Assembly: GCA_964494495.1 (NCBI GenBank)
Contig: CAZBQZ010000003.1
Location: 6,900-70,899, forward strand
Length of the DNA: 64,000 bases
Direction: 5' to 3'
DNA from: an uncultured Candidatus Saccharibacteria bacterium
GTDB taxonomy: Bacteria; Patescibacteriota; Saccharimonadia; Saccharimonadales; UBA4665
Shown here: piece after piece, positions 1 through 64,000 of the stretch
How positions within the stretch are numbered: position 1 is the first letter of the stretch
How the letters are laid out: the number at the start of each line of letters is the position of its first letter
Program-made: the position numbers and the translations under genes
The notes under the pieces: model-generated
Databases searched by the model: none
The model's input: the letters and a program-made list of their open reading frames with translations, nothing else
Told to the model about the DNA's origin: nothing

Positions 1-1
1 G

Positions 2-703
2 GTGGTTAATGCCGTGGGCAGCACCATCGCCCGCATGACCGACGCTGGCGTCTATTGCCATGCCGGGCCAGAACAGGCTGTGGCTAGCACCAAAGCATTC
101 ATTGCCCAAGTACTGGTGCTGATGCAAATTGCCCTCTTCCTGGGCCGCGACCGCTCGCCACACTACAACGATCTGTTGCACGAAATCGAATCGCTTCCTG
201 CCAAGGCCGAAGTTGTCTTGGCTCAGGCCGACACCATTAAGGCACTGGCCCAAAAGTACAAAGACTACCGCGACTTTTTGTTTATTGGTCGCCGCTACGC
301 CTACCCAACGGCGCTCGAGGGCACACTCAAGCTCAAAGAATGTGCCATTATTCATGCCGAAGGCTTTGCTGCCGGCGAGATGAAGCACGGCCCATTGGCG
401 CTCATTGACGAAAACTTCCCCACACTTGCCCTTGCCGGCAATGGCCCCATGCTTGAAAAAACCATTTCTAACATGCAAGAAATTCGCGCTCGCAAAGGCA
501 AAATTTTGGCCGTAGCCACCGAGGGCAACAAGCTCGTGGCCGCCAACGCCGACGACACCATTTTTATTCCAGCTACCATGGAACAAACCGAACCTATTCT
601 GCAGGCCATTGTCGTCCAGCTGTTTGCCTACTACGTTGCCGTTGCCAAAGGCCTGGACGTTGACCGCCCCCGCAACCTGGCCAAATCCGTCACCGTCGAA
701 TAA
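2..703 (+). CDS. glmS: Glucosamine--fructose-6-phosphate aminotransferase, C-terminal SIS domains (5' truncated by window edge)
   Basis: Motifs HAGPEQAVASTKAF, LEGTLKLKE, HAEGFAAGEMKHGP and terminal DRPRNLAKSVTVE are characteristic of GlmS. Confidence 0.97.
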   Translation: MVNAVGSTIARMTDAGVYCHAGPEQAVASTKAFIAQVLVLMQIALFLGRDRSPHYNDLLHEIESLPAKAEVVLAQADTIKALAQKYKDYRDFLFIGRRYAYPTALEGTLKLKECAIIHAEGFAAGEMKHGPLALIDENFPTLALAGNGPMLEKTISNMQEIRARKGKILAVATEGNKLVAANADDTIFIPATMEQTEPILQAIVVQLFAYYVAVAKGLDVDRPRNLAKSVTVE

Positions 704-733
704 ACCTTTACACCTATTACGACACATTTCTGG

Positions 734-758
734 AATTCCAAGGACCAGCCTTGGAATT
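734..758. repeat. Palindromic hairpin, copy 1 (AATTCCAAGG-ACCAG-CCTTGGAATT), between convergent genes; REP-like element or bidirectional terminator
   Basis: Perfect 10-bp stem with 5-nt loop. The 23-nt core at 735-757 is identical to 39626-39648. Confidence 0.8.
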
Positions 759-835
759 TAGGCTAGGCGGGCGGGTTAATGTGGGAGTGGTTCCAGCATA
801 TCTTAGGGTCTCACCCCATACTATGTGATTTTATG

Positions 836-1930
836 TTATAAGTAGTTTGTTCTGTTTGTATCTTTTAGTATGGTCTGGATATCTTTAATCTTTTCGATTT
901 TTTGCTTTGGTATCACCAGCAGCACATCCTCGGTATCGATAATTACCAAATCTTCTACCCCGGCTACGGCAATGAGTTTGTCGGGACGATCGGTTTTGAC
1001 CAATGTGCCGGTCGTGTCCACGCTCACTAATTTGCCACCATCGTCATAGTTTTCGCGCCCGTCGCCGCCTACAAAGTAGTCGTACACCGAGCCCCAAGTT
1101 CCTACGTCTATCCAACGAAAGGGAAGGAGCACCACGCGGCCATTGCCACTATTAAAAACGTGTTTGGTGACTTCCTCGGTTGGGCCCTTTTCCATAGAAT
1201 CATAAATTTTGGCAATGGCGGCGTCTTCGCCGGGCTTGTCAAAAGCGGCCTTAATTTTCATAAGAGCGCGGTACCAATCGGGACGATATTTTTTGTACGC
1301 CTCTAACATAAGTTCTGGATACCAGGCATAGTGGTTGCTGTGAGTAACGACGCGGTAATTCTCTACCAACTCTTTAGTTTGGCGATAGCTTGAGCTGCGA
1401 TAGATAAACTCGGCCACCTCGTATACTTCTTGCGCGCCACTGCCACGCACCTGGCTGCTCAGCTTAAAATAGTCGATGCCCATGTTGGGCTCGGTGGCTT
1501 TTACACCGCCGGTTAGCAACTTTTTATCCTGCTCTACCAGCTTGCCCACATCGGCAATCATGGTCAAAAATGCTTCTTCGGGCTGGCGTATGCAGTCGGA
1601 CTGCACCATAAAGAATGGCTCGTTGGGGTGCTGCACGCTCAAACGCAAGAACGCTAAGCCCTCGCCTGGGCCCCGGTCTTTGACGGCGTCTGGCTCTACA
1701 ATATAATTTTTGAGTGGAATTTGGGGTGATTGCTCGGACACATACTTGATAAATTTACGCTTGGTAGAGATAAAAATATCTTCGGGGGCATACACCTTGA
1801 GCAATGTGTGTATGGTTTCGGCATAGGGAGATTGCTCGCCAATAATGGCCTGAAATTGTTTGGGCTTGTCCTCGCGCGAGTACGGCCACATTTTAGTGCC
1901 TTGACCGCCGGCTATAACAATAATCTTCAT
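836..1930 (-). CDS. manC: Mannose-1-phosphate guanylyltransferase family nucleotidyltransferase
   Basis: N-terminal IIVIAGGQGTKMWPYSR..KPKQF, WIDVGTWGS motif and C-terminal GVEDLVIIDTEDVLLV beta-helix-like segment. Confidence 0.88.
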   Translation of the reverse strand: MKIIVIAGGQGTKMWPYSREDKPKQFQAIIGEQSPYAETIHTLLKVYAPEDIFISTKRKFIKYVSEQSPQIPLKNYIVEPDAVKDRGPGEGLAFLRLSVQHPNEPFFMVQSDCIRQPEEAFLTMIADVGKLVEQDKKLLTGGVKATEPNMGIDYFKLSSQVRGSGAQEVYEVAEFIYRSSSYRQTKELVENYRVVTHSNHYAWYPELMLEAYKKYRPDWYRALMKIKAAFDKPGEDAAIAKIYDSMEKGPTEEVTKHVFNSGNGRVVLLPFRWIDVGTWGSVYDYFVGGDGRENYDDGGKLVSVDTTGTLVKTDRPDKLIAVAGVEDLVIIDTEDVLLVIPKQKIEKIKDIQTILKDTNRTNYL

Positions 1931-1985
1931 ATTTGCCTCTCCCCCATTAGAGCGTTACGGCTTCTATCATAACAGATGCTATTAT

Positions 1986-2951
1986 ATGGCAATGGATCAT
2001 CCTCGCCCATTTCTTTCAATTGTTGTACCTGCTTACAACGAGCAAGACAATATTGCCCCGGTATACAACAAACTGCGCCAAGCTATACAAGCCTTTTCCA
2101 GTTACGAGCTCATTTACGTCAATGACGGCAGCCGCGACAACACGCTCCAAGAATTGCGGCGCCTAGCCGACAGCGACAAACACGTGCGCGTCATCAGCTT
2201 TTCGCGCAACTTTGGCAAAGAAGCCGCTACCAGCGCCGGCGTACACTACGCCACCGGTGAAGGTATTTTGATGATGGACGCCGACGGCCAATTCCCAGCC
2301 GAACTCATCCCCCAATTTGTCGAAAAGTGGCAGGCTGGTGCCCAAGTAGTAACCGGCATTCGGGTCGCTAACCGCAAAGAAGGGTTTACCAAAAAACTGG
2401 GGTCTCGGCTCTTTTACAGATTACTCAAAGGGCTAGGTGGCCCGCATATGCAGCCAGGATCAACCGACTTTCGGCTCATCGACCGCTCGGTACAGCAAGA
2501 GTTTGCCCGCCTTACCGAACGCAGTCGCATTACCCGAGGGCTGGTAGATTGGATTGGCTTTGACGAAGCCTACATTTACTTTAAAGCCGACGCGCGCCTG
2601 TCTGGCGACCCAGGCTACAAATTGTCCAAGCTAGTCAAACTAGCCATGAACAGTTTTATATCGCTCAGCTACGCCCCACTGTATTTGTCGGTATATGCCG
2701 GGTTGCTTATTACACCGTTAGCACTCCTAACTGGTTTGTTTATTATTATCGAGCAGCTTATTTTGGGCGATCCCTGGAACCTTAACTTTACCGGTACGGC
2801 CATGCTGGGTATTATGTTGCTGTTTTTCCTGGGCATTTTACTTATTTCGCAAGGGCTCAGCGCGCTGTACATTTCGCATATTCATATCGAGACGCAAAAT
2901 CGGCCGCTGTATATTGTCAACGAACGGCAATCTGTCCGTTTAGATTCCTAA
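1986..2951 (+). CDS. GT2 glycosyltransferase, GtrB/bactoprenol-phosphate transferase type, two C-terminal TM helices
   Basis: LSIVVPAYNE, VNDGSRD, FSRNFGKEAA, MDADGQFP, TDFRLIDR and RPLYIV motifs. Confidence 0.92.
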   Translation: MAMDHPRPFLSIVVPAYNEQDNIAPVYNKLRQAIQAFSSYELIYVNDGSRDNTLQELRRLADSDKHVRVISFSRNFGKEAATSAGVHYATGEGILMMDADGQFPAELIPQFVEKWQAGAQVVTGIRVANRKEGFTKKLGSRLFYRLLKGLGGPHMQPGSTDFRLIDRSVQQEFARLTERSRITRGLVDWIGFDEAYIYFKADARLSGDPGYKLSKLVKLAMNSFISLSYAPLYLSVYAGLLITPLALLTGLFIIIEQLILGDPWNLNFTGTAMLGIMLLFFLGILLISQGLSALYISHIHIETQNRPLYIVNERQSVRLDS

Positions 2952-2972
2952 GATAATCCAAGGAGAGTTACT

Positions 2973-4325
2973 ATGTACGCACTAGACCACATCTTCAAGG
3001 CCTACGACATTAGGGGCAAAGTGGGCAGCGAGCTAACACCTGTTGTTGTTAAACAGGTTGGTCAGGCATTTGCCCAATGGCTGCCCACTAAAGGAGCAGT
3101 AGCTGTTGGCCGCGATATGCGCCCAGACTCCGGTGAGTTGGCTGCAGCACTTATCAAGGGGTTGCGTGAGCAAGGCCGCGATGTGTGGGACATTGGCGAG
3201 GTTACCAGCGACATGATCTATTTTGCCGTTGGCCACAACAAACTCGCTGGCGGGGCAATGATTACTGCTAGCCACAACCCCGGCGAATACAACGGCATTA
3301 AGCTTTGTGGCGAGGGCGCTAGGCCCGTTGGCGAAGACACTGGATTGCTGGATGTGCGCGACTTGGCCGCCGCCAATACTTTTACGCCCGCAACCAAGCA
3401 CGGCGAACACCTTACCAAAGACATCATGGAAGGCTGGATTAGCCACGCCCTGTCATTTATCGACCCCAGCAAACTCAAGCCTTTGCGCGTTGCCATTGAC
3501 GCCGGTAATGGCATGGCTGGCAAAATTATCCCCGAGCTAGAGCCATACGTACCTTTTGAAGTTACCGAACTATATTTTGAGCTAGACGGCACATTTCCTA
3601 ACCACATAGCTAACCCCCTAGAGGCCAAAAATCTTGTAGATCTGCAGGCGGCCATTAAGAAAAATCATTGCGATGTTGGCGTAGCCTTTGACGGGGACGG
3701 CGACCGCGCTGTGTTGATTGACGAGCAGGGCGAGCCGCTCAGTGGCACGGTTATGACCGCGTTGCTAGCCGATTACTTTTTGCGCAAGCACCCCCACAGC
3801 ACCATTCTCCTTAACGCAATCTGTGGTCAGGCCTCTGAAGAGGCAGTCGTTAAAGCCGGTGGCAAAAGCATACGCACCCGCGTGGGCCACTCATTTATTA
3901 AGGCCGACATGCGCACGCACAACGGATTGTTTGCCGGCGAGCACAGCGGACACTACTACTTTAAAAACAACTTTAATGCCGACAGCGGCCTGATTGCCGC
4001 CGTTATCGGCCTGTATATCTTGAGTCTCAGCGGCAAGCCACTTTCCGCGCTGGCAGCACCATACCGCCAAGCCTACCAGCAAATTGCCGAAACCAACTTT
4101 ACTGTAGAAGACAAAGACGCCATTATCGAAAAAATTGCCGCCGCCTTCCCAGACGTACCGCAAGAACGGCTGGATGGTCTTACTGTACACACTAGCAAAA
4201 CCACCTGGTTTAATGTCCGCCCCAGCAACACCGAACCACTACTACGCTTAAATGCCGAGGCCAAAACGCAAGCGGCCCTCGACACGTTGGTTGCCAAAGT
4301 AAGCAGCATTATTACTCAGGTCTAA
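2973..4325 (+). CDS. manB: Phosphomannomutase/phosphoglucomutase
   Basis: FKAYDIRG, ITASHNP, FDGDGDR, GEHSGH and RPSNTEP motifs; AAGGAG SD upstream. Confidence 0.95.
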   Translation: MYALDHIFKAYDIRGKVGSELTPVVVKQVGQAFAQWLPTKGAVAVGRDMRPDSGELAAALIKGLREQGRDVWDIGEVTSDMIYFAVGHNKLAGGAMITASHNPGEYNGIKLCGEGARPVGEDTGLLDVRDLAAANTFTPATKHGEHLTKDIMEGWISHALSFIDPSKLKPLRVAIDAGNGMAGKIIPELEPYVPFEVTELYFELDGTFPNHIANPLEAKNLVDLQAAIKKNHCDVGVAFDGDGDRAVLIDEQGEPLSGTVMTALLADYFLRKHPHSTILLNAICGQASEEAVVKAGGKSIRTRVGHSFIKADMRTHNGLFAGEHSGHYYFKNNFNADSGLIAAVIGLYILSLSGKPLSALAAPYRQAYQQIAETNFTVEDKDAIIEKIAAAFPDVPQERLDGLTVHTSKTTWFNVRPSNTEPLLRLNAEAKTQAALDTLVAKVSSIITQV

Positions 4326-4335
4326 GGAGATATCT

Positions 4336-4869
4336 ATGGGTAAATGGCGGCACGTTAGTTCTGAAAATGTACATACGAATCCGTTTTATGCTGTTCGACG
4401 CGACGAAGTTATCCGGCCCGATGGTAAAAAGGGCACCTAGCACGTAGTCGAAGTGCCGCGCAGTGTGTTTATTGTTGCGCAAGCCGCCGGCGGCATACTG
4501 TTTGAGCGGCAATTCCGTTACCCCACCCAGATGGACTCATGGGAGATCCCAGCTGGCGGTATCGAGCCGGGCGAAGACTCGCTCCGGGCCGCCCAGCGCG
4601 AACTCCAAGAAGAAACCGGCTACACAGCCGACCAATGGGAGCACCTAGGCGAAATGCAGACATCCAATAGCCGAACTAACGGCATGGGCGATGTCTATTT
4701 TTGCCACGGTCTGACGCACATCGGCAACGACGCTCAAACCGAAGAAGGCATCACTACGCTGCGCGAAATCCCCACGCCCCAAGTTATGGCCATGATTGCC
4801 ACCGGCCAGATTACCGACGCTATGACACTGGCCCCACTTATGCTGGCCATTGCCCAAGGCAAAATATAG
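4336..4869 (+). pseudogene. ADP-ribose pyrophosphatase-like NUDIX hydrolase interrupted by an in-frame TAG at 4438-4440
   Basis: AAGGAG SD (4324-4329) precedes ATG 4336. The frame reads MGKWRHVSSENVHTNPFYAVRRDEVIRPDGKKGT*HVVEVPRS..., in frame with the track ORF 4453..4869. The NUDIX box GGIEPGEDSLRAAQRELQEETG is intact downstream. Confidence 0.8.
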
Positions 4870-4895
4870 ACAGTGGCTTTGGTATACTGCTAGGT

Positions 4896-6484
<1,589 letters not shown>

Positions 6485-6486
6485 AC

Positions 6487-7095
6487 ATGAGCGATCACAC
6501 ACCATGGCAACCAGTTGCGCAGGATCTGACTGCCCGGGCTACAAACATCCCTGGTCTGTTTGAATTTCAGCTGGATGTCCGCGGCGATAACCGCGGCTGG
6601 TTTAAAGAAAACTTTCAGCAAACCAAAATGCTGGCCGCATTAGATGCCATACATGCCGAGAACCGCGAGCTTATCAACAATTTTACGATTATCCAAAACA
6701 ACGTGTCGTTTAACAAAGAGTCCGGCGTTGCTCGTGGCATTCACGCCGAACCATGGGACAAATATATATCGATAGTTAACGGTGAGGCATTTGCGGCAGT
6801 TGTCGACTTGCGCAAGGGCGATACATTTGGCGTGGTCGAGACCTTTCGTCTTACTCCCAACAACGCCATCTTTGTACCGCGCGGCTGCGGCAATTCGTAC
6901 CAGGCGCTCACCCCGGACCTCGTATACACTTACCTGGTTAACGCTCACTGGTCGCCCGACGCTAAATATACGTTTGTAAACATGCGCGACCCCGAACTTA
7001 GCATCCAATGGCCGCTACCTATTACCGATGAGCTAATCTCGGACAAAGACAAAGCCCACCCCATACTTAAAGACGTAACCCCATTCGAGGCATAA
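6487..7095 (+). CDS. rmlC: dTDP-4-dehydrorhamnose 3,5-epimerase
   Basis: DNRGWFKENF, RGIHAEPWDKY, VVDLR and ISDKD motifs. Confidence 0.94.
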   Translation: MSDHTPWQPVAQDLTARATNIPGLFEFQLDVRGDNRGWFKENFQQTKMLAALDAIHAENRELINNFTIIQNNVSFNKESGVARGIHAEPWDKYISIVNGEAFAAVVDLRKGDTFGVVETFRLTPNNAIFVPRGCGNSYQALTPDLVYTYLVNAHWSPDAKYTFVNMRDPELSIQWPLPITDELISDKDKAHPILKDVTPFEA

Positions 7096-7102
7096 ACAAC
7101 AT

Positions 7103-7969
7103 ATGGACGACTCACGCATACTTATCATTGGCGCCTATGGACAGCTGGGCAAAGCGCTTAACGCACAATACCCCAACGCCATTGCCGTCGACCGCGACAG
7201 CTTCGACATGACCGATTGGGCCATGGTAGAGACCTACGATTGGTCAAAAATAGACATCATCATCAACGCTGCTGCCTACACCAATGTAGATGGCGCCGAA
7301 ACAGCCGAAGGCCGCGAGGCTTCGTGGAAAATTAATGCCACTGGCCCAGGATACCTAGCCAAAGTAGCTGCCGCACACGATATTACCTTGGTGCACGTCT
7401 CTAGCGATTACGTCTTTGATGGCACCAAAACTCCACATACCGAAGCCGAGGCCTACACACCCCTTGGCGTCTACGGCCAAAGCAAAGCTGCTGGCGATAT
7501 TGCCGTTAGTATTGCACCTAAGCACTACATTGCTCGTACCACATGGCTAATTGGTGATGGCCCCAACTTTGTGCGTACCATGATGAGTCTGGCCGAACGC
7601 AACATTTCGCCCACAGTAGTTGACGATCAGATTGGCCGCCTTACCTTTACGCCTGTACTGGTAAGTGCCATTCATCAACTACTTAGTACCAAAGCTGCCT
7701 ACGGTATTTACAATGCCACCAACGATGGCAAGCCCGCTAGCTGGGCCGAGTTTACTCGTCAGATCTTTACCGGTTTGGGTCGTACCGACCTAACCGTCAC
7801 CGGCACCACCACCAAAGAATATTTTGCCAGCAAAGAGGGTATTGCCCCACGCCCGTTGCAAAGCGCAATGGATCTAAGCAAATTAAAAGCAACCGGTCTT
7901 ACCCTGCCCGATTGGCGCGATGACCTCGCAGCTTACATCAAGACAGAGCAAGCTAAGCCAAAGGAGTAG
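7103..7969 (+). CDS. rmlD: dTDP-4-dehydrorhamnose reductase
   Basis: [41 protein letters not shown] and APRP motifs. Confidence 0.95.
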
Positions 7970-7970
7970 C

Positions 7971-8837
7971 ATGAAAGGTATTATTTTAGCTGGTGGATCC
8001 GGCACACGTTTATACCCTATTACCAAAGGCATTTCCAAACAACTAATGCCCATTTACGACAAACCCATGGTGTACTATCCACTCAGCACGCTGATGATGG
8101 CGGGCATTCGCGAAATCCTAATTATAACCACTCCCGACGACCAACCACAGTTCAAACGTCTGTTAGGCGATGGTTCACAACTAGGCTGTCGTTTTGAGTA
8201 TGCCGTGCAGCCCGAGCCCAAAGGCTTGGCCGAAGCATTTATCATCGGCGAAGATTTTATTGGTGACGACAAAGTCGCATTAGTACTAGGAGACAATATC
8301 TTTTATGGCCACGGATTTGGCGACAGTCTCAAGCACTGCACCGATCCAGATGGGGGTGTCGTTTTTGCCTACCCTGTAGCCGACCCAGAGCGTTATGGTG
8401 TAGTAGAGTTTAACCGAGAAATGCAAGCGGTTTCTATTGAAGAAAAACCGGCCGAGCCCAAAAGCAACTATGCCGTGGTAGGCTTGTACTTCTACGATAA
8501 CGACGTAGTACAAATTGCCAAAACCATCCAACCAAGCAACCGTGGCGAACTAGAGATCACTGCAGTCAACGACGCATACCTGCAAAGCGGCACACTTAAG
8601 GTGCAAACCATGGATCGCGGCACGGCCTGGCTAGACACTGGTACATTTGCCTCAATGAATGATGCCTCGCAGTTTGTAGAGGTTATCGAAAAACGCACCG
8701 GCCTCAAAGTCGGCTGCATCGAAGAAATAGCCTGGCAAGAAGGCTATATAGACGATGGCCAGCTTGTAGATCTTTCCGAAGAACTTACAAAAAGTGGCTA
8801 CGGTCAGTATCTCACCAGTCTACTTACCAAAGACTAG
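7971..8837 (+). CDS. rmlA: Glucose-1-phosphate thymidylyltransferase
   Basis: [40 protein letters not shown] and AWLDTGT motifs; AAGGAG SD before ATG 7971. Confidence 0.97.
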
Positions 8838-8951
8838 TCCTTGTATTCCTGGCCGCAACAATATGTCGAGCATAGCCAGTATCAAGCACTGCGAAAGCGG
8901 ATATGGTAGCATGAGTAGGAATAGTTTTGGTGCAGGAGCCCGTAAACACGC

Positions 8952-9380
8952 ATGGAAGTCGTAAAAAATATTACCAAACAACTCTATCGCCACTCGCTGG
9001 TGCGCTATGTTGTCATTGGCGGCACTACGTTTTGCTTAGATTTTTTTCTGCTAGTGCTGCTGCACGGTGTACTGCACGTTAACTTATTAATCGCCGCCAC
9101 CATATCGTATTGGTCGTCGATTGCTTTTAACTTCCTGGCTAACCGCTTTTGGACGTTTGAGGCCACCGAAACGCACATCGCAAAACATGCCGCAGCCTAC
9201 GGCATACTACTTGGCTTTAACTACCTGTTTACGCTTGTATTCATTACAGTTGGCACTCACCTTGGCCTCAAATACACCGTCGCCAAAATACTCTCGGTGG
9301 CCGTCCAAATGTCCTGGACCTACCTAGCCTACAAAAAAATCATCTTCAAAAAGCCTTCCCCACAGCCAGCAACAGACTAA
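8952..9380 (+). CDS. GtrA-family lipid-linked sugar flippase
   Basis: 142 aa, four TM segments, RYVVIGG...FNFLANRFWTF...AKI pattern. Confidence 0.88.
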   Translation: MEVVKNITKQLYRHSLVRYVVIGGTTFCLDFFLLVLLHGVLHVNLLIAATISYWSSIAFNFLANRFWTFEATETHIAKHAAAYGILLGFNYLFTLVFITVGTHLGLKYTVAKILSVAVQMSWTYLAYKKIIFKKPSPQPATD

Positions 9381-9409
9381 CCGACCGGTGTTTCTAATCT
9401 GTTAAATAC

Positions 9410-9438
9410 TAGACAATCTGCGTACAAACAGGTATGCT
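9410..9438 (+). promoter_or_regulatory. sigma70-type promoter TAGACA-N17-TATGCT
   Basis: -35 at 9410-9415, -10 at 9433-9438; GAGG SD at 9461-9464 before ATG 9470. Confidence 0.6.
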
Positions 9439-9469
9439 GGCATACATATTTAAGTGTCGTGAGGTTTTT

Positions 9470-10126
9470 ATGGGTTTATCAGCTTTTTCTACAGCCGAAC
9501 TAGCAGCAGAGTTACAGACGCGGGAGTTTCCTAACGAAAAAGGTATGCTTGACAGTGGGCTCTACCAACTTGCTGGTGGCCTAAGTGTGCGCTTCGCTGT
9601 AGATGGCGCACCAGCTCGGCTCAATGACGAAGGCGAAGTTGAGCTAATGGCTATTGTCCGCGGCACGGGCCCCTATACCGGCAAGCTATGTTTGGTTGGT
9701 GGTGGCGTGGGGTGGACGCCTGACGGCAAGGGCAGCTGGGAGCCAGAAAGCGTCAAGGAAGCTTTGACGCGTCACTTTACTACAGATCTCGGTACTACCG
9801 CTCATCCGCTTTCTGGCGACTACTCTCGCCCAGACTATCTGGCGCAAGATATGGCGCCCCGAGATGACGGCAGCGTTAAAGAAGACTTCTGTCCTAACCC
9901 CAACGCCCGACACCTGGTTGCGGCTCGATTTGTCGTGGGCCTAGAGAATGAACCTACGCAGTTTGGTTCCACCACTCTGGGTGGTCAAGAGGCAAGTGAC
10001 GTGCGCTGGTTTACCGAACGCACCATGCCAGGTAGCGAAGCATTTGGCTACAATCATGGCGAAACCTACGCGCGCTTCTTCCCTATCGCCGGACAGTACC
10101 TTGGTGCGGCTGCAATCGTGCGATAA
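9470..10126 (+). CDS. NUDIX-fold hypothetical protein (DUF4916/NrtR-like N-terminus)
   Basis: AVDGAPARLNDEGEVELMAIVRGTGPYTGKLCLVGGGV resembles NUDIX strands with a P..G..L.GG motif; the canonical REUXEE is absent. The track start at 9434 lies inside the -10 box. Confidence 0.5.
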   Translation: MGLSAFSTAELAAELQTREFPNEKGMLDSGLYQLAGGLSVRFAVDGAPARLNDEGEVELMAIVRGTGPYTGKLCLVGGGVGWTPDGKGSWEPESVKEALTRHFTTDLGTTAHPLSGDYSRPDYLAQDMAPRDDGSVKEDFCPNPNARHLVAARFVVGLENEPTQFGSTTLGGQEASDVRWFTERTMPGSEAFGYNHGETYARFFPIAGQYLGAAAIVR

Positions 10127-10188
10127 GGTGCTGTGTTATAACCTCACTTTCTAGATAACACAGACCTAATATCTACCACATCATAATA

Positions 10189-10217
10189 TTCATAAAAATA
10201 TACTAGTATTGTATAAT
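10189..10217 (+). promoter_or_regulatory. Leaderless-type promoter TTCATA-N17-TATAAT
   Basis: -10 at 10212-10217, 7 nt before GTG 10225; no SD. Confidence 0.6.
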
Positions 10218-10224
10218 ATACCTA

Positions 10225-11118
10225 GTGTCTATTTTCAGTTCCATGAAAGCTAATCGTCTTCAAGCTCGTCTACCCTTAGGCGAGGCGGTTCCCCTTGATA
10301 ATAACAATCGTTCTTTGTCTATGCCCGGCGGCAACAGGCAGGGTTGGCTTGTTGCTAACGACGTAGCTATCAAACACGTTGTACAAGTGGGCGCAGCATA
10401 CACTCCATGGCCCACCCGGGGCAAAAAGTCAGTAGCCCTTATTGTTGGGAATGGTTTTGTTAATTCAATCCTGCCTGAAGTTCCCACTGATCACGTGCTC
10501 TTAGTCGACAAATCGTCCAATGTGCTTAGATGGCAACAGCGCTGTGGACGTATTTTATTGCAAGCTACGGATGCTCAGCAGTACCGACGACAAGTGGTTG
10601 CCGACGATGATCCTTTGAGCAAAGATCTAGACCAACGGGCCCGGGGTCATCTACATAGAAGGTACCGTGGGCGCCCGTGGGAGCAACCAGAGCACCGCCA
10701 CCCAGCAGCGGATTGGTTAGAGGGTGAGGCCGAACGCCTTGAGGAACTCCATTTTTTGAGCAGCCCAACTAGATATGCAGCATGCCAGGAAGACTACAAA
10801 CAAAAAAGACCGGTGCTTGCCCAAGTCGATCTGACAAGCGATACCGGCATGACTCGTCTAAGTGATACCTTGGCCGACCACAATCTACAAATTACCTACA
10901 CCAACCTTACCAATGTGCACGAATGGACTGACGATGCATATGGACAGTATATGCAACTATTGGGCAGCCTACCCTTCCATACGGATGCCTTTGTTGGATT
11001 CTCGCAACTCCATAATGATCTCGTAGTGCCTGGTAGCGACATATGGCCAGTAGCCACATGGACTACAGGGCTCGACAACTATGCAGCCCTCACTGCCGAA
11101 CAAATGTCAGGTTGGTAG
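10225..11118 (+). CDS. Hypothetical protein, possibly a Rossmannoid SAM-binding-like fold
   Basis: 297-aa ORF with its own promoter. VALIVGNG..VLLVDKS and HFLSS...QVDLT...ITYTNLTNV patterns only weakly suggest a methyltransferase-like fold. Confidence 0.55.
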   Translation: MSIFSSMKANRLQARLPLGEAVPLDNNNRSLSMPGGNRQGWLVANDVAIKHVVQVGAAYTPWPTRGKKSVALIVGNGFVNSILPEVPTDHVLLVDKSSNVLRWQQRCGRILLQATDAQQYRRQVVADDDPLSKDLDQRARGHLHRRYRGRPWEQPEHRHPAADWLEGEAERLEELHFLSSPTRYAACQEDYKQKRPVLAQVDLTSDTGMTRLSDTLADHNLQITYTNLTNVHEWTDDAYGQYMQLLGSLPFHTDAFVGFSQLHNDLVVPGSDIWPVATWTTGLDNYAALTAEQMSGW

Positions 11119-11120
11119 CT

Positions 11121-11756
11121 ATGTCCTTCTACCACCCAGGGACAATTCGCCATCGTCACCAACCAGCGGGCGGGCGAAGCCTAACCGATTACGAAAGGCA
11201 GTTGCAGTTCGATCGTGGCAATTTGCGCGACCAGCGTGTACTAGATTTGGGCTGCGGACCAGAAATGAAGCTAGCCTACCACTTAGGCCTACTGGGTATT
11301 ACCGATCAGGTTATCTCGCTCAGCCCAGGCTTTTTAAGCGCAACTCATCGGCGTAATGCCTCGCAACGCAACCGCACGCTAGGCGTGGCTGCAGTTGGGC
11401 AAGCGCTTCCTTTTGCTGATAATTCTTTTGACATAGTGCTGAGTTTACATATGCACGAACACTTGCAGCGCAACGATGTACCCCAAGTACTATCTGAAAT
11501 GGCTCGCGTGCTTGCTCCAGGTGGCATTGCCAAATGGGGGCCCGTACTCGATCTTCCACACGATTTTGGATCGTTTGAGGACACCTCACACCTCTTGGGC
11601 GGCGAAGGGCTTACTGCACTGGACGTCCGCATAAGTAAACAGACTATTCCTCCCGAAGCCGTAGCACCCATCACCTACAAAGACGCGTTCGACACCCGCC
11701 ACTACAACGTCCCTAGCTGTATATTTGTGCTAGAAAAAGCACCAGCCAATGCCTAA
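11121..11756 (+). CDS. Class I SAM-dependent methyltransferase
   Basis: VLDLGCG motif I, ALPFADNSFDIVLS and EMARVLAPGG. Start set at ATG 11121, just after the upstream stop. Confidence 0.88.
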   Translation: MSFYHPGTIRHRHQPAGGRSLTDYERQLQFDRGNLRDQRVLDLGCGPEMKLAYHLGLLGITDQVISLSPGFLSATHRRNASQRNRTLGVAAVGQALPFADNSFDIVLSLHMHEHLQRNDVPQVLSEMARVLAPGGIAKWGPVLDLPHDFGSFEDTSHLLGGEGLTALDVRISKQTIPPEAVAPITYKDAFDTRHYNVPSCIFVLEKAPANA

Positions 11757-12694
11757 GCAGTGCGAAAGTACTCGATGGTTTTGGCCAAGCCTTCGTCTAA
11801 CGCAACTACCGGTTTCCAGCCCAACAGCTTTTGGGCCTTGGCAATGTCTGGCTTGCGCTGCGTGGGGTCGTCGGGACGGGCAGACTGAAACACCAATTGT
11901 GAAGCGCTGTCGGTTTGAGCGATCACCTTTTGCGCTAATTCTAACAACGTAAACTCGCCGGGGTTACCAATATTGATAGGGCCTTCCTGGCCCGAATCAA
12001 TCAGCTGGAGCAAACCGGCAATTTGGTCGGATACATAACAAAAACTGCGTGTTTGTTTGCCGTCGCCGTACACGGTAATGGGCACACCGGCCAATGCCTG
12101 GACGATAAAGTTAGACACCACGCGGCCATCGGCCGGATCCATGTGCGGGCCATAGGTATTAAAGATACGAACCAGAGCGGTGTCTACCCCGTACTGGTGT
12201 TTGTATACCCAAATAAGTGCCTCGGCAAAACGCTTGGCCTCGTCGTACATGGCGCGGGGGCCATAGGAGTTAACGTTGCCCCAATATGATTCGGGCTGCG
12301 GGCTCACCTGCGGTTCGCCGTACACCTCACTGGTAGAAGTGTGCAAAAATCGAGCGTTATCGCGCTGGGCCAAATCCAACAAATGTTTTACGCCCAACGA
12401 GCCAACCATAAGAGTTTCGACGGCGTATTGCTCGTACTTTGGAATACTGGCTGGCGAAGCCATGCTGACAACCAAATCGTATTTTTGGCTGGCAACTTTC
12501 GTGGGTAATGGCCGGGTAATGTCGTGTTTTACAAAGCTAAATGCTGGGTTTAGCTCTAGTTGGGCAATGTTTACTTTTCGCCCGGTTAACAAATTGTCTA
12601 CGCAGACTACTGTGGTACCCCGCGCCAACAGTGCCGCGCACAAATGCGATCCCAAAAAACCAGCGCCTCCGGCAACCAATGCCCGGTGGCTCAC
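11753..12694 (-). CDS. uxs: UDP-glucuronate decarboxylase (UDP-xylose synthase)
   Basis: GGAGFLGSH, MASPASIP, TSTSEVYG, YWGNVN, YDEAKR, RIFNTYGP, DGRVVSNF, RSFCYVSD, NIGNPGEFT and DDPTQRKPDI are all UXS signatures. Confidence 0.92.
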   Translation of the reverse strand: MSHRALVAGGAGFLGSHLCAALLARGTTVVCVDNLLTGRKVNIAQLELNPAFSFVKHDITRPLPTKVASQKYDLVVSMASPASIPKYEQYAVETLMVGSLGVKHLLDLAQRDNARFLHTSTSEVYGEPQVSPQPESYWGNVNSYGPRAMYDEAKRFAEALIWVYKHQYGVDTALVRIFNTYGPHMDPADGRVVSNFIVQALAGVPITVYGDGKQTRSFCYVSDQIAGLLQLIDSGQEGPINIGNPGEFTLLELAQKVIAQTDSASQLVFQSARPDDPTQRKPDIAKAQKLLGWKPVVALDEGLAKTIEYFRTA

Positions 12695-13998
12695 GCTGAC
12701 TGGCCCCGGCCAATACCTTCGTACACTAGGCCGGCTGCGCGCATGGCTTCGGGTTCAAAAATATTGCGGCCGTCAAAAATCATTTTTTTGGCCAGGCTGG
12801 CCGCCAGTATCTTGGGTTCGGTACTCTTAAACTCAGCCCATTCGGTAACCACCACAAGTACGTCGGCATTCTTGAGTGCGCCGTGGGCACTGTTGGCATA
12901 GGTAACAACATCGCCTAAGGCAACCTTGGCGTTAGCGATCGCTTCGGGGTCGTAGGCCACTACTTTGGCGCCGCGGCCCACAAGCTCACGAATAATATCT
13001 AGCGACGGGGCCTCGCGAATATCGTCGGTATCTGCCTTAAACGCAATGCCCCACACGGCAATAGTTAGCCCGCTCAAGTCTTCGCCCAAGCGCGCTACCA
13101 TTTTGGCTATCAGCACTTGCTTTTGGCGGGCGTTAACATCCATAACGGCGTTAAGCAGTTTAAAGTCGTAGTCGTGCGCGGCGGCCACACGCTGCAGGGC
13201 CATAACATCCTTAGGAAAACAGCTGCCTCCGTAACCAATACCGGGGTACAAAAAGCGGTGTCCAATACGTTGGTCGTGCCCAATGCCTTCGCGCACCTTT
13301 TCTACATCGGCACCAATAATGTCGCACAGGTTGGCAATCTCGTTCATAAAGCTAATCTTCATGGCTAAAAACGAGTTAGCGGCGTACTTGGTCATTTCGG
13401 AAGAAGCCTCGTCCATACATAAAAGCGGCACGTCGTTAGTAGTAAATGGCAGGTACAACTCCTGCATTACGGCGCGAGCTTTGTCGGATGATGTCCCAAT
13501 AACAATGCGGTCGGGCTGCAAAAAGTCGCTCACCGCAAAGCCTTCGCGCAAAAATTCGGGGTTAGACACCACATCAAACGGCACGTCGGTATGCTGAGCA
13601 ATGGCGGCGCGCACCTTTTGCGCCGTGCCCACCGGCACGGTGCTCTTATTAACAAACACTGTGTAGCCAGAAATTACTTTGGCAACTTGTTGCGATGCAG
13701 CAAGCACAAAACTCAGGTCGGCCTCGCCATCGCCCTTTGGCGGGGTGGGCAAAGCAAAAAAGATAACCGCCGGGTTGTCGCTTTTACTAAGCGCCGTCTT
13801 AAACTGCAAACGCCCGCTGTCGTAATTTTTGTGTACTAGATCGCTGAGACCTGGCTCATAAATAGGTATGTCACCTTTTTGCAGGCGAGCAACCTTATAC
13901 TGGTCGATATCAATACACACCACATCGTGTCCCACTTCAGCCAAGCACGTACCCGTTACCAAACCAACATACCCTGTCCCAATAATTGCGATCTTCAT
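12691..13998 (-). CDS. ugd: UDP-glucose 6-dehydrogenase
   Basis: IGTGYVGL, KSTVPVG, SNPEFLREG, KYAANSFLA, GYGGSCFPKD, AFKADTDDIRE and DGRNI motifs. Confidence 0.96.
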   Translation of the reverse strand: MKIAIIGTGYVGLVTGTCLAEVGHDVVCIDIDQYKVARLQKGDIPIYEPGLSDLVHKNYDSGRLQFKTALSKSDNPAVIFFALPTPPKGDGEADLSFVLAASQQVAKVISGYTVFVNKSTVPVGTAQKVRAAIAQHTDVPFDVVSNPEFLREGFAVSDFLQPDRIVIGTSSDKARAVMQELYLPFTTNDVPLLCMDEASSEMTKYAANSFLAMKISFMNEIANLCDIIGADVEKVREGIGHDQRIGHRFLYPGIGYGGSCFPKDVMALQRVAAAHDYDFKLLNAVMDVNARQKQVLIAKMVARLGEDLSGLTIAVWGIAFKADTDDIREAPSLDIIRELVGRGAKVVAYDPEAIANAKVALGDVVTYANSAHGALKNADVLVVVTEWAEFKSTEPKILAASLAKKMIFDGRNIFEPEAMRAAGLVYEGIGRGQSA

Positions 13999-14027
13999 AG
14001 CTTCACTCTAATGTAAGTCAGCAAGCA

Positions 14028-14088
14028 GTTCAACCTGAGTATTGTTGTATATTCAGGTTTTGACCGCCCGGCGAATAGGTCGTATACT
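14028..14088. promoter_or_regulatory. Divergent promoter region: TTGACC-N17-TATACT (+, 14060-14088); probable TTGAAC-N17-TAGAGT (-, -35 at 14028-14033); imperfect 11-bp inverted repeat between them
   Basis: Hexamers and spacers counted directly; inverted repeat AACCTGAGTAT-N6-ATATTCAGGTT at 14032-14059. Confidence 0.6.
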
Positions 14089-14122
14089 CTGGGAGAGATA
14101 GCATTAAGTGAGGGTACATACT

Positions 14123-15172
14123 ATGCGAGCACTCGTTACCGGCTCTGCCGGACTCATTGGTTCAGAGGCGGTAAAGTTCTTTGCCGAAAAGGGCTTTGAA
14201 ATTATTGGCGTAGACAATAACATGCGTAGTTACTTCTTTGGGGAAGAAGCTAGCACCGATTGGAACCGCCAAAAACTCCAAGACTTGCTCAAAGACAAAT
14301 ACACGCACGTACAGGCCGACATCCGCGACGACAAGGCTATCGAAGCCGTGTTTAAAAAACATGGCAAGTTTGATATCATCATCCACACCGCCGCACAACC
14401 GTCGCACGACTGGGCTGCCCGCGAACCCTACACCGATTTTAGCGTTAACGCCCAAGGCACGCTTGTGATGCTCGAAAATATGCGTAAGCACTCGCCCAAA
14501 GCGGTGTTTATTTTTACCAGCACCAACAAAGTGTATGGCGATACCCCCAACACCCTGCCGCTTATCGAACTCGAAAATCGCTGGGAATTGCCCAAAGATC
14601 ACCCCTTCTACAAGGGCATCGACGAAAGCATGAGCATCGACCAAACCAAGCACTCTATTTTTGGCGCCAGCAAAGTTGCCGCCGATGTTATGGTGCAAGA
14701 GTACGGCCGCTACTTTGGCTTTAAAACAGCAGTATTCCGCGGTGGCTGCCTCACCGGCCCGTCGCACTCCGGCGCCGAGTTGCACGGCTTTTTGGCTTAC
14801 CTTATTAAGTGCATTTACAGCGGCAAAAAGTACACCATCTTTGGCTACAAGGGCAAACAAGTACGCGACAACATTCACTCGCACGATCTCGTTAACGCCT
14901 TTTGGCACTTTTACCAAAAGCCACGATCTGGCGAAGTATACAACATGGGTGGCGCCCGCAACTCTAACATTTCTATGCTCGAGGCTATCGAAAAAATCGA
15001 AAAACTACTGGGCAAAAAAGCCAATTACGAGCTAAGCCCCGAAAACCGTATTGGCGACCACATCTGGTACATTTCCGACGTTTCTAAGTTTAAAAAGCAC
15101 TATCCAGGGTGGGATTTTGAGTACGACATCGACGCTATTCTGAAAGAAATGTGCGCGGCAGTGCAGGCCTAG
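14123..15172 (+). CDS. Extended SDR, CDP-tyvelose/paratose 2-epimerase-like, with Phe at the catalytic Tyr position
   Basis: [33 protein letters not shown] and GKQVRDNIH motifs; the YxxxK position reads FGASK. GAGGG SD before ATG 14123. Confidence 0.85.
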
Positions 15173-15178
15173 GCGACC

Positions 15179-16255
15179 ATGAGCATAGCAAAATACAAGC
15201 GCATTTTAATTACCGGCGGTGCAGGTTTTGTAGGGTCTAACCTGGCGGTAATGCTCAAAAAAGACCTGCCCTCGTCCGAAGTTGTGTGTCTAGACAACCT
15301 CAAACGCCGCGGCTCCGAGCTGGCCGTAAAGCGCCTGGCCGCTGCTGGCGTTACCTTTGTGCATGGCGACATTCGCAATACCGAAGATTTGCAAATGGAT
15401 CGCATTGACCTACTTATCGAATGTGCTGCCGAGCCTTCGGTAATGGCTGGTATTAGCACGTCGCCCAACTACCTTATTAACACCAACTTGGTAGGCACAC
15501 TCAATTGTCTGGAAATGGCGCGCAAAGACGACGCCGACGTAGTGTTTTTGTCCACCAGCCGCGTGTACCCCATTGCTCACATCAACAACCTCAAGTTTAA
15601 AGAAACTGGTACTCGGTTCGAGCTGGTAGAAACGCAAGAAATGCCCGGCGCAAGCCAACACGGCATTGCCGAACATTTTCCACTGGACAAGCCGCGCTCG
15701 CTATACGGCGCCACTAAGCTGATATCCGAGATTATGATCGGCGAGTATGTGGACACGTACGGTCTGCGTGCCATTGTTAATCGCTGTGGCGTTATTACGG
15801 GCCCATGGCAAATGGGCAAAGTAGACCAAGGTGTGTTTGTGTTGTGGGTGGCCCGCCATTACTTTAAAAAGCCGCTCAGCTACATTGGCTTTGGTGGCCA
15901 AGGCAAGCAGGTACGCGACTTTATTCATATTGCCGATTTGTACCGCGCTGTTAAGCACCAACTAGCCGACTTTAACAAATACAGCGGCGAGGTCTACAAC
16001 GTAGGGGGCGGCCTAGAAAACAGTGTGTCGCTACAAGAGTTGACCAAAATGTGCGAAGAGGTAACCGGCAACCACATCGAAATTGCTTCAGTTATTGACG
16101 AGCGCCAAGCCGACCTTATTAGCTTTATTACCGACAGCCGCAAGTTTAAAGACAAGTCTGGCCTAAAGTGGGAAAAAGGTCCGCGCGAAACCGTCAAAGA
16201 CATTTACGACTGGATCCGCAACAACGAAGAAGATTTGCGTCCCATCTTAACCTAA
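15179..16255 (+). CDS. Extended SDR, CDP-tyvelose/paratose 2-epimerase-like, intact YxxxK
   Basis: TGGAGFVGS, STSRVYP, YGATK, RCGVITGPWQMGKVDQG and GKQVRDFIH motifs. Confidence 0.87.
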   Translation: MSIAKYKRILITGGAGFVGSNLAVMLKKDLPSSEVVCLDNLKRRGSELAVKRLAAAGVTFVHGDIRNTEDLQMDRIDLLIECAAEPSVMAGISTSPNYLINTNLVGTLNCLEMARKDDADVVFLSTSRVYPIAHINNLKFKETGTRFELVETQEMPGASQHGIAEHFPLDKPRSLYGATKLISEIMIGEYVDTYGLRAIVNRCGVITGPWQMGKVDQGVFVLWVARHYFKKPLSYIGFGGQGKQVRDFIHIADLYRAVKHQLADFNKYSGEVYNVGGGLENSVSLQELTKMCEEVTGNHIEIASVIDERQADLISFITDSRKFKDKSGLKWEKGPRETVKDIYDWIRNNEEDLRPILT

Positions 16256-16269
16256 GGTATACATATATT

Positions 16270-17019
16270 ATGAAACTGTCTGTTGTCATCCCCGCCCATA
16301 ACGAAGAAGGTTCTATCGAAGAAACCGTTCGTGCCTTTCATAACGAGCTACACAAAGAAAACATCAACCACGAAATAGTTGTCGTTAACGACAACAGCAA
16401 AGACAGCACCGAAGACATTTTGCGCCGCTTGCACAAAGAGATCCCTCAGGTACGCTATGTAAACAACACTCCGCCCAATGGCTTTGGCTTTGCCGTGCGC
16501 AAAGGCCTAGAGTCGTACAAAGGCGACTGTGTGGCGATTGTTATGGCCGATATGTCCGACCGCCCAGTAGATCTTGTTACCTACTTTCGCACCATGGAAG
16601 AAGGCGATTACGATGCCGTGTTTGGCTCGCGCTTTATTAAAGGCGGCAAAACGTTTGACTACCCAGCATCCAAGCTATACCTTAACCGCCTCACCAATAG
16701 CATTATTCGAGTACTATTTGGCACGCGTTATAACGACACCACCAACGCATTTAAGCTCTTTAAGCGCGAAACCATTGACGGTGTACGCCCCTTTTTAAGC
16801 CACCATTTTAACCTCACCGTCGAACTACCGCTCAAAGCTATTGTGCGCGGCTACAGTTATGCTGTAGTGCCCAATCATTGGACTAACCGCAAGGTAGGCG
16901 AATCCAAGCTCAAAATTAAAGAGATGGGTAGCCGCTACTTTTACGTTATCTTATACTGCCTGGTCGAGAAGTGGCTATCCCGGGGTGACTATCAAAAAGG
17001 TAAGCCGCGCGCCTCGTAA
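16270..17019 (+). CDS. GT2 polyprenol-phosphate glycosyltransferase (DPM-synthase-like)
   Basis: LSVVIPAHNEE, VNDNSKD, MADMSD, GSRF and DTTNAFK motifs. The track start at 16168 overlaps the upstream gene. Confidence 0.9.
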   Translation: MKLSVVIPAHNEEGSIEETVRAFHNELHKENINHEIVVVNDNSKDSTEDILRRLHKEIPQVRYVNNTPPNGFGFAVRKGLESYKGDCVAIVMADMSDRPVDLVTYFRTMEEGDYDAVFGSRFIKGGKTFDYPASKLYLNRLTNSIIRVLFGTRYNDTTNAFKLFKRETIDGVRPFLSHHFNLTVELPLKAIVRGYSYAVVPNHWTNRKVGESKLKIKEMGSRYFYVILYCLVEKWLSRGDYQKGKPRAS

Positions 17020-17028
17020 AAGATTACG

Positions 17029-19977
17029 ATGTTATATGCCACGCTGACACCAATCCTTTTGATTGTGCAGGCTGCATGGTTTATAACCCCCGGTTTGATT
17101 GTTGCACTATATTTGCAACGCACTAAGCGCATTGCTCCACTCTATATTGTAGCTATCAGTATTGTTGTAAGCAGCTTGCTTGCGTACGGCGTATTTTGGG
17201 CATACATTGCCAGCCCGGGGTTTGGACGAGCGCTTAGCTGGATCATTGGCATCACCAGCCTACTAGCGCTGTATAAAATATGTGCCAATAAAACAACGCG
17301 CCGGGTTCTTTTTGCATTCGATGTAGGCGTGCCACTTATCCTATGGTTGGTTGCCTGTTTTGCATATGCATCGGTTACATTTGGTTGTCGCACCGTTAAT
17401 ACGGTTAGCGCACCTGATCAATTTTGCTATGTTTCTGGCATTACCTTTGACAATTTGCTGCCCAAAATATTTGCCAATAATGTGTTTCATGGACAGGCCA
17501 AAACGCTGATAGGGGATTGGCACGGCAGCGATAGGCCGCCATTGCAAAGCGGAGCAGTGCTGCTGGAATCGCCGCTTACGCAATCGTCGGGCGTGGGTAT
17601 TATGAGCTATCAATTACTGGCAACGTTCCTGCAAATGGCCTGGATACCTGTTGTTTGGTTACTTGGCCGTAAACTGCGTCTCAACAATAAGCAGCTGGCC
17701 GTACTGCTTGTATTTTGCCTATGTAGCGGCTTTTTCTTCTTTAATAGTATTTTTACGTGGCCCAAACTGCTGGCCGGTAGCCTGGGTGGCATTGCGCTGG
17801 CGCTGTTGTTATTCGAAAAACCGTCTAGGGCAGGGTGGTCGCTGGCTGGCGCTGCGATTGGTACCGCACTACTCTCCCATGGTGGTGTAGCGTTTACCTT
17901 TGTTGCTATTATCCCGCTACTGCTCACCAAATGGTTCTTCCCTGGCTGGAAGATTGCATTGAGCGCGGTAGCGGCAGTTTTGATTATATTTGCGCCCTGG
18001 ACCGCCTACCAACACTTTTATGACCCTCCAGGCAACCGAGTCCTTAAATGGGAGATTGCTGGTGTTATACCCATTGATGATCGGTCGTTCGACCAAGCCC
18101 TGGTCGATTCGTATAAAGCCGCGGGCGTACGGGCAATAGTGCACAATAAGCGAACTAACGCCACCACACTTATATACAACAAAGCCGGATCTAGCTATTT
18201 GTACAGCACAGGCAAACTAGGCAAACTGCGAGACGCTCAATTCCGTTTTGTACTATTTAGTATTGGTCTCTTAAACCTGGGGTGGTTCATACTGCTTGTG
18301 CCGCGCTGGCGAAAGCGCCTGGCTAGTTCTGCAATAGATATGTCAAAGTTATGGCTTATGCTAGGCATTGCCGGAGCGGCGCTTGTTGCCTGGGTGGCTC
18401 TTATGTTTGGCCCATACAGCACTATTATTCACCAAGGGTCTTACCTAACAATGTTGCTTCTGTTTGTGTGCCTTGGTGCAGCTGTGACCACCATGCCAAA
18501 ACGTATCCTTGCCGGGTACACCGCCCTGTACGTGCTCTGCTTTGCAGCACTTTGGATATTCACAATATATGTTCGGCCGCTGCACCTGCATAGCGGGCCA
18601 TATATCGTTTGGTCGTGTCTAAGTACGGCCGCGCTTGCAGGTCTGCTAGGTGTGGTAGCATGGATCGAGCCTCGTACTATTCGGCAACGATTGCGGCGTA
18701 CTTGGGCTTTGCTAGGCAGCGCCTATCAACGGTCCGAAGCCTGGCTTAAAAATCATCCGTCTATTGTGCTCTGGGGCACCGTTGGTCTTTGTGCGGCACT
18801 AGCCTTAACGCGCCGGCCAGAAACCATTACGCAGGCGCAGTTCTGGGCAGAGGATGGCAGATACTGGTACGCACAAGCATACGCCCACGGGTGGTCGGTC
18901 TTGTTTGCCACCTACAGTGGCTACTTTGTGGTTATTTATCGGGTCGTTGCCGAGGCTTCGATGCTCTTGCCACTTCATGTGGCCCCGCTCTTTTTTAACC
19001 TTGTAGCTCTTGGCATTCAGCTTTTGCCAATCGTATTGCTTATGAGCAACCGCATGCGATCAATTATCCCAAGCCGATTGTTGGCTCTTGGCTTGTGTGT
19101 TGTATATATTGGGATACCCAACGCCACCGAAGTCTTTGCTAACCTAACGAATATTCAATGGCACCTTGGCATAGCATCTTTCTTGGTGCTTATTGCCTAC
19201 ATACCGCAAAGCCGGGCATGGCGCGTCTTTGACTTTACGGTGCTTGCCCTCACCGGTTTGAGTGGTCCGCTGGTAATACTTCTAGCGCCCATTGCTGGCT
19301 TTCTGTGGTGGCGCATGCGCCGTGCTACACAATGGCGTAATCTGATTTTGCTGGTGGCTCTGTCTTGTTTGCAAATAGCAAGCATTCTGTTTATAAGTCA
19401 CTTTCACAGAGTCGGTAGCGGCCAACCCGATGCCAATGGCCTCTATTTGCTCGAAATGGTTGTGGGGCAAATTTTTACCGGTGGGTTGCTGGGCCAAATG
19501 CACGTCAACTTATTGTATGGCAGCGTGCTCGCGATGCTTGGCGCGTTGGTACTGGGCGGAGGCATTATGGCTTACTGCACGCTTAGAGGGCCACTGTGGC
19601 TCAAGCTGTGTAATGCCTACTTCGTCATACTGTTTATATCGATGCTCCTGTCTATCAAGCCTATACCAGGCTTTGATACATGGTGGGGGCTGGCTAATCC
19701 CGGAGGTGGGCAGCGGTATTGGTATATTCCTATGTTTATCTGGATAATCAACTTGGTATGGGTTACCTTTAAAGCCAAACTTTTGCCCCTGCGCATTGCT
19801 ACCGCCCTTTTGCTAGCTATACTAGTACTTGTAGGCATGCCAAACAGCTGGCGTTTACCGGCGTTACCAGACTTGCAATTTAGCAAGCACGCACAAGCCT
19901 TCGAGCAAGCGCCAGCAGGCACACATGCACATATACCAATCAATCCGGGGTGGGAGATGGATCTTGTCAAAAAATAA
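17029..19977 (+). CDS. 982-aa polytopic membrane protein; fusion of two GT-C-like modules
   Basis: More than 20 hydrophobic segments. The N-module has DWHGSDRPPLQ, FTWPKLL and HQGSY. The C-module begins TRRPETITQAQFWAEDG and is paralogous to the next gene. Confidence 0.75.
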   Translation: MLYATLTPILLIVQAAWFITPGLIVALYLQRTKRIAPLYIVAISIVVSSLLAYGVFWAYIASPGFGRALSWIIGITSLLALYKICANKTTRRVLFAFDVGVPLILWLVACFAYASVTFGCRTVNTVSAPDQFCYVSGITFDNLLPKIFANNVFHGQAKTLIGDWHGSDRPPLQSGAVLLESPLTQSSGVGIMSYQLLATFLQMAWIPVVWLLGRKLRLNNKQLAVLLVFCLCSGFFFFNSIFTWPKLLAGSLGGIALALLLFEKPSRAGWSLAGAAIGTALLSHGGVAFTFVAIIPLLLTKWFFPGWKIALSAVAAVLIIFAPWTAYQHFYDPPGNRVLKWEIAGVIPIDDRSFDQALVDSYKAAGVRAIVHNKRTNATTLIYNKAGSSYLYSTGKLGKLRDAQFRFVLFSIGLLNLGWFILLVPRWRKRLASSAIDMSKLWLMLGIAGAALVAWVALMFGPYSTIIHQGSYLTMLLLFVCLGAAVTTMPKRILAGYTALYVLCFAALWIFTIYVRPLHLHSGPYIVWSCLSTAALAGLLGVVAWIEPRTIRQRLRRTWALLGSAYQRSEAWLKNHPSIVLWGTVGLCAALALTRRPETITQAQFWAEDGRYWYAQAYAHGWSVLFATYSGYFVVIYRVVAEASMLLPLHVAPLFFNLVALGIQLLPIVLLMSNRMRSIIPSRLLALGLCVVYIGIPNATEVFANLTNIQWHLGIASFLVLIAYIPQSRAWRVFDFTVLALTGLSGPLVILLAPIAGFLWWRMRRATQWRNLILLVALSCLQIASILFISHFHRVGSGQPDANGLYLLEMVVGQIFTGGLLGQMHVNLLYGSVLAMLGALVLGGGIMAYCTLRGPLWLKLCNAYFVILFISMLLSIKPIPGFDTWWGLANPGGGQRYWYIPMFIWIINLVWVTFKAKLLPLRIATALLLAILVLVGMPNSWRLPALPDLQFSKHAQAFEQAPAGTHAHIPINPGWEMDLVKK

Positions 19978-21253
19978 CACGATACTAGTTCGCCGCGCAT
20001 TGCGCGTAGCCAACACGTGGCTAGCCCAGCATCAAACTATAACCACAGTTGGCACATTTCTTCTGTGTGCATTATTGCTTTTCTCGCGGCGGCCAGATAC
20101 CATAACCAACGCGCAGTTCTGGGCAGAGGATGGAGCAGTCTGGTATACCGATGGGTACGATGTTGGCCTAACACAAACTATTTTTCGTACCTATGCCGGA
20201 TACCTAGCCGTCATGCATCGCCTTGTTGCGGCAGGAGCAGCACTGCTGCCGTTCCATTTTGCTCCCCTTATATTCAATATCCTTGGGTTACTCTTCTTGT
20301 TGTTGCCGGTAATACTTATTGTTAGTAAACGGTTCGCTGCCATTATCCCCTACCGCCTACTGGCCATAGCAATCGCAGTTATATATGTAGGCATCATGAA
20401 CAACGACGAGATTGTTGGAAACCTAGCAAATATACAATGGTCGCTAACTCTATTGGCTTTTTTGATAATCATTGCTAAACCCAGCCAGGAATTACGCTGG
20501 CGTATTTTTGACGGGGCTGCGCTTATTGCCGCCGGATTATCCGGCCCCTCGGTCATATTGCTAACTCCTATCGCCCTTTACGTTTGGTGGCGCACAAAAG
20601 ATAAGCAAAATAAAATGCAGGCCATTATTTTAGGTTGTGTGTCGTTTGTTCAAGTTGCCGCACTTACCGTAATTAGTCATTATCCGCGCGTTGGTGCGCA
20701 AAGCGATGCCAACATGCAAGATTTTGTGCGCATGCTGGTGGGGCAAATATTTGCAGGTGGACTATTGGGCGTCAAATATATTACTTACTATTACAATCAC
20801 CATCACGTTATGTACCTGCTGGCGTGTATTGGTATTAGCCTTGTGGTGTATGCGGCAATAACTGGTCCGCGCTGGCTGAGGCTCTTTAGCGTCTACTGGC
20901 CGCTCCTAGTGATAAGCATGCTATACTCGCAGCGTCCCGTTCCAGGGGCAAATATCTGGCACGGGCTTACCAACCAGTTTGGTGGCCAGCGGTATTGGTT
21001 CGTGCCAATCGTTGGCTGGGTTGCTACAGTATTGTGGATAGCGCTTGCTGCTCCGCACAAAATCATGCGCCTTGTGGGATGTATACTCGTAGCGCTCCTA
21101 CTTGTTGTAGGTATCGGGCAAAACTGGCGTATTGCACCGCTGCCGGACTTGCACTTTCAGCACTATGCCAGACACTTCGAGAAGCTTCCAAAAGGAACTA
21201 AATACACGCTGCCCATCAACCCTGGGTGGCAAATGACCTTATATAAAAAGTAG
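19964..21253 (+). CDS. Polytopic membrane protein, GT-C/GtrII-like; paralog of the C-terminal half of the upstream gene (start uncertain, TTG 19964 or ATG 19925)
   Basis: SRRPDTITNAQFWAEDG, YAGYL, NLANIQW, LSGP, GGQRYW and PINPGW are shared or closely matched with the upstream protein. Confidence 0.78.
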   Translation: MSKNNTILVRRALRVANTWLAQHQTITTVGTFLLCALLLFSRRPDTITNAQFWAEDGAVWYTDGYDVGLTQTIFRTYAGYLAVMHRLVAAGAALLPFHFAPLIFNILGLLFLLLPVILIVSKRFAAIIPYRLLAIAIAVIYVGIMNNDEIVGNLANIQWSLTLLAFLIIIAKPSQELRWRIFDGAALIAAGLSGPSVILLTPIALYVWWRTKDKQNKMQAIILGCVSFVQVAALTVISHYPRVGAQSDANMQDFVRMLVGQIFAGGLLGVKYITYYYNHHHVMYLLACIGISLVVYAAITGPRWLRLFSVYWPLLVISMLYSQRPVPGANIWHGLTNQFGGQRYWFVPIVGWVATVLWIALAAPHKIMRLVGCILVALLLVVGIGQNWRIAPLPDLHFQHYARHFEKLPKGTKYTLPINPGWQMTLYKK

Positions 21254-21270
21254 ATAAAAAATGGGCGTTG

Positions 21271-21909
21271 CTACTTCTCAAAGATGAGAAATGTTTGTTT
21301 ACCCATAATGCGCCACAAAAAGGGAAGCTTAAGGTATATCTTTACAAATGTTGCCTTAGCCGGGTAGCGACTTTGGGTAGTAAAGGGCACAAACCGCAAA
21401 ATACGTTTTTTGAGGCTAAAACCCAACGCCACAAAGGCTTCTTCGAGTGCGCGGTCGTCAATAGGGGTAATGTGGTCAAAAAACATCCAGTAATCCCTGC
21501 TCGCAAAACGAATGTTTGGCTGAAGAATCAAAACCTGGCCGCCAGGACGAAGCACGCGCTTAAACTCGTTGAGTGTTTTTACAATATCGTCGTGAGTAAT
21601 GTGCTCGAAGAAATTACTAACAAAAACCTTGTCGACGCTTTTGGCTGGCAAGGAAAGCTTGGTCGAATTGTCTAGCAAAAACGTCACATCCTTGCCGACA
21701 TATTTTTTGGAATCTTTGTTGATGTCGGCAGCGTACTTCTTCTTGCACACGACAGTGTTAATAAACTCACCGTAGCCGCACGGCACATCTAGCACCACAT
21801 CATTAGGGTCGACAAACTGTTGAAAGAACTCTTTTGTTAGTATGGTCCACAGCACTTTGCGCGTCTCTACATCACTAAAACGTTGACGATATACTTGGTC
21901 GATAATCAT
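21271..21909 (-). CDS. Class I SAM-dependent methyltransferase
   Basis: VLDVPCGYGEF, SNFFEH, RVLRPGG and DHITP motifs. Confidence 0.9.
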   Translation of the reverse strand: MIIDQVYRQRFSDVETRKVLWTILTKEFFQQFVDPNDVVLDVPCGYGEFINTVVCKKKYAADINKDSKKYVGKDVTFLLDNSTKLSLPAKSVDKVFVSNFFEHITHDDIVKTLNEFKRVLRPGGQVLILQPNIRFASRDYWMFFDHITPIDDRALEEAFVALGFSLKKRILRFVPFTTQSRYPAKATFVKIYLKLPFLWRIMGKQTFLIFEK

Positions 21910-22003
21910 ACTACCCTCATTACTATTACAAAAGCCTCTGTAGCCATGCGTCGGCTTGGCGTCTCTCTTTAATACTGGAGATTATACCAGACACTCGCCT
22001 CAC

Positions 22004-23389
22004 CTACACGCCACCCCAATGAATGCTTCGCAGGTACTCTAGCCGCTTCCATACAACTTCTTGGTTGGGGTAAAGCTTTAGCAGGCACGGGTCAGTCTCT
22101 TTGGCTGCTATATGGGCACATTGTTGCACGCCGTGTAGGTATACCGACTGCTGGCGCATCTGAATAATACCCTTGGGATAGTTGATGATTATGCCCTCTA
22201 GAAGCAGAGTAAGAGTAATGACCGCCAGGTATCGGCCTGCTACCGCCACCCTTTTGGGCGTAGCCGAACGTCGTAGCGTAACTTCGATAATCTTAAACAG
22301 CATCACAATAAACGCGATAAGCAAATACAGCGACAATGTCGTATAACGGCTAGAGTACGCTTGCTCTACGCCAAGCCCCAAGCGCGACATATCGGTGGTA
22401 ACAGCGGCGATGCAGGCGTACAGCGCTAGGCATATCCAGGGGAGCATGCTGGTGCTGAACTCCTTGCGATAGTAGCGCCACATATAAACCGAGCCGGCAA
22501 TAATTGCTGCTATATATAAAACCGCTACTTTTACCGATAGCAAAAAATCGGTCACTACCGGCCGGGCAATGTAGACCAACAGGTAGTGCACAAATGGGCC
22601 AGGTTCGTGCAAGAAGAGCGTCTTAGATGGCTGATACGTTGGATTGTGATACCCAATATAATGAATACCGACAAAAAGTGCGGCCAAGCCAAGCCACAGC
22701 CACACCATGCGGCGCATATCTTTGCGCACTAAAAAGATGGGGATACATATAAGCCACACAAACATACCGCTGGCCAACGAATACGTTGCCAGTACTGCAC
22801 CAGCCGCCGCAACAAACACACGACACAGTAACGAAGCCTGCTTCCAGGTTGTAAGCGCCCACACTGCAATAATTAAGCCCGCGATGTTTAGGTACCATTG
22901 TATTTGCCAGCCCCATAGCCAATCTTCCCATGCAAGGGGAGAGAAAAACACAAGACTGCTTACTAACAACGCCCCGGCGCGTAACCAAACATTAGTAAAT
23001 GTACGGCGCAAAATAGCGTACAAAAATCCAAAGCTAACGGCGGCTACAATCACGCCAAAGGCCACCTCGAATAGCGTATTCCAGTGCGTTAACCAAGCCA
23101 AAGTAAACATTACCAAACGCGGAAAGAAGATGCGGTGTTCGTTATGCTGGGCAAAAAAATCAGCAAACCCCAAAGTGCCGGTATGATACTTTTGAATGAG
23201 CGTTACAAACTCCCACTGATCCCAAAACGGCACATTTACTGCGTAATGTGCAACAAGGGCAATCAAAAGCAGCAGCGGCACACCGGCCGCCCCAACTATC
23301 CACAATTCGCGCTTATGGGTACGCGCAAATCGCGGCACGGTCTCTGGCAAAGCCTGCAGCCTGGTCATTAATCGATTGACTATATCCAT
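22004..23389 (-). CDS. Polytopic membrane protein, GT-C-like
   Basis: NVPFWDQW acidic motif in the first extracytoplasmic loop, QHNEHRI and SSRY; about 11 TM segments. Confidence 0.65.
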   Translation of the reverse strand: MDIVNRLMTRLQALPETVPRFARTHKRELWIVGAAGVPLLLLIALVAHYAVNVPFWDQWEFVTLIQKYHTGTLGFADFFAQHNEHRIFFPRLVMFTLAWLTHWNTLFEVAFGVIVAAVSFGFLYAILRRTFTNVWLRAGALLVSSLVFFSPLAWEDWLWGWQIQWYLNIAGLIIAVWALTTWKQASLLCRVFVAAAGAVLATYSLASGMFVWLICIPIFLVRKDMRRMVWLWLGLAALFVGIHYIGYHNPTYQPSKTLFLHEPGPFVHYLLVYIARPVVTDFLLSVKVAVLYIAAIIAGSVYMWRYYRKEFSTSMLPWICLALYACIAAVTTDMSRLGLGVEQAYSSRYTTLSLYLLIAFIVMLFKIIEVTLRRSATPKRVAVAGRYLAVITLTLLLEGIIINYPKGIIQMRQQSVYLHGVQQCAHIAAKETDPCLLKLYPNQEVVWKRLEYLRSIHWGGV

Positions 23390-23502
23390 GCGTGCACCCT
23401 CTACAGTTCTTTACGATAGTATTAGTAGTTTTTTAGTACGAAACAGTATAGAATTACAGTCCGACCATTAACATAAGCGCTAAATCATGATACGGTAGTA
23501 AT

Positions 23503-24060
23503 ATGTCACGTACTATAAGACAAAAACGATCACAAAAAAAGACTTGGTTATGGATTTTGCCACTTCTTGTTGCGGCTACACTTATCGTCGCAGTATGCAT
23601 AACCGTGCGCCACCACCGCGACGAACAAATTGCCAAGACGTCTACAAATCCTATTGTTAAGCAAGAAAATAAAATAAACTACTTGCCTCCATCCAAAGAC
23701 GAACAGCAGACAAGTAACCAACAAAAAGACGACATCGTAAACGGCACCAGCACGCCAGTTAACAACTCTTTGGGCATTACTATCACACGAGTATTTCAGG
23801 ATACGTCTGGTGCCAATATTCGTACCGTCGTCAGCGGAACAACTACCGGCACATGCGAGGCCACCTTTAGCAAGGCAGGGCAAGCCAATATCGTCAAGAG
23901 CTTCCCGGTTGTCTTTGATGCAACAACCGCCGGATGTCAAAACACGCCAGTGGGGCTAAACGAATTCCCCGTTGGCGGCGATTGGAATATTCAAATTATT
24001 ATTAAAAAAGATGCTTCCCAATCTCCTGCCGCTTCAAGCACTATAACTATTACCAAATAA
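23503..24060 (+). CDS. Membrane-anchored protein: basic N-tail, single TM, polar linker, C-terminal Ig-like beta domain with a Cys pair
   Basis: Hydropathy pattern; beta-strand alternation and GTCEATF...GCQ. Confidence 0.75.
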   Translation: MSRTIRQKRSQKKTWLWILPLLVAATLIVAVCITVRHHRDEQIAKTSTNPIVKQENKINYLPPSKDEQQTSNQQKDDIVNGTSTPVNNSLGITITRVFQDTSGANIRTVVSGTTTGTCEATFSKAGQANIVKSFPVVFDATTAGCQNTPVGLNEFPVGGDWNIQIIIKKDASQSPAASSTITITK

Positions 24061-24064
24061 CACT

Positions 24065-26497
24065 ATGAACATGCCTCGCGCCATACCTCATAGCACTCGG
24101 TTTCGCGTCCTTGCTGTTATTGCACTGATGCTCGTATGCTGCGGGTTGTATGTGAGGCCGGTACATGCCGTAACGGCAGGCGACTGGCAGGCCGGCAATG
24201 TCATAGACGATGTCGTGTTTTATAACACCACAAGCATGAACGTTAGCCAGGTGCAGCAATTCTTAAACGCCAAGGTACCTGTTTGCGACAACTGGGGGAC
24301 CCAACCTTATGGTGGCACAACACGCCGAGCATACTCCGAAGCTCATGGCGTCAGTTTTCCGCTTACGTGCCTTAAAGACTACTACGAAAACCCTACAACC
24401 CATGCCAATAACCTCAATGGCCAGCCTGTCCCATCGGGAGGTATTAGCGCTGCCCAAATAATCGTCAACGTTTCGCAGCAGTTTAATATCAACCCCCAGG
24501 TGCTTATTGCCACACTCCAAAAAGAAGAAGCCATTGTGCTAGACGATTGGCCCTGGCCATCGCAATTTAAAACGGCAATGGGGTATGGTTGCCCAGATAC
24601 TGCCGCTTGCGACAGCCAATATTTTGGATTTTATAATCAGGTTTACAATGCGGCACGCCAGTTCCGACAATATGCAACATCCCCAAATAGTTTTAACTAC
24701 GTGCCCGGACAAAATAACCGTATTTTATTTAACCCAAACGCTTCTTGTGGCAGTACGACTGTCTACATTCAAAATATGGCCACTGCATCGCTCTACGACT
24801 ACACCCCCTACCAGCCAAACCAAGCTGCGTTAAACAACCTGTCGGGCAGTGGCGACAGTTGCTCGGCATATGGAAACCGTAACTTTTGGAAATATTTTAA
24901 CGACTGGTTTGGCAGCACCCGCACCAACGCCAAATGGCTAAGGCAATCTACGGCAAACGGACAAGTCTGGCTGGTTGTTGAAGGCTTGTTGAGCGATGGC
25001 AGCTACTCGCGCAAAAAGTGGCGGCTCACTACTCCCGAAGTCTACGTAGCGTACAACATACAATACGAGCCAGTTGCGCTTGTATCCGAAGAGTATCTTT
25101 CGCAATATACAGACGATGGCACGCTCGGTACTATTGCCACTAGTAAAAGCTACTCCGAGTTTCAGTTCTTTGATAGTGGGCGGCGCTACTACATACCGGG
25201 CATTGATTACTGCGCCAAAAATATGGATGGCTCGCCCAATACCAATACCAGCTGGGGTTTTGATTGCTTTAACACCAACGTGGTCAAGGTTATTCCTGGC
25301 AACGAATTCCTAGAGCGTATTCCAGGGGCTGGCGCGGTACCGCCGCTCCTGACAAGCGGTAACATTACCTACAAATTGCAGGGCGGCAAAAAACTACCGC
25401 TCTACGACCAGCAGACTATGTTTTCGCTTGGCTACAAGACCTCGGACGCAGTGCATATGGAAAATATCAACGCCCTTCAGCCCGTTGGGCCACTGGTAGT
25501 AACCCACTCAACCGTTGTGTCGTTTAATGGCGGCCCTTTCCTACTCTTCGATAGCGCGACAAACACGTACTATAACGTTGGTAGCTACGATACATTCAGC
25601 GCCTGGTCGCTCAATAAGGTCGCTAATCCGAACCCGCCTGCATCTTCGTACAATACAGCACCGCCAACAGTCAGTGGAACGGCACTTGGCATCTGGCAAA
25701 CCGACGGCACTCATAAATATATTGTCGACGCTGGGCGCAAAGTGGACGTGACATCACTGGGCTCCGACCTACCGAGCGTTACCTGGCAGTCGCTTGCCCC
25801 GGACATTCTTGGTCAATTACCAACAGCAATCAATAGCAACTATGTATGGGACTCTCAAACCGGCGGCGTTTACCTGCTAGAGAATGGCGTTAAGCGGCAT
25901 GTGCCCAGCTGGAATAACTTTGTTGGCCTTGGGCTGGTATTTCCGCAGCTTTTGCCCCTACAGCATTCCACGCTGGCCCAAATACCTGACGGCAAAGACA
26001 AGCTGGCCGAGGGCGCTCTCTTTCAGACCAATGCCGGCGTCTTTATGGTGGATGGTAACGGCAGTTGGCATATTCCAACATACCCCTTCTTTAAAGACTT
26101 TAGCCTAAATGTGGACGATATAGACTACAGCAATACGATCGGTACAGTATACCCCAGCCATGGCGAATTAAGCACAATGGTTAGCGACGGCACCAACAAG
26201 TACCTGTTTAATAATGGGCAACGGCTGCCGTTGTCGGCCACCACGATGAGCGACTGGGGCGTACCCGCCGGCTCGTTTGTGCAACTTGGTAATAATGACG
26301 TCTTGCGGTTGCCGACCGGCAAAGCATTGGGCAAATTCTTCTTACACAATGGCGGCGTATACTACGGTAGCGGTGGCCAAAAGCATTACGTACAGACCTT
26401 CAGTAGCTTTGCCGCATTGGGTGGCGACATGGGCAACTTACCAGCTGTGTCAGACGACTTCTTTAACGCATTACCCTCTGGCGCAAACATCCCATAG
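24065..26497 (+). CDS. Secreted protein: signal peptide, N-terminal putative lysozyme-like/'hemagglutinin-like' domain, C-terminal tandem beta-hairpin repeats
   Basis: Signal peptide ends near VHA. Domain with INPQVLIATLQKEE, AMGYGCPDT, GFYNQV and YDYTPYQPN; about 9 degenerate repeats such as GGVYLLENGVKRHVPSWNNFVGLG. Confidence 0.75.
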   Translation: MNMPRAIPHSTRFRVLAVIALMLVCCGLYVRPVHAVTAGDWQAGNVIDDVVFYNTTSMNVSQVQQFLNAKVPVCDNWGTQPYGGTTRRAYSEAHGVSFPLTCLKDYYENPTTHANNLNGQPVPSGGISAAQIIVNVSQQFNINPQVLIATLQKEEAIVLDDWPWPSQFKTAMGYGCPDTAACDSQYFGFYNQVYNAARQFRQYATSPNSFNYVPGQNNRILFNPNASCGSTTVYIQNMATASLYDYTPYQPNQAALNNLSGSGDSCSAYGNRNFWKYFNDWFGSTRTNAKWLRQSTANGQVWLVVEGLLSDGSYSRKKWRLTTPEVYVAYNIQYEPVALVSEEYLSQYTDDGTLGTIATSKSYSEFQFFDSGRRYYIPGIDYCAKNMDGSPNTNTSWGFDCFNTNVVKVIPGNEFLERIPGAGAVPPLLTSGNITYKLQGGKKLPLYDQQTMFSLGYKTSDAVHMENINALQPVGPLVVTHSTVVSFNGGPFLLFDSATNTYYNVGSYDTFSAWSLNKVANPNPPASSYNTAPPTVSGTALGIWQTDGTHKYIVDAGRKVDVTSLGSDLPSVTWQSLAPDILGQLPTAINSNYVWDSQTGGVYLLENGVKRHVPSWNNFVGLGLVFPQLLPLQHSTLAQIPDGKDKLAEGALFQTNAGVFMVDGNGSWHIPTYPFFKDFSLNVDDIDYSNTIGTVYPSHGELSTMVSDGTNKYLFNNGQRLPLSATTMSDWGVPAGSFVQLGNNDVLRLPTGKALGKFFLHNGGVYYGSGGQKHYVQTFSSFAALGGDMGNLPAVSDDFFNALPSGANIP

Positions 26498-26507
26498 AAG
26501 ACGCGTT

Positions 26508-27944
26508 TTATACGTAAAAGCGATGCAGTAAGGTTAGTATACTACCGCCAAGGACTAGCCCAATTCCACACAATACAGCCACCTTTGGGCTAAATCGTCC
26601 CAAACCACGAACCTCGTACAGCCCATGCACAGCCAGTAGAATTAATGGCGCCACCATAAGATAGTATCGGCCCTGTATGCCTATTAACGCGGTACCGCCA
26701 AGCGAGTTCCAGTACATATACAAAAGTAGGTCTATAGTGCAAAACAAAGCCAGCGCTAACGCTAGCAATACCAGGCGTTGCGTTTTTCCCAAGCGCAACC
26801 GTATAGCGCCCATCGGTAGTGCGATTGCCAGAGTTGCAAAATAGGCCAACACCGCCCACAACGGCATTGCTGTATCGAGCCAACCAAAGACGCCAACAAA
26901 CTCGTAAATATTATTGTCGCCACCCAAAACATGCGTCGCAAAAACCGTATGCGCGTACCGAACAGGGTGGTGCAGCACAAAAGATAGCTGAGCATTAGGG
27001 GTAATAACTCTGTCGATCAAAAAAGGCGACTGTATATACGAATGCTGCGAAACCACATACCAGCAGCTAAACAACACCATAAACGCGGCAAGAATACTGG
27101 CCACATATTGCCACCGCATTCGCTTGTTACCAAACCTACTACCTGGAACAAACAAAAACAACAGGCCTACCAGAGCGTACGGCTGCTTGATGAGCCCAGA
27201 AATAAATACGAGCGCCGCCGTTAGTATCCATTCGCGCCTTGTTATATCGCCTTTGGTCAGACACATTCGCACAAACCAAGCAGGCAATAACAAACAAAAA
27301 CCTAGGGTCACTGCATCTGCAGAGAGTGAAGCCCCCTGAAAAATTGCCATAGGTGCTAGTGCCACAACCAAAAAAGCCCACTTTCCTATCAATGTAGTCC
27401 GTATGGCCCAATACGCCAGTGCCAGCCAAGCCACAAGCGTACATATACGCCCAACGTAAAACAAAACGAGCACCGACGAATCAAACAAGCGAGCTACCGC
27501 TATACCAACAGCTGCTGGCACATACGCCAGCGGTGAGTACAGCGCTGTATTCTCGAAATGAATAGGAGCTTTTTGGGCGCGATTAAGCGGCACATCCATA
27601 ATAGCTTTGGTCTGTGAAAATGACGCCCGGTGACTTTGAATAATCTCGGGGGTTGTCATTTTATTGGCTGTCGCTAGCAGGCTTTCGGGAAGCCGTCCGC
27701 CCACACCAAATGGAATATGCTGCGATGTCAGTCCACCCTCAGAAACCTGATATGCTCGTGCAAAGTGAGCTTGCTCGTCTGGCACCTGGTATGGTGGCAC
27801 CATAAAAACAAAAAGCAACCCAATAGGTATGCCAATCAATAGAAATAGCTGCTGAGGTTGGCACGATTGCAACCAAGCCAACAACAATTTTAGCCAAACC
27901 AGAATGCTATTTGGTCTCGTGATACTCTTCTTCGGCGTTAACAT
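26508..27944 (-). CDS. DUF2142-family GT-C-like membrane protein
   Basis: [36 protein letters not shown] and GIQGRY motifs. Confidence 0.85.
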
Positions 27945-29514
27945 GCCAAATATTCTCTTTGCTGGTTACGCCATTAATAATATTCTCAACGGCCAACATG
28001 GCAGTGAGCATAGAGTGGTCTTGGTTGTTGTAGCGGTGCAAGCCATTCCGCCCCACCAAAAATAGATTATCGATGTCGTTCAGGTAGTCCTTAATGACGT
28101 CTATTTGGTTGTAGGTTCCAAAGTATGCAGGGTAGGTCTTTTTCATGCGTATAATAACGCTGTCTTTCACATCTTTTTCGTCGATAATACCAATTTTGGC
28201 CAACTCAGAAGTAGCAAACTTTTTCATCGCATCGTCGGGGGTGTTCCAAAGTTTGTCGCCCTCGTTTACGAAGTACTCCATGCCAACCCATACAGTATTC
28301 GGATCTTTGACTAAATACGGGCTCCAGTTGTTAAAAATTTGCAGCCGTCCCACCTTTACGTCGCGTTCTTGTATATAAATCCAGTTGTCCGGTACTATAT
28401 CGTGTGGCGTTGGCGTGGCTGTCTCGTTTTTGATTTTAAGCTTGTCTAGCAATACGCCAACCGTCATAAAATCGCGGTACATAAGCCCATTGGCCACTTT
28501 TTTAACCTTAGTGGGCACTGGATCGCCCTCGAAACTATGTATTAAGTCCTTGATAGGCATGGTAGAAAAGAAATAGTCTGCCTTGTGTGTTTTTACAGCA
28601 CCCGTCTTTACGTCCCGCACTTTAACGCCAGTAATGCTTGAGCCCTTGTGAATAATACCAACTACCTCGTGGTGCAGTGTTAGCTCGCCACCCTTTTGCT
28701 TCACGATGTCGGCCACTGTCTCCCACATTTGCCCCGGCCCATATTTGGGGTACAAAAAGCGCTCAATCAAACTTGTTTCGGTCTTTTTCTGGGCAACGTC
28801 GCCGGTATTACCTTTTTTGGCAAGGCTTTTTGCCGCATGGGCAAGTGCCTTGGTAATAGACAGGCCTTTGATGCGCTGTGCGCCCCACTCGGGGCTAATT
28901 TTGCTGCAAGAGATGCCCCATACTTTTTCGGTATAGTCTTTAAAAAAGGTAAGGTATAGCTCGCGGCCAAAACGATTAATAAAGAAATCCTCGAGGGATT
29001 TCTCTGGCTTTATAGGCGACATGCGCGCCTTCATATAACTAGCGCCAATTTTGGCCATGCGTTTTGCGCCAAGAATTTTAACAGTTTGCGGATTGAGCGC
29101 TACCGGATAATCAAAAAAACTGCGCAAGTAGTAAATGCGTGATAGGCGCGACCGCACCAGCATCACGTTATCGACTTTCTCGGGGTCGGGCCCATCGTCG
29201 GGCAAATCGATGGCGCGCGTTTTGCCCTGGTATGTAATATCAACCTTACCCTCATCGGTAGGGGTGCCCTGTATGGGTAAAATATTCTTCCACCAGTCCA
29301 TAACTCGGTCGGACTTCGAGAAAAAACGGTGGCCACCAATGTCGATACGGTTGCCTTTGTAACGAACCGTCTTTGATATACCACCAATGTCACCAGAAGC
29401 CTCAAAAATAATTGGCTTGATGTTGGTTTTTTCTAAAAATTCGTACGCGGCGGTCAAGCCTGCCGGACCTGCTCCGATAATAAGAGCAGTTTGTCCCCTC
29501 TTTTTGTTCATCAC
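27907..29514 (-). CDS. FAD-dependent oxidoreductase, HemY/UDP-galactopyranose mutase-like superfamily
   Basis: GAGPAGL dinucleotide fold, [19 protein letters not shown] and [15 protein letters not shown] motifs. Confidence 0.85.
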
Positions 29515-29963
29515 GCTTTATTATTAAACAAAACAAACTTACGGGCAAGAAAATTCCAGAAAAAGACAAGCGCAGTAACCACTATCTTTGATAGCAAATA
29601 ATACACGCCCAGCCCACTTGTCATAATCCACATCAATAACAGCGTAAGCAGCAGGCCAATAACACCAATGCCCAAAAATATGCCAAATTCTGCGCGCCGG
29701 CTGGTAAGGGTGCGATTAGCAAATACCCATTTGGTGCTTATGACGTAGTTTGTGGCTACACCAAGGCAAAACGAAATAGTTGCCGACACCAAGTAAAAAA
29801 CATGCAAAAACTGGGTGAGCCCAAAAAGCGTAAAAAAATCGATGACAAAAGCCACAACGGCCACTACCAGATAACGTAGCAACTGAATGCCAGTATGGTT
29901 TGCTGGGTCAGTAGCAACTTTTCGAACCAAGGCCCTATGTCGTTCGGTTATAAACCTATCCAC
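29511..29963 (-). CDS. GtrA-family flippase
   Basis: [21 protein letters not shown] and WNFLARK; four TM segments. Confidence 0.9.
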
Positions 29964-31257
29964 GATGAATGTGGTTCCAGACTGTTTGAAGCTGCTGATC
30001 CCAGGTATATGCTAGCTCTTCTTGCGAATGTTTTACGAGCGTGGCACGCAGCTTTGGATTGTCAATTAGCCTGCCAATTTTGGCCGCCATATCTGCCGGC
30101 GAAGGTTCGGCAAGCAAGCAGTTGTATCCATTTTTGTGCAGCCAACCGTGATCCTCGTTAAAGTTCATGACTGTTGCCATACCAGAGGCGCTATATTCCA
30201 ACATTTGGTACGAGGTATGCGGCGTTAGCATATACGAAAATCCGATGTCACAGCTGCGATAAAGGTCAGCCACCTCGTCGAGCGATTTTATAAGACCAAG
30301 ATTTTTGATGCGTCCACCAAGCCCATATTCGTATTCGTCCCACTCGGCACCAGCAGTGATTATCTCGATACGGTTACCGTAACTCTGCAGTAAGTGTTTG
30401 ATGGTCAGCACAGCAAGGTTGAAGGCGTTGCGTGGGTTAAGCGGCCGGGCATACAAAAAGATGCGTACCTTTTTCTTGCTGCGCTTAGACGGGTCGGGAT
30501 AGTACAACTCGCGGTTAACTGTAGGGATAAAACTAAACCCTTCCAGCCCATGCGATTGGTTAACGGCCGCAAGCAAGCCAGGCGTGTTAACGGCGCCTGT
30601 AAAACCAAAACGGTAGGTTGAGGCAGCGAGCGCAAATGTAGCGCCAGCAGCATAAAAACTAGGCTCGTAATCCTGGATAAAGTAATACTTGCGCTTTGTC
30701 TGATTAAATCGCAACAGTAGGTACGCCGAAACCCAAAACGTGCAAAAAGCAATATCGGTTGCCGGTAGTTTGGCAACAGAAGCGTCTTTATCTTCTCCAA
30801 ACACAACGATTTCGTAGTTTGTTATATCGGGAAAGTCGCGCGTCATTTCGGCTTCTAGCTGCTTGGGGTCGAACAGCGGATTGTCGTAAATGACAATGCG
30901 GTTAAAGACACCTTCTTGGCTCAACTTCTGCACAAAACGAAACATGGTCTGAATGCCATTAAACTTAAAGTGGTTGTAGTAGGGGATAAACCACGTGGCG
31001 CTACGCACCTGGCCGTCAATTGCTCGGCTCGTTGCTTTTTTGCTTGCCTGGATGTCGTCTTCGGTAATATCAAAGATGCTGTTTGAGACAAACGACAATT
31101 CTTCTTGCAGCGCCTTTTGGTCGGCGTTAAGACGGCCATGCCGCACAAAGCGACGCGCTGATTGCACTCGCTTGGCAGCGTAACGGCCTGTTTTTTTGCG
31201 TAAGCCTACCCAGCCATGCTTTTTATATACATATACAGCTCTTTTAAGCTTATTCAT
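29956..31257 (-). CDS. GT-B glycosyltransferase, WsaF-like (putative rhamnosyltransferase)
   Basis: CTFWVSA, YYFIQDYEPSFY, YARP..PRNAF and SYQMLEYSASG motifs. Confidence 0.8.
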   Translation of the reverse strand: MNKLKRAVYVYKKHGWVGLRKKTGRYAAKRVQSARRFVRHGRLNADQKALQEELSFVSNSIFDITEDDIQASKKATSRAIDGQVRSATWFIPYYNHFKFNGIQTMFRFVQKLSQEGVFNRIVIYDNPLFDPKQLEAEMTRDFPDITNYEIVVFGEDKDASVAKLPATDIAFCTFWVSAYLLLRFNQTKRKYYFIQDYEPSFYAAGATFALAASTYRFGFTGAVNTPGLLAAVNQSHGLEGFSFIPTVNRELYYPDPSKRSKKKVRIFLYARPLNPRNAFNLAVLTIKHLLQSYGNRIEIITAGAEWDEYEYGLGGRIKNLGLIKSLDEVADLYRSCDIGFSYMLTPHTSYQMLEYSASGMATVMNFNEDHGWLHKNGYNCLLAEPSPADMAAKIGRLIDNPKLRATLVKHSQEELAYTWDQQLQTVWNHIHRG

Positions 31258-33028
31258 AGGTGCTCCTTAAGGCTATTTGCTCGCTTTGCAGACTTAGGTT
31301 AGTACTAAAGTAGGGGTCGTGCCAATCAAGATATGGGCGGTAATAGGTGAGTGAATGATTGTAGTCGCCTATCAAGCCTTCGTACGACCCCACTGACACG
31401 CTTTCGTAGTGGTACAGTTGGGCAAATGGCCAATATACATTGCGGTAGCCTTTTTCGTATAAACTCAGACAAAAGGCTACGTCGTTGCCGGCGACAACAA
31501 ACTTTTCGTCTAGTCCGCCCACTTCGTCATATTTGGTTGCCTTAACCGCTAGACAGGCAGCCGTCACCGCAAGGTAGTCGCGCGGCCACAATGGACGACC
31601 AAAAGGCGAAGTTGCGTCGGCGGGCTGCAATCGAAACACATGGCCGGCCATGCCTTTCATACCTAAGATTACTCCGGCGTGCTGAATGCGGCCATCGGGA
31701 TAAAACAATTCTGGCCCTACCGCCCCCGCCCATGGCTGAGATGCAACACCCAACAGCTCCTCAAGCCAGTCGCCCGTAATTACCTCTGTGTCGTTATTTA
31801 AAAGCACAATATAATCGCCCTTGGCTTGCGAACGACCATAGTTATTAACTGCCGAGTAATTAAATGGATGGTTCCACTCTAGTAGTCGTATCTTTGGCGT
31901 ATTAGCGAGCGTTGCAAGATATTCGTGCGTTTCTGGTTCGACGCTATTGTTAGAAATAAGTAATAATTCGTAATTCTTATATGTTGTCTTCTCAAGGATA
32001 CTTGGCACGAGTGTCTTAAGGTAGGAGACTTTGTCTTTAAAAGGAATAATTATCGAGGCCTTTGCGCCTTTGGGAATGCGATAGTGTAGCCGGTAGTTGG
32101 TTGGGGCATCTGGAATACCGCGCACATCGGCGTGCGCACCAATTCTTTTGACATGTTCGGCCAGCGCACGCTCGCCAGCCGTGGTGGCATAACTCTTGTT
32201 GCCAATCTCGCCAGCTGTCGATCCGTCGGCAATTCGCCAGTGGTACAGTATTTTAGGAATATGCACGATGCGCTTCGTATGGTCGGTAACGCGTAAAATA
32301 AATTCGTAATCTTGCGAGCCATCAAAGCCAGGCTTTAGCGCGCCCACCGCCTCGACAACCGAGCGTTTGACAACAAAAAAATGCGTAAGATAATTAACGC
32401 CTTCTAGGAGAGTTGGCGACCAATCTGGCTTAAAAAACGGCAGCGAACGACGACGGCCGTCGTCGGATATTTTATCTTCGTCACTAAAAAGCACATCGGC
32501 ATCTGGCTTAGTGTCCAGAGCAGCTACCACTTCTAGTAATGCATGTGGCGACAGTGTGTCGTCATGGTCTAAAAAGGCAATAAACTCACCAGTGGCGATG
32601 TTGATTGCCTCGTTGGTATTGCCAACTATGCCGTGATTCTTGCCAAGACGCTTATATACAATGCGCTCGTCGACAGCACAGGCGGCGGCAATAGCTGAGG
32701 CTCGTGCTTTATCCGGAGAGCCATCGGCGACACACAATTGCCATTTGGAATAAAGCTGCGCACGCACCGATTCGATAAGCGGCAGCAGATACTTATCCGG
32801 CGTGTTATAGGCGGGGACAATAATACTAATGGTTGGTTGGTATGCAAACTCTTTTGGCGATACCCAAAGCCGGGGCTCGTTGTGGCGGATCCATTGCTCG
32901 TAGCTTATAGGTGTATTGCCGCCAACCGGACGAATAATGGCAAGCCCTTTGCGCCCTGCCGCATACGCACGGCGCAGCGTTTTGCTCTTACCTAAATGCT
33001 TTCTAATACTTGCTTTGGAAATACCCAT
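31250..33028 (-). CDS. Two-domain GT2 glycosyltransferase (WsaE/WbdA-like)
   Basis: ISIIVPAYNTP, FLDHDD, PDWSP, GSQDY, LYHWR, SIIIP, FNYSAVNN, LLNNDTEV, AVTAACL, GGLDE and HYES; start set at ATG 33028. Confidence 0.92.
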   Translation of the reverse strand: MGISKASIRKHLGKSKTLRRAYAAGRKGLAIIRPVGGNTPISYEQWIRHNEPRLWVSPKEFAYQPTISIIVPAYNTPDKYLLPLIESVRAQLYSKWQLCVADGSPDKARASAIAAACAVDERIVYKRLGKNHGIVGNTNEAINIATGEFIAFLDHDDTLSPHALLEVVAALDTKPDADVLFSDEDKISDDGRRRSLPFFKPDWSPTLLEGVNYLTHFFVVKRSVVEAVGALKPGFDGSQDYEFILRVTDHTKRIVHIPKILYHWRIADGSTAGEIGNKSYATTAGERALAEHVKRIGAHADVRGIPDAPTNYRLHYRIPKGAKASIIIPFKDKVSYLKTLVPSILEKTTYKNYELLLISNNSVEPETHEYLATLANTPKIRLLEWNHPFNYSAVNNYGRSQAKGDYIVLLNNDTEVITGDWLEELLGVASQPWAGAVGPELFYPDGRIQHAGVILGMKGMAGHVFRLQPADATSPFGRPLWPRDYLAVTAACLAVKATKYDEVGGLDEKFVVAGNDVAFCLSLYEKGYRNVYWPFAQLYHYESVSVGSYEGLIGDYNHSLTYYRPYLDWHDPYFSTNLSLQSEQIALRSTYE

Positions 33029-33029
33029 A

Positions 33030-34115
33030 TTATTCTCGCCCCTTAAGCCCAACTCGCAGCACGCGAGAAAACTCCCGAAGCGGCTTGGTTACACGCCACG
33101 ACGTCGACTGTTTCATGTTGTCTACAATATGCTGTACTGCTTTGGCGTGGTTGTTGGCGTTTGCTAGGGCTTCGCCAACTTTCTCGAGCTGCCCCTGGAG
33201 TGCACGTATGATCTCGTCGCGCTTGTCGACCTCGCCAGCAATTTCGCCAGCAATTTCGCCAAGCGTTAGTAAGCCTTCGCGGAGTACGGTGCGGTGCACC
33301 GGTACGAAAGCATTGGCGGGCGCTTGGGCAAGGTGCAAATCTTGAATAGCTTTTTTAACATTTGCAACATACGTAGGATTGCGCGAAATGAAATAGATGC
33401 GCCGGTATCCCACAGTCACGCCAGCTTCAAGCGACAGGTAGTGTTGGTTGTACCACTGATTGAGTTTGGACGCGGCGTTTGTTGCCGCCGGATTCTGCGC
33501 GGCGATAAAAATAGCCGTCTGTACAATTTCCCAGTCCGCCACCTGGTTACTAGCAAGCATGGTCGCGTGGGCGCCCGCCTTACTAACCAACGCTTCTACC
33601 TCGGGTTCGTTTGGGATCCGATAATCAATATGCTCTTTGAGCCACGGATGATCTTTGGCATATAGTTTTTTGTGAATGTCATTAAGGTTTACCTCGGCCG
33701 CAGACACAGCACCAGTCTCGTCGTCGACGGGCATAGCTATAAAGGCACCATATGTACTCACACGCAACGCCTCGGCAATAAACGCTAAGCGCTTAGGGCG
33801 GGGAATATGCTCAAACACATCAAAACTACAGGCTACATCAAACGCTGCATCCTGGAATGTCATATTGGTGGCATCGCCCTTAACGTAACCCGGGTACTCT
33901 TCGTCAAAAACGTCCAATATCGTAACGTGGCTTTGTGGTGAAAACTCTTGCGTTTTGCCTTTGTGGCCACCTAAATCGATGATCTTGAGCCGTTGGTCTT
34001 GCTTGCCGAATGCTTCTTTAAGTATTGTCGCCACCAGTTGCTGCCGCGAGAATTGATCAAAATTAGACTTTTGCAGCTCGCTTAATGGGCTGCTTTGCGT
34101 TTTTACTGATGCCAT
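33030..34115 (-). CDS. SAM-dependent methyltransferase with C-terminal coiled coil (WbdD-like glycan chain terminator candidate)
   Basis: IIDLGG, GDATNMTF, FDVACSFDVFEHI; C-terminal heptad helix ending STSWRVTKPLR, a tail typical of glycan-terminating or complex-anchoring proteins. Confidence 0.75.
   Translation of the reverse strand: MASVKTQSSPLSELQKSNFDQFSRQQLVATILKEAFGKQDQRLKIIDLGGHKGKTQEFSPQSHVTILDVFDEEYPGYVKGDATNMTFQDAAFDVACSFDVFEHIPRPKRLAFIAEALRVSTYGAFIAMPVDDETGAVSAAEVNLNDIHKKLYAKDHPWLKEHIDYRIPNEPEVEALVSKAGAHATMLASNQVADWEIVQTAIFIAAQNPAATNAASKLNQWYNQHYLSLEAGVTVGYRRIYFISRNPTYVANVKKAIQDLHLAQAPANAFVPVHRTVLREGLLTLGEIAGEIAGEVDKRDEIIRALQGQLEKVGEALANANNHAKAVQHIVDNMKQSTSWRVTKPLREFSRVLRVGLKGRE
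33232..33261. repeat. In-frame 12-bp tandem repeat (TCGCCAGCAATT x2.5) encoding GEIAGEIAGE
   Basis: Read directly: 33232-33243, 33244-33255 and partial 33256-33261. Confidence 0.85.
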
Positions 34116-35275
34116 GTGCCAAATACGTTTACCTTTCCGTATTGCTCGCGCCCCTCTTTGCTGATAACCGAAAAGGTAGCGGCCTCTTCCAGATGATCGT
34201 ACTCATCCTCGCCGTTTTTATCAAAAATAACAGCGCGCAAGTTGTAATCGCCCGGGTTAAATACAACTTTTGGAATGGTGAATGTTACTTTTTTACCACT
34301 TGTTAGCGTATAGCCAAAGCTGTTCGGGCCTGACATATTTGTGCCAGAGGCATCATACAGGCCAACACCAATCACAATGGGCACATCTTTGCCCTCAAAG
34401 CTAAACTCTATACTAAGACTTTTGTTTTGCTCGACGGTAATTTGTGCTCGTCCTACTGGCGTGTCATTCAAACGAAGCTTTTTGAGCCGTACCAACCCGT
34501 TGCCCCATCGTTTTTCGGTGCTTCCGGCACTTGTTACGGCGGCGTTCATCTCTTCGTACAACGTTGCGGCTTCGCGCGGCTCAAAAACGCCCAAAGCTTC
34601 GCCCTTAGCTATCACCAGCACACGATCGCAAAAACGCTCAACCGCCGACATATCGTGCGTGACAAAAATAATTGTCCGGCCCTGTTCTTTAAGCTCGCGA
34701 AAAGTCTTGTAGCACTTATTTTGGAAGCTCGTGTCGCCAACAGCCAATACCTCATCAACTAGCAAAATATCTTGTCGGGCACGGATGGCAATCGAAAACG
34801 CCAGGCGTACCTGCATACCCGACGAGTAGTTCTTAAGTTTTTGATCCATAAAACGCTCAAGTTCGGCAAATGTTACTATGTCGTCGTAAATCGCCCGAAC
34901 CTCGCTGCGCGTAAATCCAAGAAGAGCACCATTAAGATAGACGTTCTCGCGGCCAGTTAGTTCTGGGTTAAAGCCAACCCCAAGCTCGATAAACGGCACC
35001 AGACTCCCGCGCACATCCACGTGGCCAGTGGTGGGTACATAAATACCGGCAAGCAGCTTCAGCAGGGTGCTCTTACCGCTGCCGTTGCGGCCAACAATAC
35101 CAAAAAATTCGCCTTTTTTTACCTCGAACGATATGTCATTCAATGTTTTTTGTAGCTCAAATGTCCGACGGCGATAAAAGGTAAGCATTGCACTCTTGAG
35201 CGATGTTGTGCGCTCGTGCGGCAACCTAAACGCTTTGCTTACGTTATCTACCTTGACTATGGTTTCGTCGTGCAT
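34103..35275 (-). CDS. wzt: Polysaccharide ABC exporter ATPase with C-terminal carbohydrate-binding domain
   Basis: GRNGSGKST, ELGVGFNPELTGREN, YSSGMQVRLAFS, VDEVLAVGD and VTHD; about 130-aa C-terminal beta extension. Confidence 0.95.
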   Translation of the reverse strand: MHDETIVKVDNVSKAFRLPHERTTSLKSAMLTFYRRRTFELQKTLNDISFEVKKGEFFGIVGRNGSGKSTLLKLLAGIYVPTTGHVDVRGSLVPFIELGVGFNPELTGRENVYLNGALLGFTRSEVRAIYDDIVTFAELERFMDQKLKNYSSGMQVRLAFSIAIRARQDILLVDEVLAVGDTSFQNKCYKTFRELKEQGRTIIFVTHDMSAVERFCDRVLVIAKGEALGVFEPREAATLYEEMNAAVTSAGSTEKRWGNGLVRLKKLRLNDTPVGRAQITVEQNKSLSIEFSFEGKDVPIVIGVGLYDASGTNMSGPNSFGYTLTSGKKVTFTIPKVVFNPGDYNLRAVIFDKNGEDEYDHLEEAATFSVISKEGREQYGKVNVFGTWHQ

Positions 35276-35277
35276 GA

Positions 35278-36084
35278 CTACAAGTTCTCCGCAAAATATT
35301 TAGATTCGCGTTTAAAGTACAGCAAACCACCAATAAATACCGCAATGATGACCAGGGGAGACAACCATGCAAGCCAACTGCCATGCAGCAGTTGCCACGA
35401 AGTTGTTACTTGGTGGCTAACTAAAACGTATCGAGCGTCCTGAATAATTTGCGCCATGGGGTTAAGCATCAAAATCTTCTCGATCAATACGTTGCCGACT
35501 CTCGATAACGGGTAAAGAAGCGGCGTAACATAAAACATCATCTGCATGACAACTTCCCATATGTAGCCCACGTCGCGAAACTTTACAAATGCTGCCGACA
35601 AAAAGAGTGATACGCCAAGCGCAAATATATACACCTCAATCAACACCAAAGGCAGGAACAAAATAGAGCGCATCACATCGACGTGATTTATGGCCATAAA
35701 TACAAAAACAACCATCAAATTAAGCCCAAAGTTGATAAGCGCCGACAAACTGCTCGAGATAACAATAATCCAGCGCGGGATGCGTATTTTGCGAATTAGA
35801 TCGCCACGGCTGACCACCGAGCTTAAACTCTGCGATGTCATTTCTGCAAAAAAGTTCCAGACGACTATGCCAAGCAACAGATACACGCCGCTGTGCGGAA
35901 TCTTGTAGTCGACGTGCACAACCCTTACGAAAACAACGTATAGGATACAAAATAGCAGCAGCGGCCGAAGGAGCGACCACGTATAGCCTAACACCGATCC
36001 CTGGTATCGAAGCTTAAAGTCGGTAACTACCAGCTCGCGCAGTAACGCCCTGTTTTTCTTGCTGACTATCTTTTGGAGTACCAT
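35278..36084 (-). CDS. wzm: Polysaccharide ABC exporter permease
   Basis: DFKLRYQGSVLGYTWSLLRP, FRDVG, FYVTPLLYP and LNP motifs; six TM segments. Confidence 0.95.
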   Translation of the reverse strand: MVLQKIVSKKNRALLRELVVTDFKLRYQGSVLGYTWSLLRPLLLFCILYVVFVRVVHVDYKIPHSGVYLLLGIVVWNFFAEMTSQSLSSVVSRGDLIRKIRIPRWIIVISSSLSALINFGLNLMVVFVFMAINHVDVMRSILFLPLVLIEVYIFALGVSLFLSAAFVKFRDVGYIWEVVMQMMFYVTPLLYPLSRVGNVLIEKILMLNPMAQIIQDARYVLVSHQVTTSWQLLHGSWLAWLSPLVIIAVFIGGLLYFKRESKYFAENL

Positions 36085-36119
36085 ATGCTAGCTAATAATT
36101 ATAAGATAAGAACTGTATT

Positions 36120-37169
36120 ATGAAAAATCACGTTTTTGTTATCATCCCCAACTGGAACGGTGACGACAAGCTTCAGGAATCTATCGATTCGGTTCTTGCA
36201 CAATCGTACAACAATCTGACGCTGGTAATTGTCGATAACGCCTCTACCGATACGTCCAAAGAAATCATCACACGCAGCCAAGCCAAAGACAACCGCATCC
36301 GCGCTCTATACAACGACCGCAACTTTGGTTTTACCGGCGGTATTAATCCTGGGTTTCGGCTGGCAATCGACGAGGGTGCGGCCTATGCCGCTCCCTTTAA
36401 TAACGATGCCATCGCCGACAAACACTGGCTGCGCGAGCTGATTGCCTTTATGGATACGCACAAGAGTTATGGCATTGCCACCTGTAAAATGCTGCACGCC
36501 GATGGCAAAACAATCGATAGCACGGGCGATATGTACAGCATTTGGGGGCTGCCGTATCCGCGCGGCCGCGACGAAGCCACTGGCACGCAATACGACCACG
36601 CCACTACTATTTTTGGAGCGTCAGGCGGCGCCAGTATTTTTCGGGTAAGCATGTTGGCCAAAATCGGTCTGTTCGACCAAGACTTTTTTGCATACTACGA
36701 AGACATCGACCTTAGCTTTCGCGCCCAGCTTGCAGGTTACAAAGTGGGGTACGCACCTACATCGATTGTCTATCACGAGCAAGGGGGTACAAGCTCCAAA
36801 ATCAGTGGCTTTACCACCTACCAATACATGAAAAACATTCCGTGGGTACTCTATAAAGACGTACCGGGCAGGCTGTTTTGGCAAGTATGGCCACGGCTGA
36901 CTTTGTGCTACAGCATTTTTTACCTAAACGCTGTTTTTAAACACAAGACTGGTGTACCAGCTACCAAGGGTGCAGTGCAATCATTACTGAGGTTGCCTAA
37001 AAAGCTCGTCGAACGCCGGCGCATCCAAAAAAAGCGCACCGTGAGTATCGACTACATATCCAGCACGCTTCTGCACGATTTGCCACCAAACGCTCGCAAG
37101 CTCAAGACGCTACGCGCTCGCTGGTGGCGGCTGATTGGCAAAAAATCTACCGACGAGCCTGCTTCTTAG
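36120..37169 (+). CDS. GT2 glycosyltransferase
   Basis: IIPNWNG, VDNASTD, NFGFTGG, FNNDA, FDQDFFAYYEDIDL and VYH motifs. Confidence 0.92.
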   Translation: MKNHVFVIIPNWNGDDKLQESIDSVLAQSYNNLTLVIVDNASTDTSKEIITRSQAKDNRIRALYNDRNFGFTGGINPGFRLAIDEGAAYAAPFNNDAIADKHWLRELIAFMDTHKSYGIATCKMLHADGKTIDSTGDMYSIWGLPYPRGRDEATGTQYDHATTIFGASGGASIFRVSMLAKIGLFDQDFFAYYEDIDLSFRAQLAGYKVGYAPTSIVYHEQGGTSSKISGFTTYQYMKNIPWVLYKDVPGRLFWQVWPRLTLCYSIFYLNAVFKHKTGVPATKGAVQSLLRLPKKLVERRRIQKKRTVSIDYISSTLLHDLPPNARKLKTLRARWWRLIGKKSTDEPAS

Positions 37170-38460
37170 TCTGCACCGCTACCAAGGGTACTAGGGCAAT
37201 GCCAGCCACAATCCACCACTGAGCGGCAACTGCTTCGTTGCTCCAGGTGTGCAACAGCATGTTCATGATGACGTACCCCCAAAAGCTGGAAAGCAACACC
37301 GTAGCCCAAAGGTCGTGCCGTTTCCAAAGACGCATATATATCCACACGTTTAGCGCTATAAAGAGCAACAAACCCACTACCCCCAACTCATACCCTATTT
37401 GCACATAATAATTTTCTGTTAGCAAACCACCAGTAGGATTTTGAATAGAGGCTAAGCCGGCCGTTCCGGGCCCATGGCCAAGAGGGCTACGGATAATTCC
37501 TTCTATGCCACGGCGCACATACAGCCAATGCAAATCGTTAGAATCGTGCGGGCCCACCTGTGCGGCAGTGGAGTGGCTCACAATGCCGTCTAACTGCGGG
37601 TTGTGGCGCTGCCACACGGCAACTAAAGTCAACACCGCTACAGCAGCAATAGCAACCGGCCAATAACGTCGTGCCAATCGTACCAGGGGAGCACCAAATT
37701 GCCAGGCAAGTACCAACAACAGAGTTACCGCCGCACCCAACCAGGCGCTCCGCGAAAAAGTCACATACAACGCTGCAAAATGCACCGCCAACAAGGCTAC
37801 TACACCAATCTGGCGTCTTCGCGGGTAACTCTTTAGTCGAAGAGCATACGCGCTCAATGCTGCAAGGGGGACTAACAGATATGCGCCCAGCGAATTTGGA
37901 TCGCGCAGGGTAGACATAGCGCGTGGGAATGCTGGGTTGTCATCTATAAAAAAGTTAGGGCGAACGCCGCGCTCTAGGCTGTAGCCAACATGCGTCAAGA
38001 TATCTTTTGGCAAAAAGTACTGCACAATGCCCAAAACAGCAACAAGGGTACTAACACCAATAACCACTGGCCAAATCCAGCGTCGGCCCTCTGGCCACAA
38101 CAAACCAGCGCCAGCACCAATGATAAGCAGGCATGGTATGCGGACGTTGTAAATACTTCCAAGCAGGGCGCTATCACGGAACAGGTGAGGGTGCAGCACC
38201 CACAACACAATATGCAACGCAGCGTATAGGCTGGTGCCAACTATTAAAACAATAAACCAACAGGGGCGGCGCCTCTGTTGCCAAGTTAAACAAATAATGA
38301 ACACAGTGAGTATGGCAATCATCCCGTCCTTGGCTAGCTTCCAGGCATCCAACCCGCCAGTCAACAGACTAATCGATTGGCTCAAAAAGACATGAAACGG
38401 CATGTATATAAGGAGTGCCAGCGCGCCCCAAAATGGTATACGACGTAAAGTATTCATCAC
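37147..38460 (-). CDS. O-antigen ligase / O-oligosaccharyltransferase-family membrane protein
   Basis: Polytopic; RAMSTLRDPN, TFSRSAW, PLGHGPG, ENYYVQIGYELGVVG. Confidence 0.82.
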   Translation of the reverse strand: MMNTLRRIPFWGALALLIYMPFHVFLSQSISLLTGGLDAWKLAKDGMIAILTVFIICLTWQQRRRPCWFIVLIVGTSLYAALHIVLWVLHPHLFRDSALLGSIYNVRIPCLLIIGAGAGLLWPEGRRWIWPVVIGVSTLVAVLGIVQYFLPKDILTHVGYSLERGVRPNFFIDDNPAFPRAMSTLRDPNSLGAYLLVPLAALSAYALRLKSYPRRRQIGVVALLAVHFAALYVTFSRSAWLGAAVTLLLVLAWQFGAPLVRLARRYWPVAIAAVAVLTLVAVWQRHNPQLDGIVSHSTAAQVGPHDSNDLHWLYVRRGIEGIIRSPLGHGPGTAGLASIQNPTGGLLTENYYVQIGYELGVVGLLLFIALNVWIYMRLWKRHDLWATVLLSSFWGYVIMNMLLHTWSNEAVAAQWWIVAGIALVPLVAVQTKKQARR

Positions 38461-38465
38461 TTAGG

Positions 38466-38475
38466 TATAATTATA
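38466..38475. promoter_or_regulatory. Palindromic TATAATTATA providing -10 boxes on both strands for two divergent genes 18 nt apart
   Basis: + strand TATAAT at 38466-38471, 7 nt before ATG 38479; - strand TATAAT at 38475-38470, 9 nt before GTG 38460. Confidence 0.7.
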
Positions 38476-38478
38476 GCA

Positions 38479-39588
38479 ATGAAGAAGCATCACATTGTTA
38501 TTGACGCGCGTATTCGACGCAGCAGCACCGGTCGCTACACAGATCGCTTAGTTACTCACCTGCAAAATTTAGACGATTTCAATCGCTACACCATCCTGGT
38601 ACAGCCCGACGACCCCTGGAAGATGCACTCCCCTGCCTTTACAACCCTCCCCTGCCCCTATCCTCAATTTTCATTTAACCCCCTGCACCAGTTGGGCTTT
38701 GCCTGGCAGCTATACCGACTAAAGCCAAGCCTGGTGCACTTTACGATGACGCAACAACCCCTGCTCTACTTTGGTAATATCGTTACCACCACGCACGACC
38801 TCTTGATGTTTTACTTTGTACGGCGCGGCACCACACCCATGGTGGTGTACTGGGTAAAAATGCGCTTATACCATTTCCTTATGTGGTGGAGCCACAAAAA
38901 ATCGAACCGCATAATTGTACCAACTCATGGTGTGGCCAAAGAGTTAATTACCATGCAGCCCTTTACCAAAAAGAAGTTGGCAGTAACATACGAGGCCAGC
39001 GAGCCGCCACTCCCAATGCCCGCAGTCAAGCCCGCCGACGCGCCCAAAGAATTTATCATGTACCTGGGCAATGCCTTTCCGCACAAAAACGTTTGGAAGT
39101 TAGCACAAGCTTTTGATGTACTCCACCATGAACATCCCAACCTGCACCTGGTACTGGTGGGTAAAAAAGAAAAACACTACGAAGAGCTAGAGCAACAAGT
39201 AACCACCCTTGCCTCGCGCGATTTTATTCATATAACCGGGTTCTTGCCCGACGAGCAAGCCAAATGGCTGTACACTCACACTCGGGTGTTTGTTACCGCG
39301 TCGTTGGGCGAAGGTTGGGGTCTGCCTGGCCTAGAAGCCATGGCGCATGGTGCACCAGTCGTTAGCAGTGGTGTCAGTGTTATGCCCGAGGTGTACGGCG
39401 AGGCTGCCCTTTACTGCGACCCACACAGTGCTGCCGATATCGCCGACAAAATCGACCAGGTGCTCACCAACTCCACCTTGCGCGACAAACTCATTGCAAA
39501 CGGCGCCAAACAGCTCAAAAAATACTCCTGGAACAAAATGGCCGAGGAAACGCTGACAGTATACAAAGCAGTGTTGCGCGACAACTAA
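38479..39588 (+). CDS. GT4 glycosyltransferase (WbaZ/WbdB-like)
   Basis: GRYT, TTHDL, YLGNAFPHKN, EGWGLPGLEAM and YSWNK motifs. Confidence 0.92.
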   Translation: MKKHHIVIDARIRRSSTGRYTDRLVTHLQNLDDFNRYTILVQPDDPWKMHSPAFTTLPCPYPQFSFNPLHQLGFAWQLYRLKPSLVHFTMTQQPLLYFGNIVTTTHDLLMFYFVRRGTTPMVVYWVKMRLYHFLMWWSHKKSNRIIVPTHGVAKELITMQPFTKKKLAVTYEASEPPLPMPAVKPADAPKEFIMYLGNAFPHKNVWKLAQAFDVLHHEHPNLHLVLVGKKEKHYEELEQQVTTLASRDFIHITGFLPDEQAKWLYTHTRVFVTASLGEGWGLPGLEAMAHGAPVVSSGVSVMPEVYGEAALYCDPHSAADIADKIDQVLTNSTLRDKLIANGAKQLKKYSWNKMAEETLTVYKAVLRDN

Positions 39589-39622
39589 ACGCCTGGTTAC
39601 TCCCCAGCTATACCACAAAAAC

Positions 39623-39651
39623 ATTATTCCAAGGACCAGCCTTGGAATAAT
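39623..39651. repeat. Palindromic hairpin, copy 2 (ATTATTCCAAGG-ACCAG-CCTTGGAATAAT), between convergent genes
   Basis: Perfect 12-bp stem; 23-nt core identical to 735-757. Confidence 0.8.
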
Positions 39652-39670
39652 ATTGCAAATATGTTTTTAG

Positions 39671-40972
39671 CTAGAGGTGTATGGTTTGCCTGGCAGCCGT
39701 AAAGCCTAAAGCACCGCGCGCTGGTTGCGTGTAATGTAGCGTTTCGTCCCGAAGTGGTGCCTGATAGGCGCTGTTTGCGTTTGCCACAACGAGGCGAGTA
39801 CCGTTAGTAGTGCCTTTATCTTGCACGTGCACCGTTACCGCACCCGGATCGCCGCTAACAGAGATAAAAGCGTGATCCCTCGAAAGCTGTGTGTCTGGAT
39901 CTTCGCCAAAGCTGGTTCTCCAAAAGGTCCTGCCCACACTCAAGCTATCGCTGATGTCGGGCGAGACACGAATACCCTTAGCAACAAACGGTTCTGGACG
40001 CAGCGCAATAAAGCGGCTTGCATCGCCTGTTTGACGGTAGTAAGTCATAGCTTCTTCTGCTTGCTCGAGGTAACGTTGTGTTACAGTTACAAACCGTTGT
40101 CTGTCACCCAACAGATCGCCACCGGGCATAAACTGGCGTGGTTTGTCGCCATATAGGCGCACACGGCGGTCAATAATATACAGTGCATCTGCGGGCTTCT
40201 GTTGTTCGTTGCCGGGTGCAAGCTCGACTTTTGCAATCTGTTCACCATCCATACCGTACCTGGCCAACATCATATCGCGCGTTGCGAGTGGTGGACGCCC
40301 GCGGAGTGATTCGCCGTGCTCGCTCGGTTTGTGATCGTCGCGATGAATAAGGTGCCCTTCTGGGCGGCCAATAACTTGGGGTGTAGCATCATCTGGTAAA
40401 GCCTCGACAATAATCGGCCGATACCCTCGGGCATCGCGTGGCGACAACTGCCAGTTTCCGCTATAGGCGAGTGGTGTGTTGGGTGCACTTGGAGCCAAAA
40501 GGTATGTGCCGTTTGTCGACGTATCGTCAAATCTAATCTGGCCATATTCGATGCTAACACCAACATGTTCGCGGGATACTAGCTTATCGTCAAGTCCAGT
40601 GTTGCGACCAATAGCTAGTCGCCCGTTCTGCGCATGGGGGATTTTACCTATCGGCCGTACTGCGCCATCTTCCTCGGGGTGTACGACGACAAAATCACGA
40701 ACATTGCCGTGCTCGCCGGTACCATAGCTTACCCCTACAATAGGCAACACTTGGCGGCCAACGGTCATAAAGCCGACTAAGTCTTGTTTTGCATGGCTTC
40801 CTTCAAAACTCGCATACGAGAAATCGGGGCTGAGTCGCGTGTGTTCGCCGTTTGCAAGAGTAACTTCGCGGTTACCAGGGCTCTGTTCAACCCACATTTG
40901 TGGTTCGGTTGGTGCTGCAGGAGCAAGATTTTGATGTGGTACCGGAGAGATGCCGGGCTGAAAAGTTGCCAT
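39671..40972 (-). CDS. Tandem FHA-domain protein, no signal peptide or TM
   Basis: Two FHA signatures: IGR...VSREH...DTSTNGT and VGR...LSRDH...DKGTTNGT. Confidence 0.85.
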   Translation of the reverse strand: MATFQPGISPVPHQNLAPAAPTEPQMWVEQSPGNREVTLANGEHTRLSPDFSYASFEGSHAKQDLVGFMTVGRQVLPIVGVSYGTGEHGNVRDFVVVHPEEDGAVRPIGKIPHAQNGRLAIGRNTGLDDKLVSREHVGVSIEYGQIRFDDTSTNGTYLLAPSAPNTPLAYSGNWQLSPRDARGYRPIIVEALPDDATPQVIGRPEGHLIHRDDHKPSEHGESLRGRPPLATRDMMLARYGMDGEQIAKVELAPGNEQQKPADALYIIDRRVRLYGDKPRQFMPGGDLLGDRQRFVTVTQRYLEQAEEAMTYYRQTGDASRFIALRPEPFVAKGIRVSPDISDSLSVGRTFWRTSFGEDPDTQLSRDHAFISVSGDPGAVTVHVQDKGTTNGTRLVVANANSAYQAPLRDETLHYTQPARGALGFTAARQTIHL

Positions 40973-41008
40973 ATACCGCTCTATTTGTTTTTGTTAGTTA
41001 CAATAACA

Positions 41009-41037
41009 AATGTAGCACTTTATTGACTTACTGTCAA
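41009..41037 (-). promoter_or_regulatory. Promoter TTGACA-N17-TACATT for the FHA gene; -35 overlapped by palindrome TTGAC-N5-GTCAA (41023-41037)
   Basis: Hexamers and spacer counted; a second inverted repeat TTTGTTA-N7-TAACAAA lies at 40990-41010. Confidence 0.7.
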
Positions 41038-41048
41038 ATTGTATATGC

Positions 41049-41504
41049 TTACTCTGCCGCGGGCTTGAGAACAATATGCCTGTCGCGGCCTTCACCAGCA
41101 GACTCGCTGACAATGCCAAAATCTTGGGCCAACTTGTGAATGGTGCGGCGATCGGCAGCGCTCATAGGTTTAAGCTCCATGGGCTCTTTGCCTTCTTTTA
41201 CTCGCTTGACCCATTCCTCGGCACGGTCGCTCAGACGCTTGGCGCGCTGTTTTTTGTACTCGGCAACATCAACGTTAACGCGGTTGTATTCGTAGCCTTG
41301 GTTTTTAAGCGCGCTGCTAACCAAAAACTGCATGGCGCGCATATTGTCGCCTTTTTGGCCAATCAAGAAACCATTAAGGTGAGTTGATGGAACTTCTAGT
41401 TCGATGACATCGTCTTCGTAGCCGGCATGAACATCGGTGTTCAATCCAAAAAACGATAGGAGGTCTTCGAGGTACTTCTTAGCGTAACGGATTGCTTCTT
41501 CCAT
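41049..41504 (-). CDS. jag: Jag/KhpB RNA-binding protein (KH + R3H), short form
   Basis: LIGQKGDNMRAMQ KH loop and PMSAADRRTIH R3H motif; position after yidC. Confidence 0.92.
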   Translation of the reverse strand: MEEAIRYAKKYLEDLLSFFGLNTDVHAGYEDDVIELEVPSTHLNGFLIGQKGDNMRAMQFLVSSALKNQGYEYNRVNVDVAEYKKQRAKRLSDRAEEWVKRVKEGKEPMELKPMSAADRRTIHKLAQDFGIVSESAGEGRDRHIVLKPAAE

Positions 41505-42458
41505 CTATCGTCTCCTTCGTTTTTTACCACTCGTTTTCTTAGCCGATTTGGACTTGGGTTTGGCAGTTTCTATAACCTCGCCCTCAATGGCGTTAGCTTC
41601 TTTTTGTTTGGCGGTGGCAACTTTGCTGTCTTTTGTGTCGGCTTCGGCTTCCATTTCTACTGTGTCTTCGCGAAGGAGAATACTTTGCTGTATAAGCGCC
41701 ACGATGCCGCTTGTTAGCCAGTACAGACCCAGGGCGGATGGAATATTAACGGTAAACAATAAAATCATTGCTGGCAACAAATAGCGCGTACTGCGAGCCA
41801 CGGCGGCATTGACTTCGCCTTGGTCGGCCGATTTGCCGCTACCAGCGTCCTTAAGAATATCGCGTAACTTGCGCGAGTCTTTAGTAGTGGGCGTTAGCTG
41901 TTTACTCTGGTAAAACTGTACCACGGCGCTGCCCAGTACGATGACCATGGCTGGCCAATACACACCTTTGGGGCCTAGTGCAGCACGAGTTAGGTCGACA
42001 ACATGAAACAAGGTGTGATCAAACTGATGTATGTTTTTAGCCAGTTGCTCCATCCAAGGAAAGTGCTGCAGGGTCGGGTACGCAAAGCTAATAAGCTGGT
42101 GAGGGTCTTTGAGCACACGCTGTAAGCCACTGTACAAACCAAGCAAAATAGGAATCTGCAAAATAAGTACACCAATGGAGCCAAACGGATTGATACCCCG
42201 CTCCTTATAGAGCTCCATCATCATAGCCGACTCTTGCTGACGGTTGCCGTTGGCGGCTTTTTTTATGCGCTTGAGCTCCGGCTGGATTTGGCGCATGACC
42301 TTTACCTGGTGCAGTTGCTTTTTGACCAGCGGCCACATCAGCAAACGGACAATAATGGTAAAAATAATAATGCTCAGGCCAAAGTTATGCCCCGGCAAAA
42401 GCGAATACACCAGTACTAATAGGTTAAAAATAGGCTGGACTATCAGCGTCGTAAACAT
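41505..42458 (-). CDS. yidC: Membrane protein insertase
   Basis: IIIFTIIVRLLMWPL, QPELKRI, ELYKERGINP, LQIPIL and LYWLTS motifs. Confidence 0.95.
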   Translation of the reverse strand: MFTTLIVQPIFNLLVLVYSLLPGHNFGLSIIIFTIIVRLLMWPLVKKQLHQVKVMRQIQPELKRIKKAANGNRQQESAMMMELYKERGINPFGSIGVLILQIPILLGLYSGLQRVLKDPHQLISFAYPTLQHFPWMEQLAKNIHQFDHTLFHVVDLTRAALGPKGVYWPAMVIVLGSAVVQFYQSKQLTPTTKDSRKLRDILKDAGSGKSADQGEVNAAVARSTRYLLPAMILLFTVNIPSALGLYWLTSGIVALIQQSILLREDTVEMEAEADTKDSKVATAKQKEANAIEGEVIETAKPKSKSAKKTSGKKRRRR

Positions 42459-42859
42459 TAAGCAGTCGTCTCCTTATTTTCTATAATAGCATGATCTGAT
42501 CTGGTACGGCCATCGGCCAATACCCCTGCCTTGCGCAGACAATCCGTAACCGATTGGCTAAGGCGACTATGCGACAGCTCGGCTACTGCGGCGTCGTATA
42601 CCGTAAATACCAAATCGTACGGTTCGGTAAGCGTATCTAGTTGTACGCGTACCAATTCGTAAATACGGCGGCGAATGCGATTACGCACCACAGCCGATTT
42701 ACTTACTTTGCGACTCACTACTACGGCTACACGGTAGCCCTTTTCGCGCGGGTTGCGCACCGAGCGCACCGAAACCACACCCCCACGAGACATTTGTCCT
42801 CGTTGGTATACGTAGCGAAGCGCGCTGCGTCCGTGGAATCTGTGGGCTTGTGTAATCAC
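42458..42859 (-). CDS. rnpA: Ribonuclease P protein component
   Basis: VSRKVSKSAVVRNRIRRR RNR motif; canonical synteny. Confidence 0.95.
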   Translation of the reverse strand: MITQAHRFHGRSALRYVYQRGQMSRGGVVSVRSVRNPREKGYRVAVVVSRKVSKSAVVRNRIRRRIYELVRVQLDTLTEPYDLVFTVYDAAVAELSHSRLSQSVTDCLRKAGVLADGRTRSDHAIIENKETTA

Positions 42860-42895
42860 TGCAAAAGCCTCGGGCTCCCTGGGCCAAGCAGGCCG

Positions 42896-43033
42896 TTACT
42901 TAGATAGTTCGACGCGGCCCTTAGAACGGCGGCGAGCAAGTACGGCGCGACCGGCGCGGGTAGCCATGCGCTTCATAAAACCGTGCTCTTTAGCACGTTG
43001 ACGCTTTTTGGGTTGGTAGGTTCGTTTTGGCAT
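42896..43033 (-). CDS. rpmH: 50S ribosomal protein L34 (not in ORF track)
   Basis: Manual translation: [45 protein letters not shown]. Confidence 0.97.
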
Positions 43034-43331
43034 ATGCTCTCACTCTACAGGATTGTACCCTGTTATTCAATGTAATAACTCTCTACTACTATCTTTACAG
43101 TTAGGCAATTGCCTACCGTGAAAATAACAATATTTTACCTACTAATAGTATCAGGTTTTCCACATATTCTCAACCTCTATCCACAATTTAACAGATGGGA
43201 CTTCCAACTGTGCATAACTTTGACTATTATCTGTTGACACTTGTGATGTTATAAACACGGCATACACACATGTGGAAAAGTCGTATACTTCAGCGTACAA
43301 TCAGATGTATAAGCGAGTGTGAGGGGTAAAG
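43034..43331. other. oriC part 1: DnaA-box cluster upstream of dnaA
   Basis: DnaA-box variants TTTTCCACA 43156-43164, CTATCCACA 43177-43185, TGTGCATAA 43209-43217, TGTGGAAAA 43271-43279. Confidence 0.8.
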
Positions 43332-44708
43332 GTGCAACCAACGTCTAATGTATGGCAAGCTGTGTTGGGCGAAATTGAGCTATCGGTTTCGCGCGGCAAC
43401 TTTGTCACGTGGTTTAAAAACACTGTTCTGTTAAAGCAGGACGGCGACCACATTATCGTTGGCGTGCCCAATGTATTTATTAAGCAGCAACTAGAGCGCA
43501 AGTATAACGACCTGGTGCGCGAAACTCTGCAAAAGAACGGTATTACCGCAGACATAGTTGAATACAAAATCCACACAGCCCTAACCCCCATCCGAGAGGA
43601 AGACTCCAGTGTACTAAGGCCCTCGCCTGGTGGTGGCACACAAGCACAGCCAGCCATCAAACCCGCAACGAGTGGCGTTACACATGCATATCGCCAAGGC
43701 CTGAACGAAAAGTATACGTTTGACACTTTTATTGTTGGCTCTGGCAACGAGTTGGCCTATGCCGCATGTCAAGCAGTAGCTGCCCAGCCTGGAACTAAGT
43801 ACAATCCGTTGTTTTTATACGGCGGAGTGGGAATTGGCAAGACTCATCTTATCCAAGCCGTAGGCAATGCAGTGCTGGCAAACAACAATAAAGCCCGCGT
43901 GGTGTACATTTCTAGCGAGCAATTCTTGCAAGAGTTTGTCGATGCCCTACGTTTTAAAAAGAACACCGATTTTGCCGACTTTTACCGCGGTGCCGACGTG
44001 CTAATTGTCGACGACGTGCAGTTTATTGCCGGCAAAGAAAAGGTGCAAGAAGAGTTCTTTCATACCTTTAACGCCCTGCACCAGGCTAGCAAACAGATCA
44101 TTATCAGCAGCGATAAGCCGCCCCGCGACATACCAACACTAGAAGAACGCCTGCGCAGCCGCTTTGTATGGGGTATGAGTATCGATATGCAAACGCCTGA
44201 TTTTGAAACGCGCTGTGCTATTTTACAAACCAAAGCACATACTCACGGTATTGTGCTGCCGGGCGATGTTACCGAATACCTAGCCACCAATGTACAAACA
44301 AACATTCGCGAGTTGGAAGGCGCCCTAAATCAACTACTGGCCTTCTGCGAAATGCGCGAGTTAGAACCCAACATGGGCATAGCAAGCAGCTTGCTTGGCT
44401 CAAGCCAAAGTCGGCCCAAGCACATTAGCGCCAAACAAATCATCGAACGCACCGCCAGACACTTTCAGATTCCGCTCGAAGACCTTATGGGCCCCAAGCG
44501 TGATAAAGACATTGTAGTGCCTCGCCAAGTAGCTATGTATATGTTGCGCAGCGAGCTACACCTAAGCTTTCCAAAAATAGCCCGCGAGCTGGGACGCAAA
44601 GACCACACTACTGCTATTCACTCTATAGAAAAAATCGAAAAAGAATCCCGCTTGGACGCTGACATACGCTCGGCCATAAGCAGCATAAAGGACAAATTGT
44701 ATGCATAA
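43332..44708 (+). CDS. dnaA: Chromosomal replication initiator
   Basis: YTFDTF, YNPLFLYGGVGIGKTHL, DDVQF, QEEFFHTFN, NIRELEGAL and GRKDHTT motifs. Confidence 0.99.
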   Translation: MQPTSNVWQAVLGEIELSVSRGNFVTWFKNTVLLKQDGDHIIVGVPNVFIKQQLERKYNDLVRETLQKNGITADIVEYKIHTALTPIREEDSSVLRPSPGGGTQAQPAIKPATSGVTHAYRQGLNEKYTFDTFIVGSGNELAYAACQAVAAQPGTKYNPLFLYGGVGIGKTHLIQAVGNAVLANNNKARVVYISSEQFLQEFVDALRFKKNTDFADFYRGADVLIVDDVQFIAGKEKVQEEFFHTFNALHQASKQIIISSDKPPRDIPTLEERLRSRFVWGMSIDMQTPDFETRCAILQTKAHTHGIVLPGDVTEYLATNVQTNIRELEGALNQLLAFCEMRELEPNMGIASSLLGSSQSRPKHISAKQIIERTARHFQIPLEDLMGPKRDKDIVVPRQVAMYMLRSELHLSFPKIARELGRKDHTTAIHSIEKIEKESRLDADIRSAISSIKDKLYA

Positions 44709-44969
44709 TAGTTGTGCAAAACCAGTGGATAGCCTGCGAAGATACGGTGGACGTGCATACATTTTGTGCACGGCTTTAGACATGATTCCTATACTACCAG
44801 TGGAAAAGCCCCGACTTACACACCTTTTATTCACTGCCAAGCACTGGCTTTCCCACACATCAAAAGTGCCACTTCACCTCAGTTATGTACACGTTTATCC
44901 CCACTATCCACAATGCCTATAATAACGATAACTATTCTAATTACTTAGTTATATAGTAAGGAGCCATTC
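44709..44969. other. oriC part 2: DnaA boxes followed by an AT-rich putative unwinding element
   Basis: TTATGTACA 44883-44891, tandem TTATCCCCA 44895-44903 and CTATCCACA 44904-44912, then an AT-rich tract 44918-44956; further degenerate boxes near 44713-44732 and 44799-44807. Confidence 0.8.
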
Positions 44970-46061
44970 ATGAAACTGCAGGTTACACAAGAAAATCTGA
45001 ACAAAGCATTAGGTACTGTTGCCCGTGTTGCTAATACTCGTGGTACCCTACCCGTTTTAGCTAACGTACTTATCAAGACGGTTAATAATCGACTAAGCAT
45101 TGCTGCAACTAATCTCGATATCGCCATAACACATTACATTGGCGCTAAGGTGGCCGACGAAGGTGCCATTACCGCCCCTGCTCGTCTGATGCAAGACTTT
45201 GTAAGCAGCCTGCCGAACGGCGTTATTGATCTTAACCTCGAAGAGTACAAACTACATATTGCCACCGAGCAATATCAGTCGGTAATCAATGGTGTATCGG
45301 CCGAAGAGTTTCCGGTAATGCCCGCCATTAGTAGCGGCAAAACGTGGACAGTTCCGGCCAATATCCTTAAAAGGAGCTTGCAACAGGTAGTTATTGCCGC
45401 TTCTACCGACGAAGCGCGCCCAGTTCTCACCGGCGTATATATCCACACTGTGGACGGTGCTGTGTATATGGCAGCTACCGACAGCTACCGTTTGGCCGAA
45501 AAGCAACTACTAAAAACCAAAGAGGACATTACCCTGCTAGTGCCGGTATCGGCCATGCAAGATTTGCTGCGCATTGTCAGCGACAGCGAAGACGACGTTA
45601 CGGTTACGAGCGACGATCAGCAGGTACTGTTTCATGTTGGTGACGTCGAGCTGGTTGCACGACTCATCGAGGGCAAATACCCCGACTACCGCAAGCTCAT
45701 CCCTGCCGCTTTTGCCACAACCGCTACTATGAAGCGCGCCGACTTGCTTAATGCTGCCAAAATATCCAGCCTGTTTGCCCGCGAAAGCGCCGGTAGTATT
45801 ACGCTCAATGTGGACGAAGCTGCTGGCGAGCTGAGCATTCGCTCGGTTGCATCTCAGCTTGGCGAAAACACGGCTAAGGCCACGGCCAAGATAGAAGGCA
45901 GCGGCAGTATTACGCTCAACTCGCGCTACTTGCTCGATGCTCTGCACGCTTTGTCGGGCGAAGACGTAACCTTTTGCTTTAATGGCAAGCTCGAGCCATC
46001 GGTACTCAAAGACCCGGCTGCCAGCGACTATGTACACATCATCATGCCGCTTAAGAGCTAG
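44970..46061 (+). CDS. dnaN: DNA polymerase III beta clamp
   Basis: ATNLD, RPVLTG, ATDSYRL, GKYPDY and IIMP motifs; AAGGAG SD. Confidence 0.98.
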   Translation: MKLQVTQENLNKALGTVARVANTRGTLPVLANVLIKTVNNRLSIAATNLDIAITHYIGAKVADEGAITAPARLMQDFVSSLPNGVIDLNLEEYKLHIATEQYQSVINGVSAEEFPVMPAISSGKTWTVPANILKRSLQQVVIAASTDEARPVLTGVYIHTVDGAVYMAATDSYRLAEKQLLKTKEDITLLVPVSAMQDLLRIVSDSEDDVTVTSDDQQVLFHVGDVELVARLIEGKYPDYRKLIPAAFATTATMKRADLLNAAKISSLFARESAGSITLNVDEAAGELSIRSVASQLGENTAKATAKIEGSGSITLNSRYLLDALHALSGEDVTFCFNGKLEPSVLKDPAASDYVHIIMPLKS

Positions 46062-46096
46062 CTCTACGAATTTGACAGGAGTAATACGACAAACCT

Positions 46097-46468
46097 ATGG
46101 AAGATAGATCAATTAGACTCATCAACAAACCTGCTGAGCAGCACGCGCTTGAGGCTGCCCTTCAATATCAGGGCCTTGATTTCAGAGAGACTACACAAGT
46201 GTCGATATGTAATGGCTACGGCTTTGTGGGGGTTCGAGAAGCGGTTGACGGAAATGTTAAGCCTGTAGGTGTAGAGCAATGGGGTTTTGATTTCACCAAT
46301 CATTCAGGTTTAGTCGAAGGGGGCACTAGTGTTTTGGCGGTCATTATGCCTCCTTCGGAAGTAGTGCTCAATGGTCTGCGAAATGTAGCTACCAGCAGAA
46401 ATCCTTTTAGGATTCTTCGTCGCTTTGCTGCCGCAAGGCTGCTGAACCGGCTCGATGACAGCTGGTAG
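46097..46468 (+). CDS. Orphan hypothetical protein between dnaN and recF
   Basis: 123-aa ORF filling the gap; no recognisable motif. Confidence 0.55.
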   Translation: MEDRSIRLINKPAEQHALEAALQYQGLDFRETTQVSICNGYGFVGVREAVDGNVKPVGVEQWGFDFTNHSGLVEGGTSVLAVIMPPSEVVLNGLRNVATSRNPFRILRRFAAARLLNRLDDSW

Positions 46469-46545
46469 TACACGCACGAGACAAAAGTAAGCCGGAGGAC
46501 TATTCCTTACCAGTTTACTCTCTTATCCGTATACTAAGTAAGATT

Positions 46546-47613
46546 ATGATTACCGACTTACGCTTGCAGCATTTTCGTTCCTATACCGATGCAGCATTCG
46601 AGCTGGATCCGAGCGTCAATATTATTGTGGGGCCGAATGCCAGTGGCAAAACAAATTTGCTGGAAGCAGTGCTGATTATTGCCCGTGGCTCGTCGTACCG
46701 CGCCAATGATGCCGAGTTGGTGCAATTTGACGCGCCCTGGATGCGTCTGGACGCCGATACGCTTACAGGCAGGCGGACGGTCAAAATGCAGGCGCAAACG
46801 GCTGAGACATGGCTCAAAACGTTTGAGATGGATGAGACAAGCTTGGCCCGGCTGACGCCGCAGCGGCAGTTGCCTATTGTGCTATTTGAGCCTAATCATT
46901 TACTGCTATTGCATGGATCGCCCGACCTGCGCCGTTCCTTCCTAGACGACCTCCTAGAGCAAACTAACCCGCGTTTTGGCGCTACCAGGCGTCACTACAA
47001 GCGGGTGCTCTACCAACGTAATACGCTGCTCAAAAAACAGCCGCACGGCTGGCGCGAGCAGTTATTTGTGTGGAACGTGCGTTTAAGCGAGCTGGGTGGC
47101 CAAATTGCCCGCGAGCGGTACGATTTGGTAACGCGCTTTAACGAGCGCATGAGCGACCTGTATAACGGTCTTAGCCGCCAAACAAATGCTATCGAGCTGG
47201 CATATGCGTCCAAGTTTGCCCCCGATAATTACGAATCTGCTCTGCTACATAAATTAGAAAATAATGTAGATATCGACTTAGCGCGCGGCTTTACGGTGTA
47301 TGGTCCGCATCGCGACGATTTGGCAGTGAGTATAGACGGCCACGCGGCATCGGAATCGGCTTCGCGCGGCGAAACACGTACATTGGTGCTGGCGCTCAAA
47401 TTGTTGGAATTGCACTTACTTGAAGAGCAAAAAAATATGCGGCCTATGTTGCTGCTCGATGATGTGTTTAGCGAGTTAGACGGCAAGCGCCGCCAAGCCC
47501 TAACGGCCTTTGTTGCCGACTACCAAACCTTTATTACCACCACCGACGCCGATGTTGTGGTGCAGCATTTTTCAACCAGCAATATTATTCCGCTGGCAAC
47601 CAACGGCCAATAG
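46546..47613 (+). CDS. recF: DNA replication/repair protein RecF
   Basis: HFRSY, GPNASGKTNLLEA, RRSFLD, GPHRDD, SRGE and LLLDDVFSELD motifs. Confidence 0.97.
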   Translation: MITDLRLQHFRSYTDAAFELDPSVNIIVGPNASGKTNLLEAVLIIARGSSYRANDAELVQFDAPWMRLDADTLTGRRTVKMQAQTAETWLKTFEMDETSLARLTPQRQLPIVLFEPNHLLLLHGSPDLRRSFLDDLLEQTNPRFGATRRHYKRVLYQRNTLLKKQPHGWREQLFVWNVRLSELGGQIARERYDLVTRFNERMSDLYNGLSRQTNAIELAYASKFAPDNYESALLHKLENNVDIDLARGFTVYGPHRDDLAVSIDGHAASESASRGETRTLVLALKLLELHLLEEQKNMRPMLLLDDVFSELDGKRRQALTAFVADYQTFITTTDADVVVQHFSTSNIIPLATNGQ

Positions 47614-47614
47614 T

Positions 47615-49297
47615 TTATTGGTCGGATATTTGGCTAAGCATACCAGAATCGTACACGGTAGCCCCAGTACTGTTACTGAGCACCAGTTGTAAATCGGTGA
47701 TATTGTCGTAGTTGATGGTGGCGTCGTATGTGGCGTCGTCTATAACAACGGTAAAGGTTGCTGTGTTGCCCGTGGTGCTGGTTCGATCGCGCGGCAAGAA
47801 GTTTACATTTTTGATAACAATTGATCTTGGCGCAATGTTGGTTTTTTGCGCAAAGCCGCCAAGCGCCAACTTGATGTCGGTAATTTGAGCACTGGTAATA
47901 CCGTTGTCGACCAGCCTTTGTAACCCAGTGTAATCTGGCTCTGTCTGTAGTGGAGCATTACCCTGCTTATCGTTTAGTAGCTGGTACGCATTGATCCTTT
48001 GTGTGTCATTGCTTCCAGTAATGCCGCTAAACATAACACCTTGCGGCGTACCATAGACTTGCGAAGGCGCGATTACCTTTGACGTAAAAAGGCTTCGTAA
48101 CGAGAATTGCCCATTGGTTTTTGCCACAAAGCTATAGAGAGCGGCGCTTGTTGTCATATAGGTGGCGCCTTTGTAAGACGTCCATCCGGTGACATTAGAT
48201 AGGCTGTAAAGGAACGAAAATGTTCCACCACTGTAGTAATAAAAATCGTAACCGTCAGGTTGCTGGGCAATGTAGTAGCCAGTACTTATCTTGTAGACGG
48301 CGTCGGCCATAAATCCCTTGGGCAAGGTTATGGTACCTCGTAAATTACCCGCGAGGTCGTACTCGTACACATATGCTTGTGCGGGTGTTACGGTTTTTTG
48401 ATCTGATTGTTGTTCTAGGGTTTGTGGCTGCCCCTCGCCTGCGTCGCCATCGGTACTTCCAGAACCGGTATAGAGGACAATACCCTGATCGTTATCGGCA
48501 AAGCCGGCAATGTGGGCGGTTTTGGGTGGCGATACGATAGTGCCTGTAGTATCAGTGACTCCATGCATAATGTACAGTTTGTTGTTGTGACTAAACAGTA
48601 GTCCATATTGCGCTAAGGCTGGATCGCTGGGCATGACCAGCGCTGGCTGATCGCTTTCTATAAGCAAATTTGCGCTTGCGGGTAACGAAGCCGGAGTAAT
48701 GGTTTGGGCTACGACATCTAAATAAACCAAACGATTATCGGTTGTAAAACCTAGCAAGCCACCAGTATAAGGTGCTAACCCACTAAACTCCTGGCCGTTA
48801 AATAGCGTGCTGGTGGTCGAAACAAAAGCCGTAGACAAAGCGTGCTTGGTAACGGTTGTTTGTCCGCTGCAGGTATACGAGTACACGACACCCTGGACTG
48901 TAAACGGGCAGCTTTGGGTGCTGGTGGCCAGTTGTTTGATGCTTCGTTGCTCGCCCGACGGCGTGGTTAGTTGCACGGTTTTGTTACCGGTAATTGGAAT
49001 AACATCTACCGAAGAGACATTGCCGCTACTGGCGCTAACTTGCACAGTCCCCTTGCCAAGGCGATAGCTGCGCGTTTCTCCTGGAAGCATTGTTATCTTG
49101 GTGTCCTTAGTGTTTGGGCGCGATATAGTGACGGTAATTTGGCTGGTAGCGCCACCCGCCGTTGATCCCTTAATCTCTAGGATGCCCGAGTTTGCTCGAC
49201 CAACCAGCCATAGTACGACGAGCAAGACAACAAGCAGGCCGCCAGCAACAATTACACCAAACAATATTCGTTTTCTATTAAACTTTTGTGGTTCCAT
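47615..49297 (-). CDS. Membrane-anchored extracellular hypothetical protein (N-terminal TM, beta-rich), last gene of the T4SS-like cluster
   Basis: Single TM at about aa 11-33; S/T/G-rich beta-strand pattern; TAATG overlap with the upstream gene. Confidence 0.75.
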   Translation of the reverse strand: MEPQKFNRKRILFGVIVAGGLLVVLLVVLWLVGRANSGILEIKGSTAGGATSQITVTISRPNTKDTKITMLPGETRSYRLGKGTVQVSASSGNVSSVDVIPITGNKTVQLTTPSGEQRSIKQLATSTQSCPFTVQGVVYSYTCSGQTTVTKHALSTAFVSTTSTLFNGQEFSGLAPYTGGLLGFTTDNRLVYLDVVAQTITPASLPASANLLIESDQPALVMPSDPALAQYGLLFSHNNKLYIMHGVTDTTGTIVSPPKTAHIAGFADNDQGIVLYTGSGSTDGDAGEGQPQTLEQQSDQKTVTPAQAYVYEYDLAGNLRGTITLPKGFMADAVYKISTGYYIAQQPDGYDFYYYSGGTFSFLYSLSNVTGWTSYKGATYMTTSAALYSFVAKTNGQFSLRSLFTSKVIAPSQVYGTPQGVMFSGITGSNDTQRINAYQLLNDKQGNAPLQTEPDYTGLQRLVDNGITSAQITDIKLALGGFAQKTNIAPRSIVIKNVNFLPRDRTSTTGNTATFTVVIDDATYDATINYDNITDLQLVLSNSTGATVYDSGMLSQISDQ

Positions 49298-50670
49298 TAT
49301 TTTTTAGGCAACGCCTCCCATATTTTTAGCAGTAGATCCATAAAAGCTGGGTCGCGGCATTCGGCGTTGCCACCAGTGTGCGGTGTGCCGCTTTTGTCGA
49401 CACACCCGCGGTCGATGTGTAAGTGGGGCCCGCCCCCCCAGCACTTAGTACCATAGTCCGCCGTGGCTACTGTGCCAATTTTTTGTCCACCTTTTACTGT
49501 TACGCCATTAGCAATGCCAGGTGCTGCCAGCAAGTGTCCGTACCAGTAGTAGTGCTTGTCTTTGGTAGAGTAAAACTGAATTGAGTTGCAGTACTTTCCA
49601 TCCGCGCCGCAACTACTTGGGTTGCAATAGTGTGGGTTAAGGCTGTAGATTTTGCCGTCAGTAATTGCGTATTCATCTTGGCCAGCTACGCCTGCGTACA
49701 TGAGGTCAAACGCTGGCGACAGTGGTGCATGGTGGCAGGTGCGGATTTGCGCGCTGTTGCCGTACACGTCGGTGTAGGTGCCTGTGGTGCCACGCGCCGG
49801 GTAGCCTGGTACGACGCCTGCGGCGCTGCAGGGCAAACCAACGTAATCGCGTTGGTTGCGTGGGGCTAGTGGGAAGTAATAGCCGTCGGCGCTAACAGCG
49901 CCTTGGTCCCCGCCACAGTCTGTTGCCGCAGAGGGGTCAACGTTATTGGTCTGCGGTACGGATGATCCATAGTTAGTAAACACTTGCTTGGCATATTCTA
50001 TGCGCTTGACCATGGGCGGGTCGCCCATTTTTTCGCCGGCGATTTCGAACTGATCCTGAAAGTAGAAGGTTACAGCATCAATTGTTTGCATGTCAGCTGG
50101 TGGTGCGAGCATGGTTTTTAACACGGCGCCTTTGTTGCTATTGAGCTCGCTCCAGGTAAAATTGAGCTGCAAGGTTAGGTCGTCCCATGGTTTGTTCTGC
50201 GATTTAGCAAACGCCTGCAGATTATCCCACCGGCCATTAAGCCACTGGGCTATACCATGTGCTCCAATTGAGTTAATGTCGCCAGGGTTAACGTTGGACT
50301 CCTGCATAAAGTTGCCTACCATTGCCGAGGCATCTAGGGCGGCACGCTTGTCCCCCACCTTTACGAGTTCACCAGACAAAAAGTTAAATGCCTTTTGAAT
50401 ATTGTCGTTGCCGTTAAGGTTGACATTGGCGGTTTGGTCGACTGGCGAACATGCGGTTTGCGTAGGGTCGTACCAAGGACTGTCGGTTTGTAGGCTGTAG
50501 ATGTCTTCGGCGTCGGCGGCTTCTTCGTTGCCGGTGGTTGGTGTGGTAAATTCGGCGAATGCCTGATTGCTCGTTGTTGTTAGTACTAAGATGAGAACAA
50601 AAGCAGAAGTAACAGTAGCGATGCGCTTAAGGTATTGGCCAATATGGAGCCGCGAAAGACGCTGTTTCAT
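49297..50670 (-). CDS. Secreted bifunctional peptidoglycan hydrolase: phage-tail-lysozyme-type domain + M23-like peptidase
   Basis: N-terminal signal/TM; MVGNFMQES and GIAQWLNGR (phage tail lysozyme family); CHH...AFDL, YAITDGKI, YWYGHL, GQKIG and PHLHID (M23-like). Confidence 0.8.
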   Translation of the reverse strand: MKQRLSRLHIGQYLKRIATVTSAFVLILVLTTTSNQAFAEFTTPTTGNEEAADAEDIYSLQTDSPWYDPTQTACSPVDQTANVNLNGNDNIQKAFNFLSGELVKVGDKRAALDASAMVGNFMQESNVNPGDINSIGAHGIAQWLNGRWDNLQAFAKSQNKPWDDLTLQLNFTWSELNSNKGAVLKTMLAPPADMQTIDAVTFYFQDQFEIAGEKMGDPPMVKRIEYAKQVFTNYGSSVPQTNNVDPSAATDCGGDQGAVSADGYYFPLAPRNQRDYVGLPCSAAGVVPGYPARGTTGTYTDVYGNSAQIRTCHHAPLSPAFDLMYAGVAGQDEYAITDGKIYSLNPHYCNPSSCGADGKYCNSIQFYSTKDKHYYWYGHLLAAPGIANGVTVKGGQKIGTVATADYGTKCWGGGPHLHIDRGCVDKSGTPHTGGNAECRDPAFMDLLLKIWEALPKK

Positions 50671-53138
50671 TATAGCGCCCCTGTTAGGTGTGCGGTGTCG
50701 TAGCTTTCGGCCATGTAGACGCGCCAGTGTAATGCTTCGTCACTACGGAGGGTTCCTTCCGAACAATCAGCATCGGTGGGTTTTTGCGTCTGCAATATGT
50801 ATGCTGGGTCGTAGCATGGGCCGTATTTTTTGTTAAGGGTATCCAGATTTGGTTCGATGGTCTCAATCAGGCCGGGGTGTGCTGCATCATTGCTGGCTAC
50901 ATCAAAGCTAGGGTCGTCGTCTATGCGATTAAGTTCATCTAAAGTCCAACCCCAGTTGTCTATACCGTAGGAGTCAGGTCGCATAACAGTAGCTGCAGCA
51001 AAGGCATGATTGCGCGCCGTAAAGATTCCGGCTAGGCTACCAATAAGCCGCTGGGGCGATCCAATAACCGACATTACAGATGTTAAACCGCTTTGGATAG
51101 ACGAAGCCATGCCGCTAAACGATGACGGCACCATGCCTACAACATTGCCGAGGAGCGAATACGGATTGTCGATTGCAAAGTAGCGTTCGCTGAACGGGCT
51201 TTGACTATTTTTGTCACGCAAGTCGGCGTAAGCCACAATATTGCCGTCGGCTGCTTCTTGGGCATTCATGGGTGCGCCGAACGTCATTTGACGATTGCCC
51301 ACCTGCTGTGTGTAATCTTCGGCAACGGCATTTTGATTGTAGCGGTCGGCACCGGTGGCCAGGCCCGAGAAGCTATTTTCGTCATGAATAAGGCTGTCTA
51401 TGAGGCTGCCAATTAACTCGCCAATACCCACACTGGCGCCGAACTGCACTGCACCCTCGACGGCAGCACGGATAGCTTGAGCGACACCCTCCTCGGTGCC
51501 GGCCGTAATAACGGCTATGGTTATTTCGGCGAGTGCTTCGCCGTCCTGCACGTACTCGTTAAGCAGTGCGTCGCAGCCAACATTTACAATACTGTCATGT
51601 ACTTTGCCCAGGCCTGGTATGACGCCGGTGAGCACACTACCAGTTAATACTTGATCGGCAAGCGCTACGGCGTCTTTAAACTGGACGCCGGGCGGCAGGA
51701 CGCTGGGTATGGCTGCCATCTGGGCTTGATCGGCAGTGCTAAGTGGTTGGCCCGTGGCTTGTTTAAAGAGTGCTGCACTTTGAGCGTCTTCGGTGCCTCC
51801 CCGCCCATCCCAGAATGCATTTTCGGCACCCACTGCCTGCTGTGTGGTGTCACCGGTTTTAGTTTGGTCGGCGCTGGTTTGGGTTTCGGCTCCCATGCGG
51901 GCTACTTGCTGCTCGCGCCCAGCGGAGTCGATCGAGTTATTTAGCGAGTGTAGGACACACACCAGTGTAATGATGGTTACTGCCGCAGATGCACTGCGTA
52001 CGCCACGAATTCGTCCGGCAAGCTTGCTACGCACCTCGCCCGGCGTGGTGTTTCTAACATAGGCGTCTATGTCGGCCTGTCGTTGTTTTTCGCGGTTTTC
52101 GTCAATATCGGAGTTGCCGGTTTTTGGTGCTTGTTCGCCGCCCTCTACCTGCTCGACAGTATCGGTGGCGTTTTTAGCTCGAGCTTGTTCGTCGTTGAGG
52201 TTATTGTAATCCTTACCCTTGTTAAACCACTTAACCAGGCGAATGCCTGTTGCCTGGTAGAACCCTTTGTAGACGCCCCACCTAAAGCGTCGGTTATTAA
52301 GTTGGAGAGCTTCGGTTAAGTTGGCCTTTACGTCTTGTGCAAAAGCGGACCTCACCTTGCGCGCTTGCGACCTAGAGAGATCGTCGTAATTGTCTTTTTG
52401 AAACAGCTTGTTGGCGTAGTCGTCTAAGTAGTAGCCTTTGCCATCAACCACCACCCCCTGAAACGAGTTAGTGCGGCCCAAAACACCGCCCCATCCTCGG
52501 TTAGCACCCTTAAAATCAAACTTGAGCACGTCATCGTTGCCTAGCTGTGCCAATTGTTTTTGAGGATTTATGCCGACAAGTTTATAAAACAGACTGCTTT
52601 GCGGCGGTTGAAACCGGCCGGTGCTGTTGCTGGTAAGGACTGACGCGTCAAAGATAGTGCGCGAGAACTGCCTGTCCATAACATAGGTAAACCGTGCCAT
52701 ACCAATTGAGCGCAAGATAGTTGCAAAGTGTACATTTTTGTAAGGGGCAATGAGCAGCACCATGATAATAACAACGCCAAAAAACAAGAACACACCACCC
52801 GCGCCTGCGCCAGCAAACATCAGCGTTTTTTTGTGGCGATTTAAAAAGCCTCCGGCATCTTTTTTACCGCCAACTTTTTGTTTCATAAATTTGGTGTGGT
52901 CGCCTGGGCCTTCGCGGTCGCCTGGCTTGTAAAAGCCGCCATTAAGCGGGTCAAATTTTGGCTTTTCTTTCTTGCCCCCTTCTTGTTTCTTTAGATCGGA
53001 GGGGCTAGTATCTTTGCCTTGTCCGCCACCGGTAACGCCTATGTTTTTTTCTTCGGCGGCGCTAAGGTCTCTGCCGCTTTGTATAGGTTGGTCATCGTCG
53101 TAGATTTGGTGTTTGTCGCGCCCGTCAACCAAAGCCAT
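50670..53138 (-). CDS. Large membrane protein of the T4SS-like cluster, function unknown
   Basis: 822 aa; charged N-tail, TM at about aa 105-130, further hydrophobic helices; tightly spaced with virB4 (9-nt gap) and coupled to the hydrolase gene by a TAATG overlap. Confidence 0.75.
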   Translation of the reverse strand: MALVDGRDKHQIYDDDQPIQSGRDLSAAEEKNIGVTGGGQGKDTSPSDLKKQEGGKKEKPKFDPLNGGFYKPGDREGPGDHTKFMKQKVGGKKDAGGFLNRHKKTLMFAGAGAGGVFLFFGVVIIMVLLIAPYKNVHFATILRSIGMARFTYVMDRQFSRTIFDASVLTSNSTGRFQPPQSSLFYKLVGINPQKQLAQLGNDDVLKFDFKGANRGWGGVLGRTNSFQGVVVDGKGYYLDDYANKLFQKDNYDDLSRSQARKVRSAFAQDVKANLTEALQLNNRRFRWGVYKGFYQATGIRLVKWFNKGKDYNNLNDEQARAKNATDTVEQVEGGEQAPKTGNSDIDENREKQRQADIDAYVRNTTPGEVRSKLAGRIRGVRSASAAVTIITLVCVLHSLNNSIDSAGREQQVARMGAETQTSADQTKTGDTTQQAVGAENAFWDGRGGTEDAQSAALFKQATGQPLSTADQAQMAAIPSVLPPGVQFKDAVALADQVLTGSVLTGVIPGLGKVHDSIVNVGCDALLNEYVQDGEALAEITIAVITAGTEEGVAQAIRAAVEGAVQFGASVGIGELIGSLIDSLIHDENSFSGLATGADRYNQNAVAEDYTQQVGNRQMTFGAPMNAQEAADGNIVAYADLRDKNSQSPFSERYFAIDNPYSLLGNVVGMVPSSFSGMASSIQSGLTSVMSVIGSPQRLIGSLAGIFTARNHAFAAATVMRPDSYGIDNWGWTLDELNRIDDDPSFDVASNDAAHPGLIETIEPNLDTLNKKYGPCYDPAYILQTQKPTDADCSEGTLRSDEALHWRVYMAESYDTAHLTGAL

Positions 53139-53147
53139 GCCGAATAC

Positions 53148-55049
53148 CTACAGGCTTCCTGGTGTCAGTTTATTTGCCAAATCGATGGTACCACCAACTT
53201 TATCCATACTGCCGGCCTGTATTTGCTGAACTTGGGCGGGGTTGGTAGTAATAAGTGTGGTCTCGGTAGGGCTGGCTACCACCTGGATGTGTACGTGGTT
53301 TTGGCCGGCAAAAAACAGTCCCTGGCCTACCGGGAATTGGCTTAGGCGTTTCTTTTCTTCGCTCGTTAGTTTAAAGACGTCGGCAAGCACGTCTACCGCC
53401 GATGGTGATTGTTTTAGTAAAAATTGCATGCTGGCGTTGGCGACAATGGCGCGGCCCATGCGCGATCCCATAAAGTCTTCAACGTCTTGAGTAATAGTGG
53501 TTATGCCCAAGTTGTACTTGCGGGCTCGTTTAGCTAGGCTAAACAAGAAGTTGGCCGAGTCTTCGTATTTCATCAACTGCCAAGCCTCGTCTACAATAAG
53601 GAGGCGTTTTTTGCGATCGGTTTTGGTCTTGTTCCAGATGTAATTAAGCACGATGTACATGGCAACAGGGCGCAATTCGTCTTCTAGATCGCGAATGTTA
53701 AAGACTACCAGCGGGTTGTTAATGTCGATGTTGCTTTGTTGGCTAAATATACCGGCAAATGTTCCTGTGGTGTATTTGCGCAGACGTTGAGCCAATTGGG
53801 GGCCAGTGCCGCTCATGTGTAACAGCGTGTCGTAGAGGTCGGCAATAGTTGGAGGCAAACCCTGGTGTGTCAGTGGGTCGTTAGTAATGCCGGCGCGTGC
53901 ATAGGTTTCTATGAGCGCGGCGTCTAGGTCGGATTCTTCGACCGGACTGAGCGCCGGTGCCATAACGGCATTGCCGCCTTGCATTTGAGCTTGTGCACCA
54001 CCCATCATCAGACGCAACAAGCCGTGTAGAGTGATGAGGTTGCTGCGCAACGCATTGTCCGCTTCTTCGCTGTCTACTACGCGCGGTAAGTCAAACGGAT
54101 TGATACGCGTGGCCGAACTTAGGCTTAGGCGAATATAGGCGCCGGCAACAGCGTCGCTCATACGTTCGTATTCGTTTTCGGGGTCGATGATAAATATTTC
54201 AGTGCCCATCATCATGCTGCGCAGTGCCTCGAGCTTGACGGTAAACGACTTACCGGCGCCAGACTTAGCAAAGACCACCGAGTTGCCATTTTCTAGGCTA
54301 AAGCGATCAAAAATAACGAGTCCGGAGTTGTGCATGTTAATACCGTACAAAATGCCGCTGTCTTGGCTTAAATCGGCCGAGGTAAACGGAAAGCTAGTAC
54401 TAATAGCGCCCGTGCTCATGTTGCGCCTAATTTGTAGTTGGTCGGTAAATTGCGGCACAGTGCTGTTAAGCCCCTGCTCTTGCTGCGAGCTGGCAGGCTT
54501 GCTAAATACCAACTGTTGTCCGAGCATGGATTCTACCTTATGACTAACAAACTCCAGCTCTTCCAGACTGCCGGCATACACGGTAAAGTAAAAGCCAAAA
54601 CGGAAGAAGCGCTCTTCGCCAACCTGCAGTTTGTCACGCATTTCTTCGGCGTCCAAAATAGCAGCCTGCTTTTGTGGGTCGCGCACACGGCCCTTTTCGG
54701 AGTCAATTTGAATACCGGCTTCCAGCTGGGTGACTTTTTTGCGTAGGTTGTCGAGCACCACCTGGCTTTCTACCGGATATATAAAGAGAGATATATCAAT
54801 AACTTCGTCTAAGTTGACCATGCTGCTCATCCACCCGGTGTACAACTGACGGGGGTAGCCGTATACGTAGTACGTGCGCGCTAGGCGGGTGCCAAGCTGG
54901 AAATAGCTGCTATTAAGCTCAATAGAACTGGGCGCAATAAAGTCGCGCAGTGCGGTAATGCCCTTTTGAAATGCAGCTGCTACTTCTTGTTGCTCGCGTT
55001 GTTGCTGTGCCTGTGCCAGCGCAACCGGATCCATTTGTTTTTTAGCCAT
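53148..55049 (-). CDS. virB4: VirB4/TraE-like type IV secretion ATPase
   Basis: Walker A variant AKSGAGKS, IIDPENEY, INPFD, Walker B LLIVDEAW, KRARKY and TQDVEDF; start set at ATG 55049. Confidence 0.92.
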   Translation of the reverse strand: MAKKQMDPVALAQAQQQREQQEVAAAFQKGITALRDFIAPSSIELNSSYFQLGTRLARTYYVYGYPRQLYTGWMSSMVNLDEVIDISLFIYPVESQVVLDNLRKKVTQLEAGIQIDSEKGRVRDPQKQAAILDAEEMRDKLQVGEERFFRFGFYFTVYAGSLEELEFVSHKVESMLGQQLVFSKPASSQQEQGLNSTVPQFTDQLQIRRNMSTGAISTSFPFTSADLSQDSGILYGINMHNSGLVIFDRFSLENGNSVVFAKSGAGKSFTVKLEALRSMMMGTEIFIIDPENEYERMSDAVAGAYIRLSLSSATRINPFDLPRVVDSEEADNALRSNLITLHGLLRLMMGGAQAQMQGGNAVMAPALSPVEESDLDAALIETYARAGITNDPLTHQGLPPTIADLYDTLLHMSGTGPQLAQRLRKYTTGTFAGIFSQQSNIDINNPLVVFNIRDLEDELRPVAMYIVLNYIWNKTKTDRKKRLLIVDEAWQLMKYEDSANFLFSLAKRARKYNLGITTITQDVEDFMGSRMGRAIVANASMQFLLKQSPSAVDVLADVFKLTSEEKKRLSQFPVGQGLFFAGQNHVHIQVVASPTETTLITTNPAQVQQIQAGSMDKVGGTIDLANKLTPGSL

Positions 55050-55050
55050 A

Positions 55051-56037
55051 CTAACCAAGCTCCCTTTGTAAGTGCGCCTGTGGGGCACTGCCCTGACCCT
55101 TGGTGATAATGTCGGCATTTAGATTACCAAAGTTTTTGAGTTGTTGGCGGGTGGCGGTGTCGGGGTTGTAGGTGTCGTAGTACAGCTCAATGAGCTCTTG
55201 TGTATCGAGGGGTAGGCCCTGAATACCCGATTGCAACAGACCGGCTAGCACCGATTGCACACGGTTGCGCAGTTCGGTTTTGGCTTTTTCTAGGTCGGCT
55301 TCGTTAATAACAACGTGTTTTTCTTTGGAGTTAAATAGATCTAAAAAGCCAGTAAAGAAGTTTTTACTTTGGGTAATAGCCTTTTGAATTTCGATGTGTG
55401 GGAAGTACGGAATAACCACATAGAACTTTTTGTCCATGATGTTGGTTTGCCGAGACAAAAGATCGATATACGAGATGTAATCCTCCATGAGCATTGCCAG
55501 GAGCATGTTGTCGTGCTCGGTGCGGATTTTATCGAGTTTTTCGATGTATGATTGCAGATCAACTTTTTGCGAACGAATAAATATTTGTATTGGAAAATAA
55601 AGCGAGTTAAGAAAACCCTGGTACGAATATTCGACAGCTTCTTGCTCTTGCGGACTCATAAGATCAAAGTTGACGGATTTGACCATCACTACAGAACGGA
55701 ACGAGCCATCGCTCATAATGACAATCCCGTCGCGGATTTCGGCAATTTGCAATGTATTTTGCGTGCTGTTGGGGTTACTGTGGTGAACCGGTTGGGCAAT
55801 TGGGCGTCCGTCTGGGCCAGTTGCAGTGCTAACGGTAGCCCCTGCTCCAGTTGCTGGAGCACCCGGCATGCCAACTGTATTAGTTAAAGCCGCGGCTTGA
55901 TGTGTAAGGTCGCTCACGGCGAGTGGCGGATGTGCTTGCGGCATAGGCTGTTGTACGGTTGGCTGAGGTTGCGGGATATATGGCATGCCAGGCGCAGGAG
56001 CGCCGGCGTTGGGTTGATTGGGTGCGTTTGGGTTCAT
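55051..56037 (-). CDS. T4SS accessory protein resembling the N-terminal non-ATPase part of VirB4/TraE; P/Q-rich N-tail
   Basis: STQNTLQIAEIRDGIVIM, VNFDLMSPQEQ and FLNSLYFPIQI pattern; lies between prgI-like and virB4. Confidence 0.7.
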   Translation of the reverse strand: MNPNAPNQPNAGAPAPGMPYIPQPQPTVQQPMPQAHPPLAVSDLTHQAAALTNTVGMPGAPATGAGATVSTATGPDGRPIAQPVHHSNPNSTQNTLQIAEIRDGIVIMSDGSFRSVVMVKSVNFDLMSPQEQEAVEYSYQGFLNSLYFPIQIFIRSQKVDLQSYIEKLDKIRTEHDNMLLAMLMEDYISYIDLLSRQTNIMDKKFYVVIPYFPHIEIQKAITQSKNFFTGFLDLFNSKEKHVVINEADLEKAKTELRNRVQSVLAGLLQSGIQGLPLDTQELIELYYDTYNPDTATRQQLKNFGNLNADIITKGQGSAPQAHLQRELG

Positions 56038-56054
56038 TATGTAAAGCCAACCTC

Positions 56055-57254
56055 TTAGTGCAATTTAATAACTACTTCATCTTGCGGCGCTGCCCGTTCC
56101 GCTTCGCGGGCAATAGTTGCAACATTGAGATCGTTATTCCGAGATAGTTGTAGTATAGCAGCCTGGCCCTGCGGCGTCACTGCGGGCGGTTCTTGCGGTG
56201 CAGAAACAAGTGGTGCTTGCGGACCGGGGCTGGGCGAAACCAGAGGTAGTGCTTGCGGTGCAGACGTAACGGCTGTCGGTTGCTGCACGGCTCCCTGTTG
56301 AACACTGGGCTGTTGCATTGGTGTGCCTTGAGCAGAGAGCGGTTGGATGGTGTGCAAATGTCCGTAGTAGGAGGTGGTAGGCAGCGATTGACGGCGAGCG
56401 TCAAGCTCGGCAACAATATGTGCTTCGTCGGCAAATGGGTCGGCTGCTGTTTGTTGGGTTTGTGGTTGTGCCGCGCTTGCTGGCTGTGCAGAACTGGGCG
56501 TGACTACCTGCGTATTAAATGTCACCATATTGCCGGGTACACTGGCGCCCTGTGCCGGTTGGTTTAAAAACCAAAAATCGCGTGCCGGTGCGGGCGCTGG
56601 CGCTTCTTGCATGCGTTGCATAATTTGCTCGCGGTGGACTTTAGCGCTTTCCGAAATCATAGTGTCTACGCGATGAGCATCGCGATTGTTCTTTTCGTCC
56701 AGAATGTCGTCTGACGCCATGACTTCTACATTGGATACCGGCTGGGGCAATGCGCTGGGCCCAATAAGGCGGTCGGATTGGGGCTCGACCATGGTTAGCG
56801 ATTGTTGTGAATACAGATTTAGGTTGGCGTTTTTAATAGCCCAACCCCGGCTGTCGATAGTCTCGGCCAGGGCACGCAGGCGGCTTTGTACTTCGGTTTG
56901 TGACAAGCCGTTGGTGTACTCGATATGGACCTGCTTTGGAACAGTTACTGTTACCAGCTCCTTAACGCCGCTTTGGTCCCAAATGCGTCGCCGCGGTTTG
57001 ATAAAAAATCTGATTTTGGCTAATGCCCAAATTTCGGTTGGTTGGTCCCTGCCCCAAGGGAAAGCAAAAAAAGCCGATACAACAGCAATTGGCATAAAGA
57101 TGGCTAGTGCAAACGTCGCATGATGTGTTGCCAAAAAGTAACTTAAATACAAGCAAATAGCCGCTACGCCAGCATAAATAAACTGGCGTAACGACAAAGG
57201 CCCAATAAGTTTGTCCTCAGCCTCTATGTCCTGAATAACCTTATAGGTAGACAT
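56055..57254 (-). CDS. PrgI/VirB3-like membrane protein with long P/Q-rich C-terminal extension
   Basis: YKVIQDIEAEDKLIGPLSLRQF PrgI signature plus two TM helices; TATACT 9 nt upstream of the ATG. Confidence 0.82.
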   Translation of the reverse strand: MSTYKVIQDIEAEDKLIGPLSLRQFIYAGVAAICLYLSYFLATHHATFALAIFMPIAVVSAFFAFPWGRDQPTEIWALAKIRFFIKPRRRIWDQSGVKELVTVTVPKQVHIEYTNGLSQTEVQSRLRALAETIDSRGWAIKNANLNLYSQQSLTMVEPQSDRLIGPSALPQPVSNVEVMASDDILDEKNNRDAHRVDTMISESAKVHREQIMQRMQEAPAPAPARDFWFLNQPAQGASVPGNMVTFNTQVVTPSSAQPASAAQPQTQQTAADPFADEAHIVAELDARRQSLPTTSYYGHLHTIQPLSAQGTPMQQPSVQQGAVQQPTAVTSAPQALPLVSPSPGPQAPLVSAPQEPPAVTPQGQAAILQLSRNNDLNVATIAREAERAAPQDEVVIKLH

Positions 57255-57301
57255 TACCTATATAGTATACCCGAGTTAGTGACTGGCTTGTAGGGGCCTG
57301 T

Positions 57302-59206
57302 TTAAGGAATGTATACGCCCGCGTCGGAGTACGAGGCAACCAGAGCGCCATTAGGAGCGAAGAGCCGCGAGCTGCCATCTGGATAGATAACCCAGTTGCC
57401 TGTGCGTCCATTAAGACGTGAATTAGGGACGAGCACCGAGCCATCCGGGCGTAGTAAGCTGGTGGCATAACCGGACTCGTTTACTGCAAACGGGTCGCCT
57501 ACGCGCATACGGGCTACACGGAACTGCGATCGGTTTTCGCGGATACGCTGAATAATTATATTTTGTAGGTGGTTGTTACGCAGGCCCTGGGCCACAGCAA
57601 TCTGGTTGCGCAATTCGCGGCCCGCGGCCATAATCTTGCGCTCTTCGTGTGAGTACTGCCCTTCGTCGATACCAGGAGCGTGGTTGCTAATAACTGTGGC
57701 TTCGGCAACTTGCTGAGCACGTACGCGGGACTGCAAGGTAGTTAGTTGTGCATCGACGGCAGTAAGTTGTACTGCCGATTCGGCAGCTCCAGCCTGAGCT
57801 TGATCAATGCGTAGTTCGTGAATATGGGTAACATCGGCTGCGGCGGCACGGGTGCGAACTACCTCTTGTACGATGTCAAAGTGGTTAACCTGGTTGTCTA
57901 CTTCGGCTTCGTCGGAAATATCTAACTCGTCAATTTCTGCCCTGTGAGGTGGAGTTACGGGTCTGGTTGGGGCGCGCCAAGGTCTGCCATTGGTGTACTC
58001 GCGCACCATATGGCCACTGGCGCTGTCGAAGTGCAGTACGCTGCTGTCTTCGTATAAAGTCACCTGTTGGGTCGGGTTGTACGGATCGATGTTTACTGTA
58101 ATGCTGCCGTCGTGGTTAAGTCGCCGCTCGTATGGAGCGCTGGCAACTTCACTACTCATGGCTACCCGCTCCTCTAGGCGGATTCGGGCAACGATAAGCT
58201 CATCGTACAAGTCGGAACGAGCCGTAGAGCGTGGCGCTAGCAATTCAAGAGTATTAGCGGCTTCATCCAGGTTTTGGCTTACGGCAGCGGCTTGGTCTAC
58301 GTCAGGTTCGCCGCTCAAATACCAGCCAACTAAATTGTTACGGGCACTGTCTAGATTGGCCTCAACTGTTTGTACATTTTGTACGTGATCTTCTAGCACG
58401 TTGGCAATTTGTCCGATTTCGTACGATAGACCCTCGGATGAGATCTGCAATGCACCAGCTTGTCTGTGTAGGTCATGTAGCGCTTCGGCACTTAAGCCAG
58501 GCAGCTTCGATGGTTTGTCGACATTGGCTTTGCCGCCATTTTTCGTGTCTGAAATCTGGCGTAGCGATTGGTTTATTCTGGCCTCGTGCTCCTTGCGGTT
58601 TTTTGCTACACGATCAGCGTAGGCTGCAGGCGTTTCGCTGGGGAATTTTTGCGTTTGGCGGGGGCCGGCTGCAATACGATAGAGCGTTCGTGCTTCGAGA
58701 ACATCGAGTTCGTTCTGTCGAACTTCTGCCGCCTGGCCTGTTACGTCACTGTAAGAATCGGCGTTACGTTCGTACGTCTGACTGCCATTAAGCGCATGGC
58801 TCAGTAGCGGCACGAGCCTGTCTGGGTCTCCCTCGTTAATAAGCGTGATGATGGTATCGCGCGTTTCGGCAGTGCGGTTTTGGCTAAGTTGTGCAGCTCG
58901 TGCACCGTGATCACGAAGCGCGTTACTTGCGGGCCCCATTACCATTGGAGACATGTTTGGGTCTGCCGCCATGCGCGCTCGCAGCAAGTCTGCATGCCCG
59001 CCAGGCTGTTGATTGGCAACTGTGTGGTTTGCAGTCCCTACCCGCGTGCGAAGTTCCTGGAGTTGTCTGAGGATATTAGCTTGAGTCGTGGCTGCGTCCT
59101 GCATGCTATAAGGTTCACCCACGCTGGGCATGGGCGTGTCGATCATACCATCGAAATGCTCCGGGGTTCCAGGGTACGCATTAAAGGGATTTATGGGGTT
59201 TGTCAT
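57302..59206 (-). CDS. 634-aa orphan soluble protein (coiled-coil plus duplicated beta module) inserted in the T4SS cluster; candidate effector
   Basis: No signal peptide or TM; own promoter; two similar about 50-aa beta-hairpin modules. Start set at ATG 59206. Confidence 0.75.
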   Translation of the reverse strand: MTNPINPFNAYPGTPEHFDGMIDTPMPSVGEPYSMQDAATTQANILRQLQELRTRVGTANHTVANQQPGGHADLLRARMAADPNMSPMVMGPASNALRDHGARAAQLSQNRTAETRDTIITLINEGDPDRLVPLLSHALNGSQTYERNADSYSDVTGQAAEVRQNELDVLEARTLYRIAAGPRQTQKFPSETPAAYADRVAKNRKEHEARINQSLRQISDTKNGGKANVDKPSKLPGLSAEALHDLHRQAGALQISSEGLSYEIGQIANVLEDHVQNVQTVEANLDSARNNLVGWYLSGEPDVDQAAAVSQNLDEAANTLELLAPRSTARSDLYDELIVARIRLEERVAMSSEVASAPYERRLNHDGSITVNIDPYNPTQQVTLYEDSSVLHFDSASGHMVREYTNGRPWRAPTRPVTPPHRAEIDELDISDEAEVDNQVNHFDIVQEVVRTRAAAADVTHIHELRIDQAQAGAAESAVQLTAVDAQLTTLQSRVRAQQVAEATVISNHAPGIDEGQYSHEERKIMAAGRELRNQIAVAQGLRNNHLQNIIIQRIRENRSQFRVARMRVGDPFAVNESGYATSLLRPDGSVLVPNSRLNGRTGNWVIYPDGSSRLFAPNGALVASYSDAGVYIP

Positions 59207-59242
59207 GCTTATATTATAAGCATATACTTGATGAAAAGTCAA
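59205..59242 (-). promoter_or_regulatory. Leaderless promoter TTGACT-N18-TATAAT-N6-ATG with two palindromes
   Basis: -35 at 59242-59237, -10 at 59218-59213; TTGAT-N5-GTCAA at 59228-59242; ATGCTTATA-T-TATAAGCAT at 59205-59223. Confidence 0.72.
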
Positions 59243-59267
59243 TTACAAGTAGACGTTTGTAATGGTG

Positions 59268-62200
59268 CTACGAAGCATCGGGGTTGTAGGGGTCGTACGG
59301 CTTGGCGCCATATGCGTCCAAGTTGCGACGCGAGCGCTCGGTAGCTGGGTTGGTAGCGGGGTTTGGAGCGTAAATTGGTTTGCCAGTACTTGGGTCGCGC
59401 ACCAAAGCGGGGTTGCCGTTTGCGTCTATAACTGTTTCGCCCACCTGCGGGAAGTACGTTGTGCCATCTGGGCGTGGAATACCGCTGGTAATTCGTACGT
59501 CGCCAGGCTGGTATGTCTCTGTAAGGTAGGTGACTTCTGGTTGGTCGGTAACAGGGTTAACCTTAAGCTGCGAAGCACTGGCTTCCATACGGATACGTCG
59601 GCGGCCGCTCGGACTGGCATAGACGTATTGGGGTTGGTTGCCGTTAGGAGTGTATTGAGGGTTTACGACCACAGTACCAGTATTGGCGCCGCTAGTAGGC
59701 TGTATAACCTCTGTGCTGGCAATTTCCATGTTGTTGACCGAGCCGTATGGTGCAGCCTGTTCGATCTTGTCGATACCAGCTGTAAGCTTGTCGAGCTCGT
59801 CGCGGGCTCGGGCTACTGCGGCAGCATCCGTAGAAGTGTCACGCGTAACTTCGCGGCGCTGGAAGACGCGCCTGGACGCTTGCGACATATTGCGCAATGC
59901 CTGTGGCTTATCGCGAGCAGCGGTTACGCCATCGATTTCGAGCATAGCGTTCGACACGGCTTCATCAACGGCGACATCGTCAACGACTCCGCCGCTAGCT
60001 GCCATACCATCGTACAACTTCATCTGAGCGTTGTAGCCTATCTTTAGGTCGTGGCGGCCGTTAGCGGCCACAGCGTTTAGCTCACCAAGTAACGAGGCAG
60101 CCTGGCCACGGTTTGCTCCAGCCACCCCAAATACTGCTCTTTGTAGCTCGGCCTCGTCGCCAAAACCTGTACTGGTAGCGCCCAGGCGTCGCACTGCGTA
60201 CACCTGTCGTGCTTTGCTCCAGCCACCAGCTGCCCTGGCTGCCGAAATAGCATCTTCCATGTTTCGTGCGTCGACTGCTGCGTCGCCGGTATTGTACGTA
60301 CTGGCAAACCTTGTTGCTAGCCCAGCGCGAGCTTCTGCCTCGCTACCAAACGAGAGAGCATGGTGTTGTAAGTCGTTTTCTTTAGTAGCCTGGGCGCGTG
60401 CACTTTGCGCATGCTTGGCGGCAACCATGTCACGGTGTTGTGTAAATGCTTGCTGGCGGGTCCCCTGATTGGTTAAGAACCCCAATTTGCTCTCGGCATG
60501 GCCGAATGCAGTGGCGCCCTCGGTGCCGGTGTTGAACGCCCCAATACCCCGGTTAAGCGTGCGACTAAAAGCGTTATTGCCAGCAAATTGGTTAAAGCGT
60601 CGTCCTTCGCCCATTTTTTCCATATTGTTCTTGAGCTGGTTGGCGCGGAAGTTTTTAAGTCGGTCAAAGGCGCCCTTGCTACGGTCGTTAACTACACCAC
60701 CTACCGTGGCCACCAGGCCGCCTGCCAGACGGAAAGCTGTTGGAATCAAGAAGTACGGTGCAAAGTAAGCAATTATGAAGATAAACTGGCCAATGACCCC
60801 ACCGTTGTTGACGGCACCAGCCACCTGCGCAAACACGTGACCAACGGCAATAAAACCAGACATAATTGGGAACATAGCGAGCGCGCCGCTTGTGCTATCA
60901 AGCCAGATCTTTCCCCCTTTTCGAGTGTTGGGTAATACGTAGAGGGCAATGGCCATGGGTGACAAAATAACTAGGAAAATAACTGCCATTTCTCGGAAGA
61001 CTAACAGTATAAAACCAACAAATACAGCAAGTAGCGCGGTAAGCGCAAAGCTCAGTAATCCAAACGCGCCCAAGCCAATAAATGCCACACCACCGAGCAC
61101 TGCCAGCGCATCTGATGTGCCCGCACCAATGTGGGCAGCCCCCAGCACACTAAACGGCTTATATATAAGTGCTCGTACGCCGTAGCCTAAGACGTCGGAC
61201 GCAGTAATGGCTGCTTTCATGAGTTGCCACGAAATCGCGATGGCAATCACGGCCACGAGTAGCCTGGGCAATATCTTTTTTATAGCATAGGCGTCCAGAA
61301 CGTCGGCCCCTAACGCCTGCGAAATAATCATTACCAGGCTAGCAATTACAATAACTGCCATCGCTAAAATGCGCACGCTATTCCATGCTTTATAGAAGCA
61401 CGGCCCAGGGTTACTGTCACCGCAGGCGCCCTTTTCATTTAGGTATGTGTCGACACTAATGTTAAGCATATCGTTGATGGCGCTGTCGAACGAGCCAGCC
61501 AGCGAGATTGCAGCTTGTGCAATCGGGCAAATGAGCCATGACAACGAAATTTTAAAGATATCGCATACTAGCTGGTTTGAGTCGGCGGTGCCTGAACCCG
61601 AGTCGTCTATGGCGCCAGTCCCACCACTATACAAAGCGGCGTCGGTAATTGCATAGACGTGCAGGTCGCCAAATGTAACCGCACAACCGGTACCGGTTTT
61701 GCGCAGAGTCCAGTTAATGGGGAAAATTTTGCTGGTTTGTTTGTCTAGTGGGTTTCCATCCCCAGCTCTGGCCCGGCCAAGGTATGCGCAGCTAGTGTCT
61801 GCGTGGTCGTAGTAGGTTGGATTTTGAGTACCTTGGTTAACGTCGTAGTTGCCAATGTAGAGTGCCTCGTGTCCGTCGCCACCAGGGAATGCCGTAACTA
61901 GGCCTTTACCATCGGTATAGAACCAAATTTCTGAATTAGTGCGGTCGGGTAGCAAGTATTCCGGCGATGGCAACCCAGGTTGGCTGGTGTTCCCTCCCGA
62001 AGGATCTGTCACTATCGAGCCATTTGCTGTGTAGTCATAAAACAACAAACCGGTACAGGCCACACTATCGATACCGGCATTGATACGCTGAACAATCTGG
62101 GCATTGGTTAGCGTTCCATTGCCATTGTCGTTATATGTCAGGTTGAAGCCGGCACTTTTGAAGGCAGGATCTCCACAGACCGGGGCATCTATGAATGGTA

Positions 62201-63290
62201 CATGATTGTCGGTCCCAGCGCTGAAGGGGTCAATATCGGGATTTTGTCCTTGGGCATCAAGGGTTTCTCCCTCCCTGCTGGGTTCATCGGTTGCGGAAAG
62301 GAAATATATATTGGTGCTGTCCCAGCGATAGTCGGTGTACATTTCGTGATACGCTGTACCGCCCTGATTATAGGTTATGGTAATGTGCGCTACATCCTGA
62401 AAGCTAGCATTGGCCGCTGCGCCAAACAAACCTGGACTAAGTAACTTGGAGATACCGCCTACGACAATGTGGTGTGTTACATAATTACGCACATCATCGT
62501 AATGTTGCAAATTACCATTGGTATTTTGGCCGTCGGCAGTCAGACCGTTGGTACCATCCTTAGTGAACTGAAGTACTAAACCATTGCCGTGATAGTTGGC
62601 GGCCCCGTGGGCACCACACTGGGTGTTACAGGTGGCGTTGATCTCGCGACCGATAAGCTTTATTGAATCATCGCCATTAAACTGGACAGGTATAAGAGTA
62701 AAGCGAGGGCTGTCCAATGTACCGCAACCTAGCCGGTTGCCGGCATCAGTCGCAGGAGTGCTCGATACCATGATATTGCTTATCTTATTTATGTGGGCCA
62801 GGATTTGCTTTATATACGACACACCTGTATTTATGTCTATCTCTCCGGTACGCTTGGTTGTGTCCAGAGAGCCGAACCAGTAAAAAAAGCCATTACCGTT
62901 GACGGCTACGACTGTCTGAACGGCGGCTTTAATCTCGGCATCGCTCTTGCCAACATACTGAGAGATATTTTTTAAACCTATAGAATTAAAGACAGTTTGG
63001 TCGTCGAGAGTGCGTTGTACAAAATGGAACTCACACGTAACGCCAAAGGTTGGATCGATATGTTTGTTCTTATCGTTCCAATCCAAAGTAAAGAGTTCGT
63101 ATGGTGGGGTCGTCGGGTCGTCGGTGGGGTCGCCATAGACCATTGGAACATTACTGACCCCATTATCGGCACTGGCTCGCGGTATAAATGGTGTGACAAG
63201 TGGCATTGCCAGGCTTAGCAGCAGCAAAAAAGCAATCGTCAATGTGGTCAGGCGACTCTTCCAGCCGACTAGTGCACCAGCCATGCTCAT
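59268..63290 (-). CDS. Giant VirB6/TrbL-like membrane protein with a large N-terminal extracellular domain and long C-terminal tail
   Basis: Signal sequence ending near RASA, about 560-aa D/N/G/T-rich region, TM core (WLICPIA, FYKAWNSVR, KKILPRLLVAVI, LVILSPMAIALYVLPNT), then helical and Pro-rich tail. Confidence 0.75.
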   Translation of the reverse strand: MSMAGALVGWKSRLTTLTIAFLLLLSLAMPLVTPFIPRASADNGVSNVPMVYGDPTDDPTTPPYELFTLDWNDKNKHIDPTFGVTCEFHFVQRTLDDQTVFNSIGLKNISQYVGKSDAEIKAAVQTVVAVNGNGFFYWFGSLDTTKRTGEIDINTGVSYIKQILAHINKISNIMVSSTPATDAGNRLGCGTLDSPRFTLIPVQFNGDDSIKLIGREINATCNTQCGAHGAANYHGNGLVLQFTKDGTNGLTADGQNTNGNLQHYDDVRNYVTHHIVVGGISKLLSPGLFGAAANASFQDVAHITITYNQGGTAYHEMYTDYRWDSTNIYFLSATDEPSREGETLDAQGQNPDIDPFSAGTDNHVPFIDAPVCGDPAFKSAGFNLTYNDNGNGTLTNAQIVQRINAGIDSVACTGLLFYDYTANGSIVTDPSGGNTSQPGLPSPEYLLPDRTNSEIWFYTDGKGLVTAFPGGDGHEALYIGNYDVNQGTQNPTYYDHADTSCAYLGRARAGDGNPLDKQTSKIFPINWTLRKTGTGCAVTFGDLHVYAITDAALYSGGTGAIDDSGSGTADSNQLVCDIFKISLSWLICPIAQAAISLAGSFDSAINDMLNISVDTYLNEKGACGDSNPGPCFYKAWNSVRILAMAVIVIASLVMIISQALGADVLDAYAIKKILPRLLVAVIAIAISWQLMKAAITASDVLGYGVRALIYKPFSVLGAAHIGAGTSDALAVLGGVAFIGLGAFGLLSFALTALLAVFVGFILLVFREMAVIFLVILSPMAIALYVLPNTRKGGKIWLDSTSGALAMFPIMSGFIAVGHVFAQVAGAVNNGGVIGQFIFIIAYFAPYFLIPTAFRLAGGLVATVGGVVNDRSKGAFDRLKNFRANQLKNNMEKMGEGRRFNQFAGNNAFSRTLNRGIGAFNTGTEGATAFGHAESKLGFLTNQGTRQQAFTQHRDMVAAKHAQSARAQATKENDLQHHALSFGSEAEARAGLATRFASTYNTGDAAVDARNMEDAISAARAAGGWSKARQVYAVRRLGATSTGFGDEAELQRAVFGVAGANRGQAASLLGELNAVAANGRHDLKIGYNAQMKLYDGMAASGGVVDDVAVDEAVSNAMLEIDGVTAARDKPQALRNMSQASRRVFQRREVTRDTSTDAAAVARARDELDKLTAGIDKIEQAAPYGSVNNMEIASTEVIQPTSGANTGTVVVNPQYTPNGNQPQYVYASPSGRRRIRMEASASQLKVNPVTDQPEVTYLTETYQPGDVRITSGIPRPDGTTYFPQVGETVIDANGNPALVRDPSTGKPIYAPNPATNPATERSRRNLDAYGAKPYDPYNPDAS

Positions 63291-63757
63291 TGAGCAGTAC
63301 TCTGGGTATTAGCGGTAGCGGCTGGGGCGGTAGCGTATGCATCTATTTGATATGTCGAACCACTCTTCACGACGTAGCAGTTAACCAATACCTTACTAGC
63401 GGGGGCGTTTAGTTCGTATTGTAGCTCTTTGCGCTCGCTAGGGTTAGGAGTGTCATTGGTAGCAGCACGTGTAAGGTTGCTGGTTTCGATAAGTTTTGGA
63501 ACGGCCTTGAAATAGTAGTTGTACCAGCTTTTTACAATGGCACTCCACTGTTCTTCACTGCCGCCATTAGTCCGGGCGTTGGCCGAGAACATAGCATAGC
63601 TTTTAGAGGCGTCCTGGGCGGCGACATACTTAATGAATGTCGTGCAGGTGCTCTGGTATGGATCTTTGCGACTAACTAGAGTAGTAACCACAACGATTAA
63701 CACCATTGCCAAGACGATGCCACCAATTATCAAAAATCGACGAGTTTGCGATTGCAT
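63287..63757 (-). CDS. Small membrane-anchored hypothetical protein (N-terminal TM, possible NTF2-like alpha+beta domain)
   Basis: 156 aa; TM at about aa 8-29; 4-nt overlap with the virB6-like start. Confidence 0.7.
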   Translation of the reverse strand: MQSQTRRFLIIGGIVLAMVLIVVVTTLVSRKDPYQSTCTTFIKYVAAQDASKSYAMFSANARTNGGSEEQWSAIVKSWYNYYFKAVPKLIETSNLTRAATNDTPNPSERKELQYELNAPASKVLVNCYVVKSGSTYQIDAYATAPAATANTQSTAQ

Positions 63758-63861
63758 GTGTTATAACCTATCTCTCCTATTGTACCAGCACCACGTGCAA
63801 AAATCTTCACAAATAGTGGTCTCTTGTGAGTAAGCCGTTTTATGCCGTATACTCCTTAGTA

Positions 63862-64000
63862 ATGAGTACATTCTCGTTCGTTGGCCGTTTACAAAAAGTA
63901 GCTTTTGTCACTGCCCTTTTAGCGCTTGCCCTGTGTGCAATGCTGCCGGTGCGCGCCCATGCTGCTACAGCCACCGCCAAATGCTTTGATGCGCTTGCTG
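63862..64000 (+). CDS. Secreted protein, 3' truncated by window edge (not in ORF track)
   Basis: TATACT at 63848-63853, 8 nt before ATG 63862; MSTFSFVGRLQKVAFVTALLALALCAMLPVRAHAATATAKCFDALA is an open frame with an AHA signal-peptidase site. Confidence 0.75.
   Translation, partial: MSTFSFVGRLQKVAFVTALLALALCAMLPVRAHAATATAKCFDALA

Follow-up and report, generated by a model that had tools for sequence, protein, structure and literature searches.

What does an extended SDR do when its own gene encodes phenylalanine in place of the catalytic tyrosine? The Ser/Thr-Tyr-Lys triad is regarded as defining extended SDR sugar-nucleotide chemistry, and the change of Tyr to Phe is the standard way to inactivate it. 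The question is raised by two adjacent genes in a stretch of 64,000 nucleotides from an uncultured Candidatus Saccharibacteria bacterium, referred to below as the window (Table 1). The product of the first (gene 1) carries the Phe, and that of the second (gene 2) retains the Tyr. Genes of the clade in which the Phe is native rank with the best-conserved ones in their glycan loci. The reading to which we incline, with moderate confidence, is that gene 1 encodes a working, Tyr-independent enzyme that acts first and alone, and that gene 2, a GT2 glycosyltransferase, a methyltransferase and a GT-C-fold protein form an add-on that depends on it.

Table 1. Features of the locus, with positions in the window.
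Feature	Position	Strand	Remarks
uxs	11753-12694	-	divergent from gene 1
ugd	12691-13998	-	divergent from gene 1
Promoter-like site	14060-14088	+	TTGACC, 17 nt spacer, TATACT; divergent intergenic region, upstream of gene 1
Gene 1, TyvE-like extended SDR	14123-15172	+	349 aa; tyrosine-less 'QPSH' clade
Gene 2, TyvE-like extended SDR	15179-16255	+	358 aa; S/T-Y-K triad intact
GT2, polyprenyl-phosphate glycosyltransferase type	16270-17019	+	249 aa; ATG 16270; PF00535, E 2.9e-26
Polytopic membrane protein	17029-19977	+	982 aa; about 20 hydrophobic segments; same operon
Membrane protein	19925-21253	+	442 aa; about 9 hydrophobic segments
Class I SAM methyltransferase	21271-21909	-	Pfam assignment; recurrent module companion
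Membrane protein, predicted GT-C fold	22004-23389	-	461 aa; Foldseek of the model

The codons confirm the difference between the two copies that the first-pass annotation had pointed out. Positions 14651-14674 of gene 1 encode HSIFGASK, with TTT (14660-14662) for Phe180, and positions 15695-15718 of gene 2 encode RSLYGATK, with TAC (15704-15706) for Tyr176. The Gly-rich NAD motif that had been reported for both is indeed present (TGSAGLIGS in gene 1 and TGGAGFVGS in gene 2), the Lys of YxxxK is retained in both, and Pfam places both among the extended SDRs (PF01370, E 1.1e-43 for gene 1 and 1.7e-40 for gene 2). The triad of gene 2 is complete (T126, Y176, K180), whereas gene 1 has T134 and K184 with F180 at the Tyr position; its other characteristic residues are found in the segments T134-N135-K136 and P93-S94-H95-D96 and at H221. 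The open reading frame of gene 1 opens with GTG at 14108, and the ATG at 14123 (MRALVTG) agrees with the starts of the homologues. The promoter-like site, 35 nt ahead of this ATG, is the top-scoring one on the plus strand, but it is a consensus match only, and the number of such sites over the region is not above that in shuffles. The predicted structure of the gene 1 product (pLDDT 95.9) matches TyvE 1orr with a TM of 0.90. The two proteins are 31% identical, and a tree separates the gene 1 clade from gene 2 and the canonical TyvE-like proteins with an SH-aLRT of 99%. The pair therefore consists of ancient paralogues from two separate clades and did not arise by a recent duplication.

One might attribute the Phe of this genome to a sequencing error or to recent drift, since TTT is one transversion away from TAT. 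This was rejected: Phe is found at position 180 in 120/120 close homologues of gene 1, and a set of 82 orthologues drawn from many phyla shows no exception to it. It also occurs in 129 of the 150 cluster representatives. The Phe is thus a fixed family trait; its being unique to this genome had been named at first pass as a refuting condition, and this condition does not hold. The orthologues, which are 62-85% identical, come from Patescibacteria, Cyanobacteria, Bacteroidota, Proteobacteria, Acidobacteria, Verrucomicrobia and one Woesearchaeota MAG, and the clade ranges from ultra-small Patescibacteria to Nostoc, Azospirillum, Emticicia and Deinococcus. No assayed or solved member of it was found in the PDB or the literature, literature searches returned no characterised Tyr-less TyvE-like enzyme, and the ESM Atlas matches for the family carry generic names only. 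The branch is very large and strongly conserved, and it has apparently gone unstudied.

If the Tyr is dispensable, the pocket should be considered next. A phmmer alignment to TaTyvE (9rl0) places F180 on the catalytic Tyr164 and K184 on Lys168. In the same alignment, His95 takes the position of Met85 and His221 that of Gln205, two residues that line the sugar pocket in TaTyvE (PMC13098431). The corresponding mutation in the Salmonella enzyme SeTyvE, Y165F, abolished activity (PMC12188384), and gene 1 should therefore not be expected to carry out canonical C-2 oxidation. The invariant residues of the NAD motif and pocket of gene 1 are G7, G10, G13, D31, D66, H88, Q92, S94, H95, D96, T134, N135, K136, K184, R206 and R309, and the pocket signature of the clade is QPSH95D together with H221. 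Position 180 itself can be F, Y, L or M within the clade. Where Y is present, QP[S/A]H is retained in most members and H221 in all; these members are scattered through the clade tree, of which the deepest branches carry F. The Tyr hydroxyl therefore appears to be neither required nor harmful. One gene 1 homologue has an intein inserted between FGA and SK, and inteins tend to occupy functionally critical sites. A Tyr relocated to another part of the protein was also considered and found no support: the near-invariant, clade-specific tyrosines, Y226 and Y237, show no sign in the alignment of reaching the nicotinamide. In the segments that line the pocket, the conserved differences are His95 and His221, and for a base that has moved these histidines would be the better candidates.

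The relation between the two genes was surveyed in 301 Patescibacteria genomes and 151 Cyanobacteria genomes. Every genome with a gene 2 orthologue also holds gene 1 (5/5 in Patescibacteria and 13/13 in Cyanobacteria), although these counts are drawn from related genomes and do not represent independent events. Gene 2 without gene 1 was never found in either sample, unlinked cases included. Gene 2 is missing from 5/10 of the Patescibacteria genomes with gene 1 and from 8/21 of those in Cyanobacteria. The two lie near each other in 29 of 81 loci, and in six of the 13 cyanobacterial genomes with both genes they are on separate contigs. A GT2 of the type encoded downstream of gene 2 was found in exactly the 13 gene-2 genomes of the Cyanobacteria sample, adjoining gene 2 in seven of them and lying within about 3 kb in the others, and the Patescibacteria genomes with this GT2 are a subset of those with gene 2. 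The distribution is nested: the gene 1 set contains the gene 2 set, which in turn contains or equals the GT2 set. This supports a functional tie between gene 1 and gene 2. The first-pass annotation had proposed a survey of the Phe/Tyr pairing and of adjacency, and its expectation was borne out in part: the Phe is fixed, whereas gene 2 is nested within the gene 1 genomes and often unlinked from gene 1.

It had also been suggested that the pair forms an obligate heteromer, in which a catalytically dead gene 1 subunit is joined to an active gene 2 subunit. The loss of activity in canonical TyvE upon the change of Tyr to Phe (PMC12188384) and the tetrameric state of TyvE enzymes (PMC13098431) would agree with such an assembly, as would the gap of 6 nt between the two genes here and their proximity in about a third of the loci. 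Nevertheless, the survey makes it very improbable. Gene 1 behaves as an independent member, being present without gene 2 and often unlinked from it, and it is better conserved (62-85% against 50-71% identity), with invariant pocket residues. Among 150 representatives, gene-1-type domains were found fused to methyltransferases, GT2, GT11 and WecG/TagA transferases and never to a gene-2-type domain. The dependence is also opposite to that of a regulatory pseudo-subunit.

The alternative that gene 1 has no catalytic role at all is unlikely in our view, yet it deserves consideration. The protein would then be a carrier, scaffold or sensor that binds a nucleotide sugar or NAD(H) for the glycosyltransferases, much as NmrA-like atypical SDRs bind a dinucleotide and catalyse no reaction. 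This would account for the loss of the catalytic Tyr and the tolerance of F, Y, L or M at position 180, and it is consistent with the frequent fusion or translational coupling to transferases. On plasmid p2 of Azospirillum brasilense Sp7, for instance, the gene 1 homologue overlaps the start of a TagA-family transferase gene. However, H95, D96, N135, K136, K184, R206, H221 and R309 show little or no variation across phyla, and constraint as strong as this (62-85% identity) is seen more typically in a catalyst. Gene 2, an ordinary enzyme, needs gene 1 even in genomes where they are unlinked; this accords better with a metabolite link than with a scaffold.

The genes that follow were said at first pass to comprise a polyprenol-phosphate GT2 and GT-C genes led by the pair. 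The GT2 stands. It has a GT-A domain of the DPMS/GtrB/ArnC kind, its closest solved relatives are DPMS 5mlz (E 1.6e-20), GtrB 5ekp and ArnC, and D128, S130 and D131 are invariant in its family. Its best NCBIfam matches (PgfS, dolichyl-phosphate hexose transferase, AglJ and ArnC) all score below the cut-offs and so do not allow a particular sugar to be assigned. It has no hydrophobic segment, from which one would expect a peripheral enzyme. The next two genes, which encode the 982-aa and 442-aa membrane proteins, have no Pfam match, and profile comparison revealed no similarity between them and the family of the 461-aa protein. The 982-aa protein has weak relatives beside the module at locus L047 (32% over 40% of the protein) and at a cyanobacterial locus (26% over 275 aa).

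A GT-C fold was found further downstream and on the minus strand, in the 461-aa protein. Its model (pLDDT 83.2, pTM 0.84) was searched against the PDB with Foldseek, and most of the leading matches, including the top 16, were GT-C enzymes (probability 1.00, TM 0.40-0.50, E from 2e-3), among them ArnT 5f15, AglB, STT3, AftA/AftB, PglB, DPY19 and ALG9. As this protein has no Pfam match, the support for GT-C is structural and moderate. Homologues of it adjoin the GT2 and gene 2 in other phyla, and it is likely to be the transferase that consumes the polyprenyl-phosphate sugar. The companions of gene 2 are the GT2, the methyltransferase and the GT-C-fold protein. Homologues of the methyltransferase flank the module in eight loci and in the cyanobacterial loci L129 and L131. 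In cyanobacterial loci the GT-C, GT2, gene 2 and methyltransferase genes are contiguous, and gene 1 is either adjacent or elsewhere in the genome.

The close association of gene 2 with the GT2 also bears on another scheme, in which the GT2 would act first and genes 1 and 2 would then separately oxidise and reduce the lipid-linked sugar, as DprE1 and DprE2 do. The shared set of 13 cyanobacterial genomes, the short distances between gene 2 and the GT2 in them and the contiguity of gene 1, gene 2 and the GT2 in the window are what one would expect from it. We regard it as quite improbable, though, because gene 1 is widespread in genomes and loci that have neither this GT2 nor gene 2, where it lies among soluble GT4 and TagA-type transferases. 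Both proteins lack membrane segments and FAD domains, and a Tyr-less oxidase is as hard to explain as a Tyr-less epimerase.

The source of the sugar was approached through the genes nearby. The ugd-uxs pair is indeed transcribed divergently from gene 1, and from this it had been proposed that UDP-xylose may be the precursor. As a general substrate UDP-xylose was rejected, since UXS (E<=1e-50) is present in only five of the ten Patescibacteria genomes with gene 1, and in 68/301 overall. Close uxs orthologues (50% identity or more) were found near gene 1 at only three other loci, all of them in Patescibacteria; the A. brasilense p2 locus has an annotated UXS near the gene 1 homologue. At most, ugd and uxs are a local supplier. 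The nucleotidyltransferase repertoire of small genomes was also used as a guide to the nucleotide. Two genomes with gene 1 (G241 and G136) have no match at all to the sugar-1-phosphate nucleotidyltransferase families PF00483, PF12804 or GlmU, which speaks against the reading favoured here. The first 36 kb of the window contain, according to Pfam, rmlABCD, ugd, uxs, PMM and a ManC-like gene. In the Pfam annotation of this region no gene set for CDP-3,6-dideoxyhexoses was seen (Glc-1-P cytidylyltransferase, CDP-Glc 4,6-dehydratase, E1/E3 and paratose synthase).

Taken together, the pathway that we favour would run as follows. Gene 1, whose conservation suggests catalytic competence, would be a working NAD-binding enzyme that modifies a nucleotide sugar with the SDR tyrosine unused; judging from the alignment to 9rl0, the base would probably be supplied from elsewhere in the pocket, by His95, His221 and/or Lys136 of TNK. 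In many organisms the product may be used directly by soluble glycosyltransferases. Here and in numerous further genomes gene 2, a conventional Ser/Thr-Tyr-Lys SDR, would convert it further, the GT2 would load the sugar onto polyprenyl phosphate, the SAM methyltransferase would probably methylate the sugar, and the GT-C-fold membrane enzyme would hand it on, outside the membrane, to an acceptor in the envelope. The order could be different, with gene 2 acting after the GT2 on the lipid-linked sugar. More tentatively, we propose that the 'QPSH' clade as a whole is a major, phylum-spanning class of nucleotide-sugar enzymes, Tyr-independent and probably His-based, that makes an unrecognised envelope sugar for many bacteria and at least one archaeal MAG, used directly in some hosts and through gene 2, GT2, methyltransferase and GT-C in others; this wider proposal we hold with some reserve. 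A native Phe combined with such conservation suggests that catalysis is solved in another way here, and that the sugar or the reaction is probably one not yet identified. Gene 2 and the GT2 depend on gene 1 in nested fashion, which, together with the GT-C protein and the methyltransferase, makes this a concrete and testable pathway, and the gene 1 family has culturable hosts for genetics in A. brasilense Sp7 and Nostoc.

Among known systems, TyvE/RfbE (CDP-tyvelose/paratose 2-epimerase, EC 5.1.3.10; 1orr, 9rl0) is the best match in sequence and fold for both genes (E 8e-41 for gene 1 and 1.8e-35 for gene 2). With TyvE both share the extended SDR architecture, the NAD motif and the GKQVRD block. 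The segments characteristic of TyvE, TNK (124-126), VAM (83-85) and Gln205, are complete in neither. Gene 1 shares TNK, but has F180 for the general base Tyr164, PSH for VAM and H221 for Gln205; gene 2 shares the Tyr, the Lys and Gln205, but has TSR for TNK and PSV for VAM. In TaTyvE a change of the Asn of TNK, N125A, abolished activity (PMC13098431). The current annotation of these genes as 'CDP-paratose 2-epimerase' is almost certainly wrong.

The analogy with DprE1/DprE2 drawn at first pass fails in the features that define that system. The likeness consists in a two-protein route, a change of configuration at C-2 and the feeding of GT-C enzymes. That system pairs an FAD oxidase (DprE1) with a classical SDR (DprE2), both acting on a lipid-linked sugar, whereas both proteins here are extended SDRs, no FAD oxidase is present, and gene 1 also occurs without the lipid-linked route. 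Extended SDRs of the CapE/FnlA/WbjB type have a Ser-Met-Lys triad and work without the canonical Tyr; they differ from gene 1 in clade and in the replacing residues, and we take the kinship to be at the level of the superfamily only. SimC7, a triad-less SDR that uses substrate-assisted catalysis (PMC5039031), is a precedent for a Tyr-independent SDR fold. It likewise belongs to a clade separate from gene 1, with kinship at the superfamily level only.

The module as a whole can be compared with the Arn pathway (Ugd, ArnA, ArnC, ArnT) and with Gtr/Pgf-type systems. Unlike the Arn pathway, it has no ArnA formyltransferase/decarboxylase domains, no ArnB aminotransferase and no ArnD, its SDRs belong to a different clade, and the C-terminal membrane helices seen in GtrB, ArnC and Pyrococcus DPMS are missing from its GT2. 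As in the Arn pathway, ugd is at hand and adjoins gene 1 in the window, and the proposed logic is shared: a nucleotide sugar modified in the cytoplasm by an SDR, polyprenyl phosphate loaded by a GT2 of the DPMS/GtrB/ArnC kind, and a GT-C enzyme acting outside the membrane.

The window lies on contig 3 of a 1.29-Mb genome that is 94.7% complete, and among the matches listed the closest homologues of gene 1 bear the name Candidatus Saccharimonadales. The open reading frame of gene 1 begins at a GTG at 14108, and the ATG at 14123 agrees with the starts of the homologues. Gene 1 and its downstream paralogue, gene 2, both encode proteins that match PF01370 and have the CDP-tyvelose 2-epimerases 9rl0 and 1orr as top solved relatives, and they are only 31% identical to each other. 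Codons 14651-14674 of gene 1 read HSIFGASK, with TTT (F180) at 14660-14662, and codons 15695-15718 of gene 2 read RSLYGATK, with TAC (Y176) at 15704-15706. In an alignment to solved TyvE, the catalytic Tyr164 falls on F180 of gene 1 and Lys168 on K184. The Phe/Tyr pair described in the first-pass annotation was thus confirmed in full by codon reading, Pfam match and alignment.

Features of the window discussed in the text
Feature	Position	Strand	Description
rmlB-rmlC-rmlD-rmlA	5468-8837	+	complete set
ugd and uxs	11753-13998	-	transcribed away from gene 1
Promoter-like site	14060-14088		5' of gene 1; consensus match only
Gene 1	14123-15172	+	349 aa; TyvE-like extended SDR
Gene 2	15179-16255	+	358 aa; first base 6 nt past gene 1 stop
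GT2	16270-17019	+	249 aa; ATG start; no membrane segment
Membrane protein	17029-19977	+	982 aa, ~20 hydrophobic segments; no Pfam match; same operon
Membrane protein	19925-21253	+	442 aa, ~9 hydrophobic segments; no Pfam match; same operon
Methyltransferase	21271-21909
GT-C-fold membrane protein	22004-23389	-	461 aa; no Pfam match
Polysaccharide gene block	26508-36084	-	composition in the text

The Phe is a family trait. The motif HS[IV]FG[AV]SK was found in all 120 listed homologues of gene 1 (84-100% identity). Among the best 150 representatives from a library of 1.8 billion proteins clustered at 50% identity, 129 have F at position 180, 10 have Y, five L, three M and three another residue, and the predominance of F persists to about 40% identity. 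A scan with one genome per species returned more than 590 gene 1 loci. The best 80 share 62-85% identity with gene 1 and span Patescibacteria, Cyanobacteria (Nostoc, Microcoleus), Bacteroidota (Emticicia, Runella, Flavobacterium), Azospirillum, Verrucomicrobiota, Acidobacteriota, Omnitrophota, Elusimicrobia, Planctomycetes, Myxococcaceae and a Woesearchaeota MAG. Throughout 82 orthologues F180 is unchanged, as are the glycines of the NAD motif, D31, D66, H88, Q92, S94, H95, D96, W97, S133-T134-N135-K136, S183, K184, R206, R309 and others. An AlphaFold model built with 37 clade members has a mean pLDDT of 95.9 and superposes on 1orr with a TM-score of 0.90 (rmsd 2.0 Å). Because the Phe is fixed in the family, many residues are invariant and the model is good, gene 1 is an intact, strongly constrained protein, not a decaying copy. 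One 740-aa homologue from the representative library (P0144) carries a LAGLIDADG-type intein of about 325 aa that splits FGxSK between FGA and SK; the N-extein ends in HSLFGA, the insert starts with C and the C-extein restarts at SKAAGD. In one cyanobacterial genome (G391:C1:4919191-4919796), the orthologue aligns over its first 206 residues only, has a TAA stop and is probably a pseudogene.

The distribution of the genes bears on which of the two proteins depends on the other. In 301 Patescibacteria genomes, gene 1 orthologues were found in 10, gene 2 in five, each adjoining gene 1, and GT2 in three, all within those five. In 151 Cyanobacteria genomes, gene 1 was found in 21 (one with a stop codon), gene 2 in 13, all within the 21, and GT2 in the identical 13. 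The gene 2 set is therefore nested inside the gene 1 set, and the GT2 set lies within or equals the gene 2 set. Gene 1 and gene 2 lie on separate contigs in six of the 13 cyanobacterial genomes; in these and in one more (G301) GT2 directly adjoins gene 2, and in the remaining six it lies within about 3 kb. The two genes are likewise both present but unlinked in Emticicia aquatilis and Runella aurantiaca. Within flanks of up to 10 kb around 81 gene 1 loci, gene 2 was found in 29, GT2 in 31, both in 20 and neither in 41, in variable order. The first-pass annotation had proposed a heteromer in which gene 1 is a pseudo-enzyme partner of active gene 2. The counts come from related genomes and do not represent independent events; nevertheless, gene 2 always occurs with gene 1 in both samples, and this dependence runs opposite to the expectation for a pseudo-enzyme serving an active partner. 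The heteromer is disfavoured, as is a split epimerisation of the two-component DprE1/DprE2 type. Most likely, gene 1 is an autonomous enzyme with tyrosine-independent chemistry that acts upstream of gene 2.

Gene 2, coming after gene 1, would feed a polyprenyl-phosphate route consisting of GT2, a GT-C enzyme and probably the methyltransferase, with an envelope glycan as the end product. The closest relatives of GT2 are Pyrococcus DPMS, GtrB and ArnC. In several Cyanobacteria, as at L129:5374-6693 in G313, its orthologue lies in a longer reading frame of 426-484 aa, which adds about 175 residues at the N-terminus. The first-pass annotation was right that the module has a GT-C gene, but on present evidence it pointed at the wrong frames, namely the 982- and 442-aa membrane proteins. 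The model of the 461-aa protein (pLDDT 83.2, pTM 0.84) matches GT-C enzymes (ArnT, AglB, STT3, AftA/B, PglB, DPY19, ALG9), which make up the top 16 and most of the leading hits, with modest E-values from 2e-3. Not only in Cyanobacteria but also in other phyla, its family recurs next to GT2 and gene 2; D57, H82, E84, R86 and E155 are invariant in this family, which looks like an undescribed GT-C family. The order is GT-C, GT2, gene 2 in the cyanobacterial genomes G361 and G424, the latter with a methyltransferase about 1 kb beyond, and gene 1, GT2, gene 2, methyltransferase, GT-C in G313. Methyltransferase homologues recur in eight loci of the first locus set. The 982-aa protein has weak relatives beside the module at L047 (32% over 40% of the protein) and cyanobacterial L129 (26% over 275 aa). 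The minus-strand block contains DUF2142, an amine-oxidase-like flavoprotein, GtrA, a WsaF-type rhamnosyltransferase, a double GT2, a methyltransferase and a Wzt-type ABC ATPase with a C-terminal binding domain. Combined with the rml set, this block suggests an ABC-exported, rhamnose-containing wall polysaccharide adjoining the module.

UDP-xylose had been proposed as a possible precursor, and ugd and uxs are indeed divergent neighbours of gene 1. However, UXS (E<=1e-50) was found in only five of the 10 gene 1 genomes of the Patescibacteria sample (background 68/301), and UDP-xylose could therefore be no more than a local precursor. Two genomes of this sample, G241 (0.6 Mb, 100% complete) and G136 (0.8 Mb, 94%), each have a gene 1 orthologue and many glycosyltransferases; searches of both for the sugar-1-phosphate nucleotidyltransferase families PF00483 and PF12804 and for GlmU gave zero matches.

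Gene-1-type domains are also fused to a methyltransferase and GT2 (807 aa), GT11 (628 aa), methyltransferases (531 and 559 aa) or a WecG/TagA transferase (592 aa), and a WecG/TagA gene neighbours the orthologue in nine loci. The culturable Azospirillum brasilense Sp7 has two paralogues. On plasmid p2 (L122; NZ_CP012916.1, 93523-95405) the gene lies between a phosphoglycosyltransferase and a TagA-family (WecB/TagA/CpsF) transferase whose start overlaps its stop, so that they are translationally coupled, in a cluster that also has UXS, GMD, another SDR and UGD. On p5 (L121), another SDR stands before the second copy and a radical SAM gene after it. One Patescibacteria genome of 0.6 Mb has its orthologue amid seven GT4 genes, a polysaccharide deacetylase and a C-methyltransferase. 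These fusions and the WecG/TagA, phosphoglycosyltransferase and GT4 neighbourhoods fit a gene 1 that supplies an activated sugar to soluble transferases.

Literature and PDB searches gave neither a paper nor a solved structure for the gene 1 clade. In a maximum-likelihood tree (quick search, midpoint root, fragments outside 325-405 aa excluded), a branch with 99% SH-aLRT splits this clade from gene 2 and canonical TyvE-like proteins. Tyr-bearing members are dispersed among Phe-bearing ones, and it is Phe that occurs on the deepest branches. The 10 Tyr-bearing members keep the clade signature (QP[S/A]H and C209 in most, H221 in all), so a hydroxyl at position 180 seems neither required nor damaging. 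In true TyvE, the equivalent change, SeTyvE Y165F, abolishes activity (PMC12188384). From sequence alignment, we infer that the base of gene 1 lies elsewhere, with His95, His221 or Lys136 as candidates. In the TaTyvE structure, the triad is Thr124/Tyr164/Lys168, N125A in the TNK segment (124-126) is inactive, a VAM segment occupies 83-85, and Gln205 sits on a loop closing over the sugar (PMC13098431). By sequence alignment, gene 1 shares with TaTyvE the Lys (K184) and TNK (T134-N135-K136), but differs at Tyr164 (F180), at the VAM segment (P93-S94-H95) and at Gln205 (H221, in at least 90%), whereas gene 2 shares the Tyr (Y176), Lys (K180) and Gln205 and differs at TNK (TSR) and VAM (PSV).

Follow-up and report, generated by a model that had tools for sequence, protein, structure and literature searches.

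Bacterial FHA domains normally travel with Ser/Thr kinases. What, then, does a protein with two such domains read when its genome reveals neither a writer nor an eraser of phosphothreonine (pThr)? The question is raised by a single gene in a 64,000-nucleotide stretch of DNA (the window) from a soil Saccharimonadales genome (1.29 Mb, 94.7% complete). Cultured Saccharibacteria are ultrasmall and live attached to other bacteria as obligate epibionts. A reader with no detectable writer or eraser in a group of epibionts points to the phosphoproteins of another cell as its ligand, and the explanation we tentatively prefer is that the gene encodes a fast-evolving, accessory, bivalent pThr reader of phosphoproteins from another cell, the host. 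The gene and the parts of its product are:

39671..40972, minus strand: coding sequence of the tandem-FHA protein (P0001), 433 aa, ATG start, from open reading frame reading and profile search
40796..40972, minus strand: P/Q-rich N-terminal region, residues 1-59, modelled as disordered (pLDDT <50)
40493..40795, minus strand: FHA1, residues 60-160, a beta-sandwich with additional N-terminal strands
40376..40492, minus strand: linker, residues 161-199, of low model confidence
39953..40375, minus strand: alpha/beta 'mid module', residues 200-340, ahead of FHA2
39773..39952, minus strand: FHA2 core, residues 341-400, from profile and pocket residues
39674..39772, minus strand: C-terminal tail, residues 401-433, modelled as disordered

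The first-pass annotation, made from the sequence, had described two FHA domains with intact binding residues, a P/Q-rich N-terminus and no export signal, and all three descriptions hold. The Pfam FHA profile PF00498 matches the protein in two stretches with 33.1 bits (cut-off 20.7; E 7.8e-8), and a local FHA-core HMM matches FHA1 at residues 122-173 (E 5.7e-14) and FHA2 at residues 347-409 (E 8.4e-21). Direct reading of the sequence finds a complete pocket in each: G122-R123, S133-x-x-H136 and N154-G155-T156 in FHA1, and G347-R348, S364-x-x-H367 and N390-G391-T392 in FHA2. The two are divergent domains. The protein is soluble by sequence, with a Kyte–Doolittle maximum of 1.27 over 19 residues, no hydrophobic segment and no cysteine, and no secretion signal is recognisable in it. 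Its N-terminal region carries a short motif, P-E/Q-x-W ... G, common to the full-length relatives, and five linker residues (P161, A169, W174, A181 and R185) are invariant across the family. Pfam returns nothing for the mid module at thresholds up to E 10, and the module is also present in a relative from genome G048 in which FHA is joined to a PP2C phosphatase domain. None of the RNA-seq runs contains the gene.

Structure prediction gave a partial picture. Single-sequence AlphaFold was uninformative (pLDDT 31), whilst an AF2 model built from an eight-sequence alignment reached a mean pLDDT of 60.9, with beta-sandwich segments at residues 60-160 and 343-397 and block-mean pLDDT values of about 48-88. 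Searched as a whole with Foldseek, this model returned a single match, a local one over 63 columns to the FHA domain of APLF (probability 0.82).

The tandem-FHA protein is the only FHA protein in its genome, as judged by a local HMM run over all open reading frames of at least 60 aa. It was noted at the outset that the window holds no kinase, and this extends to the whole 94.7%-complete assembly. There is no HRDxKxxN motif of a Hanks kinase, and the Pkinase profile finds only an APH-fold protein of 218 aa, with 18.8 bits; the RIO1 and PP2C_2 profiles have no match, and phmmer searches started from relatives' kinases and PP2Cs recover no kinase or PP2C domain. Of the parts of a kinase-coupled module, comprising a Ser/Thr protein kinase, a PP2C and an FHA protein, neither the kinase nor the PP2C was found in the assembly. 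The first-pass annotation had made its host-directed proposal depend on there being no cognate kinase; besides the absence of Hanks and RIO kinases and PP2C here, none of the nine other genomes carrying the FHA family, including the closed same-genus genome G003, which encodes an FHA protein of 407 aa, has a Pkinase match at E<=1. Where the clade does have kinases the profile can find them: 9 of 61 relatives have a Pkinase match above cut-off. The absence in all ten carriers is not, however, significantly different from background, as about 80-85% of relatives have no kinase.

These searches bear directly on an alternative, namely that the protein belongs to an endogenous pThr circuit and serves as an intracellular adaptor scaffolding two phosphoproteins of the Saccharibacterium's own kinase, either unrecognised or unassembled. 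We regard this as possible though doubtful. Candidate kinases would be an APH-fold protein, an atypical kinase of the RIO/Bud32-like type, or one encoded in the 5% of the genome that the assembly lacks. The whole-genome Pfam family search was insensitive, overlooking the tandem-FHA gene itself, and local HMMER on all open reading frames was used instead or in addition; at 94.7% completeness, the searches may accordingly have passed over atypical protein kinases, for example the two APH-fold phosphotransferases that the genome encodes, one at C2:42190-42921 and the other at C20:13066-14079. These two proteins speak for such a circuit, as do the conserved pThr pockets, the absence of an export signal, and the sporadic occurrence of Hanks kinases and PP2Cs in relatives, which indicates that the clade can run such signalling. 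In the same direction, the gene immediately upstream of several family members encodes a conserved stand-alone response regulator. Against it, none of the ten carrier genomes, one of them closed, has a Pkinase match, and RIO1 is likewise unmatched; neither a kinase nor a phosphatase gene adjoins the gene at any locus of the family; and patchy presence combined with low identity would be unusual for a core signalling adaptor. Were an endogenous circuit the answer, bacteria with minimal genomes would have a system of Thr phosphorylation that has so far gone unrecognised.

The location of the gene provides a second line of evidence. The features surrounding it are:

39589..41048: lineage-specific insertion of 1.46 kb (promoter, gene and terminator) between the stop codons of jag and the GT4 glycosyltransferase gene
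41009..41037, minus strand: near-consensus, sigma-70-like promoter TTGACA-17-TACATT, its -10 hexamer preceded by TG (extended -10), 12 bp past the jag stop
39620..39654, minus strand: intrinsic-terminator-like hairpin of 15 pairs with a T-tract
41049..41504, minus strand: upstream flank, jag/khpB, 151 aa, with KH and R3H domains only
38479..39588, plus strand: downstream flank, convergent GT4 glycosyltransferase

The upstream gene order rpmH-rnpA-yidC-jag, reported earlier, was confirmed on the minus strand, with rpmH at 42896-43033. Downstream, the glycosyltransferase gene opens a glycan cluster (Wzy/GT2/ABC-2/Wzt). The claim that the gene has a promoter of its own stands in part: the two hexamers are present where described, but the region holds one promoter-like match against a mean of 1.6 in shuffled sequence, so that position alone argues for a promoter. 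A TTGAC-N5-GTCAA palindrome lying over the -35 box was considered as a shared operator; genome-wide there are 4 matches to the degenerate form TTGAY-N5-RTCAA, where 4.8 are expected, and the palindrome is thus attributed to chance. The core of the terminator hairpin, ATTCCAAGGACCAGCCTTGGAAT, is one of 6 copies of a REP-like element.

Vertical conservation at this locus, the other observation that the first-pass annotation had set against a host-directed role, was not seen. The jag and glycosyltransferase genes abut in 15 of 20 same-genus genomes, and in all 20 same-genus loci the FHA gene is absent between them. Among 80 wider jag loci one has another FHA gene, which is different and convergent. 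The insertion is not an assembly chimera, since the gene and both of its junctions were recovered with 0 mismatches in contigs from four soil-metagenome runs of two studies. The adjacency to jag is in this light a species-specific accident of insertion, and a functional link to Jag, to which the earlier mention of Jag/KhpB as a kinase substrate in several Gram-positives had pointed, finds no support. This Jag consists of KH and R3H domains only; the N-terminal/linker region bearing the StkP phosphosite of pneumococcal KhpB is presumably missing from it.

Such a setting invites the explanation that a variable slot carries the gene as a passenger, which either serves in defence against phage or other bacteria or has no current function. 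Unrelated inserts occupy the jag slot in 22 of 65 related loci, family members elsewhere sit in another hypervariable slot, and an IS1595-like transposase adjoins the G048 member, all of which would suit mere cargo. A phage or plasmid origin, or membership of a defence system, was nevertheless rejected: there are no matches to phage records or viral contigs, PADLOC models match neither the tandem-FHA protein nor five of its relatives, and a single gene with no partner genes is involved. A transposon-like insertion was considered separately, and no convincing direct or inverted repeats flank the gene. An intact open reading frame, conserved pocket residues and an unchanged sequence across four soil samples argue for function; we therefore judge neutral or conflict cargo to be very improbable.

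To what family does the protein belong? Word-indexed protein searches recovered the query and one relative only. HMMER against 1.84 billion representative proteins gave 5 matches, of which one is a generic multi-FHA protein; the remaining four are relatives, full-length or partial, with identities of 25-29%. P0002 shares 28.7% identity with the tandem-FHA protein, as against 56-75% for the syntenic neighbours at that locus. The pocket set is retained in about 18 of 20 family domains, at an overall identity below 30%. More distant members occupy variable slots in other Saccharibacteria, and in these the FHA unit is joined to other C-termini. The loci of relatives include pyrG-RR-rpmA and lysK-greA. 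Fusions to phosphatase domains occur in both orders, FHA-PP2C in G048 and PP2C-FHA in G041, in genomes where no Pkinase is detectable. As judged by sequence, this is a rare family found only in Saccharibacteria, in which the partner of an 'extended FHA' unit varies, being a second such unit in the tandem-FHA protein and a PP2C phosphatase or a domain of unknown kind in relatives. A transglutaminase-like C-terminal domain, suspected by eye in the L110 relative from a Cys...His...Asp series, gained no support from Pfam or PDB sequence searches.

Recent transfer from Actinobacteria was also considered and rejected: there is no close homologue among the 1.84 billion proteins, the best FHA sequence matches in the PDB are marginal (E about 0.02), and the full-length relatives lie amid Saccharibacteria-like neighbours. 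The NCBIfam FhaB model matches the G054 relative at 18 bits, far under its cut-off of 125. In the actinobacterial division and wall cluster FhaA/FhaB(FipA)-PstP-PknA/B there are, as here, FHA proteins with intact pThr pockets; there, however, Hanks kinases and a PP2C are linked, and a membrane anchor or long linker is present, none of which is found at the tandem-FHA gene. OdhI of C. glutamicum and GarA of M. tuberculosis (Rv1827) are among the marginal PDB matches, and each is likewise a small soluble FHA protein with a disordered N-terminal region. They differ in having a single FHA domain, in carrying an ETTS phospho-switch at the N-terminus and in being served by dedicated kinases (PknB, PknG), whereas the tandem-FHA protein has two FHA units and no recognisable phospho-acceptor motif, in a genome without a detected kinase.

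This likeness nonetheless prompts a third alternative. GarA binds KGD, GDH and GltB via its phosphate pocket, and these partners are unphosphorylated. The tandem-FHA protein could in the same manner, or in that of EssC and YscD, be a phospho-independent regulator or scaffold, its FHA pockets binding acidic or unphosphorylated surfaces of the cell's own proteins, so that a kinase would be dispensable. The lack of a kinase in the genome suits this proposal, as do the OdhI and GarA matches and a weak match (12.2 bits) to the model of the YscD cytoplasmic domain. GarA-type switches still need a kinase for turning off, however, and structural FHAs of the EssC/YscD type, which are joined to a membrane or ATPase component, usually lack the GR/SxxH/NG residues. 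Firmicute EssC, of the type VII secretion system, resembles the tandem-FHA protein in carrying two FHA domains per polypeptide, as does Rad53. The EssC domains, which are not known to retain the canonical pThr residues, form part of a fusion with a membrane FtsK-like ATPase, and in Rad53 a kinase lies between the FHAs, whilst the tandem-FHA protein is free-standing and soluble with both pockets intact. It is neither fused nor adjacent to membrane or ATPase components, and its pockets are not degenerate; T4SS or pilus genes, moreover, adjoin a family gene in none of the genomes examined. With the pocket set kept across most of the family, phospho-independent binding seems to us unlikely.

We return to the preferred explanation, a bivalent reader of host phosphoproteins. 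The first-pass annotation had proposed interception of host pThr signalling, and its argument from Jag has fallen away. With no cognate kinase detected and no vertical conservation at the locus, the argument, a circumstantial one, that the protein reads foreign phosphoproteins still stands. It gains somewhat from the low identity to relatives, from the location in a variable slot and from the existence of PP2C-fused relatives in kinase-less genomes. As the cell itself seems to lack the means of making or removing pThr, the most likely ligands would be phosphoproteins of another cell. Their source would be the host to which the epibiont attaches, for cultured lineages a kinase-rich actinobacterium, the lineage here being one from soil. 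Two pockets would allow doubly phosphorylated or paired pThr proteins to be clamped or cross-linked. The effect might be to sequester components of host pThr signalling, such as a kinase-to-FHA threat-sensing pathway used against Saccharibacteria. A precedent for such a pathway is provided by actinobacterial hosts, whose detection of Saccharibacteria relies on a kinase-dependent mark, pThr152, carried by the FHA protein EsrG1; one epibiont strain is able to escape detection by some strain-specific factor (PMC13622651, 2026 preprint). A family of small, soluble and easily expressed proteins in variable slots, predicted to bind pThr, accordingly offers a testable candidate class of epibiont countermeasures.

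How such a protein might reach the host is a further question, for which delivery by a type IV secretion system (T4SS) had been suggested. A T4SS cluster lies in the window at 47.6-63.3 kb, about 7 kb off and beyond oriC/dnaA, with rnpA-yidC-jag, dnaA, dnaN and recF in between, and the gene is not linked to it. Placement near oriC/dnaA is usual for the T4SS of Patescibacteria, which is essential for epibiotic growth and whose substrates and translocation signal are undefined (bioRxiv 10.1101/2025.01.22.634366). It is attractive to consider a broader scheme, although one that we hold to be decidedly unlikely as a whole. It would make the family a hypervariable, host-directed one, in which an FHA head seeks pThr and carries a clamp (FHA), an eraser (PP2C) or another domain, the proteins being exported, possibly by the T4SS, and blunting Esr-type sensing or wall and division signalling. 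If true, these proteins would be the first candidate effectors for a secretion system of Patescibacteria, and would act as a counter-measure against the Esr pathway of the host.

Comparison with the known combinations of FHA and phosphatase domains places the protein within this range of architectures. Bacterial FHA-PP2C fusions are represented by the G048 and G041 relatives, which join the extended-FHA unit to PP2C, where the tandem-FHA protein has a second FHA unit instead. EsrG1 and EsrG2 of Schaalia odontolytica (PMC13622651), the output of host threat sensing and so FHA proteins central to the conflict between Saccharibacteria and host, are host proteins whose genes have kinase, phosphatase, MoxR and vWA genes as neighbours, whereas the tandem-FHA protein is encoded by the epibiont without those partners. 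They consist of a (pseudo)phosphatase, a disordered region and an FHA domain, and this order is shared, by domains only, with the PP2C-FHA relative from G041.

The gene at window positions 39671-40972 on the reverse strand encodes a protein of 433 residues, described by the first-pass annotation as a tandem-FHA protein with intact phosphothreonine (pThr)-binding residues. This description was borne out by further analysis. The Pfam FHA model (PF00498) matches two stretches of the protein with 33.1 bits (cut-off 20.7), and a local FHA-core HMM, built from the protein and its relatives, locates FHA1 at residues 122-173 (E 5.7e-14) and FHA2 at residues 347-409 (E 8.4e-21). Both phosphate-binding sets are kept:

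FHA1: G122-R123, S133-x-x-H136, N154-G155-T156
FHA2: G347-R348, S364-x-x-H367, N390-G391-T392

The first 35 residues are rich in Pro and Gln, Arg greatly outnumbers Lys (36 versus 9), and the protein contains neither a hydrophobic segment nor a cysteine. An AlphaFold model with eight family sequences as input (mean pLDDT 60.9) has a beta-sandwich at residues 60-160 and a second in the region 200-400, where an alpha/beta module precedes it, with residues 1-59, 161-198 and 403-433 disordered. Searched by structure, this model returned a single match, a local one to the FHA domain of APLF, and the solved FHA proteins OdhI, GarA and the FHA domain of a GGDEF protein gave marginal profile matches, so that both domains are highly divergent. 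The two halves of the protein align with one another mainly across the FHA core (hhalign probability 96%). The genome has 7,930 ORFs of 60 residues or more, and the local HMM found no second FHA protein among them.

Searched in full with HMMER, 1.84 billion representative proteins yielded five matches: three full-length family members (P0002, P0003 and P0005), one C-terminal half (P0004) and a generic multi-FHA protein. In the family alignment P0002-P0005 are 25-29% identical to the query and 34-48% identical among themselves. The unit common to the whole family is the FHA core with an N-terminal extension, and the GR/SxxH/NG set is kept in some 18 of 20 FHA domains from 15 members, at an overall identity below 30%. 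This conservation of the pocket across a divergent family is one reason for placing pThr binding directed at a host first among the possible functions; phosphorylation-independent binding, of the type seen in GarA or EssC, is considered improbable.

The P0003 gene is flanked by lysK and greA, that of P0002 by a stand-alone response regulator and rpmA. The P0002 contig is syntenic with contig C15 of the present genome, neighbouring proteins being 56-75% identical as against 28.7% for the FHA proteins. Local HMMs were used to survey, in 40 relatives, the slot that lies past pyrG and this response regulator; the interval from the regulator to rpmA or a methyltransferase gene proved hypervariable across Saccharimonadales (loci L150-L189), with many mutually unrelated ORFs of 165-703 residues as occupants. 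FHA-family members lie in or near it:

G003 (closed genome): 407 residues, FHA match 26.2 bits
G054: 350-355 residues
G026: 605 residues
G439: 513 residues
G048, L009:709-2079, reverse strand: FHA-PP2C fusion, 457 residues
G041, L185:5588-7093, forward strand: PP2C-FHA fusion, 502 residues

Neither genome carrying a PP2C fusion has a Pkinase match. The FHA-PP2C gene adjoins an IS1595-like transposase. In the present genome the slot (C15:21754-23314) holds a 248-residue ORF unrelated to the FHA family, with a ParB-like 'DGAHR' motif noted by eye and 39% identity to an ORF of relative G060.

The tandem-FHA gene follows rpmH, rnpA, yidC and a short jag on the same strand, with dnaA, dnaN and recF diverging from them. 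As the first-pass annotation had stated, it has a promoter-like TTGACA-17-TACATT, here found with an extended -10 TG and lying 12 bp past the jag stop codon. A 15-pair hairpin with a T-tail follows its own stop codon. Downstream lies a convergent GT4 glycosyltransferase gene, the first of a Wzy/GT2/ABC-2/Wzt glycan cluster. Gene and junctions recur with zero mismatches in contigs of four soil-metagenome runs from two studies.

Among 20 genomes of the same genus (Jag 80-87% identical), 15 have the convergent GT4 gene next after jag, at about 50 bp or less in 14 and 132 bp in one; four have other short inserts or gaps and one is arranged differently. An FHA homologue is absent downstream of jag in all 20. 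Of 65 wider Saccharimonadales loci with both genes, 43 have a spacing of at most 132 bp; at the other 22 the two are separated by 0.37-1.76 kb of unrelated sequence, in which genes for an acyltransferase and an epimerase-like protein occur as well as unknown ORFs. The site is therefore a variable slot bordering the glycan cluster. The 1.46-kb segment 39589-41048, comprising promoter, gene and hairpin, is an insertion specific to this species, at which neither flanking repeats nor a tRNA or integrase was found. That the gene is neutral or conflict cargo seems very unlikely, and its accessory character, low identity to relatives and occurrence in variable slots are taken to favour a host-directed role. 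In another Saccharimonadales genus (L110:3456-4673, reverse strand, DASTAH010000044.1) a 406-residue FHA protein is encoded convergently, directly past jag. Its C-terminal domain has a GVC...GDGHAW...D pattern, by eye transglutaminase-like or cysteine-protease-like, a likeness that Pfam and PDB sequence searches did not confirm.

The assembly (1.29 Mb, 47 contigs, about 50% G+C) is 94.7% complete; its relatives are soil Saccharimonadales MAGs, and the same genus contains the closed genome CP025011.1 (Candidatus Saccharibacteria bacterium YM_S32_TM7_50_20). The whole-genome family search used a loose pre-filter and overlooked the tandem-FHA gene itself, so its negatives alone are weak; those for this genome were supplemented with local HMMER. 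The Pkinase model has one match in the genome, at 18.8 bits, to a 218-residue APH-fold phosphotransferase, and a loose catalytic-loop motif led to another of 324 residues. These are the sole kinase-fold proteins detected:

C2:42190-42921, forward strand: APH-fold phosphotransferase
C20:13066-14079, reverse strand: APH-fold phosphotransferase

No ORF of the genome has an HRDxKxxN motif, and the RIO1 and PP2C_2 models have zero matches. When all ORFs of at least 200 residues from the relatives' kinase and PP2C loci were run against the genome with phmmer, no kinase domain was found, the matches being confined to the PAP2 and LPG-synthase portions of fusion proteins. Kinases of the clade are visible to the method, since nine of 61 relatives exceed the Pkinase cut-off; nine of 61 likewise exceed that for PP2C_2. 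None of the nine other genomes with FHA-family members has a Pkinase match even at E<=1, an anti-correlation that is not significant against a background of roughly 80-85% of relatives without a kinase. A cognate Hanks kinase is nevertheless excluded as a requirement of the family. A pThr circuit of the cell's own, driven by an atypical kinase or one missing from the assembly, is an unlikely explanation, though less so than the alternatives already mentioned.

Two relatives (G060 and G042; L013 and L014) encode proteins of about 800 residues in which a kinase-like domain is fused with a PAP2 phosphatase and a membrane domain of the LPG-synthase type; in the present genome the PAP2 and LPG-synthase parts are separate genes, without the kinase-like part. 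Two others (G024 and G020; L017 and L018) share a conserved pair, a PP2C_2-family gene and then one for an atypical kinase-like protein of 427-440 residues with C-terminal CxxC motifs.

To our knowledge, every Saccharibacterium in culture lives as an obligate epibiont on Actinobacteria, a group with many Ser/Thr kinases and FHA proteins. Schaalia hosts detect Saccharibacteria by means of the FHA protein EsrG1, whose Thr152 is phosphorylated in a kinase-dependent manner, and this leads to Esx-mediated defence; a second epibiont strain escapes triggering this pathway by means of a strain-specific factor (PMC13622651, a 2026 preprint). This lifestyle and mode of sensing, the lack of a detectable kinase or phosphatase in the genome, and the fusion of the same reading head to a phosphatase in kinase-less relatives all lead us to favour, tentatively, a host-directed bivalent pThr binder. 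Its two predicted pockets would bind phosphoproteins of the presumed host following export from the epibiont, a step which we infer entirely; the protein has no recognisable export signal. The first-pass annotation's proposal of an effector that intercepts host pThr signalling is partly supported, the T4SS delivery that it also suggested being hypothetical. Two of the three findings it held to count against it were sought, and neither a cognate kinase nor vertical conservation at the jag locus was found, but its Jag/KhpB argument fails: Jag has KH and R3H domains only, and the FHA gene is a species-specific insertion. FHA proteins of Saccharibacteria were not described in the papers searched, and the tandem extended-FHA architecture, in a kinase-less genome and an accessory slot, constitutes a new form of FHA protein restricted to Saccharibacteria.

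A T4SS-like cluster of Gram-positive type lies beside oriC (window 47615-63757, reverse strand), without linkage to the FHA gene:

49297-50670: lysozyme and M23 hydrolase
53148-55118: VirB4/TraG P-loop ATPase
56055-57254: PrgI-family protein

Its large proteins (560, 822, 646 and 1340 residues) have no Pfam match. In Patescibacteria the T4SS is usually near the origin, and its substrates are not known (10.1101/2025.01.22.634366).

The core of the terminator hairpin, ATTCCAAGGACCAGCCTTGGAAT, belongs to a small REP-like family of six copies with 0-2 mismatches and an identical asymmetric loop (window 39626-39648 and 735-757; C4:12979, C5:4267, C12:12225 and C30:5947 elsewhere in the genome). Both window copies lie between convergent genes.

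Follow-up and report, generated by a model that had tools for sequence, protein, structure and literature searches.

The closest described counterpart of the locus analysed here is SEML1_0006-0019, a type IV secretion system (T4SS) locus of Southlakia epibionticum ML1 (Wang et al. 2023, PMC10633639; Quinonero-Coronel et al. 2025, PMC12102498), which is of the same type. As presented in the available accounts, the Saccharibacteria T4SS has neither a relaxase nor a recognizable coupling protein, its cargo is unnamed, and the one cultured species tested cannot grow on its host without it (PMC10633639, PMC11665869, PMC12102498). Reviews call its role “completely unknown” and name no substrate (PMC10633639, PMC11665869). 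The T4SS gene-repertoire account of PMC12102498 and the relevant parts of PMC10633639, PMC11665869 and PMC12857230 cover the engine and the pilins and do not treat genes located between virB6 and prgI. We studied one such gene in a window of 64,000 nucleotides (the whole stretch of DNA that was analysed) from the 95%-complete genome of a soil Saccharibacterium. Ribosomal protein uL30, whose absence is a hallmark of CPR bacteria, is absent from this genome and present in 13/14 control genomes. The gene and its neighbours are the following:

59268-63290, minus strand: VirB6-like polytopic membrane protein of 1340 aa with six hydrophobic stretches, the upstream neighbour
57302-59206, minus strand: coding sequence (including the stop codon) of the 634-aa protein, P0001, with its ATG start at 59206 backed by the family alignment
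56055-57254, minus strand: PrgI (VirB3-like) protein, the downstream neighbour (Pfam PF12666, E 5e-13)
53148-56037, minus strand: TrsD-like protein (VirB4 N-domain-like, 328 aa) and VirB4 ATPase (656 aa), assigned with NCBIfam

A homologue bearing Pfam TrbL_3 shares 54% identity with the VirB6-like protein, the NCBIfam matches are to TrsD (9.5e-6) and to the CD1110-type VirB4 (2.7e-107), and five small TM-bearing genes lie upstream in divergent orientation at the position of the pilin array; syntenic loci give Pfam T4SS_pilin matches. Judged by VirB4 with a separate TrsD-like gene, PrgI/VirB3, a VirB6-like gene, a cell-wall hydrolase and a VirB2-like pilin array, these Pfam and NCBIfam assignments place the locus, though not the 634-aa protein itself, in the Saccharibacteria/Patescibacteria chromosomal T4SS type. 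The possibility that the 328-aa ORF reflects a frameshifted VirB4 was dropped, a separate TrsD-like gene being normal in Patescibacteria according to the gene-repertoire account (PMC12102498). With the ML1-type locus, as far as it has been described, ours shares the divergent VirB2-like pilin array, the VirB6-like gene, PrgI, TrsD, VirB4, a large membrane protein and a lysozyme/M23 hydrolase, as well as two absences: no relaxase is in view at the locus, and searches of the 95%-complete genome with PF02534 and PF12696 found no VirD4-type coupling protein.

The ORF list and translation, together with Pfam and homologue evidence for the neighbours, bear out the reading frame, the length of 634 aa counted from the ATG and the position between the virB6-like and prgI-like genes given in the preliminary description of this DNA. 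A TTG at 59242, which would open a 646-aa frame, was rejected as start because it is itself part of the -35 box of the promoter. Two features precede the coding sequence:

59213-59242, minus strand: promoter TTGACT-18 nt-TATAAT, an 11/12 match that ends 6 nt ahead of the ATG
59205-59223, no strand assigned: perfect 19-bp palindrome ATGCTTATA-A-TATAAGCAT, which spans the -10 box and the first start-codon bases

That the gene has its own promoter had been proposed from the outset, and this promoter is the top sigma-70 match in the 8 kb between 55900 and 63900; the transcript would probably be leaderless. The 9-nt arms of the palindrome are 100% complementary (repeat search pair I2). Across 14 loci, the pattern TTGACW-N11-12-(A/G)TGCT(T)AnnAT is kept 5' of the genes that occupy the interval between virB6 and prgI, hereafter the slot (alignment A3). 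In this genome the motif occurs a single time, ahead of no other gene, and it therefore defines no regulon. The separate TATACT of prgI, likewise noticed early, lies at 57264-57269, 9 nt 5' of the prgI ATG, and is kept at least in the related genomes G021, G003 and G016, other relatives having other -10-like hexamers.

The protein had been called an orphan, which proved too strong: a full HMMER scan recovered 12 distant relatives with 18-23% identity within the alignment, and the protein, judging by these alignments, is a member of a small and very fast-evolving family. The 13 members (P0001 and its 12 homologues, alignment A1) are colinear and have in common both beta modules described below, R330/R343/R347 and the motifs WE..RT, N...YW and LNG..GNW. 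The family set consists of these 13 representatives and the copies in G003 and G005, which the A1 profile recovers at 3.4e-64 and about 4e-12, respectively. Such intact colinear members with invariant residues, and the confident AlphaFold2 models, indicate that P0001 encodes a real, predicted soluble protein. Scans of the 634-aa protein against Pfam, NCBIfam, PHROGs and PADLOC gave no relative, all that Pfam yielded across the family members was coiled-coil noise, a word-index homologue search returned the query alone, both from the single sequence and from the alignment, and a sequence profile search of the PDB retrieved only designed or coiled-coil proteins (E >= 0.039). The family is known from uncultured lineages only.

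Its members are linked to the T4SS. At nine loci (G000, G021, G003, P0002, P0003, P0005, P0006, P0011 and P0013) the family gene directly follows the VirB6/TrbL_3 gene and, wherever the contig extends that far, precedes prgI, with a second cassette intervening at P0005; the slot thus holds 9/10 family members whose upstream gene is visible. P0009 lies directly upstream of a prgI-like ORF on a short contig that ends short of the upstream gene. A paralogue of 860 aa in G005, a genus-mate genome with an empty slot, is flanked by murE-like and tsaD-like genes (by-eye assignments), ~20 kb from the T4SS genes, and carries the same promoter type as the slot genes. At another locus (L061), a second slot gene has a separate copy of the slot promoter. 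Compared with the closest loci, identity is 94-97% for VirB4, 72% for TrsD, 65% for PrgI, 53-54% for the VirB6-like protein and 24% for the 634-aa protein; across the 18 related loci compared for the slot, VirB4 remains 81-95% identical.

The slot itself is highly variable. Among 18 related loci with an intact virB6-prgI interval, the family occupies it in two (G021 and G003), whereas in seven it is empty or without an ORF of at least 150 aa, two of these seven having gaps of 0.7-1.4 kb. In G016 it contains the detached C-terminal part of the VirB6-like gene, in G023 an AAA ATPase-like ORF (identified by eye) and in the remaining loci mutually unrelated ORFs of 166-771 aa with no Pfam match. 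Pfam scans of the other slot proteins found nothing, and neither the other slot proteins nor the tail of the VirB6-like protein were credibly matched by the family profile. The interval comparison thus upholds the suggestion of a variable slot, and the alternative of a conserved structural component found in most relatives does not apply to a family detected in 4/23 genomes of the genus and in 0/400 other genomes sampled across the order. Since most relatives have the slot empty or otherwise filled, the P0001 family is accessory and not core.

AlphaFold2 yielded models of the full-length protein (pLDDT 78.7) and of its C-terminal half (pLDDT 88.4, pTM 0.80), from which the following architecture is predicted:

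59108-59206, minus strand: residues 1-33, proline-rich N-terminus with a P..P..PE motif, predicted disordered (pLDDT about 32)
58157-59104, minus strand: residues 35-350, long alpha-helical region (AlphaFold2 helices H35-66 to H328-350)
57959-58132, minus strand: residues 359-416, beta module 1, four strands (strands E369-403)
57500-57910, minus strand: residues 433-569, two helices of about 50 residues each in an antiparallel hairpin (C-half model)
57305-57469, minus strand: residues 580-634, beta module 2, four strands (strands E591-626)

Within the disordered N-terminus, P12 and P15 are nearly invariant across the family. The long helical region is the family's most variable part, in which R330, R343 and R347 stand out as conserved in A1. 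Beta module 1 has the consensus F.PDRG..V....G...LYEDGS.....G...RR..DG..W, with D387 and R402 invariant, and is followed by a proline-rich linker that leads to the helical hairpin (helices 36-90 and 103-151 of the C-half fragment), modelled as roughly 75 angstrom long and carrying the motifs WE..RT and N...YW (E448 and R451 invariant, N558 and Y562 nearly so). Beta module 2 (consensus LNG..GNW.I..DGSS.L....G..V.Y...G) is the best conserved part of the family, with G600, G603, W605, G611 and G630 invariant, and the best phmmer stretch of the top homologue covers residues 517-631. Structure prediction, one of the checks suggested beforehand, thus produced confident models but no significant structural relative: Foldseek gave no match at E < 0.05 for the full-length model against the PDB or for the C-half model against the PDB and BFVD.

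A duplicated module of helix and beta hairpin had been proposed from two segments aligned by eye. They correspond to residues 359-407 and 580-630, exactly where they had been placed, and long predicted helices precede each of them. From the single sequence their similarity is not significant: a BLASTP self-comparison detected no repeat, a Smith-Waterman comparison of the two halves was average for shuffles (207/500 reach the score), and the hand-picked segments score 34 against 19.6 +/- 3.8, with 7/2000 shuffles reaching 34, for a choice of segments made post hoc. At the profile level, by contrast, the beta modules of the 13-member alignment match each other in hhalign (probability 94%, E 1.3e-7; probabilities 90-94%), and on well-occupied columns the score is 30.1 against 9.3 +/- 2.4 for shuffles (maximum 21.9, 0/300 reaching it), with a reversed control at 0.1%. 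A first column-shuffle control had been contaminated by gap-rich columns (4/200 reaching the score, one outlier at 135.8) and was redone on the well-occupied ones. The module HMMs match every family member, and the HMM of the middle module has its second-best match on the C-terminal module in most of them. The helical parts alone have no detectable similarity (hhalign probability 0.5%). Beta module 2 is accordingly homologous to beta module 1 by profile comparison, and the part of the proposal that concerned duplicated helices falls away. The module also remains undescribed, as had been supposed: it corresponds to no Pfam family, even as concatenated copies, the beta-hairpin repeat families CW_binding_1, MORN_2, YD and PQQ-like were rejected with no Pfam match to them in any member at E <= 1 or in 13 concatenated copies of either module at E <= 10, and in the PDB only a PQQ-propeller blade came up as a hint, at E 2.2. 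In a six-frame translation of the genome, the module HMMs find only P0001 and no second carrier.

In agreement with the preliminary description, the 634-aa protein has no signal peptide and no hydrophobic or transmembrane segment, its maximum Kyte-Doolittle 19-residue mean being 0.89 as compared with 2.3-2.9 in its membrane neighbours; it shares the lack of a hydrophobic segment with TrsD and VirB4, the other soluble proteins of the T4SS locus. It contains 0 cysteines, versus 10-12 in the exposed neighbours, and no enzymatic or toxin motif was found in it. Its K/(K+R) of 0.13 is the second lowest among 459 long ORFs, partly because the gene has a higher GC (0.541 versus 0.509; r = -0.39; residual z = -2.3 for lysine depletion). 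Residues 2-26 include five prolines against a genome mean of 1.27, and proline-rich N-termini are common even to non-homologous slot proteins. Slot genes thus share the conserved promoter and proline-rich N-termini, with lysine depletion in most, not all. A PE/PPE-like type VII signal was considered and dropped, the P..PE resemblance being superficial.

P0001 is best read as one allele family of a hypervariable virB6|prgI cassette position in the chromosomal, relaxase-less Saccharibacteria T4SS locus. As for its role, we lean, at somewhat under an even chance, towards a lineage-specific T4SS cargo or host-interaction cassette and not a part of the machine. The protein, which has no Sec signal, would be synthesized in the cytoplasm, each cassette bringing its own strong promoter, often positioned for a leaderless transcript. 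The engine might then handle it as an accessory, either delivering it to or into a host bacterium as cargo or displaying it, independently of Sec, at the contact site; the conserved beta modules and flanking motifs may serve machine recognition or target binding while host-driven selection would diversify the helices. The gene, its family, the synteny, the variable slot, the duplicated module and the kept promoter are shown by the data; that the protein is exported, that it has a host target and what its modules do is what we infer from several observations. The extreme divergence next to a conserved engine (24% versus 94-97% for VirB4) and the cassette behaviour seen in the G005 paralogue outside the slot and in the second promoter copy of L061 count for a cargo, and the lack of signal peptide and TM, the 0 cysteines, the low K/(K+R) and the proline-rich N-terminus would suit passage through a narrow channel or life in a foreign cytoplasm. 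Against it, no VirD4-type coupling protein was found, so that cytoplasmic T4SS substrates would lack their canonical route; the C-terminus is not arginine-rich, unlike Agrobacterium-type signals; the conserved module occurs in one protein per genome, unlike shared effector signal domains; GC partly accounts for the low lysine, and no enzymatic or toxin motif was found. Moreover, a protein without an export signal is cytoplasmic by default. It is thus a plausible but unproven candidate for the machine's cargo. A more elaborate version, which we regard as quite improbable, would make the virB6|prgI interval a dedicated site for T4SS cargo, pairing a near-consensus extended -10 promoter (TTGACW-N11-12-ATGCTAnnAT, often leaderless) with a Sec-less, Cys-poor, N-terminally proline-rich and often lysine-poor protein, which the coupling-protein-free T4SS would recognize via the proline-rich N-terminus and/or the beta modules. 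Lysine depletion would then shield the injected protein from pupylation in actinobacterial hosts, by analogy with the A chains of AB toxins, which avoid ubiquitination.

A rival that we hold unlikely but ahead of the others is a cytoplasmic T4SS accessory (adaptor, gatekeeper, chaperone or ruler-like protein) that would dock on the ATPase, TrsD or PrgI via its beta modules, possibly replacing the coupling protein. It would explain a protein as devoid of export signal and hydrophobic segment as TrsD and VirB4 in a genome where no VirD4 homologue was found, and it suits the alternation of variable helices with conserved modules and a weak, non-significant Foldseek likeness to the coiled-coil export-apparatus proteins FliJ and YscO. 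However, the family is missing from most genomes with the same, nearly identical engine, it lacks an NTPase motif and matches nothing in Pfam or NCBIfam, one paralogue (G005) is unlinked from the T4SS locus, and identity as low as 24% is difficult to square with partners that are themselves 94% identical, unless the modules alone dock. In particular, it is not a VirD4/TcpA-type P-loop NTPase, having no Pfam/NCBIfam match at E <= 0.01, and none to such a domain at E <= 1 in family members. The unlinked paralogue, which sits among housekeeping genes, would fit a gene that has nothing to do with T4SS function, perhaps a selfish or niche-specific one, lodged in an intergenic site that tolerates it, an explanation to which we give a low probability. 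The slot could be an insertion hot spot where interruptions are tolerated because prgI has its own promoter, whose -10 box is retained in several loci whether the slot is filled or not, and it also accepts the AAA ATPase-like ORF of G023 (by eye) and unrelated ORFs elsewhere. Nevertheless, nine of the ten placeable family members occur in this one slot, the listed ORFs revealed neither an integrase or transposase nor repeat ends, and the promoter type is common to different slot genes across genomes and unique within this one.

Position within the operon, and the fact that no VirB8 homologue is known in Saccharibacteria from the gene-repertoire account (PMC12102498), could finally suggest a diverged structural component (VirB8, VirB5 or VirB10 analogue), while AhlC, XaxA, YaxA, IpaB and colicin E3 among the top Foldseek entries could suggest a helical pore-forming toxin of the ClyA/AhlC/XaxA type. 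Both are disfavoured and, in our view, highly improbable, given that the family is missing from most relatives and every Foldseek match has E > 0.05 and a low TM score, a generic helical-hairpin similarity. VirB8-like proteins (PrgL/TraM/TcpC) combine an N-terminal TM helix with an NTF2-like domain, whereas P0001 has no hydrophobic segment and is modelled as helical hairpins and small beta sheets with no significant Foldseek match. VirB5/pilus-tip proteins have a Sec signal and a roughly 220-aa three-helix bundle with an appendage; our protein has 634 aa, no signal peptide and no match in Pfam or Foldseek. ClyA-family toxins are distinguished by a helical tail bundle and a hydrophobic head or beta tongue; the matches to AhlC, XaxA and YaxA (E 0.36-1.8, TM <= 0.44) come without such a head or tongue, hydropathy peaking at 0.89.

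The slot proteins offer concrete candidates for T4SS-dependent export, as Sec-less, fast-evolving proteins encoded inside the locus, and slot position, promoter motif, proline-rich N-terminus and low lysine provide a rule for finding more. Together with the variable pilins and the VirB6 ectodomain, slot cassettes may be a seat of host-specificity determinants, as opposed to an engine whose identity across the order is 81-97%.

Among known systems, the T4SS of the Streptococcus suis 89K island, which exports protein, is a monoderm precedent (PMC12857230), although that system, as described there, is unrelated and has a coupling protein, and its exported proteins are not related to the 634-aa family. 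The receptor-binding hairpin of colicin E3 (2b5u), AhlC (6r1j), FliJ (3ajw) and IpaB (3u0c) also have antiparallel helices of about 50 residues, a generic coiled-coil resemblance (E 0.1-1.4, TM 0.2-0.5) that is no evidence of homology; the four-stranded DG-turn module of our family is in none of them. The X-Tfe effectors of the bacteria-killing Xanthomonadales T4SS carry a C-terminal XVIPCD domain, which recurs in several effectors of a genome and is read by VirD4. By module count and coupling protein, P0001 does not qualify as an XVIPCD-type effector, since the module HMMs match only P0001 in a genome where no VirD4 was found. Unlike X-Tfe, it has its module once per genome, with VirD4 not found and no cognate immunity gene evident. 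Like X-Tfe, it is encoded with a T4SS, has no Sec signal and combines a variable body with a conserved C-terminal part, and its targets, too, would presumably be bacteria.

The open reading frame at 57302-59206 (minus strand) is borne out as the gene of a 634-aa protein, P0001, counted from an ATG that is backed by the family alignment; a longer 646-aa frame starting at TTG was rejected, since this TTG opens the -35 hexamer. The surrounding cluster is the T4SS locus known from Saccharibacterial chromosomes (PMC10633639, PMC12102498).

Genes of the T4SS cluster, in order
minus strand, 156-aa single-TM protein
minus strand, VirB6-like protein of 1340 aa with six hydrophobic stretches, upstream of the 634-aa gene
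57302-59206, minus strand, 634-aa protein
minus strand, PrgI (VirB3-like) protein, Pfam E 5e-13, downstream of the 634-aa gene
55051-56037, minus strand, TrsD-like protein, 328 aa
53148-55118, minus strand, VirB4, NCBIfam CD1110 type, 2.7e-107
minus strand, membrane protein, 822 aa
minus strand, lysozyme/M23 hydrolase

Further along the contig, past the end of the window, five small TM-bearing genes stand in divergent orientation at the pilin-array position. A frameshift as the origin of the separate TrsD gene was rejected, since a separate TrsD is normal for this chromosomal locus in Saccharibacteria. The VirB4 ORF as listed shares 68 nt with the TrsD-like ORF; its true start probably lies about 20 codons further in, because relatives start VirB4 at the TrsD stop or just past it.

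The preliminary description took the protein for an orphan, which does not hold. A word-index homologue search returned the query alone; when 1.84 billion representatives were scanned exhaustively with HMMER, 12 relatives came up, colinear, 579-687 aa long and 18-23% identical (E 1e-14 to 2e-4). By profile search, 4 of the 23 genus genomes carry the family; among 400 further genomes drawn from the order, which cover 256 genera, the window's own among them, it turned up in none. Nine members (those of the genome under study, G000, and of the related genomes G021 and G003, together with P0002, P0003, P0005, P0006, P0011 and P0013) follow the VirB6/TrbL_3 gene immediately and, wherever the contig reaches, precede prgI; P0009 lies immediately upstream of a prgI-like ORF on a 3-kb contig that stops short of the upstream gene. 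The exception is the 860-aa copy of genome G005 (L066:3993-6575, contig G005:C20, minus strand), placed by eye between murE-like and tsaD-like genes about 20 kb from the T4SS genes of that genome, whose virB6-prgI slot is empty; a promoter of the shared type lies ~60 nt upstream of it. The contig of the genus mate G021, a soil MAG (DATIJU010000008.1, L069), is titled 'Bacillota bacterium' in NCBI, probably a labelling error, because genome size, T4SS locus type and the absence of ribosomal protein uL30 in G000 point to Saccharibacteria. G000 measures 1.29 Mb and lacks uL30, which 13 of 14 control genomes possess, as fits a CPR bacterium.

The suspected variability of the virB6-prgI slot was confirmed across 18 related loci with an intact interval. 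The family occupies two of them; seven have no ORF of at least 150 aa (five gaps of 8-125 bp, two of 0.7-1.4 kb); an ORF that looks AAA ATPase-like by eye fills one; and in one (G016) the VirB6-like gene is split, with a 665-aa C-terminal piece that has no detectable similarity to the family. The remaining slot ORFs (166-771 aa) match neither the family, nor one another, nor Pfam. The two G016 ORFs (L036:5042-8637) measure 538 and 665 aa, and the VirB6-like C-terminal end, as in G019, carries the motif ...SDRR(I/L)KRNI...LYRFQY...GVMAQ(D/E)L, presumably resembling the self-cleaving chaperone domain of phage tail fibres (Peptidase S74). On the contig of P0005, a second slot gene (L061:7897-9072, 370 aa, without Pfam hit) follows the family member and has its own promoter copy, TTGACA-N12-TATGCTATTAT, 6 nt ahead of the ATG, so that two cassettes, each a slot gene with its own promoter, fit into one slot.

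Compared with G021 or locus L059, identity is 94-97% for VirB4, 72% for TrsD, 65% for PrgI, 53-54% for the VirB6-like protein and 24% for the 634-aa protein, which, judging from these values, evolves faster than the other locus genes compared here. The gene is absent from most relatives that share a near-identical T4SS engine, so that it is not a conserved part of the machine. That the protein is a structural component which has diverged, or a pore-forming protein, is very improbable; its position inside the locus would speak for it.

The gene also has its own promoter, as had been proposed: TTGACT-18-TATAAT (11/12) is the top promoter match within 8 kb. It ends 6 nt ahead of the ATG, which would imply a leaderless transcript, a layout not special in itself because a -10-like box lies equally near the start codon in about a fifth of window genes (10 of 49). 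Across 14 aligned loci, the regions upstream of slot genes (consensus TTGACA-N..-CAA..ATATGCTTATAAT) are conserved far better than the slot proteins, and in them TTGAC and, at a constant distance from it, a TG.T block never vary. This type of promoter also stands before non-homologous slot genes in G012, G006, G036, G008 and G020, the second L061 gene and the out-of-locus G005 copy; its motif occurs once in the G000 genome. A perfect 19-bp palindrome, ATGCTTATA-A-TATAAGCAT (window 59205-59223), covers the -10 box and start codon of the 634-aa gene; related loci conserve another element, a spacer block CAAGCAT(A/G)TGCTT holding the 12-bp palindrome AAGCATATGCTT. Either palindrome could be an operator.

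In line with the preliminary description, the protein lacks any TM segment: hydropathy averaged over 19 residues peaks at 0.89, and no stretch is hydrophobic. Cysteine is absent, the net charge is -21, and Lys and Arg make up 1.3% and 8.2% of the residues. Among the 459 ORFs that reach 300 aa, only one has a lower K/(K+R) than this protein's 0.13, and the value is still low once GC is regressed out (z = -2.3). Slot proteins with the shared promoter type have 4-8 prolines in residues 2-26 (genome mean 1.27; at least 4 in 6.3% of genes), and many of them, not all, are lysine-poor, those of G036, G006 and G008 having ordinary Lys content. In composition and N-terminus the 634-aa protein is similar to other, unrelated slot occupants. 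ORFs poor in lysine (K/(K+R) not above 0.13) also form clusters on G000 contigs (C8:30358-34147, C8:60543-60998 and C4:10684-42941); their GC is a little elevated, they have no evident annotation, and they may represent further lineage-specific or acquired genes.

Predicted features of the 634-aa protein (full-length AlphaFold2 model, pLDDT 78.7, pTM 0.51)
residues 35-350, long helices
residues 369-403, four strands
residues 453-507 and 520-569, two helices of ~50 residues each
residues 591-626, four strands

Modelled alone, the C-terminal half reached pLDDT 88.4 and pTM 0.80. Foldseek found nothing below E 0.05 in PDB and BFVD, its lists consisting of generic helical hairpins (colicin E3, AhlC, SMC arms, FliJ, IpaB, tape measures). 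Of the repeated helix plus beta-hairpin module proposed earlier, the beta part stands. Taken alone, the sequence gives no significant sign of duplication: the two halves yielded nothing relevant when compared by BLASTP, their Smith-Waterman score lies within the typical shuffle range, and the score of 34 for the segments picked by hand (shuffles 19.6 +/- 3.8) follows a post hoc choice. Duplication of the beta module (residues 359-416 and 580-634) is supported because the two match in profile-level comparison with homologues (hhalign probability 94%, E 1.3e-7; reversed control 0.1%); with columns limited to those of 70% occupancy or more, none of 300 column shuffles (mean 9.3, sd 2.4, maximum 21.9) reached their score of 30.1. 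In most members the middle-module HMM finds its second match at the C-terminal module (independent E-value 2e-4 in the 634-aa protein). No similarity was detectable between the helices preceding the modules; for duplication of helix and hairpin as one unit, the similar predicted topology is no more than a hint. Neither module matched Pfam repeat families, even as 13 concatenated copies. The VirB6-like C-terminal tail (window 59268-59700) has DG-turn hairpin-like stretches (…IPRPDGTTYFPQVGETVIDANGNPALV…) that resemble the modules by eye and were not detected by the module HMMs.

The gene is tightly linked to the T4SS locus and has its own strong promoter. The most economical reading, which we hold tentatively, is a lineage-specific cassette whose product the T4SS would handle, either as cargo destined for the host bacterium or as a Sec-independent protein at the site of contact. 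Counting against it, no coupling protein was found in the G000 genome, and the module HMMs found no second carrier of the conserved module there. A cytoplasmic adaptor or gatekeeper that would dock through the conserved modules is a rival we regard as unlikely, and less improbable than a gene without ties to the T4SS that has landed where insertions are tolerated; the variety of slot occupants speaks for this last reading and their common promoter type against it. The Saccharibacteria T4SS locus is known and its cargo is not (PMC10633639, PMC11665869, PMC12857230); the portions of the published accounts available here (PMC10633639, PMC11665869, PMC12102498, PMC12857230) describe no genes between virB6 and prgI.
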